A model generated the notes under the pieces. That model worked only from the letters and a program-made list of their open reading frames with translations, had not been told where the DNA came from and ran no database searches. This document shows, in pieces, positions 1 through 64,000 of a stretch of DNA of 64,000 nucleotides. Within the stretch, counting starts at the first letter, position 1; every line of letters begins with the position of its first letter. Position numbers and translations under genes: made by a program. The DNA is from Capsulimonadaceae bacterium (GTDB lineage Bacteria; Armatimonadota; Armatimonadia; Armatimonadales; Capsulimonadaceae). The stretch lies in NCBI GenBank assembly GCA_965215505.1, contig OZ244065.1, positions 4,224,001 to 4,288,000 on the forward strand, in the 5' to 3' direction.

Positions 1-2
1 AC

Positions 3-842
3 CCGCAGCGGGACGTACCTGCGATGGTGGCCTGGTCGGCGGGGTGGACGCTGCTGCTGTACGGCCTGCCCATCCTGGCCGTCCTGCTCGTCCTGCCGGC
101 CGGCGAGGTGACGGGCTTGGGCGGGTTCCTGGACGCGGTGAAGGCGGTCTTCACCGTCTACGGCGGGACGGTCGGGGCGGGGGGAGCGGTGACGCTGACG
201 GGGTGGGGGAAGGCGGCGGGCGAGGTCGCCATGCTTGCCTTCCTGCTGGCGACGCTGTCGAGCGGGAGCGCGTGGCTGATGGGAGCGGACCGCATCCTGG
301 CCGTGGCCGCCTATGACGGGGCGGGGCCGCGCGCCCTGGGCCGGTTCTCGGCCCGCTTCGGGACGCCCCTGACGGTCAACCTGATCTCGGGGGCCGTGTC
401 CACGCTGACGATGCTGCTGGCGTTCCGGTTCTCGCACGGCAGCGCGGAGCAGTATTTCTCCGCCGCCATCGCTCTTGCGATCTCGACCGAGACGCTGGCC
501 TACCTCGCCATCTTCCCCGCCTTCCTCCGGCTGCGCTACGTTCAGGGCGGCGCGCGCCGTCCCTACCGCGTGCCGGGCGGCCTGGCGGGTGCCTGGGTCT
601 GCGGCGGGCTGACCACGGCGTGGGCGGGGCTGGCGACGGTCGGCCTGATCTGGCCCGGCTTCGGCATCGGCTGGTTCGGCACGGCAGGCCGGGGGGACGA
701 CGCCCTGCCGGGCGGCTTCGCGCACCAGCGTCTGGCCTACGAGCTGATCCAGAACGTGCCGCTGGGCCTGTTCGTGCTTCTGGGCCTGCTGTTCTACCGG
801 CTGGGCAGGCCGACTCGCGAGGAGGCCGCACCGCCGGCCTAG
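3..842 (+). CDS. APC-family amino acid permease, 5'-truncated at the window edge
   Basis: Multiple TM segments; motifs SGSAWLMGADRIL..A.DG..P..LGRFS.RFGTP and LR..RPYRVPGG typical of APC permeases; frame open to the window start. Confidence 0.85.
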   Translation, partial: PQRDVPAMVAWSAGWTLLLYGLPILAVLLVLPAGEVTGLGGFLDAVKAVFTVYGGTVGAGGAVTLTGWGKAAGEVAMLAFLLATLSSGSAWLMGADRILAVAAYDGAGPRALGRFSARFGTPLTVNLISGAVSTLTMLLAFRFSHGSAEQYFSAAIALAISTETLAYLAIFPAFLRLRYVQGGARRPYRVPGGLAGAWVCGGLTTAWAGLATVGLIWPGFGIGWFGTAGRGDDALPGGFAHQRLAYELIQNVPLGLFVLLGLLFYRLGRPTREEAAPPA

Positions 843-923
843 CCTACCCCTTCAGCACCAATGTCTCTAGAGAGTGCGCCGGGCTGCTGACCTTCACCGC
901 CTTGCGGGAGGCACGGATGGCAA

Positions 924-2030
924 TCAAGGTTTCACGATCCTTCGCAGCAGCGACGCCCAATGGACGCCGTAAAGGGTGAGGAACGTCAGCGCATAGTGCG
1001 CGGCGTTGCCGGCCGTCGGGCGGGGCTGGCCCGGCGTCCACTGTGTCGGGCGTGGGACTTCCGGCGGGTCGAACCGGTCAAAGTAGTGATGGCTGATGAG
1101 CCATTGGCGCGACGGGAAGACGATGCGCCACAGGGCATGGGCGCGGGCCTGGGGGCTTCCGAGCAGGTGCCAGAGCAGCGGGAGACGCAGGCGCTCGGTC
1201 CGGGCGGCGGCGACGTCCTCGATGCTGTCGGCGGCGCGCGCCTCGCTGATCCGCTCCAGGCGAGCGCGCCCGGCGCGTGGCGCGAGCGAATCCAGAACTT
1301 CGAGCGGGACGGGCGTTCCCAACAGCCGCGCCGCCGCGAACAGGGCGGCGAAGCAGGCCGTGGATGCCCCCGCCGATCCGGCGATGCGGACGAACAGCGG
1401 CCAGTCCACTGTGCTGACCGAGCAGACCTGTGCGATGTCGCGCAAGGACTGCGAGGCGGCCAGGGAGTGCCCCGCTAGGTGCAGGCAGAGGTGAAGTATC
1501 TGGTCTTCCGTCCCGAGTACCCGCCCGTCCGTTCCCGCCAGACGCGCCGGCCGGGCGCGGTCCCACAGGCCCGCGTCATCAACGTGGAACTTGCCGAAGA
1601 AGAGGTCGTTATTGATCAGCTCGGTGTGCAGCTCGACCACTATAGGGCCACGCTCCGTGTGGTTGAAAAAGTTGGCCTGACAGTCGCGGCCCCGGATGAC
1701 CTCCTCCCATTGCAGGGGATCAACGACATACCCCAGCGAATCCAGCAGCGTCCGGGCGCGGGCGGCGTCTTCTGGGCGCACCAGCACGTCCAGGTCTCCG
1801 AACCGGCGCAGGCTGGGGCGCGGGTAGACCGTCTCGGCCAGCGCCGCCCCCTTGAGGACGAGCAGGTCCAGTTTTGCCTCGGTGCAGAGACTCAGCAGAG
1901 CGGCCAGGTGCGGGCGGAAGAAAGCGAACTGGACGAGGGCCGCGACTTCCTCCAGCGCCTCTCCTTCGGGGAGGCGCTGGGCGAAGGGAAACTCCGTTCC
2001 TGTTTGGCTTGCATCAAGGGTGAGAAACAT
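924..2030 (-). CDS. Nucleotidyltransferase family protein (NTP_transf_5-like)
   Basis: LKGAALAETVYPRPSLRRFGDLDVLV motif, VELH, and L..EDQILHLCLH...LRDI. Confidence 0.85.
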   Translation of the reverse strand: MFLTLDASQTGTEFPFAQRLPEGEALEEVAALVQFAFFRPHLAALLSLCTEAKLDLLVLKGAALAETVYPRPSLRRFGDLDVLVRPEDAARARTLLDSLGYVVDPLQWEEVIRGRDCQANFFNHTERGPIVVELHTELINNDLFFGKFHVDDAGLWDRARPARLAGTDGRVLGTEDQILHLCLHLAGHSLAASQSLRDIAQVCSVSTVDWPLFVRIAGSAGASTACFAALFAAARLLGTPVPLEVLDSLAPRAGRARLERISEARAADSIEDVAAARTERLRLPLLWHLLGSPQARAHALWRIVFPSRQWLISHHYFDRFDPPEVPRPTQWTPGQPRPTAGNAAHYALTFLTLYGVHWASLLRRIVKP

Positions 2031-2151
2031 AAAAACCCGAGAAGGCCCGCCGACCTTCCCCGAAAGATGAGGAAAGTCGGCAGGCCGCCGATTTGCGCTC
2101 CTTAGGTGAGTGCAAAAGCCTGGTTCCCGCGAACCACTTCAGCCCTGTCCT

Positions 2152-2916
2152 CTACCTGCCGGTCCGATCCACGCATTTGCCGCGCGGGCCTGGGAGGAAG
2201 CCGGCGCAGCAGGGGAGCGAGTTGTTGATGTAATTGTAGGTCTGCCCATGCGCGGCACAGGGGAGGGACACACTCGCCGGACCGACATAGAAATCGTTGC
2301 TGTTGATCCCCGTCGCCGGTGAAGAAGTGCTGCTGATGGTGGCCCGCGTGATTAGGTTGTTCACGTTCGTCTGCGCCCCGACAAAAACTGCGGTCCCGGC
2401 GGATGAGGTGTTGTCCGTCGGCCCGAAGGTGAAACTGCCTAGCGAGGTGTTCCCGTTGAAGACGGTCAGCGTGAAGGTTTCCGTGTCCGCATTGAAGTCC
2501 TGGGCGAATAGCCCGAACCCGGTGACACCGTTCTGGAAGCTGATCTGGAGAGGCCCCGTGGCCGTGGGGCTGACGGAGCCGTTGAAGAGTTCTTCCAACA
2601 CGTTCCCCGACCCGAACTGCGGGCCGACCGTCAAGTCAGAGGTGTAGCTCTGAAACCCGCCGCCCGGTGTACCGTTCGTTGCCGAATAGGTCAGGGTGTT
2701 GGTGCCCGCTGTCACTGTGAACGAGGACGGTCCGCTCGCGCCGCTCCCGGAGGTAGTGGGGTAGGGGGCCGTCTGGACAGGGCTGAACAATTGGCTTGGG
2801 CTGGTCACTATCGTGGCCTGCCCCTGTACCGCACGCCAGCCCAGGGTCGCGAAGGTGCAGAGCGCGAGCGCAGTCCATAAGGAGCTGTTGAGGCGGTTTT
2901 TGTGATGGTTGTTCAT
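2152..2916 (-). CDS. Secreted Ser/Thr-rich protein, paralog of the PEP-CTERM protein at 3877-4719, ending in a Cys-rich tail
   Basis: Signal peptide; shares TGPLQI.F.NGV..FGLF.Q, FVGAQ....NLITR and DFY.GP with 3877-4719; ends CAAHGQTYNY...PCCAGFLPGPRGKCVDRTGR. Confidence 0.85.
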   Translation of the reverse strand: MNNHHKNRLNSSLWTALALCTFATLGWRAVQGQATIVTSPSQLFSPVQTAPYPTTSGSGASGPSSFTVTAGTNTLTYSATNGTPGGGFQSYTSDLTVGPQFGSGNVLEELFNGSVSPTATGPLQISFQNGVTGFGLFAQDFNADTETFTLTVFNGNTSLGSFTFGPTDNTSSAGTAVFVGAQTNVNNLITRATISSTSSPATGINSNDFYVGPASVSLPCAAHGQTYNYINNSLPCCAGFLPGPRGKCVDRTGR

Positions 2917-3242
2917 GGTAATCCTTTCGAGCCAGTGCTGTTGCCTCCACTCAAGCTCCTTCGTCTCGTTTCAGTGCCGGGCTTCCACCCCGCCGTTGTC
3001 TCGCTGCCCAATCAGGACTTCATAACTTTCCTGCCATTGTACCCGATTCGTTCGCGATTTTTCTTTCACTACGCGGCGGACCCAGCCAGACGGAGGAAGA
3101 CTGAATCCGGAGGAAGATTGAGTCAGGAGGAAAACTAAATCAGGAGGAATGCGTCATGCAGGCAGGTGACGGAGTAGTAACCAGAGGCGGCCTGCCGCTT
3201 GCTCCCGGAGGCAGGGCAAATGCAACAGGCCGTCAGAACTTG

Positions 3243-3279
3243 AAAAGCCGGGGCGGCATCCCGTAAAACCGCCCCCGGC
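3243..3279 (-). terminator. Intrinsic terminator after the PqqD/RRE gene
   Basis: Minus strand GCCGGGGGCGG..CCGCCCCGGC hairpin followed by TTTT. Confidence 0.6.
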
Positions 3280-3287
3280 AGATATGC

Positions 3288-3323
3288 CTCGGGAGTATGC
3301 TTACATGGCTCGGGAGTATGCTT
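3288..3323. repeat. 15-bp direct repeat CTCGGGAGTATGCTT x2 (period 21)
   Basis: Copies at 3288-3302 and 3309-3323. Confidence 0.8.
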
Positions 3324-3327
3324 GGGG

Positions 3328-3843
3328 TCAGCGTCCAGTCCGGTCAACACATTTGCCGCGTGGTCCGGGGGAATATCCTGAGCAGCAGGGACGTATGGTG
3401 CCTGTTGCCAGGCCGGTGTAGTCAAAGGTCTGCCCGTGTCCAGCACATCTAGTAGACGCCGCCATCGCGGGCGTCGGGGCGACCATGCTCTGGACCACCG
3501 GCAAGAGGAGGGACACACCGCCGACCAAGGCCGCCTTCTGAAGTACCTGTCTTCGCGTGACTCGTCTGGCCTCTTCCGCTCGTACCAGCGGGATTTGCAG
3601 CAGGTGTTCTTTTCCCAAACGGTCCAGCGCAAGCCAGACCATGTCCTCGGTCACCGGTGTTGCCATCTCGCCTTGCAGGGTTTCCACAAGAGCGGCCACC
3701 GTATGCCGGCCATCGCAGTGACGCCAGACCATCGCAGCGGTCCGGTTCAGACGGTGAACATGGTCACGCTGCTCATCATAAATGATGGTTTCATCACCGA
3801 TCTCCTGGACGACAAGGCGGTCCGCTCGTGCTTGTGGTTTCAT
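3328..3843 (-). CDS. PqqD/RRE-domain protein fused to a Tat-like leader and Cys-rich C-terminal peptide
   Basis: N-terminal ~90 aa PqqD-like (QEIGDETIIYD..HRLNRTAAMVWRHCDG); then TRRQVL..hydrophobic..APTPAMAAS; then CAGHGQTFDY...PCCSGYSPGPRGKCVDRTGR. Confidence 0.85.
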   Translation of the reverse strand: MKPQARADRLVVQEIGDETIIYDEQRDHVHRLNRTAAMVWRHCDGRHTVAALVETLQGEMATPVTEDMVWLALDRLGKEHLLQIPLVRAEEARRVTRRQVLQKAALVGGVSLLLPVVQSMVAPTPAMAASTRCAGHGQTFDYTGLATGTIRPCCSGYSPGPRGKCVDRTGR

Positions 3844-3876
3844 TGCTTTCCTATCTCAGCACTTTCCAAATGTCGG

Positions 3877-4719
3877 CTAGCCGGCGGCCTTCTGCGCGGA
3901 CTGTCGGCCGGCGTTCACCTTACGCCGGCGCGCGGAAAGGACGACGCCGGCGAACAGCAGCGTTCCCATGCCGAAGCCCACGACGGTCGAAGCCTCCGGG
4001 ACTGGAGCCGTGAACTGGTAGCTGATGGGGCCGAAGTAGAAGTCGCCTGTCGCGGTGGTGTTGGACATGTCCGTCAGGACGACCCTGGTGATCAGGTTCC
4101 CCGCCAGGGCTTGGGCGCCGACGAACGTCGCGTTGCCCCCTTGAGTCGGCCCGGAACCGGACGTGTTGAGTACGTCCAGAGTAGAGAAACTGCCGAGTGG
4201 GATGGTGCCGTTGGGGCCGCCAAAGACGGAAAAGTTGAAGTGGTATGTGTCTGTACCAGCGGACTGTCCGAAAAGGCCGAATTCATTGACGCCATTGCTG
4301 AAGTCAATCTGGAGAGGCCCAGTCGGAGGCGCGGTCGCTTTAGACGTGTTAAAGTCGAAGGTTTCGATCAGATGTGTCGCGTAAGGAAAAGCATTCGTGT
4401 CGAGCGCCGGCAGGTTCGTGATCGGGTTGGGTTGGTTGACGAAGGTGTCGAAGGCGGTGGCACTCGCCGGCTCAGTCTGCGATGTGAACGTCACCCCCGT
4501 TCCGGGAGAATTCAGCAAGTAGCCAGAAGGGAGCGTCCCGTTGGTGGTGTCAAACTGCGGCGTCATGCTCGCCCCCGGCCCCAGCTGGGATGGCATCGTG
4601 AGCTGGGTCGCCAGTTGTGCCTGGGCCGCCCGTCCGCCTAGGGCTGTGAGGGCGCAGAGCGTGACGGCGGCGGCGAGTTGCTTGCTGTGATCGTATTTGT
4701 GCATGGTAGTTTCTTTCAA
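3877..4719 (-). CDS. PEP-CTERM sorting domain surface protein
   Basis: Signal peptide; C-terminus PVPEASTVVGFG + TM helix + RRRK; alternative start at 4704. Confidence 0.9.
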   Translation of the reverse strand: MKETTMHKYDHSKQLAAAVTLCALTALGGRAAQAQLATQLTMPSQLGPGASMTPQFDTTNGTLPSGYLLNSPGTGVTFTSQTEPASATAFDTFVNQPNPITNLPALDTNAFPYATHLIETFDFNTSKATAPPTGPLQIDFSNGVNEFGLFGQSAGTDTYHFNFSVFGGPNGTIPLGSFSTLDVLNTSGSGPTQGGNATFVGAQALAGNLITRVVLTDMSNTTATGDFYFGPISYQFTAPVPEASTVVGFGMGTLLFAGVVLSARRRKVNAGRQSAQKAAG

Positions 4720-4901
4720 AAGTCTTTATGGTCTACGCCCACGCCTCCAGGGGCGCGAGTGGCTGCGGGTAAACCCATGCACCATCGGCTGCACGGGTGA
4801 GAAAACGGGCAGCGCCCGAAAACTGTTATCGCTTGGGAAGCCTTCTTCACAGGTTTCGTTGCGCGGCGTCGCGGGATGTCCCCGAACGTGGGCAAAATTC
4901 T

Positions 4902-5828
4902 TTAGCGCTCTGGCCCGTCCCCGCCGGCCTCTTCCCCACATAAGCGTTCCCGCAGCCAGGCGACAACCCGGTCGGCCTCGCCCCGCTTGCTCTGGAACGC
5001 CTCGGCACCGAGGGCCGCTCTCTGAAGAATCTGCATCGCCGCCTGCGGCTGCCGGCGGACCTGGACGGTGTTGTCCAGCAGTGTCAGCATCGCCCGGCCC
5101 GGCGATTGGGGCCGGGGCCGCCAGCGCGCGCCCGCCTCGTACCGGGCCGCGAGGATCATCCCGACCGGCAGCGGCCCGGTCGCGGCCCGCCCGCCCAATG
5201 CCTCGACGGGGACCGTCTCGCCCGGCCCGCCTTCCGCGTCCCGGAGTGACAGGGGCCGGGCGTAAGGGTGGACATGGCCGCCCTCGTCGAAGACCGCATA
5301 CTCGTCGGAGAAGTATGTCGCCCCCGCCGCCGCCAGGGCCGCCACCAGGCTACTCTTCCCGCTGAAGGTACGCCCCGGAATGACCACGGCTTTCCCGCCC
5401 CACCCGACGACGCCGGCGTGGACGAAGAGACGGTCCCGCGCCTGCTCCGCCACCTGCCCGTGCAGGCCGGAGGTCAGCGCCTGGATGGCCTCGTCCGCCC
5501 TGCGCGTGTGCGCCACCCGGCAGGTCCCCCGGTACAAAAAATAGTGCGGCTCGGGATGCGCCCGCGACCGGCTCTCCACCACGGCCAGCGAGAACAGGCC
5601 GTCCACGGTCGGTGTGGGGGCAGGCTCCGCGCCGGGCGGCAGGTGATCCGTCAGACGATCGAGCAGCGCGGCGTCCGTGGCGCGGACGCCGATCCGGGCA
5701 CCGTGACTGACGAAGGCCAGCCCGGCCGCCCAGCGGAACCTCTCCAGAGCCTTCCAGCAGGGGGAGGAAGCGTCGGGCGGCTGTTCCAGCGTCGGCAGCC
5801 GCGCCCCATCTCTTTGCTCGACCGTCAC
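4902..5828 (-). CDS. HprK-related P-loop kinase
   Basis: FVHAGVV...IPGRTFSGKSSL (Walker A) and YFSDEYAV, the HPr-kinase-like pattern; GTG start. Confidence 0.8.
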   Translation of the reverse strand: MTVEQRDGARLPTLEQPPDASSPCWKALERFRWAAGLAFVSHGARIGVRATDAALLDRLTDHLPPGAEPAPTPTVDGLFSLAVVESRSRAHPEPHYFLYRGTCRVAHTRRADEAIQALTSGLHGQVAEQARDRLFVHAGVVGWGGKAVVIPGRTFSGKSSLVAALAAAGATYFSDEYAVFDEGGHVHPYARPLSLRDAEGGPGETVPVEALGGRAATGPLPVGMILAARYEAGARWRPRPQSPGRAMLTLLDNTVQVRRQPQAAMQILQRAALGAEAFQSKRGEADRVVAWLRERLCGEEAGGDGPER

Positions 5829-6132
5829 GGACTTCTTTATCCCCGCATCTTACCCATTCCGACGGTGCGTTTTCCGCAAGGCGCGCTACAGTTCCGAACG
5901 CCACTCGCCCCGATGCCGCGAGTGCAGGCACAGAGGGTAAGGCTCCGGAAGGCGCGTCCGGCGATGGGTTTCCTTTACTCTTCACTGCACAAAGAATGCC
6001 AAAGTGAGGGAAACAGGCTAATCGGGAGAGTTTTCTTAGAAATATTTTTTCGTCCCCGATGAACGTCCCCTTTGGGCGAGGCGAAGGTAAATGGTCGCCG
6101 GTCTGGCAGCGGATTAGGTATACTGATTTGAT

Positions 6133-7944
6133 ATGCCTAGACAGCCTTATCCCCACACGCGAACACCCACGGAGGCCCGGCGAACTGGGCAGCGGCGACG
6201 CTCGGCGGGCGGAGGGTCCTCTGCGGGGAGCTGGCTCGCCGATCATGCCCTCCTCGTCTGCCTCTCCGGCCTCCTCGTCCTCGCCTTCCTGGCCGAGATG
6301 CCCTGGCTGTCCCGGCCCCTGCGGTCCCACCTGCTGCAAGCTGCCGTTGTCCTGATCTATACCCTGATCGCCGCCGCAGGCCCCGCCTCGGGCCGGGTGA
6401 CCCGTGACTCCCTGCGCGGCCCCTCCCTCTGGCTGCTCGGGCTGCTGGCCTGGAGCGGCCTGAGCGCCGCCCTCGCGCCGTACCCCGCCTTTGCCGCCTC
6501 CGAGCTGCTGCGGCTCGCCCTGGGCGCGGGCGTCTACTTCGTGGCGGCCCACGTCCTGCGGCCCCACGAGGCGCGGCTCCTCCCCCTCTTCCTGCTCGGC
6601 CTGGGCGCGGCCGTCGGCCTGTACGGCCTGATTGAATTCGGGGCGGAAGGCAACTTCGGCACCGGGGCGATCCACAGCGTCTTCGGCAACCACGAGCAGC
6701 TCGGATCGTTCCTCGTCCTCCTGCTGCCGCTCGGGCTGGCGCTCGCCCTGGACCGCAGCGAGGGGTTAAAGAAGCGCCTGCTGTTCGCGCAGGGCGCGGC
6801 CCTGGTCATCGGCGCGGCCCTGCTGCTGGCGCGCACCCGCTCCGCCTGGCTCGGGGCGACGGCCGGGCTTGTCCTGCTGGCCTTCCTGACATTGCGCTAT
6901 TCGTCCATCCGGCTGACCCGCAGCAACCGCGCCCTCGTCATCGGCCCGGCGCTGATTCTGGTGCTGGCCTTCACGGGCCTGCTCGTCTTCGGCGAACTCG
7001 CCCCGCTCGTCTCGCACCGGGCAGCGACCCTGGCGCACGCGGGCGATGACACTTCCCTCGCCGACCGCCTGCACCGCTGGCGGTCGGCCTGCCGGATGGC
7101 CTCCGAAAAGCCGGTCACCGGCTGGGGCCTGGGCGCGTGGCCGGTCATGCAGGGGCGCTGGACGCACCAGGGCGACGACGTCAGCGAGGTGCTGGGGGCG
7201 GGTACGGGCCATTCCAACCTCGCCCACAACTTCTGGGCGCAGTGGGCCGCCGAGACGGGCGGGGTCGGCCTGGCCCTCCATCTCGGCGTCCTGGCCGCTT
7301 TCCTGCTGGCGGGCCTGCGCGCGCTGCCCCGACTGGACCGGGAGCGGCGGACTTTGCTCCTAGGCTGCCTCGCCGCCGCCGCAGCGGGCGGCGTGGACAT
7401 GGCCGGTGCCCCCTCCTACACCTTCCCCGGCGTCTCCTCCCTGTTCTGGGTCACGCTGGGCCTGGGCGTCGCCCTGCTGCCCGGACCCGGCGGGGCGCGG
7501 GCGACGCGCCGTTTCGACTGGCTGATTCCCCTGAGCGCTGGACTCGCCGCCGCCCTGGCCGTTGTGGGCATCGGCGACAGGCTCCGCGCGGACGGGCGGG
7601 CGGCCCCGCGCGGGACCCTGACCGTGACCGCCCAGCCGCCCGGCCCGGTCGCGCCCGGAACGCGTGTCCTGTGGACCGCCACCTACCATGCCCCCGACGG
7701 CACGGCCCGCCCGACCGCGCCAGGCACCGTCTGGAAGGTCACGGAAGGCGGCCTGACGAAGACCAGCCCGACCTTCCTGTTCCTGAACCGGGAACCCCAG
7801 CGCTCCGGCTGGCAGGGCAACATCGCCCCCGGTGTGAGCCGGGTGACAGTAACGGCGTACTACTGGGACCAGTTCAGCCGCCCCTACCAAGTTTCTTTGC
7901 CTGTGGCCGTCAAAACTGTCAAAAACCCTGTTGCAAATCCGTAA
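6133..7944 (+). CDS. O-antigen ligase/Wzy_C family membrane protein with C-terminal beta-rich extracytoplasmic domain
   Basis: Many TM helices; FGNHEQLG, TRSAWLG, R...W....M....P..GWGLG, AHNFW motifs. Confidence 0.85.
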   Translation: MPRQPYPHTRTPTEARRTGQRRRSAGGGSSAGSWLADHALLVCLSGLLVLAFLAEMPWLSRPLRSHLLQAAVVLIYTLIAAAGPASGRVTRDSLRGPSLWLLGLLAWSGLSAALAPYPAFAASELLRLALGAGVYFVAAHVLRPHEARLLPLFLLGLGAAVGLYGLIEFGAEGNFGTGAIHSVFGNHEQLGSFLVLLLPLGLALALDRSEGLKKRLLFAQGAALVIGAALLLARTRSAWLGATAGLVLLAFLTLRYSSIRLTRSNRALVIGPALILVLAFTGLLVFGELAPLVSHRAATLAHAGDDTSLADRLHRWRSACRMASEKPVTGWGLGAWPVMQGRWTHQGDDVSEVLGAGTGHSNLAHNFWAQWAAETGGVGLALHLGVLAAFLLAGLRALPRLDRERRTLLLGCLAAAAAGGVDMAGAPSYTFPGVSSLFWVTLGLGVALLPGPGGARATRRFDWLIPLSAGLAAALAVVGIGDRLRADGRAAPRGTLTVTAQPPGPVAPGTRVLWTATYHAPDGTARPTAPGTVWKVTEGGLTKTSPTFLFLNREPQRSGWQGNIAPGVSRVTVTAYYWDQFSRPYQVSLPVAVKTVKNPVANP

Positions 7945-7958
7945 GAATCGTGTATAAT
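7931..7958 (+). promoter_or_regulatory. Sigma70-type promoter for 8040-8507
   Basis: TTGCAA-N16-TATAAT. Confidence 0.6.
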
Positions 7959-8039
7959 ACGCATACCTGCTAGTCGTATCGGCATGGACGCATCGGGGAG
8001 ATCGCATCTTCCCCTGTTTCGACGGCCACGAGGCAAATC

Positions 8040-8507
8040 ATGACGCTTTCACAAAGACTCACACGCGCCGGGCTGGTCTTCATCCTGCTGGGTTCCGTCG
8101 CCGCCGCTCTGCCACAGCAGAATGGCGCTGCGTCCGCTGACCCAAACGGCTGCTTCACGGGTACGCCAGGCCGCTTTGCCATCTCTAACAGCGCACCTGC
8201 AACTGATTCAACGACTGTTACCGCCAATTACACAGTGTCCACACAAGGCACCACATTCAATTTCTATTTCTCCCCTGACTCTACCAGCGCCTATAGCTCG
8301 GTGACACCGACCACTAGCTCGATTGTTGTGAACACTGGCTCACTCATCATCAATGGTGCAACAGTGGCAGCAACCGGCTCAGTCAGTAACAGTTCTGCTT
8401 CGGAGAACATAGCGCAGAATGGAGCAAACACCGGAAGTTCGACCTTCACGAGTAGCTACACAAGTGGCAGTAACACTTATAAGGCCTCGATCACGGTCGG
8501 TGCGTAG
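8040..8507 (+). CDS. Small secreted Ser/Thr-rich hypothetical protein
   Basis: Signal peptide; beta-strand-like S/T-rich mature part; lower GC than neighbours; own promoter and terminator. Confidence 0.75.
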   Translation: MTLSQRLTRAGLVFILLGSVAAALPQQNGAASADPNGCFTGTPGRFAISNSAPATDSTTVTANYTVSTQGTTFNFYFSPDSTSAYSSVTPTTSSIVVNTGSLIINGATVAATGSVSNSSASENIAQNGANTGSSTFTSSYTSGSNTYKASITVGA

Positions 8508-8541
8508 GTGTTGTTCCTCTAAACATTTGCCAACTACGATG

Positions 8542-8574
8542 CAGCCTTCGGTCATAAAGGCCGAAGGCTGTTTT
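8542..8574 (+). terminator. Intrinsic terminator
   Basis: CAGCCTTCGG-loop-CCGAAGGCTG-TTTT. Confidence 0.8.
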
Positions 8575-8661
8575 GACATCAGATGCCTCAATGCCATCCC
8601 CCGTTTCCTTTCCCCAATTCTAGAGGACTAGGAAGCCGTTTCTCCTTCTTCCCCGGCCTGA

Positions 8662-9879
8662 CTACCCCAACAGATACTCATAAATGCCTTCCAGTTTGCG
8701 GGCCGTCTGCGCCAGCGTGAACCGCTCCCGCACGCGCTCCCGCCCCGCCGCACCCATCGCCGCCGCGCGGGCCGGGTCGGACAGCAGGGCCGCCATCGCC
8801 TCCGCCATCGCGGGGGCGTCCCCCATCGGCACCAGCAGGCCGGTCACGCCGGGGATCACGATCTCCGGCAGCGCACCGCCGTTAGTGGCGATGATCGGCT
8901 TCCCCGCCGCCATCCCCTCGACGACCACCTGCCCGAACGGCTCCCCCAAGGTACTGGCGTGGACCACGAGGTCCACCCCGGCCAGCAGTGCAGGCACGTC
9001 CTCCCGGAACCCCAGAAACTCGACCCGGTCCCCCATCTCTAGGTCGCGGGCCATCCGGTGCAGGGACCGCTCGTACTCGTGTTCGCCGAACAGGGGTGCC
9101 CCGATGATCTGGAACCGGGCCTGCGGGAACCGGTCCTGGAGCAGGGCGGCGGCCTGAAGGAAAACGTGCTGCCCCTTCCACCCGGCGATGCGCCCGACCA
9201 GGGCGACGGTCTGCGGGCGGCCCTGGGCGGACGCCGGTTCGGCGGGCGGAACGCGCTCGTCCAACTGCTCGCCGCCCACGCCGCTGTAGACCACCGGCAC
9301 CGAGTCGGCGTGGGTCGGCCGCAGGTGCCGCCGCGTGTTCTCAGAATTGGCGATCACCTGACGCGGGAGGATCTTGATGAGGATGCGGAAGAGCGTGGTC
9401 AGGGAGCCGGGCAGATAGCCGTCCCCGATGATGTCCCGGACGTGCCAGAGTACCGGGATGTGCGCGAGACGGCCCGCAAGCCCCCCGTACACGTCCGCCT
9501 TGAGAGAGTTCGTGTGGATCAGGTCAACCCCATGCCGACGCGCGAACCGAGCCAGGCGCACCGCGTAAGCGATGCAGAGGCCGGCCTGCCGCAGCCTGAA
9601 TAGGGACTGGAACCCCAGGCTGTCTTTGCGCGCCTCGACGATGGACCTGTCCAGCGGCAGCACATGGGTCTCTACCCCGGCCCCCCGCAGCTTCTCGGCG
9701 AGCGGTCCCGCCGAGGCCAGGGCGACGATGGGTGTGAAGCGCGACCGGTCGAGCGCGCCGATGAGGCCGAGCAGGGCGATTTCGCCGCCACCCATTTTCG
9801 CTGTGTGGTCCAGAAAAAGGATGGTCTTGGTTCCCGGTACAGATTGGAATATCACTCGCCCATTTGACTTCCCGCTCAC
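8662..9879 (-). CDS. GT4 glycosyltransferase
   Basis: GGGEIAL, VGRIAGWKG, EPFGQVVVEGMAAG. Confidence 0.9.
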   Translation of the reverse strand: MSGKSNGRVIFQSVPGTKTILFLDHTAKMGGGEIALLGLIGALDRSRFTPIVALASAGPLAEKLRGAGVETHVLPLDRSIVEARKDSLGFQSLFRLRQAGLCIAYAVRLARFARRHGVDLIHTNSLKADVYGGLAGRLAHIPVLWHVRDIIGDGYLPGSLTTLFRILIKILPRQVIANSENTRRHLRPTHADSVPVVYSGVGGEQLDERVPPAEPASAQGRPQTVALVGRIAGWKGQHVFLQAAALLQDRFPQARFQIIGAPLFGEHEYERSLHRMARDLEMGDRVEFLGFREDVPALLAGVDLVVHASTLGEPFGQVVVEGMAAGKPIIATNGGALPEIVIPGVTGLLVPMGDAPAMAEAMAALLSDPARAAAMGAAGRERVRERFTLAQTARKLEGIYEYLLG

Positions 9880-11063
9880 CGTCGGAGCCTGCCCTGGTGG
9901 ACGGCCTCGTAGACGGCCAGCGTCTGTTCGGCCGTCCGCTCCCAGGAGAACTCGGCGGCGCGCGCCAGCCCTTTCTCCCGGAGGGAGTGGCGCAGCGCCG
10001 ACGACTCCGCGACCTCGCCGAGCGCCCGAGTCACGGTTCCGGTCTCCTCGGCGGATACCAGGCGGCCGGCGGATCCGGCGACCTCGGGCAGTGCGGAGGC
10101 GTTATTGATGATGACGGGGACGCCGCAGGCCATCGCCTGGAGGGGCGGCAGCCCGAACCCTTCGTAGGCGCTGAGGTAGACGAACGCCAGCGCGGCGTTG
10201 TACCACCAGACGACCTCCTCGCGCGGGATAAAACCCGGAAAGAGGACGTGTTCCCGCAGGCCCAGGCTCTGGACCTGATCGAAAATCCCCTGGTACATCC
10301 ACCCCTTCGGGCCGGCCAAGATCAGCTTCGGCACCCCCGCCATGGCCCCGCGTCCGTGCAGGGCGGCATAGGCCCGCAGGAGGTGCGGGATGTTCTTGCG
10401 CGGCTCCAGTGTACCCAGGTACAAAAAATACCGCTCCGGCAGGCCGCGCCGCGCCCGGAAAGCTTCCACGGCGCGCTCCCCGTCCGACGTCCCCCCGAGC
10501 CACCGATACTCCCTGTCGGCGGCCAGCGGCACCGTGACCACCCGCGCCGGGTCGGCCCCGAGCAGCCGGATCACGTCCTGACGGGTGTTCTCCGACACCG
10601 CCAGGATGGCGTCGGCGGACCGGACCGAGAGCCGGGTCATCAGCCGCAGGTACTCGCGCTTTGCGGGCAGGTGGCGGTCCCGGAAGAGCAGGAAGGCCAG
10701 GTCGTGGATGGTGACGATGCGCGGCCGGCGGGCCAGCAGGGGGATGACGTTGACCGGGCTGTGGATCACGTCCATCTTCCGGGTCGCCAGCGCGTGGGTC
10801 GTCTGCTCCCACAGGAACCGGGTCGGGGGGTAATGAGTCGGCGCGAGCGTCGTGGCCAGGCGGAAGTTGGGGCTGAGGGCCAGCCGCTGCCGCGCCTCGG
10901 GGTCACGCGCCCAGGCCCCGGTGTAGACCGTATAGCAGTTGGACTGATCCACCTGGCCCAGCCCGTGCAGCAGGTGGGAGATGTAGTTGGAAAGCCCGGT
11001 CGCCCGGTAAGTGTCGCCGTGATTGAGCAGAGAAGCGTTGATGGCGATGTTCACCGTTTGCAC
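9876..11063 (-). CDS. GT4 glycosyltransferase
   Basis: VTIHDL, LGTLEPRKN, YEGFGLPPLQAMACG. Confidence 0.9.
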   Translation of the reverse strand: MQTVNIAINASLLNHGDTYRATGLSNYISHLLHGLGQVDQSNCYTVYTGAWARDPEARQRLALSPNFRLATTLAPTHYPPTRFLWEQTTHALATRKMDVIHSPVNVIPLLARRPRIVTIHDLAFLLFRDRHLPAKREYLRLMTRLSVRSADAILAVSENTRQDVIRLLGADPARVVTVPLAADREYRWLGGTSDGERAVEAFRARRGLPERYFLYLGTLEPRKNIPHLLRAYAALHGRGAMAGVPKLILAGPKGWMYQGIFDQVQSLGLREHVLFPGFIPREEVVWWYNAALAFVYLSAYEGFGLPPLQAMACGVPVIINNASALPEVAGSAGRLVSAEETGTVTRALGEVAESSALRHSLREKGLARAAEFSWERTAEQTLAVYEAVHQGRLRR

Positions 11064-12199
11064 CCTCCCGCCAAGGGCACCGCCGACTGCTCACATAATC
11101 CCCCATAGAGCGTGTGCATCTGATCCGCGACCTTCTGCCAACTGTACAGGCCGCTCGCGCGCGCCTGCCCGAGTCGCCCGTACTCCGCCCGCCGCTCCGG
11201 GTGATCCAGCAGCGTCCGGAGCCGGCCCGCCAGGGCGGCGGCGTCCCCCTCCGGGAACGTCAGCCCCGCCCCCCCAATGACCTCGGGGATGGCACCCGAG
11301 TCCGAGCCGACGACCGGCAGGCCGCACGCACCCGCTTCGATCAGGACCCTGCCGAACTGCTCTTTCCAGGTGACATGGGTGCGTGAGGGGAGGACAAGGG
11401 TGTCCATGGCGTTCATGTGCGCGGGGAGGTCGGTGAGGGGGACGGGGCCGGCGAAGTGGACGCGGGGGGCGACTTTCAGGGAGCGGGCGAGGGCTTCGAG
11501 GGCGGGGCGGAAGGGGCCTTCGCCGACGAGGAGGAGGCGGGCCTGGGGGGGGAGAAGGGCCAGGGCGTTGAGGAGGTCGGCCAGCCCTTTTTCGGGGACG
11601 AGGCGGCCGACGTAGCCGATGACGAAGCCGTCGTGGGGGACGGGGCGGGGGCGGAAGAGGGCGCAGTCTACGGCGTTGGGGACGATTTCGGCGGGGCCTT
11701 TGTAGCCTTTCCGGCGGGCGACGGCGAGGGCCTCGGTGCTGCGGGCGACGAGGAAGTCCGCGCGGCGGAGGGTGTAGTCCTGGAACAGACGGAAGGGGGG
11801 CGGGAGGCGCTTGTAGATGTTCTGCTCGGTCTCGATGAGGATCCTCGCGCGCGGGCAGAACCGCCGGGTCAGGCGGACGGCCTGGGCGCAGGTCAGGCCC
11901 CACGGCTCCTCCCAGATGTCCACGATGTCGGGCTGGGTTTCGCGCAGGAGGCGGGGCAGGGCATCGGTATAGTGCTGCAAGTACCACTGGTTCAGGATGC
12001 TGCGCCAGCGGGTGCGGCCGACGACGTAGCGGAAGTCCGGGTCCTCCGGCGTCTCGGCGGCCTGCCACTGGCCGTAGGTCCGCATGCGGTCGGGGACAAG
12101 CACGGTCAGGTCGAGGCCGGGGAAGGCGGCCAGGCAGTGCGCTTTGGGCTGCCCTGCGGTCCGCGACATGCAGGTGTGGGAGACGAGGAGGACTTTCAC
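11051..12199 (-). CDS. GT4 glycosyltransferase
   Basis: VGRLVPEKG, WKEQFGRVLIEAGACG. Confidence 0.9.
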   Translation of the reverse strand: MKVLLVSHTCMSRTAGQPKAHCLAAFPGLDLTVLVPDRMRTYGQWQAAETPEDPDFRYVVGRTRWRSILNQWYLQHYTDALPRLLRETQPDIVDIWEEPWGLTCAQAVRLTRRFCPRARILIETEQNIYKRLPPPFRLFQDYTLRRADFLVARSTEALAVARRKGYKGPAEIVPNAVDCALFRPRPVPHDGFVIGYVGRLVPEKGLADLLNALALLPPQARLLLVGEGPFRPALEALARSLKVAPRVHFAGPVPLTDLPAHMNAMDTLVLPSRTHVTWKEQFGRVLIEAGACGLPVVGSDSGAIPEVIGGAGLTFPEGDAAALAGRLRTLLDHPERRAEYGRLGQARASGLYSWQKVADQMHTLYGGLCEQSAVPLAGGCKR

Positions 12200-13311
12200 C
12201 CGCCGGCCTCCGTCGAAAGGCAGCGGCGGTAGACGGCCTCGGTCCGGCGGGCCATGGCGGCGGCGGAGAAGTGTTCGGCGGCCCGCTGCCGTCCGGCCTG
12301 TCCCATGGCGCGGGCCTGGGCAGGATGGTCGAGGAGGCAGCGCAGGGCTTGGGCGAGAGCGGCGGGGTCTGCGGGGGCGACGAGAAGGCCGGTGACGCCG
12401 TCTTCGATGATCTCCAAAGGCCCGCCGGCGCGGGCGGCGACGGCGGGCTTGCCCAGCGTCATGGCTTCCACGAGGGCGATGCCGAACGGCTCGGCGGGGC
12501 TTGGCAGGACGAAGACGTCCGCGCCCGCGACCCAGTCAGGCACGTCGGGGCGGAAGCCCAGGAAGTGGACGGAGGCGGCCAGGCCGAGGGCGTCCGCCTC
12601 GGCTTCGAGCGGGGCGCGCAGGCCGCCTTCGCCGATCACCAGGAGGTGCGGCGTCGGGGTGCGGTCGCGGAGTCCGGCGAGGGCGCGCAGGAGGTACTCG
12701 ATGCCTTTCTCGGGCGCGAGGCGGGCGACCGTGGCGATGACGGGGGCGTCGGCGGGGATGCCGAGGCCGGCGAGTCGGGCCGGCCCGTCCGGGCAGGGCA
12801 TGTCGGGGGCGAGGATCCCGTTCGCGATGACGGTGGCCCGCGCGGCGGGCATCTCGCGGCGTTCCAGGGCGGCCTCAAGGACCGCGCGGGAGACGGCGAT
12901 GTGGGCGGCGACCATTTGGTTGACGGCGCGGTGGGCTAGGGCGGCGGCACGGCCCTTCAGCCCGCCGCGCTGTGTGTAAGCTGGCTCGACGAAGTGCTGG
13001 GTGGCGACGACGCGTGTCCCCGTCCGGGCCAGGCGGGCGGCGGACACGGCGCGGAACTTGGAATTGCCGTCGTGCGCGTGGATCAGGGCGAAGCGCTCCC
13101 GGCGCAGCAGCCGCACGAGGGCGGGTACGCCGCCTGCCGGGTGGCAGGGGATGCCCGCCGTGTGGGCGCGGTCGTGGAGGAGGGTGCCCGGACGGCAGAG
13201 GAGGGCAGGGGCGTGTCGGGACGGGTCGAGAGCGCGCAGGAGGGTGAGGACGTGTGACTCCGTCCCGGCGTAGCCTTCAGTATCGAGGTAGTGCAGGACT
13301 TTAGGCGGCAC
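12196..13311 (-). CDS. GT4 glycosyltransferase
   Basis: VARLAPEKG, EPFGIALVEAM. Confidence 0.9.
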   Translation of the reverse strand: MPPKVLHYLDTEGYAGTESHVLTLLRALDPSRHAPALLCRPGTLLHDRAHTAGIPCHPAGGVPALVRLLRRERFALIHAHDGNSKFRAVSAARLARTGTRVVATQHFVEPAYTQRGGLKGRAAALAHRAVNQMVAAHIAVSRAVLEAALERREMPAARATVIANGILAPDMPCPDGPARLAGLGIPADAPVIATVARLAPEKGIEYLLRALAGLRDRTPTPHLLVIGEGGLRAPLEAEADALGLAASVHFLGFRPDVPDWVAGADVFVLPSPAEPFGIALVEAMTLGKPAVAARAGGPLEIIEDGVTGLLVAPADPAALAQALRCLLDHPAQARAMGQAGRQRAAEHFSAAAMARRTEAVYRRCLSTEAGG

Positions 13312-14662
13312 GGGTGGCGAGGCCTTTCACCGGCGGTTCGGGTGCGGTCTTCTGGCGTTTCAGGTAGAGGAAGAGGGAGACGCACAGGCCGGCGGCAGCC
13401 CAGGCGAGGAAGACGACGCCGCGCCGCCAGTAAGCGTCCACCGCGCCGTGGACGGTCGGGACGGTGAAGACTCCGGCACAGCAGAGGAGGATTCGCCCGG
13501 TCTGGCTGGAGCGGAGGGCGCGCTGGGGGAGGGACCGGCAGAGCCGCAGGAGCAGGGAATAGACGGAGCCGAGCAGGAAGAGGAAGGCGGCCATGCCGAC
13601 GACGCCCATTTCGGCCAGGGTCAGGACGTAGACGTTTTCGGGGTCGGCCTCTTTGCGGAGGCCGATGCCGGTGCCCAGGAAGGGGTGCGCCTTCCACAAG
13701 TCCAGGGCGGCGGCCTGGTGGTCCAGCCGGACCTGCATGGTGTTGGCGTGCAGGGACAGGTTGCCGGCGTATTCGGCGGAGTCGCTGGGAAGCATGGACC
13801 AGCAGACGGCGAAGATGGGGACGGCGAGCGCGGCCATGACGGCGACGCCGCGCAGGTCGCGCCGCAGGGCCAGGACGAGGAGGCAGGCGACTACGGTGGC
13901 GGTCCACGCGCCGCGCGACAGGCTCAGGATGGTGCCCATGAGGGACAGGACGAAGGCGGCGATGATCCAGGGGCGGAAGCGGGCGGCGATGTCCGAGGAG
14001 CGCAGGTAGACCAGGCCGACGACGACGCCGCAGGCGAGGGAGGGGCCGATGGCGTTCTTGTGCATGCCCAGGATGTACAGCCCGTTCTTCGCGCCGGCCG
14101 CGAACCCGATGACGGCGGCGAGACCCAGCAGGGCCTCGGTCACGAGCAGCAGGAGGAAGCAGCGCTCCATTTCGGTGGGCGTCTTGATGAAGGCGGCGAA
14201 GATAAGGGTCGTGCAGAGCGTGAATTCGACGTAGCGGCCCAGGGACACGACGGCATCCTGACCGCGCCAGTTTCCGGCGCTGGCGAGGAGGATGACGGCC
14301 AGGAACACCAGCAGCGGCAGCCGGAGCGGGCCGAGTGTCGGGCGGAGTCGCCCCTGGACCGCGTAGACCAGCAGGACGACGACCATGAGGGCGGCCATGA
14401 CGTCGGAGAAGCAGACGAAGACGCTGGAGCTGTCCCCGAGCAGCGACTGCGGCAGGATTCCCGCCGCGAACGCGACGGCGAGCCACTGGGTCGGCTTGCG
14501 GTAGGCCAGCAGGAAGATCAAGGACCCGGCGGCGGCGGCGACGGCCAGCATGGGGCTGACGAAGTACAGCGCGGCACACAGGGCCAGCAGGGCGGCGGGG
14601 ACGAAAATGCCCGCGTTCGGGCCGCCCGCGGCGGAGCGGGACTGCTGGGGCGTGTCAAGCAT
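13301..14662 (-). CDS. O-antigen ligase/polymerase (Wzy/WaaL-like) family protein
   Basis: Multi-TM; SLSRGAW, HPFLGTGIG, ENVYVLTLAEMG; start reassigned to ATG 14662 (MLDTP). Confidence 0.8.
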   Translation of the reverse strand: MLDTPQQSRSAAGGPNAGIFVPAALLALCAALYFVSPMLAVAAAAGSLIFLLAYRKPTQWLAVAFAAGILPQSLLGDSSSVFVCFSDVMAALMVVVLLVYAVQGRLRPTLGPLRLPLLVFLAVILLASAGNWRGQDAVVSLGRYVEFTLCTTLIFAAFIKTPTEMERCFLLLLVTEALLGLAAVIGFAAGAKNGLYILGMHKNAIGPSLACGVVVGLVYLRSSDIAARFRPWIIAAFVLSLMGTILSLSRGAWTATVVACLLVLALRRDLRGVAVMAALAVPIFAVCWSMLPSDSAEYAGNLSLHANTMQVRLDHQAAALDLWKAHPFLGTGIGLRKEADPENVYVLTLAEMGVVGMAAFLFLLGSVYSLLLRLCRSLPQRALRSSQTGRILLCCAGVFTVPTVHGAVDAYWRRGVVFLAWAAAGLCVSLFLYLKRQKTAPEPPVKGLATRAA

Positions 14663-15632
14663 GGGCGGGCGTCCCCACGGCGGGCGTCGGGGCCAGGCCG
14701 GGCGTGTGCCACAGGCCGAGGTTCCAGCGCAGGATGTTGACCCACAAACGCACCAGGGCCCAGGCTTTGAGGCGGCGCGCGGGGCTGACGGCGGCCAGGG
14801 CGGCGAACAGGGGGACACGCAGGAACGCGCCCAGTATCAGGCTTACACGCAAAGCCAGTGCGCCGGACGCGCCGTGGTGCTTGCGGTAGAAGCGGCGCTG
14901 GCCCGCGCTGAACTCGGCGAAGACGCGGTCTGCCTGCGCCTTGCCGGAGCCGCCGCCGTGGTGGACCACCTCGGCGTCGGGCGTGAACCACACTTGGTAG
15001 CCCGCGTCGCGCATCCGGCGGCACCAGTCGGTTTCCTCGGCGTACATGAAGAAGTCCTCGTCGAGCAGGCCGACGGCGGGCAGGACGTCGGCGCGGACGA
15101 GCAGGGCCGCGCCGATGACGAAGTCCACGGCCCGCGCCCGGTCGTGTGCCCAGCGGCGGTAGTCGCCCCAGCGCGGGTGGTCGGCCAGGAGGCTGGTGAG
15201 GAAGAGCTGGTCGCGGAAGGCGCGGGCGGGCACGGGGAAGCGGTAGCAGGAGCGCTGGAGCGAGCCATCGGGGTTGACGAGGCGCGGCCCGACGGCGGCG
15301 GCCTCGGGGCGGGCGTCGAGCGCCCGAAGCATCCCGGCCAATGCGCCCGGCCTGACGAGGGTGTCGCTGTTGAGCAGCAGGGCCGTCCGCCCCCGCATCC
15401 GGCGCAGGCCGAGGTTGTTGGCCCTGGCAAAGCCCAGGTTCTCCCCCGCCTCAATGACTAGAACATCGGGGAACTCCGCCCGCACCATCGCAACGCTGCC
15501 GTCGCCGCTGCCGTTGTCCACGACGATGACCTCGTGCGTCGGCGCGTCCGGGTCTTCCCAGAGCGACGTGAGGCAGTCGCGCAGATACCCGCGCGTGTTG
15601 TAGCTGACGATGATGACGGAAACCTCGACCAT
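14655..15632 (-). CDS. GT2 glycosyltransferase (rhamnosyltransferase-like)
   Basis: [33 protein letters not shown]. Confidence 0.9.
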
Positions 15633-15678
15633 ATACCTGTTTAGTATTGCACAATCCATGCCAAAGCAAGCCGAGAGA

Positions 15679-16194
15679 CTAATCGCGGAACTTCGCGACG
15701 CGGGCGGGGCTGCCGACGGCGACGGCGTGGGCGGGGATGTCGGACAGGACGACCGAATTAGCCCCGATCACGGCCCGGTCGCCGACGGTGATGCCGCCCA
15801 GAATCTTCGCCCCCGCCGAGGCGGTGACCCAGTCGCCCAAGACGGGCTGGCCGTCGCCCTTGCCCGAGTCGCCGACGGTGACGCCGTGGAAGCAGAGGAA
15901 GTGCGCCCCGATCACGACGCGGTCGCCGATGACGACGCCGCTGCTGTGGACGAGGCAGAAGCCCGGCCCGATCTGTGCGGCGGGGTGTATCTCCGCCCCC
16001 GACCGACTCAGGATGACGGCCTGCAAGTAGTAGGCGAAGGGCGTCAGCCGCAGCCGGTAGAGCGCGTGTGCGACTCGGAACAGCAGGACGGCCTGAAGGC
16101 GCGGGTACAGCAGCAGTTTCAGCAGCACGGCGAGGCCATAGCCGAGCTTGCCCCCGCCCCGGTTCATCACCATGCCGCGAATGTCTTCACGCAT
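15679..16194 (-). CDS. Hexapeptide-repeat O-acetyltransferase (CysE/WcaB-like)
   Basis: GAEIHPAAQIG, GVTVGD, IGANSVV, AVGSPAR; start uncertain (TTG 16215 possible). Confidence 0.85.
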   Translation of the reverse strand: MREDIRGMVMNRGGGKLGYGLAVLLKLLLYPRLQAVLLFRVAHALYRLRLTPFAYYLQAVILSRSGAEIHPAAQIGPGFCLVHSSGVVIGDRVVIGAHFLCFHGVTVGDSGKGDGQPVLGDWVTASAGAKILGGITVGDRAVIGANSVVLSDIPAHAVAVGSPARVAKFRD

Positions 16195-16202
16195 GAGCGC
16201 GG

Positions 16203-17411
16203 CTAAAGATGGCAATTTGTCTGCCCCACGGCACTGAGACACTCCTGCCCCACGGCACTGAGACACTCCTGCATCACCGCCTCGACGGCATCCATCCGTG
16301 ACCCCCAGGAGTGCCGCTGCGCCTCCGCCCGCCGGTCCTCTTGTCCGGTCTGTCCTGCGGCAAGCGCCGCCTCACACGCCGCCAGGAACGTCTCGCTGGT
16401 GGCAGCAAGGCGGACGAACTGCGGGTAGTCGCGGAAGCCGGCGACGTCCGTGCTGACGATGGGTTTGCCCCCGGCCAGGTACTCCCAGAGCTTGATCGGG
16501 TTCAGGCTCTCGGTGAACGGCGTCATCCGGTGCGGGGTGATGCAGACGTCGAAGGCGCGCATGTAGTCCGGCACTTCGGCATAGGGGACGGGGCCGGTGA
16601 TCTGGACGTTCCCAACCGCCCTCAGCCGGGCCTCATCGGCGGCGGGCAGATGGTTCGGCCCCACCAGGGCGACCGTGCCGCGCGCGAACCTCCGGGCCAG
16701 TGCCTCGATAAGCCCCACGTCCACGCGGTCGGGGTGGATGGTGCCGGTATAACCCAGCACGGGTTTGGCCCAATGCGCGGCGGTCGGCGGCAGCGGCAGC
16801 GCGGCATCCTGAACGCGCTCATAGTGTGCGGCGTCCACGCCGTTCGGGATCAAGTATAGATTGGGCGTCAGGCCCCGCTTCATGTCGTAGAGCTTCTGGG
16901 AGCAGACGATGACCGCATCCGCCCGGCGGCACAAGGCTTCGTCCTGGGCGGCGGTCAGACGCCGCAGCCAGTCCTTCTGCGTCAGGCTGATCCAGTCGTC
17001 GGTGATGTCGTAGACGACCGCCCGCTCGCCCATCCGCCCGGCCATGTGGACGGCGGAATGCGGGTTGAGCCAGAGCAGGGGCCGCGTGATCCCCAGCGCC
17101 CGTGCCGCCTGCCGCACCTGATGCCGCATCAGCGCTTCGTTGGCCCGCCGCCCCCAGGCGAGCGTGTTGGGGAACACCTTCAGCGGGCGCAAGAGTGTGA
17201 CGTTCGGGTACTCCGGCACGGCCACCAGCGGCGCGGCCCGCAGCGCCCCCAAACGCCCGCGCCGCAGGCCGTGGGAGACGTCGCGCGCCAGCCCGACGAA
17301 CAGTATCTTGTGGTCAGGGTGTCGCCGGGCCAGCCCCGCGCAGAGGAACTGGTTGCGCCGCCAGACCTCATCCCAATCTTCCAGGGAGACGAAAATCAGG
17401 TTAAACATCAT
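16203..17411 (-). CDS. GT4-like glycosyltransferase (TuaH-like)
   Basis: DWDEVWRRNQFL, VYDITDDW, NPIKLWEYLAGGKPIVST. Confidence 0.85.
   Translation of the reverse strand: MMFNLIFVSLEDWDEVWRRNQFLCAGLARRHPDHKILFVGLARDVSHGLRRGRLGALRAAPLVAVPEYPNVTLLRPLKVFPNTLAWGRRANEALMRHQVRQAARALGITRPLLWLNPHSAVHMAGRMGERAVVYDITDDWISLTQKDWLRRLTAAQDEALCRRADAVIVCSQKLYDMKRGLTPNLYLIPNGVDAAHYERVQDAALPLPPTAAHWAKPVLGYTGTIHPDRVDVGLIEALARRFARGTVALVGPNHLPAADEARLRAVGNVQITGPVPYAEVPDYMRAFDVCITPHRMTPFTESLNPIKLWEYLAGGKPIVSTDVAGFRDYPQFVRLAATSETFLAACEAALAAGQTGQEDRRAEAQRHSWGSRMDAVEAVMQECLSAVGQECLSAVGQTNCHL
16221..16272. repeat. 24-bp tandem duplication at the 3' end of the GT gene
   Basis: CTGCCCCACGGCACTGAGACACTC x2, giving QECLSAVG twice. 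Confidence 0.85.
17323..17396. repeat. 74-bp direct repeat, copy 1 (5' end of GT 16203-17411)
   Basis: 71/74 identical to 18725-18798. Confidence 0.9.
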
Positions 17412-18682
17412 ACAGTTGACGCCAAAACAGGATCAAGACCGACAGGGCTTGGGCTTCCCGTTCGTCGGCTCGGCAATAGAACGCCAACCGTCAGCAGGAT
17501 GTAGTCGAGCAGTAAACACAGCGCTTTGAAGTAGGGGGGGTGGAGCCTACCAAAATGATGCAGGACAAGGTCAACGACGTTGTGGGTGTTGCTGCCGATC
17601 GAAGCCAGGGTGACTACCAGGAAAATGGCGAACAATATCCTATACCCTGTCAACTGACGCCTCGCCAGGAAACTCAAAACGAGGACCATGCTGGGCGCAA
17701 GTAAAACCGTGTCATACGTCCGATGATAGAATACGAGCAGCGCCAAGAGCGACAAGGCGCTGATATCGGCCAAACCAAATTGACTCTGCTGCCAACGCCA
17801 CAGAAAGCCGAGGATGAGAACAACGCAGATGGCTGTTTTTACTATCTCAGCGACAACAGGATTGCCTATGTCTGCAATCAAGCATTCAACATCAACACGC
17901 TCTCTGCGTCCCGTGCCATGAACATCATTTTGCGTTCCAGAGGAAAACGACGCCTTGTTGTTTCGCTGATAACTTGATAGAAACTGCCGAGGCCCGATCA
18001 GGGCGGCACCGATGATGTTGACGCCTACATACAGCAGTACGCCGGACGCTATCAGAACCTTGGTCTGTTTTGTGCCCTTGATGAACAGATACAAAAACAA
18101 AGGCAGGCAGAGCGTAAATTTGATGAGAGCGAGTAGCGATGTGAGTGGGCTGAGATGCGGCCTGTCGGACTGCAACAATCTCGCTGTCAGCAAAGTCAGC
18201 GCGATGATAGGTAAAACGATCTGCCCCAAAGAGAATGTTTGCCAAGTCCCCGGCAGAACAGCGATACACAGCGAACTAACCCAGAGCAGCCATAGCGGAG
18301 GCTCGGCGTAGACGTATTTCAGGCAAAGACAAGCGATGAACGGGATGCAGAACGCGCCCGTAATAATCTGGCACCAGCAAAAGACCGGCCACGGCAGTAA
18401 GCTCCATGGGGACAAAAGGACCAACGTTGCGGGTAAATGAATCTGAGGGGATGGAGAGGCTTGTCTTGTGGTTATAAAGTGTGCATATCCTTTTGCCAGC
18501 GATGTATGGTCATAAGGATTTTGGCCTACACGAAACAGCCGGGACCCGACGTAAAGTTGTTGACCATCGCTGTAGAGTGGCCGGATGTCATGGGTGCGGG
18601 TGTGAACGCCAGGCAACAGGAAGCCGAAGACGATACTTAAGAGAATGCCGATGTACACAACGGTCAGCTTAGTTGTCTTCAT
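17408..18682 (-). CDS. GT87/DUF2029-like GT-C membrane glycosyltransferase
   Basis: D....Y......GQNPY, GQ, IKF, YHRTYD; multi-TM; lower GC. Confidence 0.7.
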   Translation of the reverse strand: MKTTKLTVVYIGILLSIVFGFLLPGVHTRTHDIRPLYSDGQQLYVGSRLFRVGQNPYDHTSLAKGYAHFITTRQASPSPQIHLPATLVLLSPWSLLPWPVFCWCQIITGAFCIPFIACLCLKYVYAEPPLWLLWVSSLCIAVLPGTWQTFSLGQIVLPIIALTLLTARLLQSDRPHLSPLTSLLALIKFTLCLPLFLYLFIKGTKQTKVLIASGVLLYVGVNIIGAALIGPRQFLSSYQRNNKASFSSGTQNDVHGTGRRERVDVECLIADIGNPVVAEIVKTAICVVLILGFLWRWQQSQFGLADISALSLLALLVFYHRTYDTVLLAPSMVLVLSFLARRQLTGYRILFAIFLVVTLASIGSNTHNVVDLVLHHFGRLHPPYFKALCLLLDYILLTVGVLLPSRRTGSPSPVGLDPVLASTV

Positions 18683-18724
18683 GTTCCAAGGCCTTGACTA
18701 TCACAAAAAACAAATTACGAGAAG

Positions 18725-18798
18725 CGCCGGGCCAGCCCCGCGCAGAGGAACTGGTCGCGCCGCCAGACCTCATCCCAGTCTTCCGGGGAGACGAAAAT
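18725..18798 (-). pseudogene. Orphan remnant of the 5' end of GT 16203-17411 (repeat copy 2)
   Basis: Translates IFVSPEDWDEVWRRDQFLCAGLAR versus IFVSLEDWDEVWRRNQFLCAGLAR in the intact gene. Confidence 0.85.
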
Positions 18799-18875
18799 GA
18801 TGTCCGGTAATGCTTGCACTAGAAGTTGTTCTTGATCCTCTAACGTCAACCCTCTGCCGGTCCGAGAGGCGCGAC

Positions 18876-19709
18876 TCAGTCGAAAGTTTTCTTTTGCCTA
18901 AACGAAGAGCCTTCATGAACGAATAAAAAGTCAGATTGCCACAATGCATCGTCCAGCGGTCTGCGAATAAAGGAGCAAATATCATACACGACAAAGCCGC
19001 GTTGTTTCATGAAGTTTAGGACTTCATCTACTAATGGAGCACCTCGATTGACTTCAAGGAGAGCCACTTCCATCAGTATCACCTCGACACCTTGCAAGGT
19101 GTTTTGGCTGCCTCTAAGGATCTCTAGTTCGTATCCTTGAACGTCAAGCTTGAGGAAATCAACCTTGCTTGGGATACGCTCTGCAACAATCTCGTCCAGG
19201 GTTCGCATAGCATAGCGCTTGACTTCACGTTGAATGCTGCTTTGTTCCGGCAGTATCGAAGAGCCGGTTTGAAGCTCAAAGAAAGGAACATCGTCTCGTG
19301 CTTCAGGTCCCAAAAGGCTGATTTTATAATCAACTTCACCGTTGTATTGAGCCGATACTGTCTCCAGGATTTGCTCCTTCGCCGGCTGGGCCTCAATCAT
19401 GAGGACAGCAGCGTCCGGGAATATTCCTTTGACCATTTGAGTCCAAGTTCCTTGAAAAGCACCCACATCTACGATATTGGCTGGCCGGAAACCGAGGGCG
19501 CGGAGCCGGCGCAAACTGACCTCGACGGACGCCATTTCATATCGAACACAGATATCGTCCTTGTGTGAAGCAGACATCGCGGACAGGGACGCGCGGAAAA
19601 GAACATCCTTAGCCCATGATGGCACGATTTTTCCCGTGATATGAGCTATTTTTCGTCTCACTGTGTAGTCCTTATCACCGAACAATTGGCGTTGGGTGTC
19701 CACGCGCAT
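18876..19709 (-). CDS. FkbM-family methyltransferase
   Basis: IVDVGAFQG, FLKLDVQGYELEIL; true start probably slightly downstream. Confidence 0.9.
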   Translation of the reverse strand: MRVDTQRQLFGDKDYTVRRKIAHITGKIVPSWAKDVLFRASLSAMSASHKDDICVRYEMASVEVSLRRLRALGFRPANIVDVGAFQGTWTQMVKGIFPDAAVLMIEAQPAKEQILETVSAQYNGEVDYKISLLGPEARDDVPFFELQTGSSILPEQSSIQREVKRYAMRTLDEIVAERIPSKVDFLKLDVQGYELEILRGSQNTLQGVEVILMEVALLEVNRGAPLVDEVLNFMKQRGFVVYDICSFIRRPLDDALWQSDFLFVHEGSSFRQKKTFD

Positions 19710-20631
19710 AACGGTAAAGATGCACGGGTATTCGGGCGCAGCCGCTTACGGCTGCGCGGTAGCGCCGGTTAGCAGCATCTTTTTTGGCTGTCAGTAACCG
19801 CTGGCTGATCATGTACATTTGATAGGCTTTCCATCCGCCTCTGGCTTTCTGCTGGTGCTCTTTAGAGTTTTCGGGTGAGAAAAAGGCTTTACAACGCACC
19901 CGCCAGGCTTGTTCCGCAATTCCGGGCATCGCGCCGAGGTTGGACGAATGGCGTCTGTAGAGCATTATGACCCGGTTGATGAACTGCAAGTCGCCGAACC
20001 GGCTCAGGCGAATCAGCATGTCCCAATCTTCCGGGCCACGGAATGTTTCATCAAACGGCCCGGCCTTCTCGTAGAACTCTTTGCGGGTCAGGATCAGGCC
20101 GGGCGGGAACAGCACGTTGCCGTTCACCAGCACGTCAAAACTTGTCGGCTGTGCTAGGTCCCATTCGACAAGCCTTTTGCCGTCGAAGCCCAGACGCTGC
20201 CTGCCCCGGTCGGCGTACTCGCCCGGATTGACCGGCCGCCCGTTCTCATCTATGTAGTCCGCCAGGCCATGCGCCCCGATGAACTGCGGATTGTTTTCTA
20301 GTTCTGTTCTGAGGGTGCTGAGGGCGTCCGGCAGGTAGACATCATCGCTGTCCATAAAGGTGACATACTTTGATGAGGGATGACGTTCTCGAAATCCATG
20401 ATTACGGGCTGCGGAAGGGCCTCCATTGGGCTGTCGAAACAGGCGGATACGCGGGTCGCGATTGACATAGGCCTCTGCGACTGCGGCCGTGCCGTCCTTC
20501 GAGCCATCGTCAACGATGACGCATTCCCAGTCAGTCACCGTCTGGCTGAGAATGCTGTCTAAAGTCGCCGGCAGGAACCGCTCGCAGTTGTAGGCCGGCA
20601 TGATGATACTGATGGAGGGAGCCTGCATCAA
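19675..20631 (-). CDS. GT2 glycosyltransferase
   Basis: SIIMPAYN, VDDGSKD, FMDSDD, EDWDM. Confidence 0.9.
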   Translation of the reverse strand: MMQAPSISIIMPAYNCERFLPATLDSILSQTVTDWECVIVDDGSKDGTAAVAEAYVNRDPRIRLFRQPNGGPSAARNHGFRERHPSSKYVTFMDSDDVYLPDALSTLRTELENNPQFIGAHGLADYIDENGRPVNPGEYADRGRQRLGFDGKRLVEWDLAQPTSFDVLVNGNVLFPPGLILTRKEFYEKAGPFDETFRGPEDWDMLIRLSRFGDLQFINRVIMLYRRHSSNLGAMPGIAEQAWRVRCKAFFSPENSKEHQQKARGGWKAYQMYMISQRLLTAKKDAANRRYRAAVSGCARIPVHLYRYARGHPTPIVR

Positions 20632-21575
20632 GCGTACCTCTGCCAGACCTGTTCCGCTAACTTCGGGTGCCGATCGTACTGATGCACGACTGCCGGGGCC
20701 TGTCCATCATGATTGAGAAAGAGGCCCGCTGCGTCCTGAGATACATCAGTCCCGATGCTCATCGTCAGTACCGGGCCTGCCCCGTTCTTATGAATGGTGA
20801 CGGGATCGAGGCGGCCTTGGCGCAATAGGTAGTTGTGAATACCCTGGTCGTGGCTCCCGAGGGGCCAGTCGTGGCGCGCGATCTCACCAATCATCTGTGT
20901 CAGATAACGCCGGATGCCGGTCCGTGTCCCCATCGTGGTCCCGGAGCAGGAAATGACCAGGCCCTCTAGGGCGCGCACGGCATCCGGCCCGTACAGGTCA
21001 TTTATCCAGCGGCTGTTGAACGGTTCGTCCCCAAGCGTCAGGTGGGGGGCTTCAAGGAAAACTTCCAAGTCAGTGTCAAAAGTGTGGCTGAAGGGGTCGC
21101 CTTGGAAGACGACATCGCGGACGTCGGACAGCATTACGAAGTCGACATCCGGTGCATGGTTATCAAGATAATCCCGGTAGTGCCAGTAGCGGAGCGATTG
21201 GAATCCTTCCAGATATTGCTCCAAATCGAGCCTCAGCTTTATGCGTCGGTCGCCTTTGGCGCGGCGCAGGGCGGCCCGGAACAAACTTGGGTAGAGACGC
21301 CGCACCCGCCGCATTACTCTTACTTTCGCGAGCCACCGGGCATAGGCCCGTAGGTGGTGCTTCTCGATCTCGGCCCCGTAGATGCTGTCCAAGACGATGA
21401 CATCATCGGCAAGGGTTCTCAGTTCCGTGGCCGCATCCTCGCTGATGCCGCCAACGAACAGGGAGACTTTGCCGGCGTAGCTTGTCGCCCTCAGAGATTT
21501 AAGGAACGGCATGATGAGGCTGTTCGTGTAGCCGGCCGCGACGCCCATGATCAGAGAGTTCGGGGAAGAGGTCAT
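20628..21575 (-). CDS. Putative GT-A fold glycosyltransferase / hypothetical protein
   Basis: SDVRDVVFQ.DPF (DxxD), DQGIHNY, VHQYDR; position in polysaccharide locus. Confidence 0.65.
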   Translation of the reverse strand: MTSSPNSLIMGVAAGYTNSLIMPFLKSLRATSYAGKVSLFVGGISEDAATELRTLADDVIVLDSIYGAEIEKHHLRAYARWLAKVRVMRRVRRLYPSLFRAALRRAKGDRRIKLRLDLEQYLEGFQSLRYWHYRDYLDNHAPDVDFVMLSDVRDVVFQGDPFSHTFDTDLEVFLEAPHLTLGDEPFNSRWINDLYGPDAVRALEGLVISCSGTTMGTRTGIRRYLTQMIGEIARHDWPLGSHDQGIHNYLLRQGRLDPVTIHKNGAGPVLTMSIGTDVSQDAAGLFLNHDGQAPAVVHQYDRHPKLAEQVWQRYA

Positions 21576-22714
21576 GGGGATGGTTTCACCGTGTCATAGA
21601 TGCCGAGGTACTGATCGGCGATGGCCTCCCAATCAAACACTTTAGCCCGCTCCCGGCCCGCCGCGCCCAGCCTCTGCCGCAGGGGGTTGTCGTCGGTGAG
21701 GCGATCAATGGCTTGCGCCAGGGCGCAGGCGTCCTCGGGGGGGACGAGCAGGCCCGTCTCGCCGTCCTGGACGATCTCGGGGACGCCGCCGACGCGGCTG
21801 GCGAGGACGGCCTTGCCCGCCGCCATGGCTTCCAGGTTGACGATGCCCTGCGGCTCCTGGCGGGAGGGCAGCACGAAGAACGAACAGCCCGCGAACAGCG
21901 AGACGGCCGTGGGGCGGTCGGCGCGTCCGACGAACCGTACCTGGTCGCCTAAGCCCAGGGCATCGGCCAGACGTTCCAGGGCGGGGCGCTCCGGGCCGTC
22001 ACCCGCCAGGAGCAAGTCGTGTGAGGTCTGACCGGCTCGGGCGAACGCCTGTAAAAGTACGTCGAAGCCCTTCTGGGGGACGTGGCGGCCGATGCCCAGG
22101 ATGTAGGGGCGCGGGTGCGGGTAGGGCACCGGGGCGGCGAAGCTGCTCAGGTCAATGCCGTTGTAGACCACCTCAGCGCGCGGGCCGAACGGCGACCCGA
22201 ACCACCCTTCCAGGTCGTCCAGGGTGTGCCGGGAGCAGGCGGTGATGTGGTCGGCCTCGGCCAGCAGGGCGCAGAGCATCCGGTTCATGTACGCCGACCG
22301 CTGGTAGATGCGCTCGGCGTCCATCGTCCGCTCCCCCTGGGCGGTGACGACGAGGGGCAGACGCAGCGCCCGCCGGGCGACCTGGGCGTAGTAGCCGTTG
22401 GAGCTGACGCACTGGACATGCAGCAGGTCTATCTTATGCCGCCTCAGCACGTCCAGCATCCGGCGCACGCTGGCCCCATGAGTGAGCCGGTACTTGGCCC
22501 GTTCCCGCAGGCTGCCCCCCGGCGTCCGCATGGCGAAGCGGTAGACGGGGATGCCCTCGTACTCCTCGAACTCCGGCAACTCCGGCGGCCAGCGGTTGGT
22601 GACGACAATCGCCCCGTGTCCTTTACGGTGGTAGGCGTGGGCGAGCTGTCGTACCAACTCCTCGACGCCGCCGACGTGGGGGTGGAAGGCGCTGGCAAAG
22701 AGGGCGATGTTCAC
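21572..22714 (-). CDS. GT4 glycosyltransferase
   Basis: GGVE, GRHVPQKG, EPQGIVNLEAMAAG; GTG start overlapping the upstream TGA. Confidence 0.9.
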   Translation of the reverse strand: MNIALFASAFHPHVGGVEELVRQLAHAYHRKGHGAIVVTNRWPPELPEFEEYEGIPVYRFAMRTPGGSLRERAKYRLTHGASVRRMLDVLRRHKIDLLHVQCVSSNGYYAQVARRALRLPLVVTAQGERTMDAERIYQRSAYMNRMLCALLAEADHITACSRHTLDDLEGWFGSPFGPRAEVVYNGIDLSSFAAPVPYPHPRPYILGIGRHVPQKGFDVLLQAFARAGQTSHDLLLAGDGPERPALERLADALGLGDQVRFVGRADRPTAVSLFAGCSFFVLPSRQEPQGIVNLEAMAAGKAVLASRVGGVPEIVQDGETGLLVPPEDACALAQAIDRLTDDNPLRQRLGAAGRERAKVFDWEAIADQYLGIYDTVKPSP

Positions 22715-23703
22715 GCTCCACCCCTCCCCATCTGCCGCTCCGCCGCGCCCAGCCACTTCCGCGCTTCGCTCCGCTTGTTGGACGCGGCGAGGCGTAAATA
22801 CTGCCTGTCCAGCAGGGGCCGCCTGCGAACACAGGCACCGCTTTCCAGCAAGGTGCGACAGTGTTCCACGGTGCGGTGAAAGAACACGTCAGGCGCAAGC
22901 CAGTCTTGATATGCCTGACGAGCGCGGGCGGACAGGACGGGAAAGTCAGCTTCCCGCGACTCCAGCAGCGCCGGGATCGTGCCGACTTCCGATTCCCGCA
23001 CCCGGATCGCGCAGCCTTCCCAGTCTATGCCGACGGGTGGAACCCACTCGTCGCTGATAATCACAGGGACACGACCCACCGTGAGTGTTTCCTGCAACCG
23101 GAAGGACGACGCGCCGGTTCCACGCGGACAGAGCACGAACTTGGACCGCCGCAGGACCTCCCGATAGCGGCACTTCTGCGCCTGGATGCGCTGCTCGTCA
23201 CGGCCGTCAGACAGATCAAAAAAGTCAGTGTGCGACGTGTCCTCGATGTGGGCGCGCGGGTGCGTCAGGTCTAGGAGACGGTCGCGTACTTTGTGCCGAC
23301 GCCCGCCCATGAAGCTAAACAGCAGGTCCGGCTCGGCGGCCTCTTCCGGGGCCACATGCTCGTTGTGGTTCTTGTAATAAGGCACGGCGATCTGGCGGCG
23401 CGGGTCGAAGCCAGACTTCGGCATGCTGACGTACAGCCCCGGCAGGGCGCACCAGGGCCGGTCGCGGTCGTCGTAGATCAGCGTCTTCTCAGGGAAGCGC
23501 CGGACAAGTGGGTGATGCCGAATGGCGGCCAGCGTCCAATCATGCGGCATGTGCGCGTCCACGAACAGGATGACGTCGGCCTCCGCCGCGCTTTCGGTCA
23601 GCGTATGGACGCCGAAGCGGTCACGCGCCGCCAGGCTCTGGAAGTCGGCCAGTGGCGTCCATTCGAGCGGGAAGTTCCCTGCGGTTGTGAGGAGCACCTT
23701 CAC
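22711..23703 (-). CDS. Exostosin-family (GT47) glycosyltransferase
   Basis: FSFMG, RSKFVLCPRGTGASSFRLQETL..GRVPVIISD. Confidence 0.85.
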   Translation of the reverse strand: MKVLLTTAGNFPLEWTPLADFQSLAARDRFGVHTLTESAAEADVILFVDAHMPHDWTLAAIRHHPLVRRFPEKTLIYDDRDRPWCALPGLYVSMPKSGFDPRRQIAVPYYKNHNEHVAPEEAAEPDLLFSFMGGRRHKVRDRLLDLTHPRAHIEDTSHTDFFDLSDGRDEQRIQAQKCRYREVLRRSKFVLCPRGTGASSFRLQETLTVGRVPVIISDEWVPPVGIDWEGCAIRVRESEVGTIPALLESREADFPVLSARARQAYQDWLAPDVFFHRTVEHCRTLLESGACVRRRPLLDRQYLRLAASNKRSEARKWLGAAERQMGRGGA

Positions 23704-24650
23704 GTCAGGACGGCCTCCTGGACGCCGTCAATCCCCGCCATGATGCGCGCGAATGCTTCCCTGTCACTGATCTGACGTAAGGGCCTTTCCGCCGCGCGCC
23801 GTGTCTGCATCTGGTGCCTCCGCCCCCAGGCGGCTGCGAACCCTTTCAGGAACGGCGCGTCTCCCTTTGCCGCCGCCCGCGCCAGGCGGAACGGCAGCCA
23901 GGCCAGGTGCTCGCGCCGCATCTGCGGGTCGTCGATGTTCTTCCACTGGAGCAGGAACGTGTTCTGGTCCACGATGGCTCTAAGCTGCTTCTTCTTGTAG
24001 GCCGCGCCGGACGTCTGCCCCCCCAGGTGGTACAGCACGCTGCGCGGCTCATAGAGGATGCGCCAGCCGCGCCGCCAGGCGCGGTAGGATAAATCAATAT
24101 CCTCGTGGTAAAGCGGCCAGAATAACTCATCAAAGCCGCCGAGTTCGAGGTACTTGGACCGCGAGAACGCCGCCTGACCGCCGAGCGCGAAGAAGCAAGT
24201 GGAGGTGCATCCAATGTCGGGGAGCTGGTTGTACCACCACAGGCCCCGGTGGAAGCCGCCCGAGGTGCGCGACCCCTGCGGCGTCACGCGGTCGCCGGTC
24301 AGGACGCGCGTGTTGACGGCGAACACGTCCGGCGTGTGCAGGTGTTCCAGCAGCGGCGGCAGGAAATCCGGCTCGACCAGGATGTCGTTGTTGAGCAGCA
24401 GGACCGCCTCGGTGTCCAGGGTCGGCACGATGTCGTTGTAGGTGAACAGGAAGGCGTTGCGCGGAGCGCGGACGTTCCTAACCCACGGGAACTGATGCTC
24501 GGTGTAGGCGATGCTGTCATCCGTGCTGCCGTTGTCAATCAGGTACACGTCATGGTCGTGGCCGTATCGGGTTGCGGCTCCCAAGGTGCTGAAGCACCCT
24601 TCCAGCAGGCGTAGGCCGTTGTAATTAAGAACAAGGAGACTGGAGCGCAT
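23700..24650 (-). CDS. GT2 glycosyltransferase
   Basis: LNYNG, IDNGSTD, LLNND, YHEDIDLSYR. Confidence 0.9.
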   Translation of the reverse strand: MRSSLLVLNYNGLRLLEGCFSTLGAATRYGHDHDVYLIDNGSTDDSIAYTEHQFPWVRNVRAPRNAFLFTYNDIVPTLDTEAVLLLNNDILVEPDFLPPLLEHLHTPDVFAVNTRVLTGDRVTPQGSRTSGGFHRGLWWYNQLPDIGCTSTCFFALGGQAAFSRSKYLELGGFDELFWPLYHEDIDLSYRAWRRGWRILYEPRSVLYHLGGQTSGAAYKKKQLRAIVDQNTFLLQWKNIDDPQMRREHLAWLPFRLARAAAKGDAPFLKGFAAAWGRRHQMQTRRAAERPLRQISDREAFARIMAGIDGVQEAVLT

Positions 24651-24651
24651 T

Positions 24652-25578
24652 CTATATCAAAAAGTTTCGCGTACTTGGCAAAGCGTTGTATAGCCCTATT
24701 TTAGACAAGATTTTGTAGAAATTGATGTTCAGAATTAGTCTTGGATTGAGGCGAATGGCGTCTAAGAACTTCCCATTGCCTTGCAACCCCCGTCGTGCTT
24801 GATTCAGGCGTTCATAGACGATACGGGAGCTATAAACTTGGCGAATGTGCTGCTTACTTTTGGCAATACTGATTCGGCATTGCAAACAGTCCTTGTGGCT
24901 GTGGGAATGTTTTTGAAGTACCTGAAATAATTCCCTCGCGATGCGGAGATGGTTGCGGCTTGTCAAACTGCTGTCATGCACACGATAGCAGGAAAGTACT
25001 TCAGGGATAACAGCCACTTCGTTGTGCAGCGAAATTCGCAGCCACAAATCCCAATCTTCCCCGGTCCGCAATTGGGTGTCAAAAGGGCTGACTTTAGGCA
25101 AGGCATTCCGGCGAACCACAGCAGTGAGTGTGCCAACAGTGCAGTGTTCAAGAAGGCTATGAAAGACGTAGCCTTCTGTATGAAAGCGCTTTTCTTGTAG
25201 GTTGCCGTCACTATCTACCCAGACATGATAGGAGTGAACTAAGCCTACCTTTGGATTTGTGAAGGCTGGGATTTGGCGTTCCAATTTGTTTGGCAGCCAA
25301 TAATCGTCAGCGTCTAGGAACGCAAGGTATTCACCTGTCGAAGCGGCAATTGCTGCATTACGGGCGGCTGAGACTCCACTGTTTTTCTGACGGATGAAGG
25401 TGATTCGAATGCCGTAGCGCTCGGCGACGGTACAAGAGGCATCAGTTGAGCCATCATCTACGACTATAATCTCTACGTTAGAGTAAGTCTGTGCAAGAAC
25501 ACTCTCTATAGCCTGAGATAAGTAGGCTTCGGCGTTGTAGCAGGGAATAATGACGCTGACCTTTGAAGGAATAAACAT
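24652..25578 (-). CDS. GT2 glycosyltransferase (low GC)
   Basis: VSVIIPCYN, VDDGSTD, FLDADD, EDWDLW. Confidence 0.9.
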   Translation of the reverse strand: MFIPSKVSVIIPCYNAEAYLSQAIESVLAQTYSNVEIIVVDDGSTDASCTVAERYGIRITFIRQKNSGVSAARNAAIAASTGEYLAFLDADDYWLPNKLERQIPAFTNPKVGLVHSYHVWVDSDGNLQEKRFHTEGYVFHSLLEHCTVGTLTAVVRRNALPKVSPFDTQLRTGEDWDLWLRISLHNEVAVIPEVLSCYRVHDSSLTSRNHLRIARELFQVLQKHSHSHKDCLQCRISIAKSKQHIRQVYSSRIVYERLNQARRGLQGNGKFLDAIRLNPRLILNINFYKILSKIGLYNALPSTRNFLI

Positions 25579-25615
25579 CGTCGTACTCGATAGTATGTTG
25601 AGAACAAGAATAATT

Positions 25616-26554
25616 CTAACTACTCTTACTTTTGATTAGATCAGCCTTCTGATAATATCTTGGTCGCCTTCTCTCAATGAGCCACTGTTTGTGAAAATTA
25701 ATTTCTTGTACCAGTTCCATTTCCCACAGAGGCATCCCTTCTCTTGAACATTCTTGCGCCTTTACAGCACGCAAAAAGACTAACTGAATGATATGTTTGA
25801 GCAGGCGCACATAGCAAAAAGAATTATGGGAGTGATAATAATGATGAGCGACATAGGCGCTTACTCTTCCGAACTTCTCTGCGGTGGTAATAAACCCTGC
25901 ACGCGACAATCTCGACGCATCGCAATGATGCACGACCACGGTTTCTAGCGCAGCTCTGAGTCTATATCCTGCATCAAACAGCTCCCAGGTAAACAATGTT
26001 TCATCGCCAAAGCCCATCGCTCCTGGTCCCAATTCAACATTGAACTGGGGTACTTTAGTCAACACTTTCCGCGAGAACGCCATATTTGCACCCACCATAC
26101 GATTGGGTTTGTCCGCATCTAGGCCTTCGGTACTTGCTAACCAGTTCCGATGAAGTGTCTTCATCCACGGGCGCTCTAAGTGCGTTGCGAGCCTTACCCC
26201 GCCTGCCATAGCCTCCGCCTCATCCCGCAAAATTGGCCCGCACATTCCCTCGATCCAATTCTTCGGAGGCCGCACATCGTCATCGGTGAACAGAAACACC
26301 TCGCCCTGGGCCGCCGCCATCCCTGCGTTGTACGCATAGCCCTTGCCCTGCCGGGGTTCATGGATGTAGCGTACCGACATATTCGGCAGATGACAGGACG
26401 CGACAACTTCGGCAGTCGCGTCGGTGGAAGCATTATCCACTACCAACAGTTCGGTGGGCATTTGCTTTGGAACATGGAGTTGGGCAATCGCCGCCAGCGT
26501 CTGCTGTAGGTCATTAGCGCGATTACAGGTGCAGAGAATGATTGAGACAATCAC
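25616..26554 (-). CDS. GT2 glycosyltransferase
   Basis: SIILCTCNR, VDNASTD, FTDDD, GANMAF. Confidence 0.9.
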   Translation of the reverse strand: MIVSIILCTCNRANDLQQTLAAIAQLHVPKQMPTELLVVDNASTDATAEVVASCHLPNMSVRYIHEPRQGKGYAYNAGMAAAQGEVFLFTDDDVRPPKNWIEGMCGPILRDEAEAMAGGVRLATHLERPWMKTLHRNWLASTEGLDADKPNRMVGANMAFSRKVLTKVPQFNVELGPGAMGFGDETLFTWELFDAGYRLRAALETVVVHHCDASRLSRAGFITTAEKFGRVSAYVAHHYYHSHNSFCYVRLLKHIIQLVFLRAVKAQECSREGMPLWEMELVQEINFHKQWLIERRRPRYYQKADLIKSKSS

Positions 26555-26557
26555 GGT

Positions 26558-27526
26558 TCATCTTTTTCCAGTCAAAATCGGTTTCATTGCTTGGCAAGCG
26601 GGCCTTGCCCATTTTGGAAGAACCTGAGACCGGCCTGTTGTATGATCTAATATAAGACGCGCTCGTTTTCTTGGTCTCTGTGCCTGGTATTTTTCTTCAT
26701 TCGCTTCTATTTCGCGCGAAATCATGTTGAACAAGTTATGATCGTTCAGCACGCGCCGCCTTGCTTCAGCGATGGCATCCATGTTACGCTCTCGTAAATC
26801 ACTGTTGATAACACCACGCAAAAAAGCAGTCGGGTTGGATGTTTCAGGGTCTAGCTGTATGTAGGAATTCTTTGGAAAGAAGCGATCTAATTCAGTACAG
26901 CCATAATAGATAGGCATTGTCCAAGCAAGGAAGCAATCCATGACCTTTTCACTCCAATAGTGACTATTGGAGTAGTTCTCAAAGGCAATGGAATAGCGGT
27001 ATGGTGCTAACCCCTCCCATTTGCCAGCTATCGGGGTATATCCACGGCCATAAAGGTCCAGTTCAGCCATTCCCCGAACTTTGTCTAGGAAAGTCAAACG
27101 GTATTTATGTCCAGTGAATAGTGAATTGTTACTTGTCACCCAGGAAAGGGGATGGGTTTTTTCGCAGGGGGGGCAGGTGCTGAGATAATCGTAGTCTTGA
27201 TCAACCCACCACGGTAGGTATGAGTAACTCAGGATGTGCTTATCACTCACTCTTCCCGAATCGGTCATGTAAGCCCGATCAATGTTTCCCCAAATTTTAT
27301 GCCAAGGTTCAGCGAGTTCATGTGGAGCCTCGCCCATCACAAGCCAAATATGCCCTTTGGGACACCTGACCCATGATGGCTTTTTTACATGACCATGAAC
27401 AACCACATAATCTGCTTCACCGGGTTCATCAATGATGAAGCGAATGCCGTTCCATATACCTTTGCCGCCTGGCGTCTGGCGAAAAAGATCCGGGTATTTC
27501 CAATATTTAAGAATCCGTACTAGCAT
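26558..27526 (-). CDS. GT10 alpha-1,3/4-fucosyltransferase-like protein
   Basis: YRYSIAFENYSNSHYWSEKVMDCFLAWTMPIYYG motif. Confidence 0.85.
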   Translation of the reverse strand: MLVRILKYWKYPDLFRQTPGGKGIWNGIRFIIDEPGEADYVVVHGHVKKPSWVRCPKGHIWLVMGEAPHELAEPWHKIWGNIDRAYMTDSGRVSDKHILSYSYLPWWVDQDYDYLSTCPPCEKTHPLSWVTSNNSLFTGHKYRLTFLDKVRGMAELDLYGRGYTPIAGKWEGLAPYRYSIAFENYSNSHYWSEKVMDCFLAWTMPIYYGCTELDRFFPKNSYIQLDPETSNPTAFLRGVINSDLRERNMDAIAEARRRVLNDHNLFNMISREIEANEEKYQAQRPRKRARLILDHTTGRSQVLPKWARPACQAMKPILTGKR

Positions 27527-27585
27527 TGTTGCAGAAAGAAATCACATGCGGCATTGTTATGAAGGGCTATATCCATAATATGTTT

Positions 27586-28431
27586 TCAACCTTTTACACG
27601 TTGAAAGACAGGAAGATTATGAAAAACCCAGCGCTCTATATGCCTTCTAAAACGCCGTGGCCTAATGTTTGCGGAGAGTTTATAAGCTACCCTTAAAAGG
27701 GGGTGACTATAGAGTTGATCTAGTCGTACTTGATATGATTCTTTAGGGTCCAGTAGTTCAGGATGATCCTTATAAAATCTATCCCAATCTGTGCCAAAAT
27801 TAACATCAGTGCCATACTGAAGGGTAAGCCTACCATAATGATGCGCGAAGCTATCTACAAGGATAACTTCCAATCCAAAGTTCTTGAGGTTAAGGCTCGA
27901 CTCTATATCATTGAAGCATCCGCTGTATTTGCTGGATAGACCACCTATTTTCTCGAAAACCGTTCGTGGGAACACATTAAGATTATATGTCATCATGCCA
28001 GGGTAACAGTTATGCCTCACGGCATTACACGATGCCTCTTGTGCTATATAATCACACGATGAAAGGTAAGGGATCAAGCAACCAATTGGCAGATCAGGAT
28101 TGTTCTCTATGAATCTCTTAAATAAGGTGAAGGTGTCGGGGCAAACATAAATATCTGACGCCATAGTGACTACCCAATCTTCCGCTAGGCAGGCTACGCC
28201 ATTGTTGTATGCCTCTGAGAATGATAGGAGTCTCCCATAATGCTTATAAGTGACATCAATATCGCTACAGAACTTATGCAAATCCGCATCGTATTCCGCC
28301 GAACTATCCACGACAACTATTGAAGTTATTTCAACACAATTTTTGAGCAATGCAATAGCTAGTCTTGTTGACTGTCTGACTGAAAGAGGATGCTCCGGCC
28401 TTTGAAAATGATTTATAGCGACGCCAAACAT
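27586..28431 (-). CDS. GT2-like glycosyltransferase (low GC)
   Basis: VVVDSS, SFSEAYNNG, MASDIY, IGGL...Y...FND. Confidence 0.65.
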   Translation of the reverse strand: MFGVAINHFQRPEHPLSVRQSTRLAIALLKNCVEITSIVVVDSSAEYDADLHKFCSDIDVTYKHYGRLLSFSEAYNNGVACLAEDWVVTMASDIYVCPDTFTLFKRFIENNPDLPIGCLIPYLSSCDYIAQEASCNAVRHNCYPGMMTYNLNVFPRTVFEKIGGLSSKYSGCFNDIESSLNLKNFGLEVILVDSFAHHYGRLTLQYGTDVNFGTDWDRFYKDHPELLDPKESYQVRLDQLYSHPLLRVAYKLSANIRPRRFRRHIERWVFHNLPVFQRVKG

Positions 28432-28462
28432 TAAAAAGCCTTTTTGACAAAGAAATGAAAAC

Positions 28463-29776
28463 TTATTCTGTAGCGACGAATGATGAGCTTTGTGCGTACA
28501 TTGAGTCTGCGTTATATTCCGCCTGTGTCGGCTCAGTTATGTCATCAGACATATATGCCTCACCCAAGAACAACCAGCCTGCTCCACTATAGTAATCTAT
28601 TGTTTGTCCGGTATCTGTTGGAGTGCCTTCAGCAAGGATGCGAACTGCATGTGGAATATCTGCCCAACCGGTGATACCGGGATCAGTCACAGCAAGATGA
28701 AGGTGATATTCTCCTCTATTTAATCTACTCGGCAATTCAACTGTTCTGGCGAGACAAAACGGTCCTGCGGCATGAACGGGCGTAAATCCTCTGTCATGAC
28801 CAGGGCTAAAGAGTCCTAATTGTGCTCCAAACAAATCAGTGATACGCGCCTCCATTTCAATCCGCATTGGTTGAGCAAGTTCACCATGTATTACAATACT
28901 GAGTGTTTGTTGTCCCGCCCTAAGATTAGTGCGATCACTGCTGGAATTATTGACAAGGATTGAATCAATTTTTACATCTTCGTGTACTGTGGTGGCATGA
29001 AGAGCAATCGATGATTGGCTTGATGATGCGCTAAGGTACTCATTTACACCTTGTTCTACTGAGCCACTATGAACTACTTTGCCAAACCTCAGTACTAGGC
29101 TCTTGTTACACAGTTGACGTACTGCCGCCATATTGTGGCTCACGAACAGCACAGTTCGCCCGCTCTGCGCCACGTCCTGCATCTTCCCCAGGCACTTCTT
29201 CTGGAACTCGGCGTCCCCCACCGCCAGCACCTCGTCCACGATCAGGATCTCGGGGTTCAGGTGGGCGGCCACGGCGAAGGCTAGACGGACGTACATGCCC
29301 GACGAGTAGCGCTTGACCGGGGTGTCCAGGAACTGCTCGACCCCGGAGAAGTCCACGATGGCGTCGAACTGCCGGGCGATCTCGGCCCGGCTCATGCCGA
29401 GGATCGCGCCGTTGAGGAAGATGTTCTCGCGGCCGGTCAGCTCGGCGTGGAACCCGGTCCCGACTTCCAGCAGGCTGCCGACGCGGCCGTAGAGGTCGAT
29501 GCGGCCCGAGGTCGGCTCGGTGATGCGCGAGAGGATCTTGAGCAGGGTGCTCTTGCCCGCGCCGTTGCGCCCGATGATGCCCACCACGTCGCCCTTCTGG
29601 ATGTCGAAGGAGACGTCGTTCAGCGCCCAGAACGTCTCGCGCTCCTCGCGGGCGAACGGGTGGCGCAGGCGGTGCATCAGGGCCTCGCCCGCCGTCGTGT
29701 GCTTGGCGGCGTTCTTCGCGATGGAGTAGGACTTGGACAGGCCGCGCACGGAGACGGCGACATCATTAGAGGGCAA
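28463..29776 (-). CDS. wzt: Polysaccharide ABC transporter ATP-binding protein with C-terminal Wzt_C-like domain
   Basis: GRNGAGKST, YSSGMYVRLAF, IVDEVLAVGD; TTG start 29776 after AGGAGAG. Confidence 0.9.
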   Translation of the reverse strand: MPSNDVAVSVRGLSKSYSIAKNAAKHTTAGEALMHRLRHPFAREERETFWALNDVSFDIQKGDVVGIIGRNGAGKSTLLKILSRITEPTSGRIDLYGRVGSLLEVGTGFHAELTGRENIFLNGAILGMSRAEIARQFDAIVDFSGVEQFLDTPVKRYSSGMYVRLAFAVAAHLNPEILIVDEVLAVGDAEFQKKCLGKMQDVAQSGRTVLFVSHNMAAVRQLCNKSLVLRFGKVVHSGSVEQGVNEYLSASSSQSSIALHATTVHEDVKIDSILVNNSSSDRTNLRAGQQTLSIVIHGELAQPMRIEMEARITDLFGAQLGLFSPGHDRGFTPVHAAGPFCLARTVELPSRLNRGEYHLHLAVTDPGITGWADIPHAVRILAEGTPTDTGQTIDYYSGAGWLFLGEAYMSDDITEPTQAEYNADSMYAQSSSFVATE

Positions 29777-31037
29777 GGCGGCTCTCCTTTCCAGGTCCGG
29801 CAAACCTCCACTGCGACTTGGGCACACGGTTCATAAACGGGGCTTCAAAGAGGTTAAAGAACAAAAACGCGATGCCGACGATGAAAGCAAAGCCGAAGGT
29901 ATCCAGGATCAGGAACCGGGCCGGCCCCGCAATATGCAGCACCTTTTTCAGCAGTTCGCTGACATAAAAGATCGTGTTCTGATGGATCAGAAAGATGCTG
30001 TACGAGATCGTGCCGAGCCAGACCACCCCCGTGCTCTCGAAAGGTTTCTTCAGGGGCGTCAGGGAGCCACACAGAGCGACAAGTGCGCCAGCGAAAGCCA
30101 CCGCAAGCAGCAGATCACGGATAGGTAAAAAAGCAAGCGATTTTGGCATGTCAGCCAGGGCAACGGCATAGACCACGAGGCCCACCGCCAGCATTGCCGA
30201 CCCGGTCCGGGCACTATAGGGCGCATCGGCGTGGATGGTGCGGGCAACGATCCAAGCGGCTGTCATCCCGGCGGCGAACTGCATCCAGCGGCCCAGGAAG
30301 AACACGGAGGGCAGGAACTGCATGATCCATGGGGAGTGCGCCGTCAGAACGCCCGCGACCACCCGGTAGATGATCGAGATCAGGGTCATGCCCGCCGCGA
30401 CCTTGATGCCATACCTCCGGTACGCGAGGACGACCAGCGGGAAGGCCACATAAAACTGTGCTTCCAGGCCCAGGGACCAGAAGGCCCCTTGGATGCCCGC
30501 CCATGTGTCTGCGAACAGAGTATGGATGAACAGCAGGTGGGTGACGTACTGCCAGAGCGAAGGCATATGCTGCCACTTGGCGGGCTGGTGCAGCAGACGA
30601 TAAACGCAGACCAACACGATGGGGAGCAGCGTGCAATAGACGATGGCCGCATAGTAGGGGGGGACGATGCGGTGTATCCGCCGCCTGGCGTAATCCTCCC
30701 AGGACCAGCCCGTGACCGACGCGGGCTTGATGCAGAGCGGCCAGAACAGGCAGAAGCCGCTGAGTACCATGAAGAGATCAACGCCCGCCGGGAAGCCCGC
30801 GAATACTGCCCCAAGACTAAAATGCCGCCCGAGGACGTGAGCGTCGAACCTCGGCGAGTTCCCGAACTCCCAGGTGTGGTAGCTGAACACCATGAACATG
30901 GCGAGCGCACGCATCCCATCCACCGCACGGATGCGCGGCTTCGTTCCAGGCACGGCGACGGAGACAGGAACGTCTAGATGCTCATGCCGAGGCAGGGTTG
31001 CCGCTGTTGATGGGAGGGTTGGAAGTTCAGATGACAT
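29766..31037 (-). CDS. Acyltransferase-3 (OafA-like) membrane O-acyltransferase
   Basis: DGMRALA, GVDLFMVLSGF, WSLGLEAQFY, LGTISYSIFLIH. Confidence 0.9.
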   Translation of the reverse strand: MSSELPTLPSTAATLPRHEHLDVPVSVAVPGTKPRIRAVDGMRALAMFMVFSYHTWEFGNSPRFDAHVLGRHFSLGAVFAGFPAGVDLFMVLSGFCLFWPLCIKPASVTGWSWEDYARRRIHRIVPPYYAAIVYCTLLPIVLVCVYRLLHQPAKWQHMPSLWQYVTHLLFIHTLFADTWAGIQGAFWSLGLEAQFYVAFPLVVLAYRRYGIKVAAGMTLISIIYRVVAGVLTAHSPWIMQFLPSVFFLGRWMQFAAGMTAAWIVARTIHADAPYSARTGSAMLAVGLVVYAVALADMPKSLAFLPIRDLLLAVAFAGALVALCGSLTPLKKPFESTGVVWLGTISYSIFLIHQNTIFYVSELLKKVLHIAGPARFLILDTFGFAFIVGIAFLFFNLFEAPFMNRVPKSQWRFAGPGKESRLAL

Positions 31038-31893
31038 CGGCGAACCTCCTTTCCATCTTCTTGAACGAGAACGCGCCGCCGAGGAAGACGAGGGCGGTCA
31101 CGCCCGCCGAGTAGCCGACCTGGGCGATGTCGAGGTGGCCCGTGCCGAGCAGGGACCAGCGGAACGCCTCCAGCAGCCCGGAGAGCGGGTTGAGGAAGTA
31201 GACGAAGCGCAGGTGGGGCGGCACGGCGGACACGGCGTAGGCGATGGGCGAGGCGTACAGGAGGAACTGAGTCAGGACCGGCAGGACGTACTGGACGTCG
31301 CGGTAGGTGACGGTCAGGGCGCTGGTGTAGAGGCCGACGCCGACGGACAGCAGGATGATGAGTGCGAGCCAGACCGGCAGCAGCAGCAGGCCCAGGCCCG
31401 GCACGACGTGGTAGGCGACCATCAGGACCACCATCATCGCAAGGGCGACGGCGAAGTCAATGAGGGTCGAGAAGACGGTGGACAGCGGCAGGACCAGGCG
31501 CGGGAAGTAGACCTTGGAGACGAGGTTTGCGTTCGCCACCAGGCAGCCGCTCGTCTTGGTGAGGGTCGAGGAGAAGGCGTTCCAGGCCAGCAGCCCGGCG
31601 AAGGAGAAGACGAAGTACGGGAGGCCGTCGGACGGGAGCTTGGCGACCTTGCCGAAGACGAACGAGAAGATGCCCGCCGCCAGGAGGGGCTGGAGCAGCA
31701 CCCAGAGCGCGCCGAGTGCTGTCTGCCGGTAGCGCAGCTTGACGTCGCGCTGGGCGAGGGTGGTCAGCAGGTCGCGGAACTGCCACAGCTCGCGCAGGTT
31801 GATGGCCTGCCACCCCGCCGTGGGCTGGATGGTGAGGTAGGGCCGCGCGGGCGCTGCCGTTTCGGGGATGCGGTTTTCAAGCGTGCTGGGCAT
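31027..31893 (-). CDS. wzm: Polysaccharide ABC transporter permease
   Basis: RDVKLRYRQTALG..W..LQP, KVYFPR, NPL, FADVI. Confidence 0.9.
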   Translation of the reverse strand: MPSTLENRIPETAAPARPYLTIQPTAGWQAINLRELWQFRDLLTTLAQRDVKLRYRQTALGALWVLLQPLLAAGIFSFVFGKVAKLPSDGLPYFVFSFAGLLAWNAFSSTLTKTSGCLVANANLVSKVYFPRLVLPLSTVFSTLIDFAVALAMMVVLMVAYHVVPGLGLLLLPVWLALIILLSVGVGLYTSALTVTYRDVQYVLPVLTQFLLYASPIAYAVSAVPPHLRFVYFLNPLSGLLEAFRWSLLGTGHLDIAQVGYSAGVTALVFLGGAFSFKKMERRFADVI

Positions 31894-31939
31894 ACGGTGA
31901 CATTATACCATAGGTCGGCGGGCGCGGGCCGGGGGCCGG

Positions 31940-33160
31940 TTACAGGTGCGAGAGCGTGCCCAGGACGGACAGCGCGCCCAGGGAGGACAGGACGGAGCCG
32001 ATGCCCTGGGGGTGGCCGCGCTGCTGGACGTACAGGATGTCGCCGTTTTGCAGGTTCAGGTCGACGACGTTGTTCTTGCCTTTCAGCAGGTCGTCCGTGT
32101 TGACCACGAGGACTGTCGCCTTGCCGTCGGCCGTGCGGCGGACGATGTCCACGTTCTTCTTGTCACCCTCGGAGGTGACGCCGCCGACCTGAGCCAAGGC
32201 GACGGTCAGGGGCAGGGTCGCGCCGTCCGGAATGGGGATGACGCCCTTGGTCCCCACCTCCCCCAGCGCGAGGATGTGGGCTTCGTTGGTGGGGACCAAC
32301 AGCACATCGCCGGGCGCGAGCCGGATCTTACCGGCGGGGGCGTTCAGGTCGCTGGTCAGTAGGGGGCGCAGGTTGTAGACCGTCACCGCGCCGCCGTGCT
32401 TGAGCTGCACCTGGGTCAAGGCGGCCTTGGGCGTGGGGCCGGCCTGGGTGATGACGGAGAGCAGGGAAGCGCCGTCCGCCTTGACGTCATAGGCACCGGG
32501 GTGGGCGACCTCGCCGATCACCTGCACCTGGGCGACGGCGTCGCGCGGGGTGAGGAACAGGATGTCGCCCGGCGCGAGCGGGAGGTTCTGGGATGTGTCC
32601 GCGCCCGAGAGCAGGCGGGGCAGGTTGATGGGGACGCTGTCTTTGCCGCCGCCGGTGACAAGCATCGCCTGGGTCATGTCGGGGGCTGCCAGCGGGCCGC
32701 CGCTCTGGGCCAGCAGATCCAGCAGGTGCATGCCCTGGCGGTACTCGTACTGCCCCGCCGCCTTCGCGCCCGCGCCGAGGATGCTGACCTTGCGCGCCTG
32801 GCCCTGGCGCAGCGTGACGGTGACCTCGGGCTGGTTGAGCTGGTCGGACAGGCCGCGCGTCAGGGCGCGGCTGAGGCCGTCCACGGTCAGGCCCGCCGCG
32901 TGGACCTTGCCGACGACCGGGTAGTTGAAGGTGCCGTCGGGCAGGACGGTGACGCTGGCCTTGAAGTCGTCGTGGCCGCGCACGGAGATGTCGAGCTGGT
33001 CGTCGGGCGACAGGACGTAGGCCAGCGGGGTGGCGTTCGTCGTCGCGGCGTTCGCCGGCGCGGTCATCATTGGGGAGGCAGGTGCGGGCGTTTGTGCCCG
33101 GCCCGGCAGGGCGGAGAGGAGCAGCAGGGCCGCAACGGAGCTACTAAGGTGGCGTGTCAC
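31940..33160 (-). CDS. wza: Polysaccharide export protein with SLBB domains (Wza-like)
   Basis: Signal peptide; YVLSPDD.L.I, VLPDGTFNYPVVG..AAGLT (PES motif); three SLBB repeats. Confidence 0.85.
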   Translation of the reverse strand: MTRHLSSSVAALLLLSALPGRAQTPAPASPMMTAPANAATTNATPLAYVLSPDDQLDISVRGHDDFKASVTVLPDGTFNYPVVGKVHAAGLTVDGLSRALTRGLSDQLNQPEVTVTLRQGQARKVSILGAGAKAAGQYEYRQGMHLLDLLAQSGGPLAAPDMTQAMLVTGGGKDSVPINLPRLLSGADTSQNLPLAPGDILFLTPRDAVAQVQVIGEVAHPGAYDVKADGASLLSVITQAGPTPKAALTQVQLKHGGAVTVYNLRPLLTSDLNAPAGKIRLAPGDVLLVPTNEAHILALGEVGTKGVIPIPDGATLPLTVALAQVGGVTSEGDKKNVDIVRRTADGKATVLVVNTDDLLKGKNNVVDLNLQNGDILYVQQRGHPQGIGSVLSSLGALSVLGTLSHL

Positions 33161-35292
33161 TTGTCGTCCTCCTCGCCGTCGGGGCCCGAGGGCAGCAGGG
33201 CGCGGCCCTTGCCGCGCTCGCCGTCGCTCTTGCCCTCAAGGGCGGGGCTGGTGTACTGGTAGTTGTAGTAGTAGTAGCCCTCGCCGTCGTGGGCGCGCAT
33301 CTTGTTGTAGGCGACGCCGAGCATGGTGGCGCGGGCCTGCTTCAAGAGCTGCATGGTGCGCCGGGCCGCGCCCTTCTTGGTCGCGCCGGTCTCGACCACC
33401 ATGATCGTCCCGTCCATCTGGGAGGCCAGGATGACGGCGTCGGCGGCGGCCAGGACGGGCGGGCTGTCGAAGATGACGATGTCGGCGAGCGCCATCAGGT
33501 CGTCCACGAGGTTTCGGAACTTGCGCGAGTTCAGCAGCTCGCCGGGGTTCGGCGGCGTGGAGCCTGCGGTCAGGACGGACAGGCCGGGCATGATCTCGTG
33601 CGGGGCCAGCGGGGTGTGCCCGAGCAGGACGTCGGTGAGGCCCGGCACGGGGGGCAGGTCGAGCAGCTTGTGCTGGGAGGGGCGGCGCAGGTCGGTGTCC
33701 ACGAGGAGGACCTTCTTGCCGTCCATCGCCATGGCGAAGGCGAGGTTGGCGGCGGTCGTACTCTTGCCCTCGCCGGGGCTGGCCGAGGTGACCATCAGGG
33801 TGCGGGCCGGCGCGTCCACGGTGGCGAAGTGGATGTTGGTCCGCAGGACGCGGTAGCTCTCCGAGGCGGGGTCGAGGCCCTGCATCTGCGGCAGCAGGTG
33901 GGCGTCGGCGGCGGTGAGGGCGGGGACGGAGCCGAGGGCGGGCAGGCCCAGCACGCGGGTGGCCTCGTCCACCGAGTTCAGGCGGTCGTCTAAGAACTCC
34001 TGCATCAAGGCGAGGCAGACGCCGACGAACAGGCCGATCAAGCAGGCGAAGAGGATGCTCTGCATCCGGTGGGGCCGGACGGGGGAGAGCGGGACGGCGG
34101 CGCTCTCGATGACGCGGGCGGCGGCGTGGTGGGCCTTCTCGCGCAGGTTGAGGTCGCCGAGCTGGTCGGTGAAGTTCTTATCCTGCTGCTGGGCCGAGTC
34201 GTGTTCGCGGGTCAGGCGGTCCAGGGTCAGCTCCAGGCCGGCGTACTGGCCGATGTTCCTCTTGGCCTCGGCGAGCCGCCGTGCTGTGAGCGCGCTCTGC
34301 GTTTGGAGCGGCGCGACTTGGGCGGTGAGGTCCACGATCTTGGCGCGCAGGGTCTCGCGCAGGGCGTCCGGGCCGGTGGTCTGGCTGGCCGCGAGTGTCG
34401 GCTGCTCGGCGAGGCGCTGCTTGAGGTCGGCGATCTGGGCGTCTATCGCCTTCACCTGTGGGGCGTTCGGGGTCAGGCCTCCCGGCTGGATCAGGCCGAC
34501 GCGGACGTTCTCGAGCTTGCGGACGTCGTCCTGGAGGCTGGCGATGACGCCGTTCGTGGTCTGAGTATGGACGGTGCTGGTGGCCGGCTCGTGGGCCAGC
34601 AAAGACCGGTTTGCCGCGATCTGGGCGCGCAGGGTGGCGAGGGCGGTCTGCTCCGCCTGAGACTCGTTGGTCAGGGCGGTGACGCGGGCGATCTGGTCGT
34701 CGCGGTTGCGGGTCAGTTCGGCCACATGATTCTTCTCTTTGAAGTTCCGCAGGGCCGTCTCGGTCGCCGTCAGCCGGTCGTGGGCGGCCTTGCCCTGCTT
34801 GACGACGAACTGGCGGGCGTTCTCCATCTCGCCGAGGCTCTGGTTGAGGTCCTGGTCGATGTAGAGCTTCAGCAAGGCGTTCGGGGCCGCCGCCGCCATC
34901 TTCGGGTCGTTCGACTCGCCCGTCACCTCGATGACGTTGGTGTCCTTGACGTTGGCGACGGAAAGCGAGGCCGGGCCGACCTGCTTCTCGACCTGGTCCA
35001 GCAGGGGGGCGGCTTGCAGCACCTCCACCTGGGTATCGACGGTCTGCTGCTGACTGAGCTGGAACAGCGACGACAGCGGGTTGCTGGAGTCCACCGTGTT
35101 CAGGTTGTAGGACGGCCCCTCGACGAGCATCTTGGCGCTCGACTGGTAGACGTTCTTCGCCATCAAGGCCTGGGCGACGCCGATCACGGCGATCAGCACG
35201 AAGGCTTGCAGGATGATCCAGCGCCTCCGCCGGAGGATCGCCAGATACTCCTGCAACGAGAAGCCCGCAGAAATATTTTCTTCCGGTTCCAT
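33157..35292 (-). CDS. wzc: Polysaccharide co-polymerase / BY-kinase (Wzc-like)
   Basis: GumC coiled coils; SASPGEGKST, DTDLRRP, DSPP, C-terminal YYYYNYQY cluster. Confidence 0.9.
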   Translation of the reverse strand: MEPEENISAGFSLQEYLAILRRRRWIILQAFVLIAVIGVAQALMAKNVYQSSAKMLVEGPSYNLNTVDSSNPLSSLFQLSQQQTVDTQVEVLQAAPLLDQVEKQVGPASLSVANVKDTNVIEVTGESNDPKMAAAAPNALLKLYIDQDLNQSLGEMENARQFVVKQGKAAHDRLTATETALRNFKEKNHVAELTRNRDDQIARVTALTNESQAEQTALATLRAQIAANRSLLAHEPATSTVHTQTTNGVIASLQDDVRKLENVRVGLIQPGGLTPNAPQVKAIDAQIADLKQRLAEQPTLAASQTTGPDALRETLRAKIVDLTAQVAPLQTQSALTARRLAEAKRNIGQYAGLELTLDRLTREHDSAQQQDKNFTDQLGDLNLREKAHHAAARVIESAAVPLSPVRPHRMQSILFACLIGLFVGVCLALMQEFLDDRLNSVDEATRVLGLPALGSVPALTAADAHLLPQMQGLDPASESYRVLRTNIHFATVDAPARTLMVTSASPGEGKSTTAANLAFAMAMDGKKVLLVDTDLRRPSQHKLLDLPPVPGLTDVLLGHTPLAPHEIMPGLSVLTAGSTPPNPGELLNSRKFRNLVDDLMALADIVIFDSPPVLAAADAVILASQMDGTIMVVETGATKKGAARRTMQLLKQARATMLGVAYNKMRAHDGEGYYYYNYQYTSPALEGKSDGERGKGRALLPSGPDGEEDDK

Positions 35293-35315
35293 CGCTCGTC
35301 AACTTCCCCTTACTG

Positions 35316-36728
35316 CTAATCCTCTAATGCAGGAACCGTGCCAAACCCCGCCTCGCCCGTCTGCCTCTGGTAGATCGCCCGGTGCGTTTCCAGGGCCTGA
35401 CTGACGAAGGCGCTCATCCGCTCGGCGAAGACGGCGCTGTCGAAGCGGGAGGCCTCGGCTTGAAGCTCCTCCGGGGCCACCCGCAGGGCCGCGACCGCCT
35501 GGAGCGCCTCGATCAATGCTTCGGGCGTCTGCTCGTCGAAAAATACCCCGGTCTTGCCCGCCGTCACCGTCTCCAGCGCCCCGCCGCGCCCGAAGGCGAC
35601 GACGGGCCGGCCGCTCGCCATGCACTCCACGGGCGTCAGGCCGAAGTCCTCCTCGCCGGGGAAGATCAGGGCGCGGCACCGGGCGTACTCGTGGGCCACC
35701 TGGGCGTCCGTCAGCCCGCCGAGGAACGTGATGGTGGGGCCGGCCATTCGGCGCAGCGCGCGGCACTCCGGCCCCGTCCCGATAATCCGCAGGGGGGCCT
35801 GGAGCCGGTTGCAGGCCTCGACCGCCAGGTCAATGCGCTTGTACCCGACGAGCCGCGAGACGACCAGGAAGTGGCCCCCGATCTCGCCGGCGGGGGCGGG
35901 CGTGAAGCGCGCGGTCTCGACCGGCGGGTAGATGACGGCGTCCACCTCCCGGCGGTAGTACTTGCGGATGCGCCCGGCGATGTTGTGGGAGTTTGCGACG
36001 AAGAAGTCCACGCGCTGGGCACTGTCAAAGTCGCGCCGGCGCAGGCCGCTGATCATCCCGCGCATCCACGGCTCCAGAAGCCGCGTCAGCCGGCTCTGCA
36101 TCAGATAGTCGTGCTGCCGCCAGGCGAACCGGGCGGGCGTGTGGCAGTAGCAGATGTGGCACGTCTCGGGGCTTGTGATCACGCCCTTGGCGAACGAGCT
36201 GGAGCTGCTGATGACCAGGCCGTAGGCGTTGAGGTCGAACTGCTCGAAGGCCAGCGCGTACAGCCCCAGGGCCAGTTTGTGGAATCTTCGCGAGGACAGG
36301 ACCGAGCGCTGCAAGAAGGAGGTCCGCACGTCCATCGCGGAGAAGCAGGGCAGCGTCGCCTTCGGGTCGTAGACCGAGGTGTAGACCGGCGCGGACGGGA
36401 ACAGGGCGTGCAGGGCGGCGACCACGCGCTCCGCGCCGCCCGACTGCGCCAGATAGTCGTGGACGAGGGCGGTCGCCTGCGCCGGTCCGGGCCAGGCGTG
36501 CGCCGCCGTCAGCGGGGACGACGGCGCGGCGGGGAAGACCGGCACGGCGGGCGACTGCTGGTAGCGGAAGTTGCCCGCGACGCTCCCCGGAAAGGCAGCC
36601 CGCTCGGCGACCTCGCAGGAGGCCGCCACGGACGGGCGCGGAAAACCTCCGTCATGCCCGGCGGCGCTGAGGCGACCTGACGCGGCGGGCGCTCGCTTAT
36701 TCCTGAATAGGTTAGTTCTGATTTTCAA
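35316..36728 (-). CDS. GT4 glycosyltransferase (WbaZ-like mannosyltransferase)
   Basis: HDYLAQSGGAERV, YCHTPAR, EEDFGLTPVECMASG; long N-terminal extension makes the start uncertain. Confidence 0.85.
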   Translation of the reverse strand: MKIRTNLFRNKRAPAASGRLSAAGHDGGFPRPSVAASCEVAERAAFPGSVAGNFRYQQSPAVPVFPAAPSSPLTAAHAWPGPAQATALVHDYLAQSGGAERVVAALHALFPSAPVYTSVYDPKATLPCFSAMDVRTSFLQRSVLSSRRFHKLALGLYALAFEQFDLNAYGLVISSSSSFAKGVITSPETCHICYCHTPARFAWRQHDYLMQSRLTRLLEPWMRGMISGLRRRDFDSAQRVDFFVANSHNIAGRIRKYYRREVDAVIYPPVETARFTPAPAGEIGGHFLVVSRLVGYKRIDLAVEACNRLQAPLRIIGTGPECRALRRMAGPTITFLGGLTDAQVAHEYARCRALIFPGEEDFGLTPVECMASGRPVVAFGRGGALETVTAGKTGVFFDEQTPEALIEALQAVAALRVAPEELQAEASRFDSAVFAERMSAFVSQALETHRAIYQRQTGEAGFGTVPALED

Positions 36729-36931
36729 GTGACCACATGGACTGGCGAAGGGTGTACGGCAGGACGGTTATCCCTGCAAGCGGCGGTCACGGAAAATGCC
36801 ATCCGTCGGCCCGAAGGCGGCTTTCGAGGGGCGGGTGAAAGGGATCGGGCAAGACGAAGGAAAGTCCGGAACACAGCCTGGTACGGGGGTGTTCACATCC
36901 GCTGTGTCCTGCTGGGCCTTGTACCACACTC

Positions 36932-36940
36932 ATTATAACA
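36932..36940 (-). promoter_or_regulatory. Extended -10 promoter candidate for the polysaccharide operon
   Basis: Minus strand TGTTATAAT in an AT-rich intergenic region. Confidence 0.5.
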
Positions 36941-37155
36941 CCAGAATCTCAAAAATCCTGAAAAGATTCGCGATTTTCTGCGGTATTCATATGCAATACT
37001 ACCAATGCAATTGTCATGCCAACAATGCGGATTCGTGCCCCTCCGACGAAAATAGCGGGAAAATGTTAAGGCCGTGTTAAGACGGGCTGGAACTCCGGCG
37101 GGTCTTCCGCGCCCTGCCCTTCCCTTCGCCGCCGCGTTTCAGGTACAATCCCCCC

Positions 37156-37653
37156 ATGAACGCGCTGATCCTGTTTTCCCACGGCTCCCTCCTCTGCGGC
37201 GCGGGCGAGGCGCTGGACGCCCACGCGGGCCGCCTGCGCCGGACGGGCGAATGGGACCGGGTCGCGGTCGGGTACATGAACTACTCGGAGCCGACCTTCG
37301 CCCAGTCCGTGGCCGAGTGCGCGGAGGCGGGGGCGACGCGCATCCTCGTCCTGCCCTTCTTCCTCGTTTCGGGCTATTTCGTCACAAAATCTTTGCCGGA
37401 ACAGGTGGAGGCGGCGCAGGCCGCCCATCCGGCCTTGGAGTTCACCGTCGCCGACGCCATCGGCTTCGACGCCGGGCTTGCCGACGCGCTCATCGCCAGC
37501 GCCCAGGACCCGCTCGGGCCGGACGAGTGGCGTGACGACCTCGCCGCCGCCGCGCGCGGCTGCCGCGCCCTCCCGGACTGCCCGCTGTATGCGACGCCGA
37601 ACTGCCCGCGCGTCCCCGCCCCGGACACGCCCGCGCGGCCGTTCGTGGAGTAG
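37156..37653 (+). CDS. CbiX/SirB-family chelatase domain protein with Cys-rich tail
   Basis: SHGS, GYMNYSEP, LPFFL; ends CRALPDCPLYATPNC. Confidence 0.8.
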   Translation: MNALILFSHGSLLCGAGEALDAHAGRLRRTGEWDRVAVGYMNYSEPTFAQSVAECAEAGATRILVLPFFLVSGYFVTKSLPEQVEAAQAAHPALEFTVADAIGFDAGLADALIASAQDPLGPDEWRDDLAAAARGCRALPDCPLYATPNCPRVPAPDTPARPFVE

Positions 37654-37673
37654 ACTTAGGAAGCAACCCTTCG

Positions 37674-38045
37674 ATGAAAACCGCCCTGCTCGTCATGGTC
37701 CACGGCTCGCCCCGGCCCGTCGCAAACGGCGACATGTTCCGCGTCGTGGAGGAAGTCAAGGCCCGCGCCGTCTTCGACCACGTCGCCGTCGGCTTCATGG
37801 AGTGCAACGAGCCGACCATCCCCGACGCCGTGGACGCCTGCGCCGCGTCCGGCGCGGAGCGCGTCGTCGCCGTCCCGTATTTCCTGCACACCGGGACCCA
37901 CGTCGCCGACGACCTGCCGACGCTGCTGGAAGAAGCGCGGGAGCGCCACCCGCACGTCCAGTTCCAGATGGGACGCTACATCGGCACCTCGCCGCTCCTT
38001 ACGGACATCCTCAGCGCCCGCGCCCATGCGGCGGTCGGCGGCTGA
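37674..38045 (+). CDS. cbiX: CbiX/SirB-family (CbiXS-like) sirohydrochlorin chelatase
   Basis: VHGSPRP, GFMECNEP, VPYFLHTGTHVADD. Confidence 0.8.
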   Translation: MKTALLVMVHGSPRPVANGDMFRVVEEVKARAVFDHVAVGFMECNEPTIPDAVDACAASGAERVVAVPYFLHTGTHVADDLPTLLEEARERHPHVQFQMGRYIGTSPLLTDILSARAHAAVGG

Positions 38046-38139
38046 AACAGACACACGGCAGCGCTGCCGCACGGCCCATGGGCCGTCTCCTGCAACAGAA
38101 CATCCCGCGAAACACGCAAGAAAGAAGCAAGACTCGCCC

Positions 38140-40218
38140 ATGCCTACGCACGCCCCCCGCCGCCTCCGGCCCGCCCGGCTCCTGCCGCTCCTGGTCGGCC
38201 TCGGCCTCTCCGCCGCTCGACTCCCGGCCCAGACGCCGCCCGCGCCCATGAACACCGCGCCCGCCCTGCACGGCGTGGATCTCAGCACCATTGATACGTC
38301 CGTCCTGCCCTGCCGCGACTTCTACCAGTACGCGAACGGCAAATGGCTGGCCGCGAACCCCGTCCCCGCCGACCGCTCCACCTGGGGCGAGATGAGCGAG
38401 ATGGGGGAGCGCAACAGCGCCGTCCTGCACTCCATCCTGGACCGGGCGGTCACCGGCCCGCCCGCCCCGGCGGGCAGCGTCGAGCGCAAGGTCGCCGACT
38501 TCTACCGCAGCGGCATGGACACCGCCCGCATCGAGCGCGAAGGCGTCCAGCCGCTGGCCCCCGAGTTCGCCCGCATTGATCAGGTCAGCGACACGCCCGG
38601 CCTGCTGGCCGAGATCGCCCACCTGCACCAGTACGGCATCCGCGCCGCCTGGGGCTTCGGCGTCAGCGCGGACACCAAGGACAGCATCCACACCATCGGG
38701 CAGCTCAGACAGGGCGGGCTGGGCCTGCCCGACCGGGACTACTACACCAAGACCGACCCCAAATCCGTCGCCCTGCGCGCCGCCTACGTCGCCCACGTCG
38801 CCCGGATGTTCGTCCTGCTCGGCGACGCCCCGGACCGCGCCGATGCCGAGTCGCAGACGGTCATGGGCATCGAAACTCGGCTGGCCTCCGCCTCCATGAC
38901 CCGCCTGGAGCAGCGCGACCCGAACGCCACCTACCACAAGCTGACATTGGCCCAGCTCGACGCCCTCTCCCCCGGCCTGTCCTGGCAGCCCTACCTCGCC
39001 GCCGTCGGCGACACCGACCCCGGCCCGCTGCTCGTCGGCCAGCCGCAGTTCTTCACGGTCGTGGGCGGCATGCTGAACTCGGTCCCGATCGCCGACTGGA
39101 AGACCTACCTGCGCTGGCACCTCATCAACGCCACGGCGGACGACCTGAGCGACGCCTTTGGCAACGAGCAGTTCGCCTTCACCGGTAAAACGCTCAACGG
39201 CTCCCCGGCCCAGCTCCCCCGATGGAAGCGCGTCCTGGCCCAGACCGACGGCTCGCTCGGCGAGGGGCTGGGCAGCCTGTATGTCGCCCGCTCCTTCTCG
39301 CCCGAGGCCAAGAAGCGCGCCCTGACCCTGGTCCTGAACCTGAAGTCCGCCCTGCACGACCGGCTCCAGTCGCTGGACTGGATCGGCGACGACACGCGCA
39401 AGCAGGCCCTGCACAAGCTCGACAAGATGATCATCAAGATCGGCTACCCGGACCACCCGCGCGACTACACCGCCCTCGCCATCGACAGCCCGGACTTCGT
39501 CACGAACGCCCTGGCCGCGCGCCGGTTTGAGGTGGCCCGCAACCTGAAGAAGCTCGGCCACCCCGTGGACCGGACCGAGTGGGGCATGTCCGCCCCGACC
39601 GTCAACGCCTACTACAACCCCTCCGTGAACGAGATCGTCTTCCCCGCCGGCATCCTCCAGCCGCCCTTCTTCGACGCCCAGGCCGACGACGCCTCCAACT
39701 ACGGCTCCATCGGCGCGGTCATCGGGCACGAGATGACGCACGGCTTCGACGACCAGGGGCGGCAGTTCGACGCCGACGGCAACCTGAAGGACTGGTGGAC
39801 GGCCGCCGACAAGAAAAACTTCCAGTCGCGCGCCGACCTCGTCGCCCACCAGTTCGACGACTTCGTGGCCGTGGACGACCTGCACGTCAACGGGCACCTC
39901 ACTCTGGGCGAGGACATCGCGGACCTCGGCGGCCTGAAGATCGCCTACCTCGCCTTCGAGAAGGCGCAGGCCGGCAAGCCGCGCGTCCGCATCGGCGGCT
40001 TCACCCCCGAGCAGCGCTTCTTCCTGGCCTTCGCCCAGGTGTGGCGCACCAACACGCGCCCCGAAGCCGCCCGCCTGCGCGTCGCGACCGATCCGCACGC
40101 GCCCGCCCGGTTCCGCGTCCTCGGCCCACTCGCCAACCTGCCTGAGTTCGCCCAGGCCTTTCCCTGCCCCGCCGGGGAGGCGAAGGTGGCCTCCGCGCAG
40201 ACGGTGAACATCTGGTAG
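38140..40218 (+). CDS. M13-family metallopeptidase (PepO/neprilysin-like), secreted
   Basis: Signal peptide; DFYQYANG.W, VNAYY, GHEMTHGFDD, GEDIADLGG; start reassigned to 38140. Confidence 0.93.
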   Translation: MPTHAPRRLRPARLLPLLVGLGLSAARLPAQTPPAPMNTAPALHGVDLSTIDTSVLPCRDFYQYANGKWLAANPVPADRSTWGEMSEMGERNSAVLHSILDRAVTGPPAPAGSVERKVADFYRSGMDTARIEREGVQPLAPEFARIDQVSDTPGLLAEIAHLHQYGIRAAWGFGVSADTKDSIHTIGQLRQGGLGLPDRDYYTKTDPKSVALRAAYVAHVARMFVLLGDAPDRADAESQTVMGIETRLASASMTRLEQRDPNATYHKLTLAQLDALSPGLSWQPYLAAVGDTDPGPLLVGQPQFFTVVGGMLNSVPIADWKTYLRWHLINATADDLSDAFGNEQFAFTGKTLNGSPAQLPRWKRVLAQTDGSLGEGLGSLYVARSFSPEAKKRALTLVLNLKSALHDRLQSLDWIGDDTRKQALHKLDKMIIKIGYPDHPRDYTALAIDSPDFVTNALAARRFEVARNLKKLGHPVDRTEWGMSAPTVNAYYNPSVNEIVFPAGILQPPFFDAQADDASNYGSIGAVIGHEMTHGFDDQGRQFDADGNLKDWWTAADKKNFQSRADLVAHQFDDFVAVDDLHVNGHLTLGEDIADLGGLKIAYLAFEKAQAGKPRVRIGGFTPEQRFFLAFAQVWRTNTRPEAARLRVATDPHAPARFRVLGPLANLPEFAQAFPCPAGEAKVASAQTVNIW

Positions 40219-40243
40219 CGCGCCAGCAGTAAGACACGACAAG

Positions 40244-40278
40244 AGAGGGGCGCGGGTGATAATCACCCGCGCCCCTCT
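40244..40278. terminator. 17-bp inverted repeat between convergent genes (terminator or REP-like)
   Basis: AGAGGGGCGCGGGTGAT-A-ATCACCCGCGCCCCTCT. Confidence 0.7.
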
Positions 40279-40880
40279 TGTCCTGTGTGCCGTTCTACTG
40301 CCCGCCCCTTGCCTTCGCCGATGCCGAACTGTCCGGCCTCGTGGGCATAGGCGCCGAAGGTCCAGGCGCCGAAGGTCCAGCCGTCGAAGGGGTGGAGCAG
40401 TTGGTCGTAGGTGTTGAGGGCGTCTTCCCGGCTCCGTGCCATGCCCTGGGCGGTGAGGGGGTCGTAGTAGATGGCCCCCGGCCCGGACAGGGCGGTGTAC
40501 AGCCCGGCCACCGCGTGGATCGTCTCGATGTCGGTGTAGCTGCCGGTCTGGCCCTGGAAGCCGACCGCGTCCAGGTTGAGGACGTTGTAGCCGCCGGTGA
40601 GGGTGTCGATGTCGGCGTGGAGCAGGCCCTGGGCGTCGTAGAGGGCGGTGTCCTGGACGAACTCAGCGTGGTCGCTGCTTGTGTCGGGGTCGTTGGAGCG
40701 GACGCGGTGGACGGTGTTGCCGCTGGGGTCGAACAGGTAAGGGGAGTTGATGAAGGTGTGCCGGAACCGCTCCAGCAGTCCGCCCGGCCCGTAGGTGTTG
40801 ACCAGGCCGCCGCTGCTGTCCATCTCGCACAGGACATGGCCGGCGTCGTCGTAAAGGTAGTAGGTGGTTGCGCCGAGTGG
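40263..40880 (-). pseudogene. Rhs/YD-repeat core remnant
   Basis: TTYYLYDDAG, YLFDPSGN, ALYDAQG, GFQGQTG.YTD.ET, YYDPLT; no proper start, no toxin domain. Confidence 0.7.
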
Positions 40881-40964
40881 GGGCTTCCAGTCAGGTTCCG
40901 GCTGGCCCTATGAAGTTGTCAAGGTGCGAAGTACGAGCCGAAAGGTCAGAGCATCGCGAACGCC

Positions 40965-41465
40965 TTAGTGGACGATCAGTGTGCCTGTAGGCCACTCGCC
41001 GTGTTCCCAGCCGCAAGGCATGTGCCCCGCCTCGTACACCTTGAGTGGTTCCAGGTAAAACGTCGTGGGCAGGTCACAGTCTGCGTAGGCCGCTTCCATG
41101 ATTGCCAGCAATACGTCCCATTCAACATTCGCGATGAAGCGCCGGGCGAGGTCGTGTTGCTGGGCAAAGGCTTCGACGGCAGGATAAAAGATGTCCTTCA
41201 TGTGTTCCTTCGCGGAATCCACCAAGTCGTTCCAGAAGGCGTAATCCTGCGGGTGGTTCATGCTGAGATGGATAGTTACTATATTTTTTGCATCCGCATG
41301 TGTGTCTTCCCATCTTCGTTTGTTCCAATGCACTTCCGCGCGCCGCCAGTTGAGGACGCGGCGCGCGGGGTAAGCAATCTTCATCTCCATCGGCTCCTCA
41401 CATCTTGCGAACCAGTTAATGGCTTGGATGCGCGTCAGTATGGCCGTTGGGACTTTTCTCGTCAT
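40965..41465 (-). CDS. Hypothetical protein, candidate polymorphic-toxin immunity protein
   Basis: 166 aa, lower GC, next to the Rhs remnant; WNDLV and YEAGHMPCGW..G.L motifs. Confidence 0.6.
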   Translation of the reverse strand: MTRKVPTAILTRIQAINWFARCEEPMEMKIAYPARRVLNWRRAEVHWNKRRWEDTHADAKNIVTIHLSMNHPQDYAFWNDLVDSAKEHMKDIFYPAVEAFAQQHDLARRFIANVEWDVLLAIMEAAYADCDLPTTFYLEPLKVYEAGHMPCGWEHGEWPTGTLIVH

Positions 41466-41534
41466 GTTTTGTAGCCGGACTGTTGTGTTTGCCCTGGGCC
41501 TTCACCAGTGACGAGTAGAGCAGGAAGTGCTTCC

Positions 41535-41563
41535 ATCGTAGCACGCCCCCGCTTGCTTGTCAA
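41535..41563 (-). promoter_or_regulatory. Near-consensus sigma70 promoter for 40965-41465
   Basis: TTGACA-N17-TACGAT with TG extended -10. Confidence 0.75.
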
Positions 41564-41600
41564 GCAGTTCGCCTCAGACACCAGGGCCACCCCCGAGAAG

Positions 41601-41628
41601 AGGGGCAACCACAGGGGGCTGCCCCTAC
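41601..41628 (-). repeat. GTAG-type REP-like palindrome
   Basis: GTAGGGGCAGCCCCCTGTGGTTGCCCCT. Confidence 0.55.
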
Positions 41629-41729
41629 CGATGGCGGAGGGGTTCACTTCAGGGCCTGCCCTCCCCTGCTTTCCCCCTAACCCCCCCGCCCCCGCCTGCC
41701 GACAATCACCGGAGAGGCTTTACGTTTTC

Positions 41730-44162
41730 ATGCGGACACTGCCGGCCGGCGCACAACTCTATCTCCTCGCCACCTATTTCGCCGCCCTGCTCACGGCCGG
41801 GTGGGCCGCCGTCACGCCCCCGCCGGAGGCCCACGCGCGCGGCTGGGAGGTGGCCCTGTTCCTGGCCCTGGCGATCCTCGCCTACGGCAAGAAGATCACC
41901 CTGCTCCGGCACACGGGCGACAAGGACGCCGGCTCGCTGTCGCTCGGCTTCGCCATCACCTTCGCCGCCCTGCTGCGCTTCGGCCCGCAGGGTGCCCTGG
42001 TCGTCGGCACCCTGGGCTGCCTGTCGGCGTGCCTGCATCCCCGCCGCCAGCCGGGATACCAGTTCGCCTTCAACGTCTCGGTCGCCGCCGTCGCCACCTG
42101 GCTGTCGGGCCTGACCTTCCTCGCCCTGAACGGCGGCCTGACTTTCGGCCTGCGCCGGACCCTGCTCGCCGCCGCCGCCGCGAGCCTCCTCTACTACGCG
42201 GTCAACAACGTCGCGACGGCCGCCGTGATCGCGCTCTGCACCGGCCAGAGGGTGGTCACGGTCTGGCGCGAGAGTTTCCTGTGGACCGCGCCCGGCTACT
42301 TCGCCGGGGGGGCCATCGGGACGGTCGGGGCGCTGGCCTGCGGCAGCGGCGACTGGCCGCTGCTGCTGGTGCTGACCCCCGTGGCCTACCTGACCTACTC
42401 GGCCTATGCCGTCTACGCCGGCCGGGCGGCGGAGCGGCAGAGCCACATCGAGAGCCTGGCCGACCTGTACCTGGGCACCATCCGCAGCCTCGCCGTCGCT
42501 ATCGACGCCAAGGACCAGCGCTCCCACCAGCACATCGTCCGCGTCCAGCGGTCGGCCGTCGCCACCGCCCGGCACATGGGCCTGAGCGCAGATCTGGTGG
42601 AAGCGGTCAACACGGGCACGCTGCTCAAGGACATCGGCAAGCTGGGCGTCCCGGACTACGTCCTGCTGAAAACGGGCGAGCTGACCGGCGAAGAGTTCGC
42701 CAAGATCCGGAAGCACCCCGAGGTCGGCGCGGCCATCCTCGAAGGGGTCGTCTTCCCCTGGCCGGTCCTGCCGGTCGTCCGGTCGCACCACGAGCGGTGG
42801 GACGGGACCGGCTACCCGGACGGGTTGAAGGGCGAGCAGATCCCGCTGACGGCGCGGATACTGGCCGTCGCCGACGTCTACGACGCCCTGACCTCCTCGC
42901 GCGCCCACCGGGGGGCCTGGAGCCGCGAGGGGGCATTGGCGGAGATCCAGCGCCAGGCGGGCGCCCACTTCGACCCCGCCGTCGTCGCCGCCTTCACCGC
43001 CGTGATCGGCGGCCTGGCCGAAGAAGCGCCCGAGGCCGCTCCGCCCGAGGCCGCCGCGCCGGGGGGCGGAATCGTAAGCTCCGGGGACGCGGTCCGCCAG
43101 ATCCAGCGGGCCTCCTCGGAACTTTGGGCGCTCTACGAGGTCGCGCAGACGCTGTCATCCAGTCTCGGCCTGCAAGAGACTCTGGAAATTTTAGGCCGCA
43201 AGCTCGAAGCCATCCTGCCGGGCACCGCCTGCCTCTTTCTGCTGCGCGAGGGGGCCGAGGACGCCCTGGTGGCGCGCGTGGCCGTCGGACTGAACGGCGA
43301 CCGGCTGCGCGGCGCGCGGGCGAACGGGCTGGCGAGCCGCTCCCTCCAGGCCGCGACCGGCCGCGAGACCTATCGTGGCCCCTACGACGCGGATGACCTC
43401 TGCCTGCCGGACACGCTTGCGGGCTCGTGGGAGCCGCTGCGGGCCGCCCTGATCGTCCCCATCGTCCATGCGGGCGAGGTACTGGGCACGGTCAACCTCT
43501 ACCACCCGGACGCGGACGCCTTCGGGCCGCACGACCAGCAGCTCCTGGAGACCATCGCCGAGCGGGCCGCGCTGGCCCTCTACAACGGCCTGCTGTTCGA
43601 CCGGACCCGGTCGCACGCGAACACCGACGGGCTGACGGGCCTGTACAACCTGCGCTACCTGACTCAGCAGGTGGACGCGCTCTGCCTCGGGGCCGAGCCG
43701 CTGGCCCTGCTCTGCCTGGACCTGGACAGCTTCAAGCCGATCAACGACAACTTCGGCCACCAGAAGGGCGACCAGGTGCTGTGCGACCTGGCCGAGATCT
43801 TCTGCGGGGCGGTCCGCGACTCGGACATCGTCGCGCGCTACGGCGGCGACGAGTTCCTGGTCGTCCTGCGCGGGGCGGGCGCGGCCGAGGCGCAGGCGAT
43901 GTCCCAGCGCCTGCTGGAAGCCGTCTCCGCCTACGACCCCGGCCTGGCGCACCCGACGTTGGGCCGCCTCCGGGTGGGCGTCTCCATCGGGTGGGGCTGC
44001 GCCCCCGCCGACGGCCGGGACTGCACCGCCCTGCTGGCCGCCGCCGACGCCCGGATGTACCGCGAGAAGACCCAGCGCAAGCTGGGCGCGCGGGCCGAGC
44101 CGAGGCGGGACGGCCCGGCCGACCCGGACGTGCCCCTGCTGAGGCTCGTGGACGCGGCCTAG
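41730..44162 (+). CDS. Membrane-anchored HD-GYP (degenerate, KD) - GAF - GGDEF protein
   Basis: N-terminal TM bundle; LLKDIGK...HHERWDGTGYP; GAF; FKPINDNFGHQKGD, RDSD I-site, YGGDEF; start ATG 41730 after GGAGAGG. Confidence 0.9.
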   Translation: MRTLPAGAQLYLLATYFAALLTAGWAAVTPPPEAHARGWEVALFLALAILAYGKKITLLRHTGDKDAGSLSLGFAITFAALLRFGPQGALVVGTLGCLSACLHPRRQPGYQFAFNVSVAAVATWLSGLTFLALNGGLTFGLRRTLLAAAAASLLYYAVNNVATAAVIALCTGQRVVTVWRESFLWTAPGYFAGGAIGTVGALACGSGDWPLLLVLTPVAYLTYSAYAVYAGRAAERQSHIESLADLYLGTIRSLAVAIDAKDQRSHQHIVRVQRSAVATARHMGLSADLVEAVNTGTLLKDIGKLGVPDYVLLKTGELTGEEFAKIRKHPEVGAAILEGVVFPWPVLPVVRSHHERWDGTGYPDGLKGEQIPLTARILAVADVYDALTSSRAHRGAWSREGALAEIQRQAGAHFDPAVVAAFTAVIGGLAEEAPEAAPPEAAAPGGGIVSSGDAVRQIQRASSELWALYEVAQTLSSSLGLQETLEILGRKLEAILPGTACLFLLREGAEDALVARVAVGLNGDRLRGARANGLASRSLQAATGRETYRGPYDADDLCLPDTLAGSWEPLRAALIVPIVHAGEVLGTVNLYHPDADAFGPHDQQLLETIAERAALALYNGLLFDRTRSHANTDGLTGLYNLRYLTQQVDALCLGAEPLALLCLDLDSFKPINDNFGHQKGDQVLCDLAEIFCGAVRDSDIVARYGGDEFLVVLRGAGAAEAQAMSQRLLEAVSAYDPGLAHPTLGRLRVGVSIGWGCAPADGRDCTALLAAADARMYREKTQRKLGARAEPRRDGPADPDVPLLRLVDAA

Positions 44163-44192
44163 CGCCTCCCCCTCCGCTCAGGCCGCGCCCCT

Positions 44193-44258
44193 TTTTCCCG
44201 CACTTCTTCTTTTCCCGCACTTCTTTCAGTGATGCTCGCCTGCTGCCCCCCCAATAAT
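44193..44258 (+). promoter_or_regulatory. Conserved upstream box of peptidase 1: TTTTCCCGCACTTC x2, TCAGTG, -10-like AATAAT
   Basis: Same arrangement at 46458-46523 and 48746-48810. Confidence 0.7.
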
Positions 44259-44275
44259 CAAGCGTAGACGATCCC

Positions 44276-44375
44276 CGCCCCCGAACAGGGCAAACCGGCC
44301 GCGAGGCCGGGACGCAAAGCCTTCGGGTCTGTGTAAATCCCAACACGCGCAGATGGCCGGGCCGCCGAACGGGCG
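44276..44375 (+). ncRNA. GEMM-I riboswitch aptamer, G20 (c-di-GMP type)
   Basis: ACAGGGCAAACC-GGCC GCGA GGCC-GGGACGCAAAGCC...GCCGGGCCGCCGA; G at 44289. Confidence 0.9.
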
Positions 44376-44412
44376 ACACGCTTCCTCGGGCCGGGGCCGT
44401 CTGACACCATCC

Positions 44413-44530
44413 TTCGCAGGCGACAAGAGCAAACCGCGCGAAAGCGTGGGACGCAAAGCCACGGGCCTTATTCTTCAGCCGTCCCTAGGAACAGTACCGA
44501 AGAATGGCCGCCGGGCCACCGAGCAGCGAC
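44413..44530 (+). ncRNA. GEMM-I riboswitch aptamer, A20 (3',3'-cGAMP type candidate)
   Basis: CGACAAGAGCAAACC-GCGC GAAA GCGT-GGGACGCAAAGCC...GCCGGGCCACCGA; A at 44428. Confidence 0.85.
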
Positions 44531-44549
44531 GATTCCGAGGGACCTTCTT

Positions 44550-46352
44550 ATGCTTAACAAGATCAACCGAAACGTGATCAACCGGACTTCTTGGAGGGCG
44601 CCGGCGCTGGCCGCCCTGTCCGTGGGCCTGGCCGCCGCCCACGCCTCCCCGGCCCCGAACACAGCACACCACCCCTCCGGGGGGGCGCGCGCGGCCTCCC
44701 GCCCGGCGGCCTCCACGCCCGTCATCCTGAAACTCGCGCCGGGGGGTCTGACGCCCGCCCGGCAGGCCGCGCTCGCCCGGCTCGGGGCGGGCGTGACGCG
44801 CCACCTGGGCTTCATCGGCTCGGTCGCCGTCACCGTCCCGAGCCGGAACCTGGCCCGCGTCGCCGCCCTGCCGTTCGTCACGCACGTCTCCTGTGACGGC
44901 CAGGTCCACAAGTGCGACGAGTTCACGGTCGCCGCGAGCGGGGCGGGGGCGGCCTACCAGCAGTACGGGCTGACCGGGCAGGGCGTCACCGTCGCCGTCG
45001 TGGACAGCGGCGTCCAGTGCAACCACTGGGATCTGCTGGATGCCAACGGGGACGGCAACTCGCGGGTAATCGGCTACGCGGATTTTGTCCCGAGTACGAA
45101 TGGCCCCAAGCTTTACTCCGACTATTGCGGCCACGGCTCGCACGTCGCCGGCATCATCGCCGGCAACGGCGCGGCCTCCACCGGCAGCCAGTGTACCCAC
45201 ACCTACTACGGCATCGCCCGCAACGCCAGCCTCGTCAACGTGCGCGTGCTGGACCAGAACGGCGCGGGCAGCGTCAGCACCGTCCTCGCCGGCATCCAGT
45301 GGGTGGTGGCCCACAAGAACGACAACCGGAGAGCGCCGATCCGCGTGCTGAACCTGTCGCTGGGGCACCCCGTCGGCGAGAGCTACACCACCGACCCGCT
45401 CTGCCAGGCCGTCGAGGCCGCCTGGAAGGCCGGCATCGTCGTCGTCTGCGCCGCCGGCAACGCCGGCCGCGTCTCCAACACCGTGGCCGCGGGCCAGTCC
45501 AACGAGGGCTACGGCACAGCCTACGGCTCCATCCAGTCTCCGGGCAACGACCCCTACGTCATCACCGTCGGCGCGACCAAGAGCGTGGACGGCAGCCGCT
45601 GGCACGACAGGGTCGCCACCTATTCCAGCCGGGGGCCGAGCCGCCTGGACCTGGTGCTGAAGCCCGACATCATCGCGCCGGGCAACCAGGTCATCTCGCT
45701 GGACGTGGACTGGGCCACGCTCAACGCCGCCTATGGGGGCACCAACATGCTCCCCTACAGCGCCTACACCACGGCGGCGGCGTCCGGGGCTGCCGGCACG
45801 CTGGGGGCCGCCAACCGGGCGGGAGCGGGGATGTCCGACGCCTACTTCCGCCTGTCGGGCACTTCCATGGCCGCGCCCGTCGTGGCAGGGGCGGCGGCCC
45901 TGCTGCTCCAGGCGAACCCGCGGCTCTCGCCGGACACGGTGAAGGCCCGCCTGATGGTCTCCGCCGACAAATGGGGCGCACCCGACTGGCGGGGGAACCC
46001 GACAGGGCAGGCGGACCCCTGCACCTACGGGGCTGGGTATCTGAACATCCCCGCCGCGATCCAGAGCAGCGTCTTCGCCGGCCAGTCCGCCCTCAGCCCC
46101 ACGCTGACGGAGGACGGCAGCGGCAACGTCGCCATCAACGCCTCGGGCATCATGTCCGCCTCGCACGTCATCTGGGGCAGCACCGGTGTCAATGATCTGC
46201 ACGTCATCTGGGGGACGAATGCGATCTCGGGCAGCAGCGCGCTGTCGGCCTCGCACGTCATCTGGGGCAGCAGCGTCTTCTCCGACCACGTCATCTGGGG
46301 CACCAGCACCAGTGCCGTGGACCTCTCCTCGGTCGCCATCAACGGCGAGTAA
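44550..46352 (+). CDS. S8 subtilisin-like serine peptidase 1 with C-terminal HVIWG repeats
   Basis: Signal peptide, prodomain, triad VVDSG / GHGSHVAG / GTSMAAP; 4x HVIWG. Confidence 0.93.
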   Translation: MLNKINRNVINRTSWRAPALAALSVGLAAAHASPAPNTAHHPSGGARAASRPAASTPVILKLAPGGLTPARQAALARLGAGVTRHLGFIGSVAVTVPSRNLARVAALPFVTHVSCDGQVHKCDEFTVAASGAGAAYQQYGLTGQGVTVAVVDSGVQCNHWDLLDANGDGNSRVIGYADFVPSTNGPKLYSDYCGHGSHVAGIIAGNGAASTGSQCTHTYYGIARNASLVNVRVLDQNGAGSVSTVLAGIQWVVAHKNDNRRAPIRVLNLSLGHPVGESYTTDPLCQAVEAAWKAGIVVVCAAGNAGRVSNTVAAGQSNEGYGTAYGSIQSPGNDPYVITVGATKSVDGSRWHDRVATYSSRGPSRLDLVLKPDIIAPGNQVISLDVDWATLNAAYGGTNMLPYSAYTTAAASGAAGTLGAANRAGAGMSDAYFRLSGTSMAAPVVAGAAALLLQANPRLSPDTVKARLMVSADKWGAPDWRGNPTGQADPCTYGAGYLNIPAAIQSSVFAGQSALSPTLTEDGSGNVAINASGIMSASHVIWGSTGVNDLHVIWGTNAISGSSALSASHVIWGSSVFSDHVIWGTSTSAVDLSSVAINGE

Positions 46353-46389
46353 CACGCTCAACTCACGCGGTCATCTGACACGCCCATCG

Positions 46390-46440
46390 GCCCGCCGCAT
46401 GCACAATCCTTCACCCATGGAGGCGCAGGCGGCGGGCTTT
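46390..46440 (+). terminator. Terminator-like hairpin conserved after each peptidase
   Basis: GCCCGCCGCATGC...GCAGGCGGCGGGC-TTT. Confidence 0.65.
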
Positions 46441-46457
46441 CCCTTTTCCCGCCCCCC

Positions 46458-46523
46458 TTTTCCCGCACTTCGTTTCTTTTCCCGCACTTCTCTCAGTGGC
46501 CGCCCTGCTCCAGACGGCATAAT
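46458..46523 (+). promoter_or_regulatory. Conserved upstream box of peptidase 2
   Basis: TTTTCCCGCACTTC at 46458 and 46477, TCAGTG, CATAAT 46518. Confidence 0.7.
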
Positions 46524-46540
46524 CAAGCGTAGATGGTTTC

Positions 46541-46639
46541 CGCCCCCGATCCGGGCAAACCGGCCGCGAGGCCGGGACGCAAAGCCACGGGCCTCCGCAA
46601 ATCTCAACACGCGGAGGCGGCCGGGCCGCCGAACGGGCG
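46541..46639 (+). ncRNA. GEMM-I riboswitch aptamer, G20 (c-di-GMP type)
   Basis: CCGGGCAAACC-GGCC GCGA GGCC-GGGACGCAAAGCC...GCCGGGCCGCCGA; G at 46554. Confidence 0.9.
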
Positions 46640-46679
46640 ACACACTCCTTCGGGCCACGGGACCACCTGACCGCATCCT

Positions 46680-46782
46680 TCGCGAGCGACAAGAGCATAC
46701 CCGGCGAAAGCCGGGGGCGCAAAGCCACGGGCCTTCTTCTTCAGCAGTATCGGGGAATGGCCGCCGAGCTACCGAGCGGCGA
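46680..46782 (+). ncRNA. GEMM-I riboswitch aptamer, A20 (3',3'-cGAMP type candidate)
   Basis: CGACAAGAGCATACC-CGGC GAAA GCCG-GGGGCGCAAAGCC...GCCGAGCTACCGA; A at 46694. Confidence 0.8.
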
Positions 46783-46801
46783 GATTACGAGGGAACAACC
46801 A

Positions 46802-48661
46802 ATGAAACACCGAAAAACGTCCCGAGAAACATCCCGAGAAACATCCCGAAAGGCACCCGCAGTAGCCGCCTTCTGCCTCGGATTGGCCGGCGCTCTCGGG
46901 ACCGTCACACCAGCACATGCGGGTACGCCCCCTGCACCGCACCTCCGCGCCGAAGCCGACTCCTTCTTTGTCCAGACCCTGGCCGACAGGCCCGCGTCGG
47001 GCCGCGCCCCCGTCATCGTGAAGCTCGCGCTGGGGGGTCTGACGCCCGCCCGGCAGGCCGCGCTCGCCCGGCTCGGGGCGGGCGTGACGCGCCACCTGGG
47101 CTTCATCGGCTCGGTCGCCGTCACCGTGCCGGACCGCAATCTGGACCGGCTGGCCGCCCTGCCGTTCGTGTCGCACCTGTCCGTGGACGGCCAGGTCCAC
47201 AAGTGCGACGAGTTCACCTGCGCCTCCAGTGGGGCCGACACCGCCTACCAGCAGTACGGGCTGACCGGGGCGGGCGTCACCGTCGCCGTCGTGGACAGCG
47301 GCATCACTTCTTCAAGGGATTTGAACGGCAACTCCTGGAATGCGGGCGGCAACTCCCGGAACGGTCGCCTTCAGGGGGCGGTCAGCTTCGTTCCGGGCGA
47401 CTCCAGCACGGACGACGCCTGCGGGCACGGCTCCCATGTCGCCGGCATCATCGCCGGGAACGGCTCCAACTCTTCGGGCTTCGGATATTCGCACACCTAC
47501 TACGGCGCGGCGCGGAATGCCAGCCTGGTGAACGTGCGCGTGCTGGACCAGTACGGCATGGGCAGCGTCAGCACGGTGCTGGCGGGCATCCAGTGGGTGG
47601 TGGCCCACAAGAACGATAACGCGAACGCGCCGATCCGGGTCTTGAACCTGTCTCTGGGGCATCCTGTGGGCGAGAGCTACAAGACCGACCCGCTCTGCCA
47701 GGCCGTCGAGGCCGCCTACCGGGCGGGCATCGTCGTCGTCTGCGCCGCAGGCAACGGCGGGCGGGCGAGCCTCTGGAACACAGCGGGCGCGGCTAATGAG
47801 GGGTGGGGGACGGCCTACGGCTCCATCAACTCGCCCGGCAACGACCCCTATGTCATCACGGTGGGTGCGACCAAGAGCAACGACGGCGTCCGCGTCCATG
47901 ACACCATCGCCACCTATTCCAGCCGGGGGCCGAGCCGCCTGGACCTGGTGCTGAAGCCCGACATCATCGCGCCCGGCAACAAGGTCATCTCCGTCTGCTC
48001 CAACGGCAGCACCCTCGACACCTATGCGGGCGGCACCAATGACATCCCCATGTCTACCTACTCCCGGTTTCCCATGCCCATGACTTCGTGGAACTACTTC
48101 CGTTTGTCGGGCACTTCCATGGCCGCGCCCGTCGTGGCGGGGGCGGCGGCCCTGCTGCTCCAGGCTAGCCCGAACCTGACGCCCGACACCGTCAAGGCTC
48201 GCCTGATGGTCGCCGCCGACAAGTGGGCCGCCCCCGCCGCCAGCGGTACGCCGACCGGCCTGGCCGACCCATGCACCTACGGGGCGGGCTACCTCAACAT
48301 CCCCGCCGCCCTCGCCAGCACGGTGACGGCGTCCGCGCCCGCCCTCAGCCCCACGCTGACCTACGACGCCAAAGGCAACGTGAGTATCGTCGCTTCGAGC
48401 ATGACTTCGGCCTCGCACGTCATCTGGGGCACCAGCGCCGTCAACGACCTGCACGTCATTTGGGGGACCAGCGCCATTTCGGGCAGCAGCACACTGGCGG
48501 CCTCGCACGTCATCTGGGGGACCAGCGTTTTCACCAACACCACCACCTGGGCGTTCAGCACCGGCGCTGCGGACCTCTCCGCTTCCGCCCTCTACGGCGA
48601 GGGGGCCGCCGTCCAGGCCTTCCAGGCGAATGCCTGCCCCGCGCCGGCAAGCGCGAATTAA
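46802..48661 (+). CDS. S8 subtilisin-like serine peptidase 2 with C-terminal HVIWG repeats
   Basis: Triad VVDSG / GHGSHVAG / GTSMAAP; 3x HVIWG; ATG 46802 after GAGGGA; N-terminal TSRE tandem repeat. Confidence 0.93.
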   Translation: MKHRKTSRETSRETSRKAPAVAAFCLGLAGALGTVTPAHAGTPPAPHLRAEADSFFVQTLADRPASGRAPVIVKLALGGLTPARQAALARLGAGVTRHLGFIGSVAVTVPDRNLDRLAALPFVSHLSVDGQVHKCDEFTCASSGADTAYQQYGLTGAGVTVAVVDSGITSSRDLNGNSWNAGGNSRNGRLQGAVSFVPGDSSTDDACGHGSHVAGIIAGNGSNSSGFGYSHTYYGAARNASLVNVRVLDQYGMGSVSTVLAGIQWVVAHKNDNANAPIRVLNLSLGHPVGESYKTDPLCQAVEAAYRAGIVVVCAAGNGGRASLWNTAGAANEGWGTAYGSINSPGNDPYVITVGATKSNDGVRVHDTIATYSSRGPSRLDLVLKPDIIAPGNKVISVCSNGSTLDTYAGGTNDIPMSTYSRFPMPMTSWNYFRLSGTSMAAPVVAGAAALLLQASPNLTPDTVKARLMVAADKWAAPAASGTPTGLADPCTYGAGYLNIPAALASTVTASAPALSPTLTYDAKGNVSIVASSMTSASHVIWGTSAVNDLHVIWGTSAISGSSTLAASHVIWGTSVFTNTTTWAFSTGAADLSASALYGEGAAVQAFQANACPAPASAN

Positions 48662-48676
48662 CCGGCAAAGCCCCGC

Positions 48677-48727
48677 GCCCGCCCCCTGCATAGTCTTCCA
48701 CCCGTGGAGGCGCAGGCGGCGGGCTTT
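48677..48727 (+). terminator. Terminator-like hairpin after peptidase 2
   Basis: GCCCGCCCCCTGC...GCAGGCGGCGGGC-TTT. Confidence 0.6.
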
Positions 48728-48745
48728 CTCGTGTCCCGCCCCTCC

Positions 48746-48810
48746 TTTTCCCGCACTCCTCCTTTTCCCGCACTTCTTTCAGTGACGCCCCTTTGCGGGA
48801 CGCCGACAAT
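48746..48810 (+). promoter_or_regulatory. Conserved upstream box of peptidase 3 (no riboswitch follows)
   Basis: TTTTCCCGCACT at 48746 and 48763, TCAGTG, GCCGACAAT 48802-48810. Confidence 0.7.
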
Positions 48811-48815
48811 TAGCC

Positions 48816-50591
48816 ATGAGGAAGTCGTCTCCGAGACGACCACCAGGAAGAAGCCATGCTGAACCAAAAAAATCGACAACAATGCGCCCGGAAGCGCCCA
48901 TCCTTGCCGCACTCTCCCTTGGCCTGGTCAGTGCCTTACTGACCGGCCCGGCGGCTCAAGCGGACGCGCCCGCCGCGAAGGCCGACACCGCCCGGCTCCT
49001 GGCCGCCGGGCCGACAGCGGCCCGCGCCCCCGTCATCGTGAAGCTCGCGCCGGGGGGTCTGACGCCCGCCCGGCAGGCCGCGCTCGCCCGGCTCGGGGCG
49101 GGCGTGACGCGCCACCTGGGCTTCATCGGCTCGGTCGCCGTCACCGTGCCGGACCGCAATCTGGACCGGCTGGCCGCCCTGCCGTTCGTGTCGCACCTGT
49201 CCGTGGACGGCCAGGTCCACAAGTGCGACGAGTTCACGGTCGCCGCGAGCGGGGCGGGGGCGGCCTACCAGCAGTACGGGCTGACCGGGCAGGGCGTCAC
49301 CGTCGCCGTCGTGGACAGCGGCGTCCGCAGCAACGCCGACCTGCGGACGCCGGGGTCCGGGAAGCCGCAGCTCCTCGCCTCGCAGAGCTTCATCCCCGGC
49401 GACACCAGCACGGACGACGCCTGCGGGCACGGCACCCACATCGCCGGCATCGTCGCCGGCAACGGCGCGGCCTCTACGGGCAGCCAGTACACCCACACCT
49501 ACTACGGCATCGCCCGGCAGGCCAATCTGGTGAGCGCACGCGTGCTGGACAAGAACGGCGCGGGCAGCGTCAGCACGGTAGTGGCTGGCATCGGGTGGGT
49601 CGTCGCTAACAAGGCGAAATACGGCGTCCGCGTCCTGAACCTGTCGCTGGGGCACCCGGTCGGCGAGAGCTACACCACCGACCCGCTCTGCCAGGCCGTC
49701 GAGGCCGCCTGGAAGGCCGGCATCGTCGTCGTCTGCGCCGCCGGCAACGCCGGGCGGGCCGGTGCCACCAACACAGCGGGCGCGGCCAACGAGGGGTGGG
49801 GGACGGCCTACGGCTCCATCCAGTCTCCGGGCAACGACCCCTACGTCATCACCGTCGGCGCGACCAAGAGCGTGGACGGGAACCGCTGGGACGACAGGGT
49901 CGCTACCTACTCCAGCCGGGGGCCGAGCCGCCTGGACCTGGTGCTGAAGCCCGACATCATCGCGCCCGGCAACCAGGTCATCTCGACGTACTCCTACGGG
50001 AGCATGCTTTTCAACTACAACGTCGCGAACAACAACAGCCTGCCGATACAGACCTACTCGAAGACGGCCTGGAACGGCTATTCCACCGACTACTTCCGTC
50101 TGTCGGGCACTTCCATGGCCGCGCCCGTCGTGGCGGGGGCGGCGGCCCTGCTGCTCCAGGCCAGCCCGAACCTGTCGCCCGACACCGTCAAGGCCCGCCT
50201 GATGATCTCCGCCGACAAGTGGGCCGCCCCCGACGGCACCGGCGACCCCCTCACCTACGGGGCGGGCTACCTCGACATCCCCGCCGCCATCGCAAGCACC
50301 GCGACGGCGAGCCTGCCCGCCCTCAGCCCCGCGTTGACGCTCAACAATGACGGCACCGCCTCCCTCGTCATGGACCGGGCCACCTGGGGCTCCAGCCTGT
50401 GGGGGACCGGCATCACCGACCTGCGGGCCACCTGGGGCAGCTCGGTCAGCGCGGACCGCGCGACCTGGGGCAGCGCCGCGCTGGTCATGGACCGGGCCAC
50501 CTGGGGCAGCAGCGTGTGGGGCGACCGGGCCACCTGGGGCAGCAGCACCGACGCCGTGGATCTCTCCTCGGTCGTCATCAACGGCGAGTGA
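48816..50591 (+). CDS. S8 subtilisin-like serine peptidase 3 with C-terminal RATWG repeats
   Basis: Triad VVDSG / GHGTHIAG / GTSMAAP; 5x RATWG plus 2x SSxWG; start at 48816 or 48882. Confidence 0.93.
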   Translation: MRKSSPRRPPGRSHAEPKKSTTMRPEAPILAALSLGLVSALLTGPAAQADAPAAKADTARLLAAGPTAARAPVIVKLAPGGLTPARQAALARLGAGVTRHLGFIGSVAVTVPDRNLDRLAALPFVSHLSVDGQVHKCDEFTVAASGAGAAYQQYGLTGQGVTVAVVDSGVRSNADLRTPGSGKPQLLASQSFIPGDTSTDDACGHGTHIAGIVAGNGAASTGSQYTHTYYGIARQANLVSARVLDKNGAGSVSTVVAGIGWVVANKAKYGVRVLNLSLGHPVGESYTTDPLCQAVEAAWKAGIVVVCAAGNAGRAGATNTAGAANEGWGTAYGSIQSPGNDPYVITVGATKSVDGNRWDDRVATYSSRGPSRLDLVLKPDIIAPGNQVISTYSYGSMLFNYNVANNNSLPIQTYSKTAWNGYSTDYFRLSGTSMAAPVVAGAAALLLQASPNLSPDTVKARLMISADKWAAPDGTGDPLTYGAGYLDIPAAIASTATASLPALSPALTLNNDGTASLVMDRATWGSSLWGTGITDLRATWGSSVSADRATWGSAALVMDRATWGSSVWGDRATWGSSTDAVDLSSVVINGE

Positions 50592-50607
50592 CCCGGCCGG
50601 CTTCCAT

Positions 50608-50660
50608 GCCCGCCGCCTGCATCGCTTCCCACCCGTGGAGGCGCAGGCGGCGGGCTTTTT
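50608..50660 (+). terminator. Intrinsic terminator after peptidase 3
   Basis: GCCCGCCGCCTGC...GCAGGCGGCGGGC-TTTTT. Confidence 0.8.
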
Positions 50661-50821
50661 CGTGTCACCACCCGGCGGCATGAGCGGCGGGACTAAACGG
50701 GTATAATAAACCGGCAAAAGATGTGGCGCAGGCTTGGGCGGGTGAACCCCGCCGGAGCCTTTTTCGTGCGTCACGCCTCCCGGTGATTTTAGTTGGCGAT
50801 CTTGGAAGGAAGCACTGGCGA

Positions 50822-54580
<3,759 letters not shown>

Positions 54581-54595
54581 GACAAAGAGGGAAAG

Positions 54596-55801
54596 ATGGC
54601 TGGCCGTGACAGGTCTGTATGCGTGACGCTCCTTGCAGCGGCGGCGTTCATAACCGCGCCGGTGTCGCGTGGCGCTCCGGCCACTCCCCAGACGCCTCCA
54701 CCCCCGGCGGGGTGGAGGCGGGGGCCTTCAACCCACGCCGACTATTTCCCCATCGGCGTCTGGCTGCAAAGCCCGAGCAATGCGGCGAAGTACCGGGCGG
54801 CGGGCATCAACCTCTACGTCGGACTATGGCAGGGGCCGACCGAGGAACAACTGGCCGCGCTGAAGGCCGCCGACATGCCGGTCATCTGTGAACAGAACGC
54901 CGTCGGCCTGAAGCACCTGGCCGACCCCGCCATCGTCGGCTGGATGCACCAGGACGAGCCGGACAATGCCCAGCTCGTAACGGACCCCGCGACGGGCAAA
55001 CAGGGCTATGGCCCCTGCGTTCCGCCCGCCCGCATCGTCGCCGATTACGCCCGCCTGCGCGCCGCCGACCCCACGCGCCCCATCCTGCTGAATCTGGGGG
55101 AGGGGGTGGCGAACGACGAGTGGATCGGGCGCGGGGTCGGCGCGTCCCTGGCGGACTACCCTCAGTACATCAAAGGAGCCGACATCATCTCGTTTGATGT
55201 CTACCCGGTGGCAGGCTTGGGCAAGCCCAACGGCGAGAACTACCTGTGGTATGTCGCCAAAGGCGTCACCCGCCTGGCCGGGTGGACAGCGGGCCGGGAG
55301 ACGGTCTGGAACTACATCGAGTGTACGCACATCGGCAGCGACCGAAAGCCTACCCCCGATCAGGTGCGGTCCGAGGTCTGGATGGCGCTCATCCACGGCT
55401 CGCACGGGCTGCTCTACCTCGTCCATGAGTTCCAGCCGAAGTTCAACGAACACGCCCTGCTGGACGACGCCCCCATGCTCGCCGCCGTCACTAAGATCAA
55501 CCAGCAGGTCCAGGCGCTCGCCTCCGTTCTGAACAGCCCCACTCTTGCTCAGGCCGCCACGGTGCATTCCTCCTCGGAGCAGACCCCCATTGACCTGATG
55601 GTGAAGCGGCAGGGAAAGGCGACCTACCTGTTCGCAGTCGGCATGCGGAACAGCGCGGCGTCGGGGGCGTTCACCGTTCAGGGCCTGCCCAAGACGGCCC
55701 GTGCCGAAGTCATCGGCGAGGCCCGGACGATCACGGTAAAAGGCGGCAAGTTCAGCGACGCCTTCGGCCCATACGCGGTCCACCTCTACCGAATCTTGTA
55801 G
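54596..55801 (+). CDS. Secreted glycoside-hydrolase-like protein
   Basis: Signal peptide; FPIGVW, GWMHQDEPDN, SFDVYP, WNYIE, W.ALIHG; family assignment uncertain. Confidence 0.6.
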   Translation: MAGRDRSVCVTLLAAAAFITAPVSRGAPATPQTPPPPAGWRRGPSTHADYFPIGVWLQSPSNAAKYRAAGINLYVGLWQGPTEEQLAALKAADMPVICEQNAVGLKHLADPAIVGWMHQDEPDNAQLVTDPATGKQGYGPCVPPARIVADYARLRAADPTRPILLNLGEGVANDEWIGRGVGASLADYPQYIKGADIISFDVYPVAGLGKPNGENYLWYVAKGVTRLAGWTAGRETVWNYIECTHIGSDRKPTPDQVRSEVWMALIHGSHGLLYLVHEFQPKFNEHALLDDAPMLAAVTKINQQVQALASVLNSPTLAQAATVHSSSEQTPIDLMVKRQGKATYLFAVGMRNSAASGAFTVQGLPKTARAEVIGEARTITVKGGKFSDAFGPYAVHLYRIL

Positions 55802-55821
55802 GGGCGCGATTCATCGCGCCC
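55798..55821 (+). repeat. GTAG-type REP-like palindrome
   Basis: GTAGGGGCGCGATTCATCGCGCCC. Confidence 0.65.
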
Positions 55822-55837
55822 TCCGTAGGAGACCAGC

Positions 55838-57823
55838 ATGGCAATCGCGGATGACGTGTTTGTGGCGGCAGTCAAGGCGGGCGACGTTCCCGCCGTGGAA
55901 AGCCTGCTGGAACAAGGCGCGGACGTCAACGCCCGGACCGAGCGCGGCGGCACGGGCCTGATGATCGCCGCAAGGGTGGGCGACCTCAACCTTGTCCGCC
56001 TGCTGTTGGCACACGGCGCTGAGGTCAACATCCGAAACCAGATGGGCCAAAGTGCGTTGCTGACTGCGCTGACCCAGTGGACGCTGACTGAAAAGAACGC
56101 CGCCATTGCTGAGGCGCTGCTTGAGGCCGGGGCGGATCTCGATGCCCGCAACCATGCCGGTTATACGGCTCTGCGCTTGGCCGCCCAAGGCGGCATGTGT
56201 GGGATCGTGCGGCGGCTTATTGCCGCCGGTGCCGAGGTCAACACTGCCGACGATCGCGGCACGAGCGCACTGATGGGTGCCGTGATGCGCGGGCATGGCG
56301 AGACGGTTTCTGTCCTGCTTCAAGCCGGGGCCGACCCGAACACGGCGGGCGAGTTCGGCCTCACCGCGCTTGCGTCAGCAGTGTCCAAGGGCAACGCTGA
56401 AATAGTCGCCTTGCTGCTTGAATCAGGAGCGGACACCAGGTACAAAGACCGTCCTTTTTCGGTTGCCCTGCTGGCCCAGAAAAAGCCCGAGATCCTATCG
56501 CTCATCAAGGCCGCCGCCGGGACGAACCTGCACGACGCTGCGAAGGCGGGCGACCTGCCCGCCGTGGCCGCTCTGCTCTCCGGCGGGGCGGACGTGGACG
56601 CCAAAGACGACGACGGGCGGACGGCCCTGATGGTGGCGTCTGAGGAAGGGCAGGCCGAATGCCTCACGCTCCTGCTGGACCACCACGCCGCCGTCAATGT
56701 CCTGGACCGGCTCGGCTTCACGGCCCTGATCCGCGCCTCCATCAAGGGCCAGGTCGGGGCCGTCCGCCTGCTGCTGGGACACGGTGCGGACGTCAACATC
56801 TCAGGACGCTGGGGACACACCGCCCTGGAACGCGCCGCCCTGGGGGGCAAGGAAGAGGTCGTCGCGCTGCTGGTCGAGGCCGGCGCGGAGGTGCGCTTCG
56901 TCGAGGCCATGCTGCTCGGCGATCTGGACTCCGTGCTGTTCCTCCTGGGCGAAGGCACGGACATCAACACGACCACCAGGAGCGGCCTGACCGCGCTCAT
57001 GGCGGCGACGGCGCGCGAGGACGGCCCCGCCCTGCGGCTGCTGCTGGAACGGGGCGCGGACCCGAACCGCTTTGATACCCTGGGTCGGTCCGCGCTGACC
57101 TGGGCGATCAACAAGGGCCGTGCCGACCTCGTGGGCCTCCTCCTGACGCACGGCGCGGACGTCAATGCCCAGAGCGACGAGGGCGGCGCGGCCCTCAAGG
57201 CGGCGGTACGGGCCAACGACGCCGAGATGGTCCGTCTGCTGATCGCGCGTGGCGCGAACGTGGAGGGCCGCGACAAGCGCGGCTGGACCGCCCTGCATGA
57301 TGCCGTTCTGGCGGCGCGTCGGGGCGACGCCCAGGTCATCCCCGTCCTGCTGGAAGCGGGCGCAGACATCAATGCCCTGAACGCGCGCGGCCAGACGCCG
57401 CTCATCGCCGCCGCCGCTTTCGGCAGTCTGGAGGCCGTGCGCGTCCTGCTGAGGCACGGCGCGGACGCCTCCCGCCGGGACGCCTCCGGGCTGACGGCCC
57501 TGGCGGCGGCGCACACCCACCCGGAAGTCGTGGCCCTGCTGAGGGAGGCCGGCCCGAAGGAAGACAGCCTGTTTGATGCGGCTGAAGAAGGCGACGCGGC
57601 CCAACTGCTTTCGCTTCTTGCGTCACGGGGAGACATCAACGCGAAAGACGAGCAGGGCCGCACCGTTCTGGAAGCGGCGGCCTCCGCGCGCCATTTCGAT
57701 CTCGTGCGCCTGCTGCTGGACAGAGGCGCATCGGTCAGTCCAGAAAGCCGCCTGACGATCACCCTGTCGGCGCGTGCCGCTGGACGCAAGGACATCGTCG
57801 CGCGGCTCCAACAGGATTCTTAA
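55838..57823 (+). CDS. Ankyrin repeat protein
   Basis: Many G.TAL..A....V..LL..GADVN repeats. Confidence 0.95.
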   Translation: MAIADDVFVAAVKAGDVPAVESLLEQGADVNARTERGGTGLMIAARVGDLNLVRLLLAHGAEVNIRNQMGQSALLTALTQWTLTEKNAAIAEALLEAGADLDARNHAGYTALRLAAQGGMCGIVRRLIAAGAEVNTADDRGTSALMGAVMRGHGETVSVLLQAGADPNTAGEFGLTALASAVSKGNAEIVALLLESGADTRYKDRPFSVALLAQKKPEILSLIKAAAGTNLHDAAKAGDLPAVAALLSGGADVDAKDDDGRTALMVASEEGQAECLTLLLDHHAAVNVLDRLGFTALIRASIKGQVGAVRLLLGHGADVNISGRWGHTALERAALGGKEEVVALLVEAGAEVRFVEAMLLGDLDSVLFLLGEGTDINTTTRSGLTALMAATAREDGPALRLLLERGADPNRFDTLGRSALTWAINKGRADLVGLLLTHGADVNAQSDEGGAALKAAVRANDAEMVRLLIARGANVEGRDKRGWTALHDAVLAARRGDAQVIPVLLEAGADINALNARGQTPLIAAAAFGSLEAVRVLLRHGADASRRDASGLTALAAAHTHPEVVALLREAGPKEDSLFDAAEEGDAAQLLSLLASRGDINAKDEQGRTVLEAAASARHFDLVRLLLDRGASVSPESRLTITLSARAAGRKDIVARLQQDS

Positions 57824-57892
57824 AGACTACTCCCTGCCTGCGTCTTCGGCAGAGCCTGCACCGCTGCCGGCAAGGCGCGGCCCCTGACGAGC

Positions 57893-58046
57893 GCGGCCCG
57901 TGACGAGTGGTTGAAAACCACTCGCTAATAGAAGCGTCCTGCGGACGGGAATACAGCTCCCAAGCCCGGCCCGCGTGGCAATCAGGTCCTCTGTCCACAG
58001 GACACCTTTCCTAGCGAGTAGTTTTCAACCACTCGTCGCGGGCCGC
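57893..58046. repeat. REPIN/MITE-like element: inverted pair of 54-bp units
   Basis: 57893-57946 versus reverse complement of 57993-58046, 46/54 identical; internal palindrome GAGTGGTTGAAAACCACTC. Confidence 0.8.
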
Positions 58047-58113
58047 ACTCGCCATTCCTACCATCTTTCCCCGCAGACTCACCGGAACCGCACTTTCTGC
58101 CGACAATACAGCC

Positions 58114-59631
58114 ATGAGAGTGGCATCCACCGAGAACGGGGCGAGGAAGACGCGCGCGGTGCGGCACCGGCAGGGGTCCGTGACCGACGGGGAGGGGGCC
58201 GCGCCGGACCCGCCGTTCCCCCCGGCGGAGTCCGACTCGCTGATGGAACAGGCCGCCCAGCGCTTCGAGCAGCTCTTCCAGGGCCTGCCGGTCTCCTGCT
58301 TCTGCTACGACGCCGAGGGGCGAATCATGGAGTGGAACCGGGGCAGCGAGGCGCTCTTCGGCCGCCCCGCCGCGTCGGCATTCCTCGCGCCCGTCTGGGA
58401 GGTGGTCGGGCGTCCCGAAGACGCCGAGATATCGCGGGCGATCCTCCGCAGCGTGATCGGCGGCGCGGCCTACGAGGGTTTCGACTGGGAACAGCCCGCG
58501 CCGGGCGGCGGCCCGCCCCGGCACCTGCTGTGCAACGCCTTCCCGATGCGCGACCGGGCGGGGGCGATCACCGGCGGCGTCACCGTCTGTGTGGACATCT
58601 CGGAGCGGGCGCGGGCGGAGCAGGCGCTCTGGGAGAACGAGGAGCGCTGGCAGCTCGCCCTGCGGGGCAACAACGACGGCATTTGGGACTGGAACGCGCG
58701 CGACGGCCAGCTCTTCGTGTCGGCCCGCTGCCGCCAGATCTTTGGGGCCGAGGCGGCGGAAGCCTGCCCGCCGACCGGCGCGGGGGGTGCGACCGGCGGC
58801 GAAGATCTGCCCGACGGGAGGGAGCCGGCGGGCTTCCAAAGGGCTTGGTTCGGGCGGATACATGGGGAAGACCGGCAGGGCGCGTGGGAGGCGTTCGAGG
58901 CGCACCTGGAGGGGCGGGCGGCCTTCTACAACTCGGAACACCGCCTCTGCCTCCCGGACGGCTCCTGCCGGTGGGTGCTGGACCGAGGGCAGGCGCTCTG
59001 GGACCGCGGCGGCACCTTGGTGCGCGTGGCCGGGTCGGTCACGGACGTCACCGAGCGGCGGCGGGTGGAGGAGATGGTCCGGGACCATGCCGTCGTGCTG
59101 GAGTTCCAGAAACAGGCGCTGGAGGAGGCCAACCGGCGGCTGGAGGCGCTCGCCACCGAGGACGGGCTGACGGGCCTGAAGAACCACCGCGCCTTCCAGG
59201 AGCGGCTGGCGATGGAGGCCGAGCGGGCGCGGCGCTACGGACTCCCGCTGTCCGTCGTCCTGCTGGACGTGGACCGGTTCAAGCTGTACAACGACGCCTA
59301 CGGCCACCCCGCCGGGGACGCCGTCCTGCGAACCGTGGCGGCCTGCCTCCAGGCCAGCATCCGCGAGGCGGACCAGGCGGCCCGCTACGGCGGCGAGGAG
59401 TTCGCCCTGATCCTCCCGCACACCCAGGCCGCCGACGCGCTCGTCGTCGCCGCGCGCTGCCGGAAGGCCATCGAGGCCGCCGCCTGGCCCGCCCGTCCGG
59501 TCACGGCGAGCCTCGGCGTCGCCGCGCTTTCCCCGTCCTGCCCCGACCCTGCCGCCCTGATCGCCGCCGCCGACAAGGCCTTGTACCGCTCCAAGCACGA
59601 GGGCCGTAACCGGGTCACCGTCGCCGAATAA
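58114..59631 (+). CDS. PAS-PAS-GGDEF diguanylate cyclase
   Basis: Two PAS/PAC domains; FKLYNDAYGHPAGD, READ I-site, YGGEEF. Confidence 0.92.
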   Translation: MRVASTENGARKTRAVRHRQGSVTDGEGAAPDPPFPPAESDSLMEQAAQRFEQLFQGLPVSCFCYDAEGRIMEWNRGSEALFGRPAASAFLAPVWEVVGRPEDAEISRAILRSVIGGAAYEGFDWEQPAPGGGPPRHLLCNAFPMRDRAGAITGGVTVCVDISERARAEQALWENEERWQLALRGNNDGIWDWNARDGQLFVSARCRQIFGAEAAEACPPTGAGGATGGEDLPDGREPAGFQRAWFGRIHGEDRQGAWEAFEAHLEGRAAFYNSEHRLCLPDGSCRWVLDRGQALWDRGGTLVRVAGSVTDVTERRRVEEMVRDHAVVLEFQKQALEEANRRLEALATEDGLTGLKNHRAFQERLAMEAERARRYGLPLSVVLLDVDRFKLYNDAYGHPAGDAVLRTVAACLQASIREADQAARYGGEEFALILPHTQAADALVVAARCRKAIEAAAWPARPVTASLGVAALSPSCPDPAALIAAADKALYRSKHEGRNRVTVAE

Positions 59632-59641
59632 GGCCGACACA

Positions 59642-59675
59642 AAGACGGCCCGGCGGATGACCGCCGGGCCGTCTT
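59642..59675. terminator. Bidirectional terminator-like hairpin between convergent genes
   Basis: AAGACGGCCCGGCGG-ATGA-CCGCCGGGCCGTCTT. Confidence 0.8.
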
Positions 59676-59690
59676 GCTGCCGCACATGAG

Positions 59691-60230
59691 TCAGGTGTTG
59701 TCGCTCATCGTCGCGTCCTGCGAGGTGGTCGTCGCGCCCTTTGCCGCTGCGCTGTCGTCGTGGAACAGGTAGTTAGACGACTCGGGATCGAGCGCGCCGC
59801 TCGGCGTCTGCGCGACGAGCTGGGCGAAATGGTCCAGGTCGTGCTGGAGCTTCTGCTCGAAGTGCTTGCCCGCGCCCAGCTTTTCGCCCGCGTCACCCAG
59901 GACGCCCGCTGGCGGGTCGTAGCTGAGGCTGACGTTCACCTTGGTCTGGCTATCACCGACCGGCTCGAACGTCACGACACCATGGTTCGTCATGCCGCTG
60001 GTCGAGCGCCAGCCGATCTGCTTGCCCTCGATCCAGTTCTCGTTCACGGCGTCCCATTCGTGCGTCCCGACCACGTCGGCGACCCAGTGGCTGGTCTGGC
60101 TGTCCTTATAGGTCACTTCCTTAATATAGGACATGAACTTCGGGAAGTCGTTGAAGTGGGAAAAAAGGTGGTAGACCTGGGTGGGCGAGGCATTGATCGT
60201 CACGGCCGCGGTGTGCGTATATTCCGCCAT
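59691..60230 (-). CDS. SRPBCC/polyketide cyclase family protein
   Basis: FPKFM, SHWVA, IGWRS, SYDPPAG. Confidence 0.85.
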   Translation of the reverse strand: MAEYTHTAAVTINASPTQVYHLFSHFNDFPKFMSYIKEVTYKDSQTSHWVADVVGTHEWDAVNENWIEGKQIGWRSTSGMTNHGVVTFEPVGDSQTKVNVSLSYDPPAGVLGDAGEKLGAGKHFEQKLQHDLDHFAQLVAQTPSGALDPESSNYLFHDDSAAAKGATTTSQDATMSDNT

Positions 60231-60299
60231 TGTTCTGCGTTTCCTTTCGGGAAAAGGTCTTTAGTACGTTAGCATCAAGTTACCCAGATGGGCACGGTT

Positions 60300-61319
60300 T
60301 TATGCACGCGCGCGCCGCGACGCCGCCCAGAGCGCCGCCCCCAGGGCTAGGACGCCCAGCAGACGCGCCCGGCTCGGGTGCAGGCCGAAGGCCCTGGTAT
60401 AGAGGCTGACCGACCTCGACTGCTTGCCGTAGCTGCCCGCCACCTTCCCCGGACCGGGGACCGGACCGTCCATGTTGTCCGGCGCGTTGTCGCCCGGCTC
60501 GTCCCACTTCTGCTGCATTTTGTAGAGCGTCCGTGCCATGAGCCGGTCGGTGATGTCGGGGGCGATGCTTTCCAAAACCGCCAGGGCCTTGCTCGCACTG
60601 CCGACGTAGATGTCCCGACGGGGGTGCGCGGCGGCGAACACGATGGCTTCGGCCACCGCCCCGGCCTCATAGACCGGCGGCATGGCCCTGGGGCGGACAC
60701 CCATACGCGACCGGGCGTTGTCATAGAACGGCGTGTTGATGGCGGCGGGCAGGATCAAAGTCGCATGGATGTCCGGGTAGTCGTGCTTCAGCTCCATCCG
60801 TAAGGCCTCGGTGAAGCCTTTGACGCCCGCCTTGGAGGTGCAGTAGGTCCCTTGCAAAGGAATGGACCGGACGCCAAGCCCTGACCCGACGTTGATGATC
60901 GTTCCCACCCCCTGCCGCTTCATGACCGGCAGGGCGGCCTTGACTCCGTACATGGTGCCGAGCAGGTTGACCTGGATGATGCGCTCCATGTCCGCCACGG
61001 GCAGGTCTTCCAGGGTCGCGTACTCGCTGATGCCGGCGTTGTTGACCCAGGTGTCTATGCGTCCGAACCGCGCGACCGCCGCAGAGGCCAGGTGCGCCAC
61101 CTGCTCCCAGAGCGCGACATCGGTCACGACGACCAGCGCCGCCCCGCCTCGCGCCCGCACCTGTCCGGCGACTTCTTCCAGGGCCTCCCCGTTGCGGGCG
61201 GCCAGGACGACCGATGCGCCCTCCGCCCCAAACCGCAAGGCCGCCTCGCGCCCGATGCCCGACGACGCGCCGGTGATGACGACCACCTGCTCCTTCAACT
61301 CCCTCAATGGCTTTGCCAA
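60300..61319 (-). CDS. SDR family oxidoreductase
   Basis: TGASSGIG, NNAG, YCTSK. Confidence 0.93.
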   Translation of the reverse strand: MAKPLRELKEQVVVITGASSGIGREAALRFGAEGASVVLAARNGEALEEVAGQVRARGGAALVVVTDVALWEQVAHLASAAVARFGRIDTWVNNAGISEYATLEDLPVADMERIIQVNLLGTMYGVKAALPVMKRQGVGTIINVGSGLGVRSIPLQGTYCTSKAGVKGFTEALRMELKHDYPDIHATLILPAAINTPFYDNARSRMGVRPRAMPPVYEAGAVAEAIVFAAAHPRRDIYVGSASKALAVLESIAPDITDRLMARTLYKMQQKWDEPGDNAPDNMDGPVPGPGKVAGSYGKQSRSVSLYTRAFGLHPSRARLLGVLALGAALWAASRRARA

Positions 61320-61332
61320 CTCGCTGTCCGTT

Positions 61333-61827
61333 CTAAGCCTTGTCGGCGTCGGCGGGCAGCCCCGTCAGCGAGTTCGGGGCGTCCAGGTTCGCGCCGTCGT
61401 CCACGCCGACGCCCAGCCGGTCCACCATCTCGCCGCCGAGCCAGCCGGTGACGCCGGCAAGGCCGAAGCCCAAAAGCGACAGCGCGAACGGCAGGCCGCC
61501 CGGCTTGGCCGGATCGGACCTCCGCAAAGCCCAGCTCGCGCCGAACAGGCCCAGGACGGCGGCATTGCCCAGGCCATGCACCTGTCCCACGCTGCGTGCC
61601 CGCGTTCCCTTCGGGATGAACAGCCAGTCCCACGTCCCGAAGGGCGCGGCGACCAGCCCGCCGACGACGCCCGCCCCGGTCATCGCCAGACCCACCTCCC
61701 CCTGCTTCGGGTTCTTGGTCAGCAGGTGCAGCGTGTCAAAAATGACTGCCGTGGACAGCAGGCCTAGCGGGAAGGTAATCAAAATGGTGTGGGCGGGGTG
61801 CCCGAAAATCTTGCTGTGGCTCTCCAT
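61333..61827 (-). CDS. DUF2231 membrane protein
   Basis: GHP.H..L..FP, G..DW, HG.GN, GWLGGEMV...GVGV. Confidence 0.8.
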   Translation of the reverse strand: MESHSKIFGHPAHTILITFPLGLLSTAVIFDTLHLLTKNPKQGEVGLAMTGAGVVGGLVAAPFGTWDWLFIPKGTRARSVGQVHGLGNAAVLGLFGASWALRRSDPAKPGGLPFALSLLGFGLAGVTGWLGGEMVDRLGVGVDDGANLDAPNSLTGLPADADKA

Positions 61828-61831
61828 CGTC

Positions 61832-62173
61832 TTACTCTTTCAAGGGGTCGTGGCCCCAGTTCATCAGCGAGTAGCGCCAGTGCGTTTCCTTGACGTCGCC
61901 CGCCGGGCGCTGGGCGAGGTGCCGGTGGACGTAGCTGACCACCTTGTGCATGTGCGCGGTGTCTTCTTCCGAATAGTCGGCCTTCTTCTTGTGCAGGATC
62001 TCGATGATGTGCCGGCCCGATTGATGCCCGGTGGATTCGCCCTTGCCGTCTTCCTTCTGGCCGACTTCTTTTGACTCCTCGGTTTCCAGCCACTTCTCGA
62101 TCTGGGCCGCCGTCATGTTCACCGCCTCGTGGAAGTCCTTGATGACGGCCTCATTACCTTGTTCCGCCATCAT
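61832..62173 (-). CDS. DUF3140 protein
   Basis: VNMT...WL.T.ES, GES.GH.SGR, WRYSLMNWGHDP; ATGA overlap with the upstream gene. Confidence 0.85.
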   Translation of the reverse strand: MMAEQGNEAVIKDFHEAVNMTAAQIEKWLETEESKEVGQKEDGKGESTGHQSGRHIIEILHKKKADYSEEDTAHMHKVVSYVHRHLAQRPAGDVKETHWRYSLMNWGHDPLKE

Positions 62174-62385
62174 TTGCCTTCCTTCTTCAGCTCGTCCGGC
62201 TTGTGCGCGGCCTCTTTGCCAGACTTGTCCGACTTGACCAGGTACTCCGGGTTTTCTTCCGAGGCTTTGACTTCGTGACTCTTGATCTGCGTCGGGGCGG
62301 TCAGCTTCTTCTCGACCATGCCCTCGGTTTCGCCCTGCGGCGTGTCCCACTTGACGTGGTCGCCTTTCTTCAGATCGTCCGCCAT
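62170..62385 (-). CDS. DUF2945/HVA1-family small protein
   Basis: GDHVKW.T.QG.T.G, ASEENPEY.VKSDKSG..AAHK. Confidence 0.85.
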   Translation of the reverse strand: MADDLKKGDHVKWDTPQGETEGMVEKKLTAPTQIKSHEVKASEENPEYLVKSDKSGKEAAHKPDELKKEGK

Positions 62386-62404
62386 CGTCGTTCGTCCTTC
62401 TAAG

Positions 62405-62432
62405 AAAAAGCCCCACGGCAACGCCGTGGGGC
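62405..62432 (-). terminator. Intrinsic terminator
   Basis: GCCCCACGGC-GTT-GCCGTGGGGC-TTTTT. Confidence 0.7.
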
Positions 62433-62448
62433 CTCCTCCGTCCCGTCA

Positions 62449-63045
62449 CTACATGTTCTTGCCGCTCATATCGGTGGGCATGAGGGCAGGCTTGAGCTTG
62501 GGCATCATGGTCGAGTGGACGCCGAGGTTGGAGCCGACCTGAAAGATCATCTTGGTGTGGTCCTCGATGTTCGGCAGGTTCTTGGCGGCGAACGCGGTCA
62601 CGTCCTTGTCCTGTCCGGTGGCGATCTCCGTCTGGAACAGCTTCACGGTGTCGGCGTGGGCCGCCTCCTGCGACGCCATGTAGGCCTTGTCGAAGGCCTT
62701 GCCGGAGAGGCCCGACAGCTTGGCAATAATTGCCTTGTGCTTGGGGTCGGTGTCCGAGGGCAACGCAATGCCCTTGTCCTGGGCGACGGTCTTCAACTCG
62801 GCATTAGCCGCCGAATGCTCCTTGACCATGCGCTTGGCGACCATCATCACCTGCTTGTTCTGGGTCTTGTTCAAAGCCATTGAACTGGACTTGACCTCAA
62901 AAATGCCGCCCTGGGCAGCCTTCATGGAGAACAGCTTGTCCATGCCCGCCGGGGCGGGATCTTTCTTCGTGGTCGTCTGCGCCGAGGCGGCACCCGCCAG
63001 CGCCATTCCTGCGGCGGCAAGAGCCGCCATCTTCTTGTTAATCAC
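62449..63045 (-). CDS. DUF4142 secreted protein
   Basis: Signal peptide; AAQGG.FEV..S.MAL, M..EH..AN.EL, FDKAYM, LP.I..H; start GTG 63045 or ATG 63030. Confidence 0.85.
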   Translation of the reverse strand: MINKKMAALAAAGMALAGAASAQTTTKKDPAPAGMDKLFSMKAAQGGIFEVKSSSMALNKTQNKQVMMVAKRMVKEHSAANAELKTVAQDKGIALPSDTDPKHKAIIAKLSGLSGKAFDKAYMASQEAAHADTVKLFQTEIATGQDKDVTAFAAKNLPNIEDHTKMIFQVGSNLGVHSTMMPKLKPALMPTDMSGKNM

Positions 63046-63135
63046 GGTTATGAACCCTGACCTTCCTAAGTGTTGTCTTGTGTTTTCTACCGTGAATTTT
63101 ACCGTTTCCGGCCCCCGGTTAAACATGGCAGACAC

Positions 63136-63171
63136 AAAAACAGCCGGCGGCAGATTCCCTGCCGCCGGCTG
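63136..63171 (-). terminator. Intrinsic terminator
   Basis: CAGCCGGCGGCAG-loop-CTGCCGCCGGCTG-TTTTT. Confidence 0.8.
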
Positions 63172-63183
63172 AAATGGAAGGAG

Positions 63184-63957
63184 TTACTGGGCCGGCGTCG
63201 GGGCGGGCGTCGTCCCGGCACCCATCCCCGTACCCGTCGCCGCCCCGCCGGCCGTGCCGGTCGCGGTGCCGCCGGTTGTGGTGCCGCCGGTCGTGGTGCC
63301 GCCGGTCGTGGCCGCCCCGCCCATCGAGGCGTCCGGCGACATGGCCATGCCCGCCATCGGCGGGGTGGACGGGCGGAACTTCATCGCCATCACGCCGACG
63401 CCCGAGGCCGCGCCGTAGATCATGGCCGTGTGGCCCACGATGCTCGGCAGGTACTTGGTCGCGTAGGCCTTCACGTCCGGGTCCTGCCCGGACGCGATCT
63501 CCTGCTGGAACAGGGCGATCGTGTTCTCGTGGTCATCCACCTGCGCGCCCATGTACATCTGGTCGAACTTGGTGCCGGACGTCTTGGCGAGTGCCGCGCT
63601 GACGACCTGGTGGGTCGGGCCGACGGTCGGCGGCAGTGTCACGCCCTTCTGCTGCGCGAGCTGCGTCAGATCGGTCTGGGCCTGTCCGTGTTCCTGAATC
63701 ATCCGCTGCGCGACCTGCTTGACCTCGCCGTTGCCGGCCTTCTTGAGTGCCATCTGGCTGGTCATCACCTCGGCCATGTTGCCGTCGGCGGCCCGGACGA
63801 CGAACAGCTTGTCCGCCGCGCTCAGAGTCCCGCCCGTGCTGCTCATCGTTCCCGCCGTGCCGGCCGCTGCCGTGCCCGTGGTGTCCTGCGCGAAGCCCGG
63901 CAGCGCGAGACCCGCCAGGGCCGCCGCCGCCAGCAGAGTTGTGGTGGTATTTCTCAT
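63184..63957 (-). CDS. DUF4142 secreted protein with Thr/Gly-rich tail
   Basis: Signal peptide; DKLFV..AA.G.MAEV, FDQMYM..QV..H. Confidence 0.85.
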   Translation of the reverse strand: MRNTTTTLLAAAALAGLALPGFAQDTTGTAAAGTAGTMSSTGGTLSAADKLFVVRAADGNMAEVMTSQMALKKAGNGEVKQVAQRMIQEHGQAQTDLTQLAQQKGVTLPPTVGPTHQVVSAALAKTSGTKFDQMYMGAQVDDHENTIALFQQEIASGQDPDVKAYATKYLPSIVGHTAMIYGAASGVGVMAMKFRPSTPPMAGMAMSPDASMGGAATTGGTTTGGTTTGGTATGTAGGAATGTGMGAGTTPAPTPAQ

Positions 63958-64000
63958 CGTGTTGCTTCTTTCTAGGGTGCGCCCGAGGCGGAAGAAAAAA

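What the first reader, a model, noticed from the sequence alone, without database searches (positions are those of the whole stretch)
924..5828. Cyclase-less RiPP-like cluster: HprK-related kinase, RRE-fused precursor and nucleotidyltransferase interleaved with PEP-CTERM-family surface proteins
Seen: five co-oriented genes (kinase, PEP-CTERM protein, RRE-leader-Cys peptide fusion, PEP-CTERM paralog with the same Cys tail, NTP_transf_5). Established: an HPr-kinase-like enzyme, an RRE and a nucleotidyltransferase together are the tailoring set of phosphorylated/glycosylated lasso peptide clusters (paeninodin, pseudomycoidin). Here no lasso cyclase and no B2 protease is present, and the cluster lies next to a large polysaccharide locus. 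Inference: an undescribed modification/export system that phosphorylates and nucleotidylates or glycosylates an exported Cys-rich peptide or surface proteins, possibly linking them to the glycan coat.
Basis: partly seen in the sequence, partly recalled or inferred. Interest (0 to 1): 0.85.

Follow-up and report, generated by a model that had tools for sequence, protein, structure and literature searches.

The report
Self-chaperoned exported knottin-like peptide cassette
This bacterium carries a conserved, untested gene set in which a small disulfide-bonded peptide is fused to its own recognition domain and an export-like signal and is probably phosphorylated and sugar-capped by two neighbouring enzymes, while a second secreted protein next door ends in a matching copy of the same peptide.

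Summary
The five genes are real. The core is a three-gene cassette: an HprK-like kinase, an RRE-leader-Cys-core fusion and an NTP_transf_5 enzyme. Both enzymes flank the fusion in 51 of 79 loci from several phyla. It works like the linear polyphosphorylated peptides (LPP; Popov 2026), so 'cyclase-less kinase-RRE-NTase' is already described. It differs from LPP in four ways: the RRE is fused to its precursor; the leader is Tat-like and ends in AxA; the core is knottin-like; no dedicated peptidase or exporter is present. Ser130 lies 15 residues after the LxxPxV proline, the same spacing as LPP's modified Ser3. Ser/Thr is found there in 82 of 91 and 119 of 132 relatives. Correction: 2152-2916 is not a PEP-CTERM protein. 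It is a PEP-CTERM paralog whose anchor has been replaced by a copy of the peptide core. In 6 of 6 pairs this tail matches its own locus's core best, which points to concerted evolution. The PEP-CTERM gene was found only in this genus, and glycan genes are not obligatory neighbours. This scan already noted the fusion family on other DNA; two look-ups found no note on the matched tail. Modification and export are inferred, not shown.

The parts
4902..5828 (-). HprK-related kinase (308 aa); predicted peptide Ser kinase, like PadeK, PsmK and LppK
   Evidence: TIGR04352 E 3e-20, below cut-off. H137, G157-K158 and S174-D175-E176 are each kept in 57 of 57 aligned family members.
3877..4719 (-). PEP-CTERM-type surface protein (likely start ATG 4704; sorting signal 3880-4002); accessory gene found only in this genus
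   Evidence: PF07589 weak; VPEAS-TM-RRRK tail. Directly upstream of the fusion in 16 of 16 same-genus loci; not found in 14 loci of other families.
3328..3843 (-). RRE-leader-core fusion precursor (171 aa)
   Evidence: 2,396 clusters at 50% identity with E <= 1e-30.
3580..3843 (-). RRE (PqqD/B1-type) domain, residues 1-88
   Evidence: Block pLDDT 87-97; best fold matches are the lasso B1 proteins 6jx3 and 5v1u.
3460..3567 (-). Internal twin-arginine-like leader, residues 93-128: RR, hydrophobic stretch, LxxPxV (3493-3510), xSIVAPT, AxA site
   Evidence: RR in 93 of 93, P115 in 92, P123 in 92. The isolated leader scores 19.1 bits on TIGR01409 against a cut-off of 16.7; 12 of 33 members match at E <= 0.1.
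3454..3456 (-). Ser130, +2 of the predicted mature peptide; candidate phospho-acceptor
   Evidence: Ser/Thr in 82 of 91 and 119 of 132; 15 residues after the motif Pro, as for LPP P-13 to S3.
3331..3459 (-). Predicted mature core (43 aa), four Cys (C-x19-CC-x10-C); knottin-like, lacking the C2/C5 pair
   Evidence: Aligns with six-Cys C-C-CC-C-C cores of relatives. The model's 28 matches at Z >= 2 are mostly knottins; best 1ag7, Z 3.1, rmsd 1.7, 31 aligned.
2152..2916 (-). Secreted chimera (254 aa): Sec-type signal, domain paralogous to 3877-4719, C-terminal copy of the peptide core (2155-2259) instead of PEP-CTERM
   Evidence: Nine chimeras form one clade, support 100/99. Tails match their own locus's core.
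924..2030 (-). NTP_transf_5 nucleotidyltransferase-fold enzyme (368 aa); PsmN/LppN-like by family
   Evidence: PF14907 E 2e-38. G61, D79, D81 and D198 are each kept in 59 of 59 aligned members.

Best explanation
The cassette is an LPP-like, modify-then-export system whose precursor carries its own RRE. Shown: the gene anatomy, the conservation, the folds as models, and intact catalytic motifs. Inferred steps: (1) In the cytoplasm the RRE binds the LxxPxV motif of its own (or a sister molecule's) leader, which shields the export signal and presents the precursor to the kinase. (2) The kinase (poly)phosphorylates Ser130. (3) The NTP_transf_5 enzyme caps the phosphate with a sugar, as PsmN does in pseudomycoidin. 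(4) The precursor is exported by Tat, with the RRE left inside as an extended n-region. Housekeeping signal peptidase I cuts after A126-M-A128, and the 43-residue core is oxidised to a two-disulfide knottin-like module with a phospho(glyco)-Ser near its N-terminus. (5) The module acts as a surface binding or docking unit rather than a freely acting antibiotic. In one lineage a copy of it replaced the membrane anchor of a duplicated PEP-CTERM protein, and that copy has since been kept matched to the local core by repeated gene conversion plus selection on the protein sequence.
For: Co-occurrence: kinase and NTase both present in 51 of 79 loci, and in 44 of 57 loci with at least 2.5 kb on each side; L106 carries a further NTase that the clustering missed. 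Among 61 related genomes, strong matches to both kinase and fusion occur in 18 and to neither in 41; the 2 discordant genomes break at contig ends. Substrate status: two loci (L083, L106) insert YcaO genes (YcaO and SagB identified in L083; the L106 pair clusters with them) behind fusions with Gly/Ser/Cys cores. Acceptor: Ser/Thr at Pro+15 in 82 of 91 and 119 of 132, against at most 29% and 18% at the other core positions tallied; LPP has the same spacing. RRE motif: L/V/I at Pro-3 in 87 of 91 and V/I at Pro+2 in 90 of 91; YxxP-to-LxxP variation is described in PMC12710340 section 7. Complex prediction of RRE with its leader gave weak support only: 0.34 against a best control of 0.00. That mark was reached by 116 of 157 solved complexes and 2 of 215 mismatches, but at 0.60 or under by only 18 of the 157 and by both mismatches. 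The runs agree in at least 87% of contacts, partner pLDDT is at least 50, and the pass may reflect likeness to solved B1-leader complexes. Export: RR invariant; TIGR01409 over its cut-off; TatC and S26 peptidases elsewhere in the genome. Three genomes where the kinase was not found keep RR, LP and AxA but lose xSIVAP in 4 of 4 proteins. Matched tails: 6 of 6 chimera tails score best with their own locus's core (1 of 720 permutations; identity 69-85% within loci against 43-82% between chimeras, only one such pair above 67%). In the three pairs read from DNA, 26 of 73 identical residues differ in codon.
Against: No experiment exists. The RR motif lies 96 residues from the N-terminus behind a folded domain, which is not the usual Tat position. 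The AlphaFold2 monomer does not dock the leader on the RRE (residues 114-128 have pLDDT under 50). 15 of 79 loci have neither enzyme nearby, and 10 of 14 loci from other families show no adjacent kinase, although 9 of those 12 genomes encode it somewhere. A small polar residue at +2 is common after signal peptides (own knowledge), and no matched Tat-substrate control was run. Two of the four kinase-less proteins still have Ser/Thr at +2. Leader Ser119 is even more conserved (89 of 91 Ser/Thr, partly by construction of the anchor pattern). LppN gave no product in the LPP study. The loci are kin and are the best 80 of 391 candidates, so the counts are not independent. Three of the six tail pairs were matched only by equal contig length.
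Confidence: 0.55

Rival explanations
1. The kinase modifies the leader serine (Ser119 of xSIVAP) or uses that segment as a switch. Phosphorylation and nucleotidylation would then gate export or cleavage, and the mature peptide would be unmodified.
For: Ser/Thr at this position in 89 of 91 (partly fixed by the anchor pattern) and 90 of 93 by alignment column. This segment is the one lost in all four kinase-less fusions. Cores vary from knottins to collagen-like and fibre-like cargo.
Against: [quoted passage not shown] The kinase-less proteins come from three related genomes, so about one event.
Confidence: 0.15
2. The RR-hydrophobic-AxA stretch is a RiPP leader, not a Tat signal. The peptide is released by another protease (for example the C25-domain proteins next to many relatives) and leaves by another route.
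For: The RR is internal. C25-peptidase-domain proteins lie beside the fusion in 14 of 79 loci and in three more loci examined. LPP uses a dedicated SpI peptidase and an ABC exporter.
Against: No peptidase or peptide exporter lies in this cassette or its same-genus orthologues. The leader passes the TIGR01409 cut-off. Disulfide-type cores need an oxidising compartment (own knowledge).
Confidence: 0.13
3. One reading: the enzymes decorate the PEP-CTERM surface proteins, or couple the products to the neighbouring polysaccharide.
For: The PEP gene sits inside the cassette in 16 of 16 same-genus loci. Glycan genes are enriched nearby (17 of 49 against 33 of 387). Three exosortase genes are in the genome. 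LPP and paeninodin clusters also lie by capsule loci.
Against: The surface proteins lack the leader motif. The PEP gene was found in only 16 of 79 loci, all from this phylum, and in 0 of 14 loci of other families. 0 of 9 Gemmatimonadota loci have a glycan gene by this proxy. The large polysaccharide locus is not adjacent in most same-genus loci.
Confidence: 0.1
4. For the chimera only: the matched tail is a neutral by-product of gene conversion between near-tandem genes and has no docking role.
For: The two tails lie about 1.2 kb apart in the same orientation. Codon differences among identical residues are rarer within loci (26 of 73) than in the cross-locus comparisons, as conversion predicts. 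The chimera was found in only 1 of 16 other same-genus loci, so it is dispensable.
Against: All nine chimeras keep an intact frame and four Cys. In this window 12 of 24 identical residues use different codons, so the protein sequence has been held while the DNA drifted.
Confidence: 0.3
5. The enzymes are orphan tailoring genes of a lasso peptide cluster elsewhere in the genome.
For: The enzyme set is that of the paeninodin and pseudomycoidin clusters. Five Asn_synthase-family matches exist, and pseudomycoidin can form without B proteins.
Against: No PF13471 match. The only other PqqD match is weak and lies in an ABC-transporter operon. The cassette travels with the fusion across phyla.
Confidence: 0.03

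Closest known systems
Linear polyphosphorylated peptides (LPP; lppA-K-B-S-D-N of Paenibacillus alginolyticus; Popov et al. 2026, PMC13381572; abstract, passages and sections 6, 7, 8, 12 read; supplements not seen)
   Same: No cyclase; RRE + HprK-like kinase + NTP transferase; xxPxV recognition motif with a Ser 15 residues after the Pro; signal-peptidase-I-type cleavage just before that Ser; variable C-termini; often near polysaccharide genes.
   Different: Here the RRE is fused to the precursor. The motif has an aliphatic residue instead of Tyr. The leader has an invariant RR and a hydrophobic stretch. There is no dedicated SpI peptidase or MsbA exporter. The cores are Cys-rich and knottin-like. 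The hosts are Armatimonadota, Acidobacteriota, Gemmatimonadota and others rather than mostly Bacillota.
Paeninodin and pseudomycoidin tailoring set (PadeK, PsmK, PsmN; PMC8498205 and PMC6993621, passages read)
   Same: HPr-kinase homolog plus NTP transferase with a DxD motif; PsmN adds one or two hexoses to phospho-Ser.
   Different: No macrolactam synthetase in the cassette and no B2 match in the genome; the candidate Ser is near the N-terminus of the core, not C-terminal.
HPr-rel-A system (NCBIfam TIGR04352 + TIGR04353)
   Same: Kinase and PqqD-type RRE cassette of unknown function; the NTase as third gene is recalled, not from a call.
   Different: The kinase scores 72 against a cut-off of 200; the RRE has no TIGR04353 match at E <= 0.01; the RRE is fused to a precursor.
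Inhibitor cystine knot (knottin) miniproteins; KNOTTIN database (PMC5753296, passages read) lists a bacterial knottin family with no experimental structure
   Same: C-C-CC-C-C spacing in 41 of 91 family cores; core profile and model match knottin structures.
   Different: The window's core has four Cys, so it cannot form a true knot. The likeness rests on Cys spacing and low Z-scores and shows no function.
PEP-CTERM/exosortase surface proteins
   Same: 3877-4719 has the signal, VPEAS motif, TM helix and basic cluster; three exosortase genes and about 66 ORFs with such tails are in the genome.
   Different: 2152-2916 has the same N-terminal domain but a peptide-core copy in place of the sorting signal.

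Membership tests
LPP | HprK-like kinase and NTP transferase beside an RRE, no macrolactam cyclase | tested here: met
LPP | Discrete RRE with a separate precursor gene | tested here: not met
   RRE and precursor form one ORF here and across the family.
LPP | Dedicated archaeal-type SpI peptidase and MsbA-like exporter in the cluster | tested here: not met
   None of 7 PF10502 matches lies near the cassette; flanking genes annotated.
LPP | YxxPxVLxHQxIxFETxxS consensus | tested here: not met
   The consensus here is [LVI]xxPx[VI]xSIVAPTxAxAxS; only the PxV and the Pro-to-Ser spacing agree.
LPP | Kinase-dependent polyphosphorylation of the core Ser | not testable with these tools
   Needs co-expression and MS.
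Phosphorylated lasso peptides | Macrolactam synthetase in the cluster and B2 protease | tested here: not met
   No PF13471 match; the nearest PF00733 match is 217 kb away.
HPr-rel-A system | TIGR04352 and TIGR04353 above curated cut-offs | tested here: not met
   72.4 against 200 bits; no TIGR04353 match at E <= 0.01.
Tat substrates | S/T-R-R-x-hydrophobic motif, h-region and AxA site | tested here: met
   TIGR01409 19.1 against 16.7 bits on the isolated leader, but 16.5 on the whole protein. A TatFind-like pattern (rule recalled, position limit dropped) matched 249 of 267.
Tat substrates | Signal near the N-terminus | tested here: not met
   RR at residues 97-98, behind the RRE.
Tat substrates | TatC-dependent export | not testable with these tools
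   tatC is present; dependence needs an experiment.
Knottins (ICK) | Six Cys forming three interlocked disulfides | tested here: not met
   Four Cys in the window's core; 41 of 91 relatives have six-Cys spacing, connectivity not tested.
Knottins (ICK) | Knottin backbone fold | tested here: inconclusive
   Model pLDDT 77, built with six-Cys relatives in the alignment; best Z 3.1, rmsd 1.7, 31 aligned; no Foldseek match at E <= 0.001.
PEP-CTERM proteins (2152-2916) | C-terminal PEP motif, TM helix and basic cluster | tested here: not met
PEP-CTERM proteins (3877-4719) | C-terminal PEP motif, TM helix and basic cluster | tested here: met
   Visible in the sequence; the PF07589 score is below its cut-off.

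The most novel reading that the evidence does not exclude
The RRE-plus-leader is a portable, self-chaperoning 'modify-then-export' tag: the RRE masks its own internal Tat signal until the kinase and transferase have built a phospho-sugar on residue +2 of whatever cargo follows. The cargo forms a very large family of bacterial knottin-like miniproteins. In this lineage the knottin-like module is a strain-specific docking code, used both as a modified free peptide and as a replacement for the PEP-CTERM anchor of a secreted protein, with the two copies kept matched by concerted evolution.
Probability: 0.3. Interest if true: 0.85.

Novelty: new variant of a known kind. Interest (0 to 1): 0.62.

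Why it matters
The kinase-RRE-NTase cassettes have mostly lacked a named substrate. Here the substrate is fused to the RRE, so the system can be tested with three genes and one predicted residue (Ser130). If right, it extends LPP chemistry to thousands of sequence clusters in poorly cultured phyla. It would also show an RRE and a Tat signal sharing one leader, and it would supply natural, modified bacterial knottin-like scaffolds, for which the KNOTTIN passage read (2017) says no experimental structure existed. The matched-tail chimera gives a handle on the biological role, which is unknown for LPP and paeninodins: whatever binds the peptide core should also bind the chimera's tail.

Tried and rejected
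Lasso machinery in the genome: no B2 match; the second PqqD hit is unrelated; the weak Cys-tail hit at genome position 743916 is a non-coding frame over another gene. Solved-structure search with the kinase gave nothing at E < 0.1. The family profile did not retrieve LppB from the PDB copy, so RRE pocket residues could not be compared. Search for stand-alone leader precursors of 23-81 aa gave 14 hits that look like fragments or late starts of fusions; inconclusive. Expression: no RNA holder listed. Promoter and terminator scans were at chance level (1 against 0.7, and 4 against 4.0); the hairpin at 2039-2060 is not counted as evidence. The fold of the surface-protein domain was not determined: no Pfam or NCBIfam match, the Atlas gave only unnamed clusters, and no model was built. 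The Atlas lists the fusion family only as hypothetical or PqqD proteins. Literature searches that found no description of the fused family: (open-licence PMC and bioRxiv only). In the two RRE-Finder papers (PMC7470986 passages; PMC12710340 passages and sections 6, 7) the terms HPr, kinase and nucleotidyltransferase do not occur in the main text; their supplements and data sets were not seen and may list these proteins. Rows dropped before counts: 1 of 92 and 15 of 147 lacked the anchor pattern. The alignment showed 18 of the 30 non-self hits; all 31 hits were classed. Only 6 of 9 chimeras had a paired RRE sequence. Gene calls in fetched loci are my own longest-ORF heuristic. The ORF 3135-3632 and the plus-strand ORFs over the cassette were treated as spurious because they overlap conserved genes.

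Full report
Observation. The five minus-strand ORFs are present at the stated coordinates. Family searches give an HprK-related kinase (TIGR04352, E 3e-20, below cut-off), a PqqD/RRE domain at the start of 3328-3843 and NTP_transf_5 for 924-2030. 3877-4719 ends in VPEAS, a hydrophobic helix and RRRK. 2152-2916 shares its N-terminal domain with that protein (38%) but ends in a Cys module that is 24 of 39 identical to the end of the RRE protein; it is not a PEP-CTERM protein. The single-contig genome (96% complete) has no B2 protease match, its five Asn_synthase matches are at least 217 kb away, and it has tatC, three exosortases and S26 peptidases elsewhere. The closest relatives carry record titles of Armatimonadota, several of them Capsulimonadaceae.

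What travels together. The fusion is found in 16 of 23 other genomes of the genus, in the order kinase, PEP protein, fusion, NTase wherever the contig allows. Among 61 related genomes, kinase and fusion are both strongly matched in 18 and both unmatched in 41; the two exceptions break at contig ends. In 79 loci from Armatimonadota, Acidobacteriota, Gemmatimonadota, Rokuibacteriota, Planctomycetota and others (the best of 391 candidates), both enzymes are present in 51, one in 13 and neither in 15. The family profile retrieves 2,396 clusters at E <= 1e-30. In the phylum it is patchy: 25 of 301 genomes. The PEP gene occurs in 16 of the 79 loci, all from this phylum, and in none of 14 loci from its other families. 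Glycan genes are near in 17 of 49 long loci and in 0 of 9 Gemmatimonadota loci, against 33 of 387 control tiles (a lower bound). So the core is three genes; the surface proteins and the polysaccharide locus are local context. These loci are kin, so the counts overstate independence.

Anatomy of the fusion. Residues 1-88 model as an RRE with high confidence, and the best fold matches are lasso B1 proteins (Z 11.0, rmsd 2.6, 83 aligned). Then come RR (93 of 93), a hydrophobic stretch, P115 (92), S119, P123 (92) and an AxA site. The isolated leader passes the Tat-signal cut-off, but it lies behind a folded domain. Around P115 the pattern is [LVI]xxPx[VI] (87 and 90 of 91), an aliphatic version of the lasso and LPP recognition motif; PMC12710340 section 7 notes YxxP-to-LxxP variation. 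Two residues after the AxA site stands Ser or Thr in 82 of 91 and in 119 of 132 of a second set, 15 residues after the Pro. In LPP the motif Pro is -13 and the phosphorylated residue is S3, also 15 steps. The monomer model does not dock the leader (pLDDT under 50). The two-chain prediction gave weak support: 0.34 against 0.00 for the best control, a range reached by only 18 of 157 solved complexes and by both mismatches that passed, and possibly from likeness to solved B1-leader complexes. Cores are variable: 41 of 91 have six-Cys knottin spacing, 14 the four-Cys form seen here, 31 other Cys patterns and 5 almost none. The four-Cys form lacks exactly the second and fifth Cys, which pair with each other in knottins (own knowledge). 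Its model matches mostly knottins at low Z (best 3.1). Two loci place YcaO genes (with SagB in L083) after fusions with Gly/Ser/Cys cores, which supports reading the fusion as a precursor. Three genomes in which this kinase was not found carry the RRE-leader on long fibre-like cargo; RR, LP and AxA remain while xSIVAP is lost in 4 of 4 proteins, and Ser/Thr at +2 remains in 2 of 4.

The chimera. Of 31 database hits, 9 end in the Cys module and 22 in PEP-CTERM. The nine form one clade by their N-terminal domain (100/99, midpoint root for drawing only), so one origin is the simplest reading. If the tails had simply descended from that event, chimera tails should resemble each other more than their local cores. 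Instead, in 6 of 6 pairs the tail scores best with its own locus's core (1 of 720 permutations; 69-85% identity within loci against 43-82% between chimeras, with only one such pair above 67%). Within loci 26 of 73 identical residues differ in codon, 12 of 24 in this window. That fits repeated gene conversion followed by selection on the protein. The chimera has a Sec-type signal and no RRE leader, and Ser/Thr three residues before its first Cys is kept in only 5 of 9, so it is probably not modified. It was found in only 1 of 16 other same-genus loci.

Mechanism. I commit to this order: the RRE binds its own leader; the kinase phosphorylates Ser130; the NTP_transf_5 enzyme adds a sugar to the phosphate, by analogy with PsmN, although LppN gave no product; Tat export and signal peptidase I release a 43-residue disulfide-bonded peptide that acts as a surface docking module (0.55). 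Both enzymes keep their catalytic motifs. All chemical and export steps are inferred. Rivals are leader-Ser gating (0.15), a non-Tat route (0.13), action on surface proteins or glycan (0.10) and orphan lasso tailoring (0.03). For the chimera alone, neutral conversion has 0.3.

Comparison and novelty. It works like LPP (PMC13381572) but fails membership on the discrete RRE, the dedicated peptidase and exporter, and the leader consensus. It is below the cut-offs of the HPr-rel-A models. Eight searches of the held literature found no description of the fused family; subscription papers and supplements were not seen. Earlier notes of this scan describe the same fusion layout on other genomes; they are unchecked leads and came after my reading was set. 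Two look-ups found no note on the matched tail. Verdict: a new variant of a known kind, real and directly testable, with one locus-specific feature, the matched tail, that may reveal what these peptides do. Interest 0.62.

Noticed in passing
L128:6299-9183, L131:5246-8680: [quoted passage not shown] L129, L130 and L132 have similar kinase and NTase cassettes (discrete RRE identified in L129 and L132). No precursor was sought.
   Followed up: partly
L083:8001-13202, L106:6956-13403: YcaO cyclodehydratase and SagB-type genes inserted between the RRE fusion and the NTase; the cores are Gly/Ser/Cys-rich, suggesting azole-containing members.
   Followed up: partly
L067, L073, L077, L092, L103, L120, L123: A gene weakly similar to flagellin lysine methylase FliB accompanies the cassette in 7 loci; cores there average 9% Lys against 2% elsewhere.
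   Followed up: partly
L151:5916-9885, L152:5765-6958, L153:5936-7138: The RRE-leader is fused to about 270-330 residues of fibre-like cargo without a Pfam match, in genomes where the kinase was not found; L154 has collagen-like Gly-x-Thr cargo.
   Followed up: partly
L123:4442-7759, L146:3722-6196, L149:6986-10534, L155:2409-6377: Large secreted proteins with a C-terminal peptidase C25 domain lie beside the fusion in 14 of 79 loci and in further loci; possibly a sortase-like or processing partner.
   Followed up: no
P0186, P0235: Some fusions carry larger C-terminal domains; by recalled motifs one looks like a metal-binding JAB/MPN-type domain and one like an intein/Hint domain.
   Followed up: no
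window 3091-3141 and 3284-3323: Three tandem 17-nt repeats and two 19-nt repeats in the gap between fusion and chimera; the patterns occur nowhere else in the genome and not in L051 or L140.
   Followed up: partly
window 6133-7944 (+), 8040-8507 (+), 8662-36728 (-): A divergent O-antigen-ligase-like gene and a small secreted Ser/Thr-rich protein separate the cassette from a long polysaccharide locus with GT2, GT4, GT10, GT47 and GT87 enzymes, Wzm/Wzt, Wza and Wzc.
   Followed up: partly
L072, L073, L082, L091, L092, L103: In Gemmatimonadota the cassette sits upstream of rpsL-rpsG-fusA, after rpoC in five of these six loci, sometimes with up to three precursor copies.
   Followed up: no
L060: A record titled Janthinobacterium lividum holds the cassette in the Armatimonadota arrangement, so the title is probably a binning or naming error.
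   Followed up: no

Follow-up and report, generated by a model that had tools for sequence, protein, structure and literature searches.

The window, by which we mean the whole stretch of 64,000 nucleotides that was analysed (Capsulimonadaceae bacterium, contig OZ244065.1, positions 4,224,001 to 4,288,000), carries an operon that in reading order encodes an HprK-related kinase, the PEP-CTERM protein C, the RRE-fused precursor B, the secreted protein A and a PF14907 nucleotidyltransferase (Table 1). The proteins A and B end in a common four-cysteine module, and these tails were confirmed at the coordinates given in the first-pass annotation, at the C-terminal ends of two minus-strand ORFs. A PDB sequence search with the kinase returned only weak matches to GTPase P-loops. 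A promoter and terminator scan gave counts at the chance level, and the listed sequencing-run holders included no RNA runs. The genome also encodes TatC, a VKOR paired with a DsbA, and exosortases, of which there are three; DsbB was not found in it. Neither the VKOR-DsbA pair nor another PqqD-like match elsewhere in the genome belongs to this system.

Table 1. Features of the operon and its surroundings, with positions counted within the window.
Feature	Positions	Strand	Remarks
Nucleotidyltransferase, NTP_transf_5	924..2030	-	PF14907, 132.8 bits
Gene A, 254-aa ORF	2152..2916	-	Sec-type signal peptide, CBM-like beta-sandwich and 4-Cys tail
Signal peptide of A			About residues 1-33
CBM-like beta-sandwich of A			About residues 34-217
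Tail of A, C-x15-CC-x10-C	2152..2259	-	Copies the B core but not the invariant Ser upstream of it; in the place of PEP-CTERM
Gene B, 171-aa ORF, RRE-fused precursor	3328..3843	-	PF05402, 38.3 bits, over cut-off
Core of B, C-x19-CC-x10-C, cationic, knottin-like	3328..3447	-	pLDDT 79-91 over residues 131-170
Ser130 of B, proposed kinase target	3454..3456	-	Putative target role, by analogy with LPP
Internal twin-arginine leader of B	3460..3558	-	Ends in predicted signal-peptidase site AMA
PqqD/RRE domain of B, residues 1-81	3601..3843	-	Structure matches 6jx3, 5v1u
Gene C, PEP-CTERM paralog of A	3877..4719	-	Likely start ATG at 4701
HprK-related kinase	4902..5828	-	TIGR04352, E 3e-20, 72 bits, under cut-off of 200; P-loop intact
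Neighbouring polysaccharide locus	6133..29827	.	O-antigen-ligase-like genes, many GT4/GT2, GT87, GT47, GT10, ABC ATPase

The N-terminal part of B has the PqqD/RRE fold of three strands and three helices (PF05402) and superimposes on the lasso B1 structures 6jx3 and 5v1u with Z scores of 8.5 and 8.2, respectively (rmsd 2.8-2.9, 76-77 residues aligned); TIGR04353 gave no match on B. This domain is followed by a twin-arginine hydrophobic segment ending in PTPAMA, and then by a serine and the cysteine core. Across 98 aligned four-Cys B proteins R97, R98, P115, P123 to A128 (PTPAMA), the serine and three of the cysteines are invariant, with the fourth cysteine nearly so, and the serine is present at the position of Ser130 in 104 of 104 B cores, at +2 from the predicted cleavage site and three residues before the first cysteine. 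The leader contains a hydrophobic window of 1.89 and scores 16.5 bits against TIGR01409, just below the cut-off of 16.7. With RR and AMA invariant and TatC encoded in the genome, B is a candidate Tat substrate, albeit one whose twin-arginine motif is internal, with 96 residues ahead of it, instead of N-terminal. In the AlphaFold model of B the leader is unplaced, with pLDDT below 50 at residues 109-125, so that the notion of the RRE holding its own leader is left without support from the model.

The core carries four cysteines in 105 of the 120 homologs listed, out of 185, the others being distant forms with other cores, or partial. Its commonest spacing is C-x12-CC-x9-C, its loops vary on a fixed cysteine frame, and its net charge has a median of +4 with a range of +2 to +8. 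A PDB sequence search with the core returned nine matches, four of them knottins at E 0.1-0.2 and five designed propeller repeats, Pfam Tachystatin_A was matched by three of 16 members (best E 0.011), and Foldseek placed 2m9l at rank 50 for the B model (probability 0.75, TM 0.65 by target length, rmsd 2.1, 40 columns, E 1.5), none of these knottin matches being significant individually. The VIA lists for the whole B model contain RRE and winged-helix folds only and hardly sample the core, and the ESM Atlas gave no usable match to it, which shows neither absence nor novelty. An inhibitor cystine knot is defined by six cysteines and three knotted disulfides, a number of cysteines that the core does not reach. 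We read the core of B as a knottin lacking one bridge, for which the general disulfide pattern of knottins predicts the pairing Cys1-Cys3 and Cys2-Cys4. A metal-binding role of the four cysteines was set aside, as two of them are adjacent and export is predicted. The disulfide-type mini-domain suggested in the first pass is judged to be right as a prediction; the RiPP core suggested there is apt for B, as a RiPP-like core, and the tail of A is a copy of that core.

Protein A is related to C (38% identity, E 1e-23) and differs from it in its C-terminus. C ends in a hydrophobic window of 1.87 followed by basic residues, and its PEP-CTERM matches fall under the cut-off (PF07589, E 0.009; TIGR02595, 15.6 bits against 16); the best 19-residue hydropathy within the last 60 residues is 0.51 for A as compared to the 1.87 of C. 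Nine of 31 A homologs end in a Cys tail and 22 in PEP-CTERM, and the exchange lies at a single point, where VPEA of the C-type proteins aligns with LPCA of most A-type proteins (VP/E junction). In a tree built after removal of signal peptides and tails the domains of the nine A proteins group together as a single clade with a support of 100/99. A has neither an RRE nor a twin-arginine leader, and a serine equivalent to Ser130 is found in just four of the nine A tails, including that of the window; as this serine occurs in 104 of 104 B cores, A would have taken over the folded mini-domain and not the modification site. The model of A (pTM 0.72) has a domain matching CBM22/DUF4465-type folds (Z about 10, rmsd 2.9-3.3, 134-155 residues aligned), a sharing of fold that shows no function, and A has no match in Pfam or NCBIfam. 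The tail has a pLDDT below 50 in the A model, a value that is uninformative given that 23 of the 32 alignment rows have PEP-CTERM at that place. A metagenome scan with A recovered one locus out of 321 pattern matches, and the tail profile searched against 1.84 billion representatives gave 18 matches, one of B-type and 17 unrelated; the latter were rejected as further carriers, their motif being generic and many of them containing tandem Cys-rich repeats.

As had been noted earlier, A and B have the same final 13 residues, with synonymous changes in nine of these codons, and their stop codons differ (TAG and TGA). Along the module as a whole, 24 of the 35 residues that align are the same, and 12 of those 24 are encoded by different codons. 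In a BLASTP search of 118,184 ORFs from a six-frame translation of the genome, each tail matched, besides itself, only the other tail (E 4e-13 and 1e-10), which excludes a chance likeness; the 6.18-Mb genome contains two copies of the module. From the codon differences the first-pass annotation had argued for purifying selection and against a recent DNA duplication, on a module conserved at the protein but not at the DNA level. Purifying selection is borne out, although the codon argument cannot separate co-selection from ordinary purifying selection. The copying is indeed not recent, but copying of DNA was nevertheless the origin of the likeness, and to deny conservation at the DNA level was too strong, since two stretches of the tails, of 56 and 31 nt, are still 75% and 74% identical, respectively. 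A contig of sequencing run X3, from a separate study, shows no differences over 2568-4661, a range that takes in the whole of B and the spacer between A and B and leaves out the A tail. The last 14 residues of A are unchanged in two further database proteins, P0122 and P0123, and the A tail of a relative in run X6 has one residue altered inside the 13-residue stretch; the 13 differences listed out of 20 touch 11 codons, seven silently and four non-silently, with none at a cysteine. Joints in sequencing runs at 80% likeness were assigned to other organisms and excluded.

Kinase, B and nucleotidyltransferase are either all present or all absent in each of the 24 genus genomes (two B genes cut by contig ends being counted as present): 18 genomes have matches to the kinase and the nucleotidyltransferase, and the remaining six are devoid of all three. 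B was located in 17 of the 24, while in an eighteenth (G022) the end of B lies at a contig edge. The sole kinase match of genome G002 is a distant one. Gene order is constant wherever the contigs permit its determination, 13 genomes having all four on a single contig and five having them divided by contig ends. A is present in two of the 24 genus genomes and is dispensable, as B directly precedes the nucleotidyltransferase, with A absent, in 15 of them. Named GTDB relatives number 11, namely eight Armatimonadota (assigned to Capsulimonadaceae, Armatimonadales or the phylum), one Janthinobacterium and two more distant Gemmatimonadaceae. In 12 wider loci, compared by clustering of flanking ORFs, 26 of which were scanned against Pfam, the conserved set consists of kinase, C, B and nucleotidyltransferase only, and this set constitutes a conserved Armatimonadota operon. 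Polysaccharide genes border the operon in the window and also in several relatives.

The tail of A tracks the core of the local B. Six A/B pairs, few in number and mutually related, were available for comparison, three of them adjacent on the DNA (the window, G012/L004 and L051) and three inferred from source contigs of equal size; among 106 B cores the partner B ranked 2, 2, 1, 1, 1 and 2 for the six A tails. In two of the three inferred pairs a C gene matches the source-contig size too. In the three pairs adjacent on DNA the A tail is 62-74% identical to its own B, as compared to medians of 40-46% and maxima of 48-54% against 15 other B cores. The tail and core of the G012 pair both end in an RFNRC-type hairpin, and those of the L051 pair have in common a longer second loop, with 13 residues between CC and the last cysteine, which is unique among 104 B cores. 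The tails of P0125, P0127 and P0129 match one another as strongly, or almost as strongly, as they match their own B, and three further A proteins without a known partner each closely match some B cores. No stale tail was seen in the six pairs, although 26-50% of the shared codons have drifted. In the A tree the A of the window is placed with P0124 in a group (100/99) that excludes P0123, a protein with the same tail type as the window; in a quick tree of 45 chosen B proteins the B of the window and the partner of P0124 fall into separate groups (SH-aLRT 99 and 92). The two trees thus disagree, each tail following its B, and one ancient copying event with vertical descent cannot explain this pattern; the tail has been renewed more than once from the local B, or else the parts recombined and were then re-matched. 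Copying was likely to have proceeded from B to A, since operons that lack A bear cores of the same types. In all, gene A very probably goes back to a single duplication of a C-type PEP-CTERM gene, whose exosortase anchor then gave way to a copy of the folded part of the B core; this tail was overwritten again at later times from the adjacent B, with purifying selection acting to retain it.

It may be that this matching requires no recognition at all, and that occasional gene conversion between stretches 1.2 kb apart renews the A tail, a generic stable mini-domain whose local match is a by-product. Such a history, which we hold to be somewhat unlikely, is in keeping with the persisting likeness at the DNA level, with synonymous differences between A and its own B of just 6/23 and 8/26 in two pairs as against a pooled 47-58% to other B genes, and with the absence of A from most operons; the C..PCCxGL..C motif is, moreover, also tandemly repeated in unrelated secreted proteins. 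Ordinary purifying selection following a single copying can also produce the pattern seen in the window without any need for matching, because B orthologs can keep cores of 82-97% identity at near-saturated synonymous sites (G021/G008, core identity 0.97 at 44% synonymous difference; G005/G021, 0.82 at 45%). However, B cores can also change fast, as in G009/G002 where the N-terminal part is 89% identical and the core 55%, and rare neutral conversion should therefore leave stale tails behind, yet none of the six pairs is mismatched even though the copying looks old, with synonymous differences of 26-50%.

Our preferred reading is that the tail of A serves as a strain-matched binding tag, a non-covalent anchor either to the modified B peptide or to the ligand of B, and would put the probability of this at about one in two, with direct self-docking of A on B taking half of that weight. 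A binding tag is the simplest reading of a domain that stands exactly where an anchor stood and has to look like an exported peptide made alongside it. B would act as a self-chaperoned precursor whose RRE recruits the kinase, which in turn would phosphorylate Ser130, and the nucleotidyltransferase may extend this phosphate with a sugar. The twin-arginine leader would carry B through Tat, upon which signal peptidase would free a cationic mini-protein of 43 residues; this would form its two predicted disulfides, giving a cystine knot minus one bridge, and would be tethered to the cell surface via the modified serine. A, on the other hand, would be exported by Sec without being a substrate of the kinase, and its matched tail would bind either the B peptide itself, like on like, or the strain-specific surface ligand recognised by that peptide, whereby A could show its CBM-like domain at the surface without an exosortase. 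The operon may also be functionally tied to the neighbouring polysaccharide locus. A complex predicted with alignments for B 129-171 and A 215-254 scored 0.43 as compared to 0.01 for the best control, which lends weak support to docking, given that the score mark is reached by 116 of 157 solved and two of 215 mismatched pairs, and at scores up to 0.60 by 18 of the 157 solved pairs and both mismatched ones. The runs agree in at least 97% of the contacts between tail and core and the partner pLDDT is at least 84, although the two chains are homologous, so that intrachain contacts can pass for interchain ones and inflate the score. The complete scheme, in which a phospho(glyco)serine-tethered mini-protein and a passenger docking like on like, kept in step by gene conversion, make up a strain-specific self-matching surface display, is tentative and rather doubtful.

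The module could instead face outward, as a cationic binder or defence peptide directed at the glycans or membranes of host or competing cells, which B would release as a modified peptide and A would bear on its lectin-like domain, the match between them reflecting a common external target. The positive charge of the B cores, the variability of their loops on the fixed cysteine frame, the CBM-like domain of A and the matches to Tachystatin_A, tachystatin being a chitin binder, would all suit such a role. It is nevertheless unlikely, as an operon that borders polysaccharide genes and holds a PEP-CTERM gene points to the envelope of the cell itself, no conserved immunity or dedicated transporter gene adjoins it in the 12 wider loci, and there is one copy per genome. 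Less credible still is that the tail is a recognition tag for the kinase or the nucleotidyltransferase which, primed by the RRE and leader of B, would modify A in trans before its export. A does sit within the operon of these enzymes, co-evolution of enzyme and core would produce matching, and the A of the window has a serine at the equivalent position; against this, most A proteins are devoid of that serine, A has no RRE or twin-arginine leader of its own, and in the available text of PMC8498205 related kinases show little specificity for the remaining peptide. That the module is a general C-terminal sorting signal or a portable domain on many, unrelated proteins, as the first-pass annotation had envisaged, is very improbable in spite of its location exactly where the paralog has PEP-CTERM and of basic residues near its end, since a profile search over the 8000 best-scoring candidates, of the kind proposed there to find further N-terminal partners, gave 76 matches of only two carrier types (71 PqqD-fused B-type and five A-type), which in the window are operon neighbours and not independent carriers, since 39 family genomes hold no second kind of carrier and this genome has two copies of the module but, as counted with an approximate regular expression, 67 ends of PEP-CTERM-like type, and since the module, as opposed to classical and Cys-containing sorting signals, has no transmembrane segment.

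If the complete self-matching display scheme is real, a RiPP-like product would act as an anchor for other proteins, replacing sorting by PEP-CTERM and exosortase. The exchange of PEP-CTERM for a genome-matched B core in A is new, whereas the enzyme set itself is already known, and the matching of A and B hints at an undescribed, self-matching way to hold proteins on the cell surface. Literature titles and abstracts (supplements and most subscription journals aside) contained neither an RRE-fused twin-arginine Cys-rich precursor nor a swap of PEP-CTERM for a Cys tail, and there is no RRE-twin-Arg-Cys fusion in the accessible part of the RRE-Finder paper (PMC7470986). The fusion of a RiPP-type core to a surface protein in the exact place of its anchor is a natural clue to envelope binding, and the A/B pairs, with five tail types each having its own B, represent a ready panel of cognate and non-cognate combinations. 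A bacterial, knottin-like scaffold whose loops vary around two predicted disulfides is of interest per se, as is concerted evolution between the core of a precursor and the tail of a secreted protein.

The core of B has the C...CC...C frame and spacing of inhibitor cystine knots such as asteropsins, PcFK1, conotoxin TVIIA, protoxin-1 and tachystatin A, to which its matches are weak; its four cysteines allow no more than two disulfides and hence not a true knot, and it is bacterial and located within an RRE precursor. As regards PEP-CTERM/exosortase and the Cys-containing MYXO-, JDVT-, Synerg- and CGP-CTERM signals, A is of PEP-CTERM descent and has the module in the place of the signal, but the module has no transmembrane helix, its four cysteines lie in a folded mini-domain and there is only one secreted carrier per genome. 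Tripartite sorting signals have, in the portion of the source available, a hydrophobic transmembrane segment after the signature motif (10.1101/2023.06.07.544157); the module has no such segment and, with two copies in the genome, is not found on many secreted proteins. The HPr-rel-A system resembles the operon in its kinase (TIGR04352, E 3e-20) and in its PqqD-family and nucleotidyltransferase neighbours; here, however, the kinase scores 72 against a cut-off of 200, TIGR04353 is silent on B and PqqD is fused to a substrate-like tail. The paeninodin/pseudomycoidin set, in the available text of PMC8498205, likewise comprises an HPr-kinase homolog that phosphorylates serine and a nucleotidyltransferase tied to the addition of a hexose to the phosphate, as occurs in pseudomycoidin, while no lasso cyclase or B2 peptidase was seen in the present operon, and the serine would here be N-terminal in the mature peptide, not C-terminal. 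The closest parallel is provided by the linear polyphosphorylated peptide (LPP) set of LppA, LppB RRE, LppK, LppS, LppN and LppD, for which the accessible portion of PMC13381572 describes a kinase that polyphosphorylates Ser3, just after the signal-peptidase cut, and an NTP transferase without detectable effect; clusters of RRE, HprK-kinase and nucleotidyltransferase beside capsule loci are described there as having products without a known role. The present operon has in common with LPP an RRE, an HprK-like kinase (TIGR04352, under cut-off) and an NTP transferase, with no macrolactam cyclase and beside capsule/polysaccharide genes, and also a conserved serine just after a signal-peptidase-type site followed by a variable C-terminus. 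It differs in that the discrete RRE of LPP is here fused with leader and core in one ORF, that the LPP leader YxxPxVLxHQxIxFETxxS is absent, the consensus of 98 B proteins being twin-arginine and hydrophobic with no YxxP, that neither the dedicated SpI peptidase nor the MsbA-like exporter of the LPP cluster is in the operon or among the genes conserved across the 12 wider loci, and that it has a 4-Cys mini-domain core, belongs to the phylum Armatimonadota and includes a second protein with a copy of the core. By the criteria of the LPP family B lies outside it, yet on this analogy it probably works like LPP.

Third-codon-position GC in the 4-Cys core of gene B, the precursor gene, is low at 0.54 (window 3331-3447), compared with 0.66 in the N-terminal part of the same gene and 0.78-0.87 in the secreted-protein gene A, its PEP-CTERM paralog C, the kinase gene and the nucleotidyltransferase gene. 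The synonymous drift that separates the A tail from the B core seems to lie mostly on the B side. The spacer between B and A contains two short tandem repeats, as listed below.

Tandem repeats in the 411-nt spacer between genes B and A
Repeat	Window coordinates
3 x 17 nt	3091-3141
2 x 19 nt	3284-3323

The B gene of one genome of the genus (G018; L014:1501-1990) carries an in-frame TAG within the core, directly past the first Cys, with the remainder of the core continuing in frame downstream, and this represents either a pseudogene or a sequencing error. For the B-type database proteins P0041 and P0046, the cores of which differ, and for the C-type protein P0148, the longest contig measures 19,470 bases in each case, and it is possible that two precursor genes are located on a single contig.

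In distant B homologs (L017, L019, L061, L062; P0107-P0120) the RRE domain and leader are retained while the cores are unrelated and contain 0-10 Cys residues, and a PEP-CTERM gene was missing from those of their loci that were seen. A C-x3-G..PCCxGL..C motif was also found as tandem repeats in unrelated proteins (P0153-P0170), often together with a signal peptide, and a Pfam comparison of the tail-profile members yielded no convincing family match.

C-type PEP-CTERM homologs also occur outside the operon (L028, L030, L032), two of the carrier genomes being without a detected operon. Three genomes of the genus, G006 (L022), G017 (L024) and G002 (L025), harbour a second, distant set of clustered matches to stand-alone PqqD, the kinase and the nucleotidyltransferase. 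The operon of L059, a record titled Janthinobacterium lividum, is the same as that in Armatimonadota records, and this record may be a mislabelled bin.

Beyond the nucleotidyltransferase gene, L051 encodes GT4, Wzc-like and Wza-like proteins, and in three genomes a similar ORF follows directly (L005:1-390, L003:2-424, L006:2531-2974); the single copy scanned was assigned to DUF3485, which corresponds to EpsI, the partner of exosortase.

Follow-up and report, generated by a model that had tools for sequence, protein, structure and literature searches.

RiPP recognition elements (RREs) have been described either as separate proteins or within enzymes. Twin-arginine (Tat) signals carry an [ST]RRxFLK-like motif, a moderately hydrophobic h-region and an AxA site, and the proofreading chaperones of the TorD, DmsD and NapD class are cytoplasmic proteins that bind such signals. 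The closest described system to the protein family reported here is that of the linear polyphosphorylated peptide (LPP) clusters of Bacillota (Popov et al., Nat Commun 2026, PMC13381572). According to the available sections of that report, the LPP core set consists of an HprK-like kinase, an RRE and an uncharacterised NTP-transferase, and each cluster has one to three precursors with conserved leaders and variable C-termini. The leader carries a YxxPxV motif, its residues -12 to -7 dock onto the RRE as a strand, and the kinase phosphorylates core Ser3, which lies at +15 from the RRE-bound Pro. The leader is removed by a signal-peptidase-I-type enzyme (SipW-like), and the clusters lie in polysaccharide loci. 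The same sections call LPPs restricted to Bacillota.

Related chemistry is known from phosphorylated and phosphoglycosylated lasso peptides (paeninodin, pseudomycoidin). As given in the available part of PMC8498205, an HPr-kinase homologue phosphorylates a precursor Ser, which is the C-terminal residue, and a nucleotidyltransferase puts a hexose on the Ser phosphate. Protein-like RiPP leaders of the nitrile-hydratase-like and Nif11 types join a long folded leader to a short variable core, with many precursor copies per enzyme set and with leaders bound by the enzymes (PMC12537861, available in part). Searches of the open literature turned up neither a report of an RRE joined to its own precursor nor one of a comparable Tat-type RiPP leader, and the RRE-Finder paper has no passage on a kinase, HPr, a signal peptide or a nucleotidyltransferase.

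Here, we analysed a 171-aa protein encoded by an ATG-started ORF at positions 3328..3843 on the minus strand of the window (the whole stretch of 64,000 nucleotides that was studied). Its three-part anatomy, with an RRE, an internal Tat-type signal and a four-Cys tail, is confirmed. We propose that the fusion may be a self-contained precursor, from which a ribosomally made peptide is tailored by enzymes and exported, and a diderm relative of the Bacillota LPPs, a reading whose chances we put slightly above even.

Architecture and distribution of the fusion family

The N-terminal part (residues 1-92; 3568..3843, minus strand) is a PqqD-type RRE. PF05402 (PqqD) matches residues 18-63 with 38.3 bits against a Pfam cut-off of 23.4 (E 1.8e-9), and AlphaFold2 predicts a winged helix with a three-stranded sheet (strands 10-15, 18-23 and 28-32; helices 34-41, 49-59 and 66-78; pLDDT about 95). 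In Foldseek, where no row for the fusion protein reached E<=0.001, the top rows for the RRE were TbiB1 5v1v (E 1.8e-3, target TM 0.74), LynD/TruD and TfuB1 6jx3; the closest structures are the lasso B1 RREs (TbiB1, TfuB1), and B1 proteins have been solved with leaders. L32 and N33 of the RRE are invariant in alignment A1. The RRE is followed by the internal twin-arginine-type signal or leader (residues 93-128; 3460..3567, minus strand), recognised by a near-match to TIGR01409 and by column conservation, and by the predicted released core (residues 129-171 and the stop codon; 3328..3459, minus strand), which holds S130 and four Cys and is marked by hypervariability and by even Cys counts among relatives.

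At E<=1e-3, 6162 representative homologues of the fusion protein were found, and 185 homologues are of near-equal length; the carriers belong to Armatimonadota, Acidobacteriota, Gemmatimonadota, Planctomycetota and other phyla. A strict regular expression for the motif fits 207 of 267 fetched relatives, and 58 of the 60 outside it keep the RR, the hydrophobic stretch and a variant site. The RR in all 207 motif-bearing relatives follows from the construction of the search, whereas the R97 count given below comes from an independent alignment of 102 sequences (A3), which is the basis of all column counts. Judged by this conservation, the RR-hydrophobic-AxA pattern is far beyond chance and defines a large conserved family. 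RRE and precursor form a single chain in 102/102 aligned members. Copies lying as orphans were seen in five genomes, with 1-6 per genome and with the kinase elsewhere in four of the five, a pattern that resembles that of precursors. Among ORFs of 30-93 aa, no candidate for a stand-alone leader-core peptide was found, which is weak evidence because the search depends on shared 5-residue words.

A hidden internal start, which would make the leader an ordinary N-terminal signal, was considered and dropped as a general reading. The position two before the RR is I in 26, V in 24, Y in 11 and L in 9 of 102 members and is Val in the window protein, and the domains are never split by a stop.

The internal leader and its possible functions

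The leader is composed of T96-R97-R98-Q-V-L-Q-K, a hydrophobic stretch (104-117), L112-x-x-P115-x-V117 and the c-region A122-P-T-P-A126-M-A128, which together follow the pattern of an [ST]-R-R-x-F-L-K-like motif, an h-region and a small-x-small c-region. The original prediction had placed a PqqD fold and then an RR motif, a hydrophobic stretch and an AxA site about 95 residues into the protein; the string that it quoted corresponds to residues 93-130, and this order of elements recurs family-wide. It had also named lack of RR conservation in homologues as grounds for its own refutation; in A3, R97 is present in 102/102, R98 in 100/102 and [ST]96 in 97/102 members, so that this check does not refute it. 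The conserved pair is R97-R98 (TRRQ), not R93-R94, with R at position 94 in only 29/102. P115 is kept in 100/102, Val or Ile two residues on in 98/102 and P123 in 98/102, and the first position of the xxPxV motif is L in 51, V in 26 and A in 13 of the 102 members.

At the small-x-small site, A126 is found in 89/102 and A128 in 96/102, with a variable position 127. From the family consensus A126-M127-A128, the cut is predicted after A128, which gives a core of A129-R171; the AxA region of the original prediction therefore holds, but its exact cut after A129 does not, the cut probably lying one residue earlier. The Ser/Thr that it had marked just after the AxA site is position 130 (+2 of the cut), which is S/T in 94/102 members of A3 and in 193 of the 207 motif-bearing relatives. 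Pro115 and Ser130 are 15 residues apart in 69 of the 72 A3 sequences in which both can be located, and this is the spacing of the LPP phospho-Ser. The segment behind the site, which had been taken for a core, is hypervariable in the manner of a RiPP core (mean pairwise identity in A3 0.17, compared with 0.46 for the leader and 0.47 for the RRE).

By its sequence, the hydrophobic stretch could equally be a transmembrane anchor. Its best 19-residue Kyte-Doolittle mean is 1.89 in the window protein and 1.85 as the family mean, it is long enough for a helix, and AlphaFold predicts helices over the RR/hydrophobic region at 97-107 in the window protein and at 104-118 in a second member. The fusion would then be an uncleaved bitopic inner-membrane protein with a cytoplasmic RRE, a signal anchor at about 104-121 whose RR serves as positive-inside charge, and a periplasmic disulfide tail; the task of the RRE would be to bring kinase and transferase to the membrane, or to bind another peptide in trans, and the tail would tether or sense something in the matrix. 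No dedicated peptidase is conserved nearby in 78 loci, and the tail also ends a larger secreted protein, as a binding module would, both of which agree with an anchor. However, an anchor has no need of the strictly kept small residues at -3 and -1 with a free -2, which are the signature of signal peptidase I, and the Pro residues conserved in the family at -6 and -4 of the predicted cut also speak against it. The same is true of the lipobox-like L-x-G-C that replaces the small-x-small site in three members, of the 7-8-residue tails beside YcaO, which make little sense as periplasmic domains, and of the multiple hypervariable copies per genome. We regard a permanent anchor as unlikely, and a cleaved precursor is the reading that we prefer.

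Several features suggest that this precursor may use the Tat route. TIGR01409 (TAT_signal_seq, NCBIfam) aligns to window residues 95-122 with 16.5 bits, just below its cut-off of 16.7, and the Tat signal of NosZ (5i5i) shows a weak alignment to the leader (E 0.2). TatC is encoded in the same genome (181 bits), which shows only that a Tat route exists, and S26 signal peptidases are present there, far from the locus. The RR at 97-98 lies behind a folded domain, away from the N-terminal placement of a Tat signal, and to our knowledge no cleaved substrate has been described whose Tat signal follows such a domain at a depth of about 95 residues.

The precursor might instead leave by another way, with the leader acting as a Sec/YidC-type signal, or merely as an RRE/kinase-binding leader that is cut by a signal-peptidase-like enzyme and followed by other export. 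The TIGR01409 score below the cut-off in the window, with matches in only 48/102 members even at E<=0.1 (best 3e-5), would fit this, as would the delivery of the same tail by the RR-less signal of the adjoining 254-aa protein. As described in the available sections on LPPs (PMC13381572), their leader, although no export signal, is cleaved by a signal-peptidase-I homologue, and the product leaves through an ABC pump. On the other side, R97 stands in 102/102 sequences of the independent alignment, the full [ST]-R-R-x-hydrophobic-hydrophobic-[RK] consensus ([ST]RR in 198/207 motif-bearing relatives; R/K at the last position, RR+4, in 180/207) exceeds the positive-inside rule, and an ABC pump or SipW-like gene is recurrent in none of the 78 loci. 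In addition, Tat can handle a peptide that was tailored in the cytoplasm before export, which is not easily done by Sec. Export by a non-Tat route is thus distinctly unlikely in our estimate, and from the sequence we infer Tat export, signal-peptidase cleavage and phosphorylation of Ser130.

Gene neighbourhood, proposed leader docking and the Cys-rich tail

All genes of the run lie on the minus strand. The first encodes an HprK-like P-loop kinase of 308 aa (4902..5828; TIGR04352 HprK_rel_A 72.4 bits, cut-off 200), and the last a PF14907 (NTP_transf_5) nucleotidyltransferase (924..2030; Pfam 132.8 bits). Between kinase and fusion lies the gene of a 280-aa secreted protein with a PEP-CTERM-like C-terminus (3877..4719), to which PF07589 matches weakly at residues 239-266 (16.5 bits versus a cut-off of 20.7). 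The kinase and nucleotidyltransferase invoked in the original prediction proved to be conserved neighbours. Of the 70 loci with enough flank, 51 have a kinase homologue upstream in the same orientation (the other 19 are without an adjoining kinase). By tblastn, a transferase homologue is placed downstream, again on the fusion strand, in 37/71 loci, and among the 63 loci in which both flanks are available, 32 have the two partners; the gene cluster that includes the PF14907 transferase is found in 59/78 loci. A PEP-CTERM-like neighbour occurs in 16/78 loci and has the same position in Armatimonadota loci, and besides it no further sense-strand gene cluster is found in more than 12 of the 78. 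In two loci (L036 and L063), a YcaO enzyme directly follows the fusion gene, and the tail in L063 has eight residues, Cys included.

Neither a SipW-type peptidase nor an MsbA-like ABC exporter was found among the window genes or as a recurrent cluster in the 78 loci. No Pfam match to a lasso macrolactam cyclase or B2 protease was obtained in eight window proteins or in 92 proteins from 16 related loci. When the kinase was compared with the PDB by sequence, only P-loop GTPase noise was returned (E>0.1). The promoter/terminator scan gave one promoter-like and four terminator-like sites, with no excess over shuffles, and Rfam gave no match in window positions 1-12000.

Binding of the leader by its own RRE, the mechanism put forward in the original prediction, was assessed with structure models. 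AlphaFold2 predicts a strand at 117-121 directly after P115 in the window protein (pTM 0.72, pLDDT 88.5), and in a Pyrinomonadaceae member of 44% identity the model has one at 122-125, following P120 (pTM 0.72, pLDDT 87.6); that the RRE sheet would be the partner of strand 117-121 is deduced from the predicted secondary structure. In the complex test, residues 1-92 against 93-171 scored 0.35 (0.35, 0.34, 0.36), which is graded weak, with the best of three controls at 0.00; the runs share at least 78% of contacts, and the partner pLDDT is at least 53. The mark of this test is reached by 58/80 solved complexes and 2/110 mismatched pairs, and at a score of 0.60 or below by only 7 of the 80 solved complexes plus both passing mismatches, counts that hold only roughly here because our own alignment was supplied. 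The pass may also reflect memory, because RRE-leader complexes are already solved. Secondary structure and the weak complex score thus point weakly to binding in cis.

RREs usually act in trans, and this weak score would also suit an RRE that works on the PEP-CTERM or the 254-aa neighbour, the fusion being a membrane-tethered adaptor with an unrelated tail role. Throughout the window's lineage, the gene of a PEP-CTERM-type protein separates kinase and fusion gene. However, such a neighbour is limited to 16/78 loci, whereas the kinase-fusion pair spans several phyla; the xxPxV motif and the Pro+15 Ser lie inside the fusion protein and are conserved family-wide, and by eye no xxPxV-type motif was seen in the two neighbouring proteins. 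We therefore hold action on a neighbour to be highly improbable and keep to the cis-bound precursor.

For such a precursor, the following course can be proposed. The N-terminal PqqD/RRE would bind in cis the L-x-x-P-x-V motif and the next strand (residues 112-121) of its own leader, and docking would present the junction to the adjoining HprK-like kinase, by which Ser130 would be phosphorylated at Pro115+15, as in LppA. The PF14907 transferase may then attach a further group to the phosphate. The leader would serve also as a twin-arginine-type signal, and the modified C-terminal part would be exported, probably by Tat. Housekeeping signal peptidase I would cut after A126-M-A128, leaving the RRE and the signal at the inner membrane, and the freed 43-residue peptide would form two disulfides outside the cytoplasm. 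Since the leader segment cannot occupy the RRE and the translocase together, a release step must be assumed. The fused RRE could even be a built-in export checkpoint, which holds the hydrophobic stretch and the c-region of its own signal as a β-strand, and the precursor in the cytoplasm, until Ser130 has been modified by the kinase (and the transferase), and then permits exit by Tat, but we consider this extension rather doubtful.

The Cys residues of the window tail are C133, C153, C154 and C165. The tails of the 207 relatives are 7-221 residues long; 178 of them have an even number of Cys, 9 an odd number and 20 none. The window tail is modelled by AlphaFold2 with pLDDT 79-94. With four Cys (C, CC, C), it differs from a knottin (six Cys, C-C-CC-C-C); six-Cys C-C-CC-C-C tails occur in Pyrinomonadaceae members, and the only knottin-like structural hint is a weak Foldseek row for protoxin-1 2m9l (E 0.98). 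With the tail (129-171) as the sole query, no match beyond the closest orthologue, P0001, was obtained.

A second carrier of the tail, missed in the original prediction, adjoins the fusion gene. It is a 254-aa protein (2152..2916, minus strand) with a Sec signal without RR and is a paralogue of the protein at 3877..4719 (38% identity to the 280-aa protein, E 1e-23). Where its paralogue has the PEP-CTERM end, it ends in a fusion-type Cys-rich tail (about window 2155-2274) with 63% identity to fusion residues 128-171 (E 4e-11). A recent duplication was rejected as the origin of this common tail; synonymous differences are many (72% column identity), and the similarity does not go beyond the stop codon. 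We favour the view, judging from the two sequences, that the common tail is an old, selected module. Because it stands on a Sec-type protein, the tail would reach the periplasm without need of RRE or kinase and can work without the RRE. For the window's lineage, the exopolysaccharide/PEP-CTERM matrix is the probable place of action of the peptide; this tail also stands on the Sec-secreted paralogue of the adjoining PEP-CTERM protein.

Comparison with known systems and significance

A precursor that brings its own recognition element would call for other ways of mining such pathways, since tools that seek precursors among short ORFs would pass it over, and it could serve peptide engineering as a compact, portable tag. 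On the rather doubtful checkpoint reading, the fusion would also be the first natural RiPP precursor with a recognition element of its own, and the 6162 representative clusters at E<=1e-3 would make up a very large and undescribed class of mini-proteins in soil diderm phyla that are secreted, phospho-tailored and rich in disulfides. For the protein-export field, a twin-arginine signal that is internal and cleavable and follows a folded domain would be of interest. In addition, thousands of variable Cys-rich tails, some of them knottin-like and often near exopolysaccharide genes, may be an untapped source of small secreted bacterial proteins.

Among Tat chaperones, the likeness is that a cytoplasmic domain is proposed to hold the signal until maturation is complete. 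In contrast to them, the fusion signal is internal (about 95 residues in), and the putative chaperone is covalently attached and has a winged-helix fold. Nitrile-hydratase-like and Nif11 leaders, in the part of the source available, resemble the fusion in the long folded part before a variable core and in the many copies per enzyme set, and differ in that they are no RRE themselves and are without an export signal. Phosphorylated lasso peptides share the kinase and nucleotidyltransferase pair, and the nearest RRE structures are of B1 type; unlike what the available part of their description gives, the fusion loci are without the cyclase and B2 protease, and tails end in Ser in only 10/207 relatives. 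The HPr-rel-A system (TIGR04352, HprK-related kinase A; TIGR04353, PqqD peptide chaperone) has the same kinase and RRE families, and a transferase follows, whereas its PqqD protein is free-standing and the window kinase and RRE fall below both curated cut-offs. At E<=0.1, TIGR04353 matches 69/102 family members and gives no row for the window RRE. We fetched 12 TIGR04353 loci, with four above the cut-off among 121 genomes. L085, a bona fide split locus, has upstream a small ORF whose leader is of the form RR-hydrophobic-xxPxM; with a crude filter, a small upstream RR-leader ORF was seen in 2 of the 12 (L085 and L095), which is suggestive only.

The likeness to LPPs, as far as the available sections of that report go, is the closest. 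The kinase (4902..5828), the RRE fusion (3328..3843) and the transferase (924..2030) are encoded together, a conserved leader precedes a variable C-terminus, xxPxV is followed by a predicted strand, a Pro+15 Ser lies just past the predicted cut, and the loci are polysaccharide-related. Leader removal by a signal-peptidase-I-type activity is a further point in common, predicted in the fusion family from its cut-site consensus. By the same sections, the differences are also clear. The RRE is fused to the precursor N-terminus here, whereas in LPPs it is the discrete protein LppB; the motif opens with Leu/Val/Ala instead of the Tyr/Trp on which binding by LppB and lasso RREs depends; and the fusion leader has the twin-arginine consensus and a hydrophobic region. 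LPPs use a dedicated SipW-like peptidase and an MsbA-like ABC exporter, neither of which is in the fusion loci, and the fusion cores are mostly Cys-rich and their hosts are diderm phyla instead of Bacillota. A general export signal in place of the dedicated peptidase and pump suggests an exit route for diderm hosts, and the kinase/RRE/transferase peptide class would be extended from Bacillota to several diderm phyla. Taken together, the fusion family looks like an undescribed, self-contained version of the LPP-type enzyme-modified peptides.

Anatomy and conservation of the fusion family

The gene at 3328-3843 (-) is an ATG-started ORF of 171 codons, with an AGGAAAG stretch a few bases 5' of its start. 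Its product matches the Pfam PqqD model at residues 18-63 (38.3 bits against a cut-off of 23.4), and the NCBIfam twin-arginine signal model at residues 95-122 reaches 16.5 bits, just below its cut-off of 16.7. The leader string quoted in the original prediction occupies residues 93-130, and 41 residues with four Cys lie beyond it; thus, the predicted arrangement of an RRE, a Tat-like leader and a tail in one protein is real and was correctly placed. Loss of the arginine motif from homologs had been named as contrary to the prediction, and using a 102-sequence alignment of the family (A3), we found that the motif is kept, with R97 in 102 of 102 sequences and R98 in 100. The Tat-like motif therefore stands, with the correction that the conserved pair is R97-R98 and not R93-R94. 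It is preceded by Ser/Thr at 96 (97 sequences) and followed by hydrophobic residues at 100 and 101 and by Arg/Lys at 102 (83), and farther along the leader P115 (100), V/I117 (98), S/T119 (101) and P123 (98) are kept. Around the processing site, A126 (89), A128 (96) and S/T130 (94) are conserved and position 127 is free (M 45, Q 24, A 10, others); these columns place the consensus site at A126-M-A128, one residue earlier than the proposed cut after A129. Averaged over 1500 random pairs, the mean pairwise identity in A3 is 0.47 for residues 1-92, 0.46 for residues 93-128 and 0.17 for residues 129-171.

The leader and site together fit a strict expression in 207 of 267 fetched relatives. Within these 207, Ser/Thr precedes the arginine pair in 198, Arg/Lys lies four residues past it in 180, and Ser/Thr occupies +2 in 193; their tails are 7-221 residues long (quartiles 36, 37 and 47), and 178 of them have an even number of Cys and 9 an odd number, whilst 20 have none. 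Among the 60 relatives outside the expression, 58 keep the arginine pair, the hydrophobic run and a variant site. In three of the 60 (P0159, P0180 and P0255), a lipobox-like L-x-G-C (L-x-G-C-D-S) directly before the usual APTP stretch replaces the usual site, which suggests lipoprotein-type processing of the same leader. At E<=0.1, 48 of the 102 A3 members are detected by the Tat signal model, the best of them at 3e-5, and 7 by the formate-dehydrogenase Tat model; family profile positions 98-140 align weakly to the nitrous-oxide reductase N-terminal signal (E 0.2). Six-Cys tails of the pattern C-C-CC-C-C, 27-32 residues long and resembling inhibitor cystine knots, occur in Pyrinomonadaceae and Blastocatellia members (loci L026, L032, L039, L041, L050, L055, L060, L066, L073 and others), several of whose genomes encode 3-6 different fusion copies.

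A scan of one genome per species gave 353 relatives among 487 pattern hits, and 78 loci were retained. In a word-indexed protein search, 185 of 353 candidate proteins matched at E<=1e-3, and nearly all of the best 120 of these 185 are 160-180 aa long with approximately full coverage and a PqqD domain. With HMMER, 1.84 billion representatives were scanned exhaustively. The scan returned 6162 proteins at E<=1e-3, of which 3267 pass 1e-10 and 46 pass 1e-30; they are 105 to 470 aa long, and the alignments mostly span query residues 1 to about 131. In the genome scan, the closest relatives are in Armatimonadota (57-67% identity), and others are in Gemmatimonadota, Acidobacteriota (many Pyrinomonadaceae, Blastocatellia), Methylomirabilota/Rokubacteria, Binatia, Nitrospinota, two proteobacterial MAGs and one cultured planctomycete. 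At E<=1e-15, the family was present in 16 of 151 sampled genomes of the window's phylum. Among the 16 are all 5 remaining genomes of the window's genus, and 3 of the 39 families are represented. The window's own genome holds a single copy.

Gene context and the shared tail

In gene order, the run on the minus strand begins with the HprK-like kinase at 4902-5828 (-; TIGR04352 at 72 bits, under the cut-off), followed by a 280-aa protein with a PEP-CTERM-like end at 3877-4719 (-), the fusion gene, a 254-aa secreted protein at 2152-2916 (-) and, last, the PF14907 nucleotidyltransferase at 924-2030 (-). On the other side of this run lie a Wzy_C/O-antigen-ligase-like membrane protein of 603 aa at 6133-7944 (+), with approximately 200 C-terminal residues beyond the Pfam match, and three ORFs named glycosyltransferase-sized by their length. 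The Wzy-type protein also matches weakly the exosortase-associated O-glycosylation ligase model TIGR03097 (45.5 bits against a cut-off of 188). Between it and the three ORFs, 8040-8507 (+) encodes a 155-aa protein rich in Ser, Thr and Asn; its N-terminus has a signal-like segment, and neither Pfam nor NCBIfam gave a match.

Using the window proteins as tblastn queries, we found that 51 of 70 loci with sufficient flank have a kinase upstream, on the same strand and no more than 2.5 kb away, and that 37 of 71 have a transferase within 5 kb downstream; 32 of 63 have both. When 2380 ORFs from the 78 loci were clustered all against all, the fusion appeared in 77 loci and the kinase in 55; a cluster of proteins of about 367 aa that includes the transferase covered 59 loci, the PEP-CTERM-like protein was present in 16, and no peptidase or transporter recurred. 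The remaining large clusters overlie fusion-locus genes on the opposite strand and are taken to be shadow ORFs of GC-rich DNA. Pfam scans of 92 neighbor proteins from 16 loci gave the same partners in otherwise unrelated surroundings. In a Longimicrobiales genome, for example, rpoC and the rpsL-rpsG-fusA-tuf operon flank the kinase-fusion-transferase module (L024, 5018-7464). Where the fetched copy lacked an adjoining kinase (five genomes), 1-6 fusion copies were present per genome, and four of the five encode the kinase elsewhere; the fifth is an incomplete 2.1-Mb assembly. In two loci, L036 and L063, a YcaO with an N-terminal winged helix directly follows the fusion gene, and in L063, from the cultured planctomycete, the tail past the A-x-A site is only eight residues long and has Cys. 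Variable tails, several copies per genome on one enzyme set and a second RiPP enzyme nearby together argue for precursor-peptide behavior. Both loci (L063, 4956-11403; L036, 4994-11202) are hybrids with the kinase, fusion, YcaO and PF14907 transferase in order, and their tails are very short (L063) or Ser/Gly/Cys-rich; L063 also has a ThiF-family gene upstream. L085 (1042-2629, +) is a bona fide HPr-rel-A locus, in which TIGR04353 reaches 66 bits. Its free-standing PqqD, kinase and transferase genes are directly preceded by a small ORF that encodes RR, a short hydrophobic run and xxPxM, and this ORF and the free PqqD are likely a split counterpart of the fusion.

The 254-aa protein is a paralog of the PEP-CTERM-like protein (38% identity, E 1e-23), and instead of a PEP-CTERM signal, its C-terminus carries a tail homologous to the fusion core (about 2155-2274, -; 63% identity over fusion residues 128-171, E 4e-11). 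The two tail-coding stretches have many synonymous differences, and their similarity stops at the stop codons. An equivalent pair is present in L003 (partner at 6778-7545), where both tails have a different common ending; thus, the two tails track each other within a genome. This makes the tail a functional module, able to get to the periplasm on a Sec-type protein in the absence of an RRE, and it probably acts in an exopolysaccharide/PEP-CTERM context in the window's lineage. Three exosortase genes are found elsewhere in the window's genome, and one in the related locus L005. The original prediction, which read the tail as a core released on export, missed this second tail, and any claim that the tail needs the RRE is weakened by it; kinase action on the fusion protein is neither proven nor excluded by the shared tail.

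Predicted structure and a possible mechanism

The AlphaFold2 model built on A3 (mean pLDDT 88.5, pTM 0.72) folds residues 10-78 into a three-stranded sheet with three helices; beyond these, it places a helix at 97-107, a strand at 117-121 and, in the tail, short strands. A 44%-identical Pyrinomonadaceae member (L039; pLDDT 87.6, pTM 0.72) was modeled with helices across the arginine pair and hydrophobic region, and its conserved P120 is immediately followed by a strand at 122-125. In a Foldseek PDB search, no row reached E<=0.001, and the top rows included lasso-peptide B1 proteins whose solved structures contain the leader (TbiB1, 5v1v, E 1.8e-3, TM 0.74 on target; TfuB1, 6jx3) and the LynD/TruD RRE. 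From the strand length and the solved RRE-leader complexes, we infer that strand 117-121 pairs with RRE strand 28-32. Co-folding of the halves split at 92/93 weakly supports binding: the score was 0.35 (0.35, 0.34, 0.36), and the best of three controls scored 0.00. In the calibration, the mark was reached by 58 of the 80 solved complexes and by 2 of the 110 mismatches, and passing scores of 0.60 or below came from only 7 of the 80 and from both passing mismatches. The runs, for which a custom alignment was used, agreed in at least 78% of contacts with a partner pLDDT of at least 53. Since RRE-leader complexes are already solved, this pass may reflect mere likeness.

Beyond the anatomy, conservation and gene context observed here, we lean slightly towards a mechanism in which the RRE would hold its own leader, the kinase would phosphorylate Ser130 and the transferase would perhaps extend the phosphate. 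The leader would afterwards serve as a Tat-type signal, a housekeeping signal peptidase would cleave past A128, and the 43-residue core would form two disulfides outside the cytoplasm. TatC and several S26 peptidases are encoded elsewhere in the 6.18-Mb genome, and a cleaved product outside the cytoplasm is suggested by the even number of Cys and by the conserved small residues on either side of a free -2 position. Tailoring ahead of export would be a reason to use a Tat rather than a Sec signal. Because one leader segment could not occupy the RRE and the translocase simultaneously, a release step would be needed. From this follows a bolder reading, in which the RRE would hold back export until modification is complete. 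At the level of sequence analysis, the original interpretation is largely upheld.

Comparison with linear polyphosphorylated peptides

The nearest published system is that of the linear polyphosphorylated peptides (LPPs), described in 2026 for Bacillota, to which LPPs are stated to be restricted (PMC13381572). LPP clusters lie within capsular polysaccharide loci, and their core comprises an HprK-like kinase, a discrete RRE and an uncharacterized NTP-transferase, together with a signal peptidase I of the SipW type and a pump resembling MsbA (PMC13381572). One to three precursors are encoded per cluster; they are 35-200 aa long, conserved at the N-terminus and variable at the C-terminus, and carry the leader motif YxxPxVLxHQxIxFETxxS (PMC13381572). 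In crystal structures, Tyr-16 and Pro-13 sit in RRE pockets, residues -12 to -7 extend the RRE sheet, and the kink at Pro is fixed by Asn at RRE position 33 (PMC13381572). Core Ser3 receives several phosphates from the kinase; cleavage by the peptidase falls after Thr-1, depends on the RRE and is poor on unphosphorylated precursor, and the transferase was inactive in a heterologous host (PMC13381572). In pseudomycoidin, a related transferase adds hexoses to phospho-Ser (PMC8498205, a lasso-peptide review). Set beside the LPPs, the fusion family is alike in several features. First, it has an invariant Pro (P115, 100 of 102) with a hydrophobic residue two positions on, and the predicted strand covers exactly the residues next after Pro. 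Second, where the third RRE strand ends, L32-N33 is invariant, matching the LPP Asn 33. Third, Ser/Thr lies at Pro+15 in 69 of 72 sequences with both located, and LPP Pro-13 to Ser+3 is also 15 steps.

In contrast, the RRE belongs to the precursor chain in the fusion family and is a discrete protein in LPP, the motif begins with Leu/Val/Ala rather than Tyr, and the leader carries a full twin-arginine consensus and hydrophobic region. In addition, no dedicated peptidase or pump was found in the fusion loci, whereas LPP has both. A term search of the LPP paper found no occurrence of twin-arginine, Acidobacteri- or Armatimonad-, and in the best 12 of 23 passages with 'fused' or 'fusion' the words refer to laboratory constructs (PMC13381572). 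In the literature searched, we found no description of a variant with a cis-fused RRE and a Tat leader. The fusion system is best filed with the kinase/RRE/transferase peptide systems that were described in 2026, as a new variant with a cis-fused RRE, a Tat-type leader and diderm hosts.
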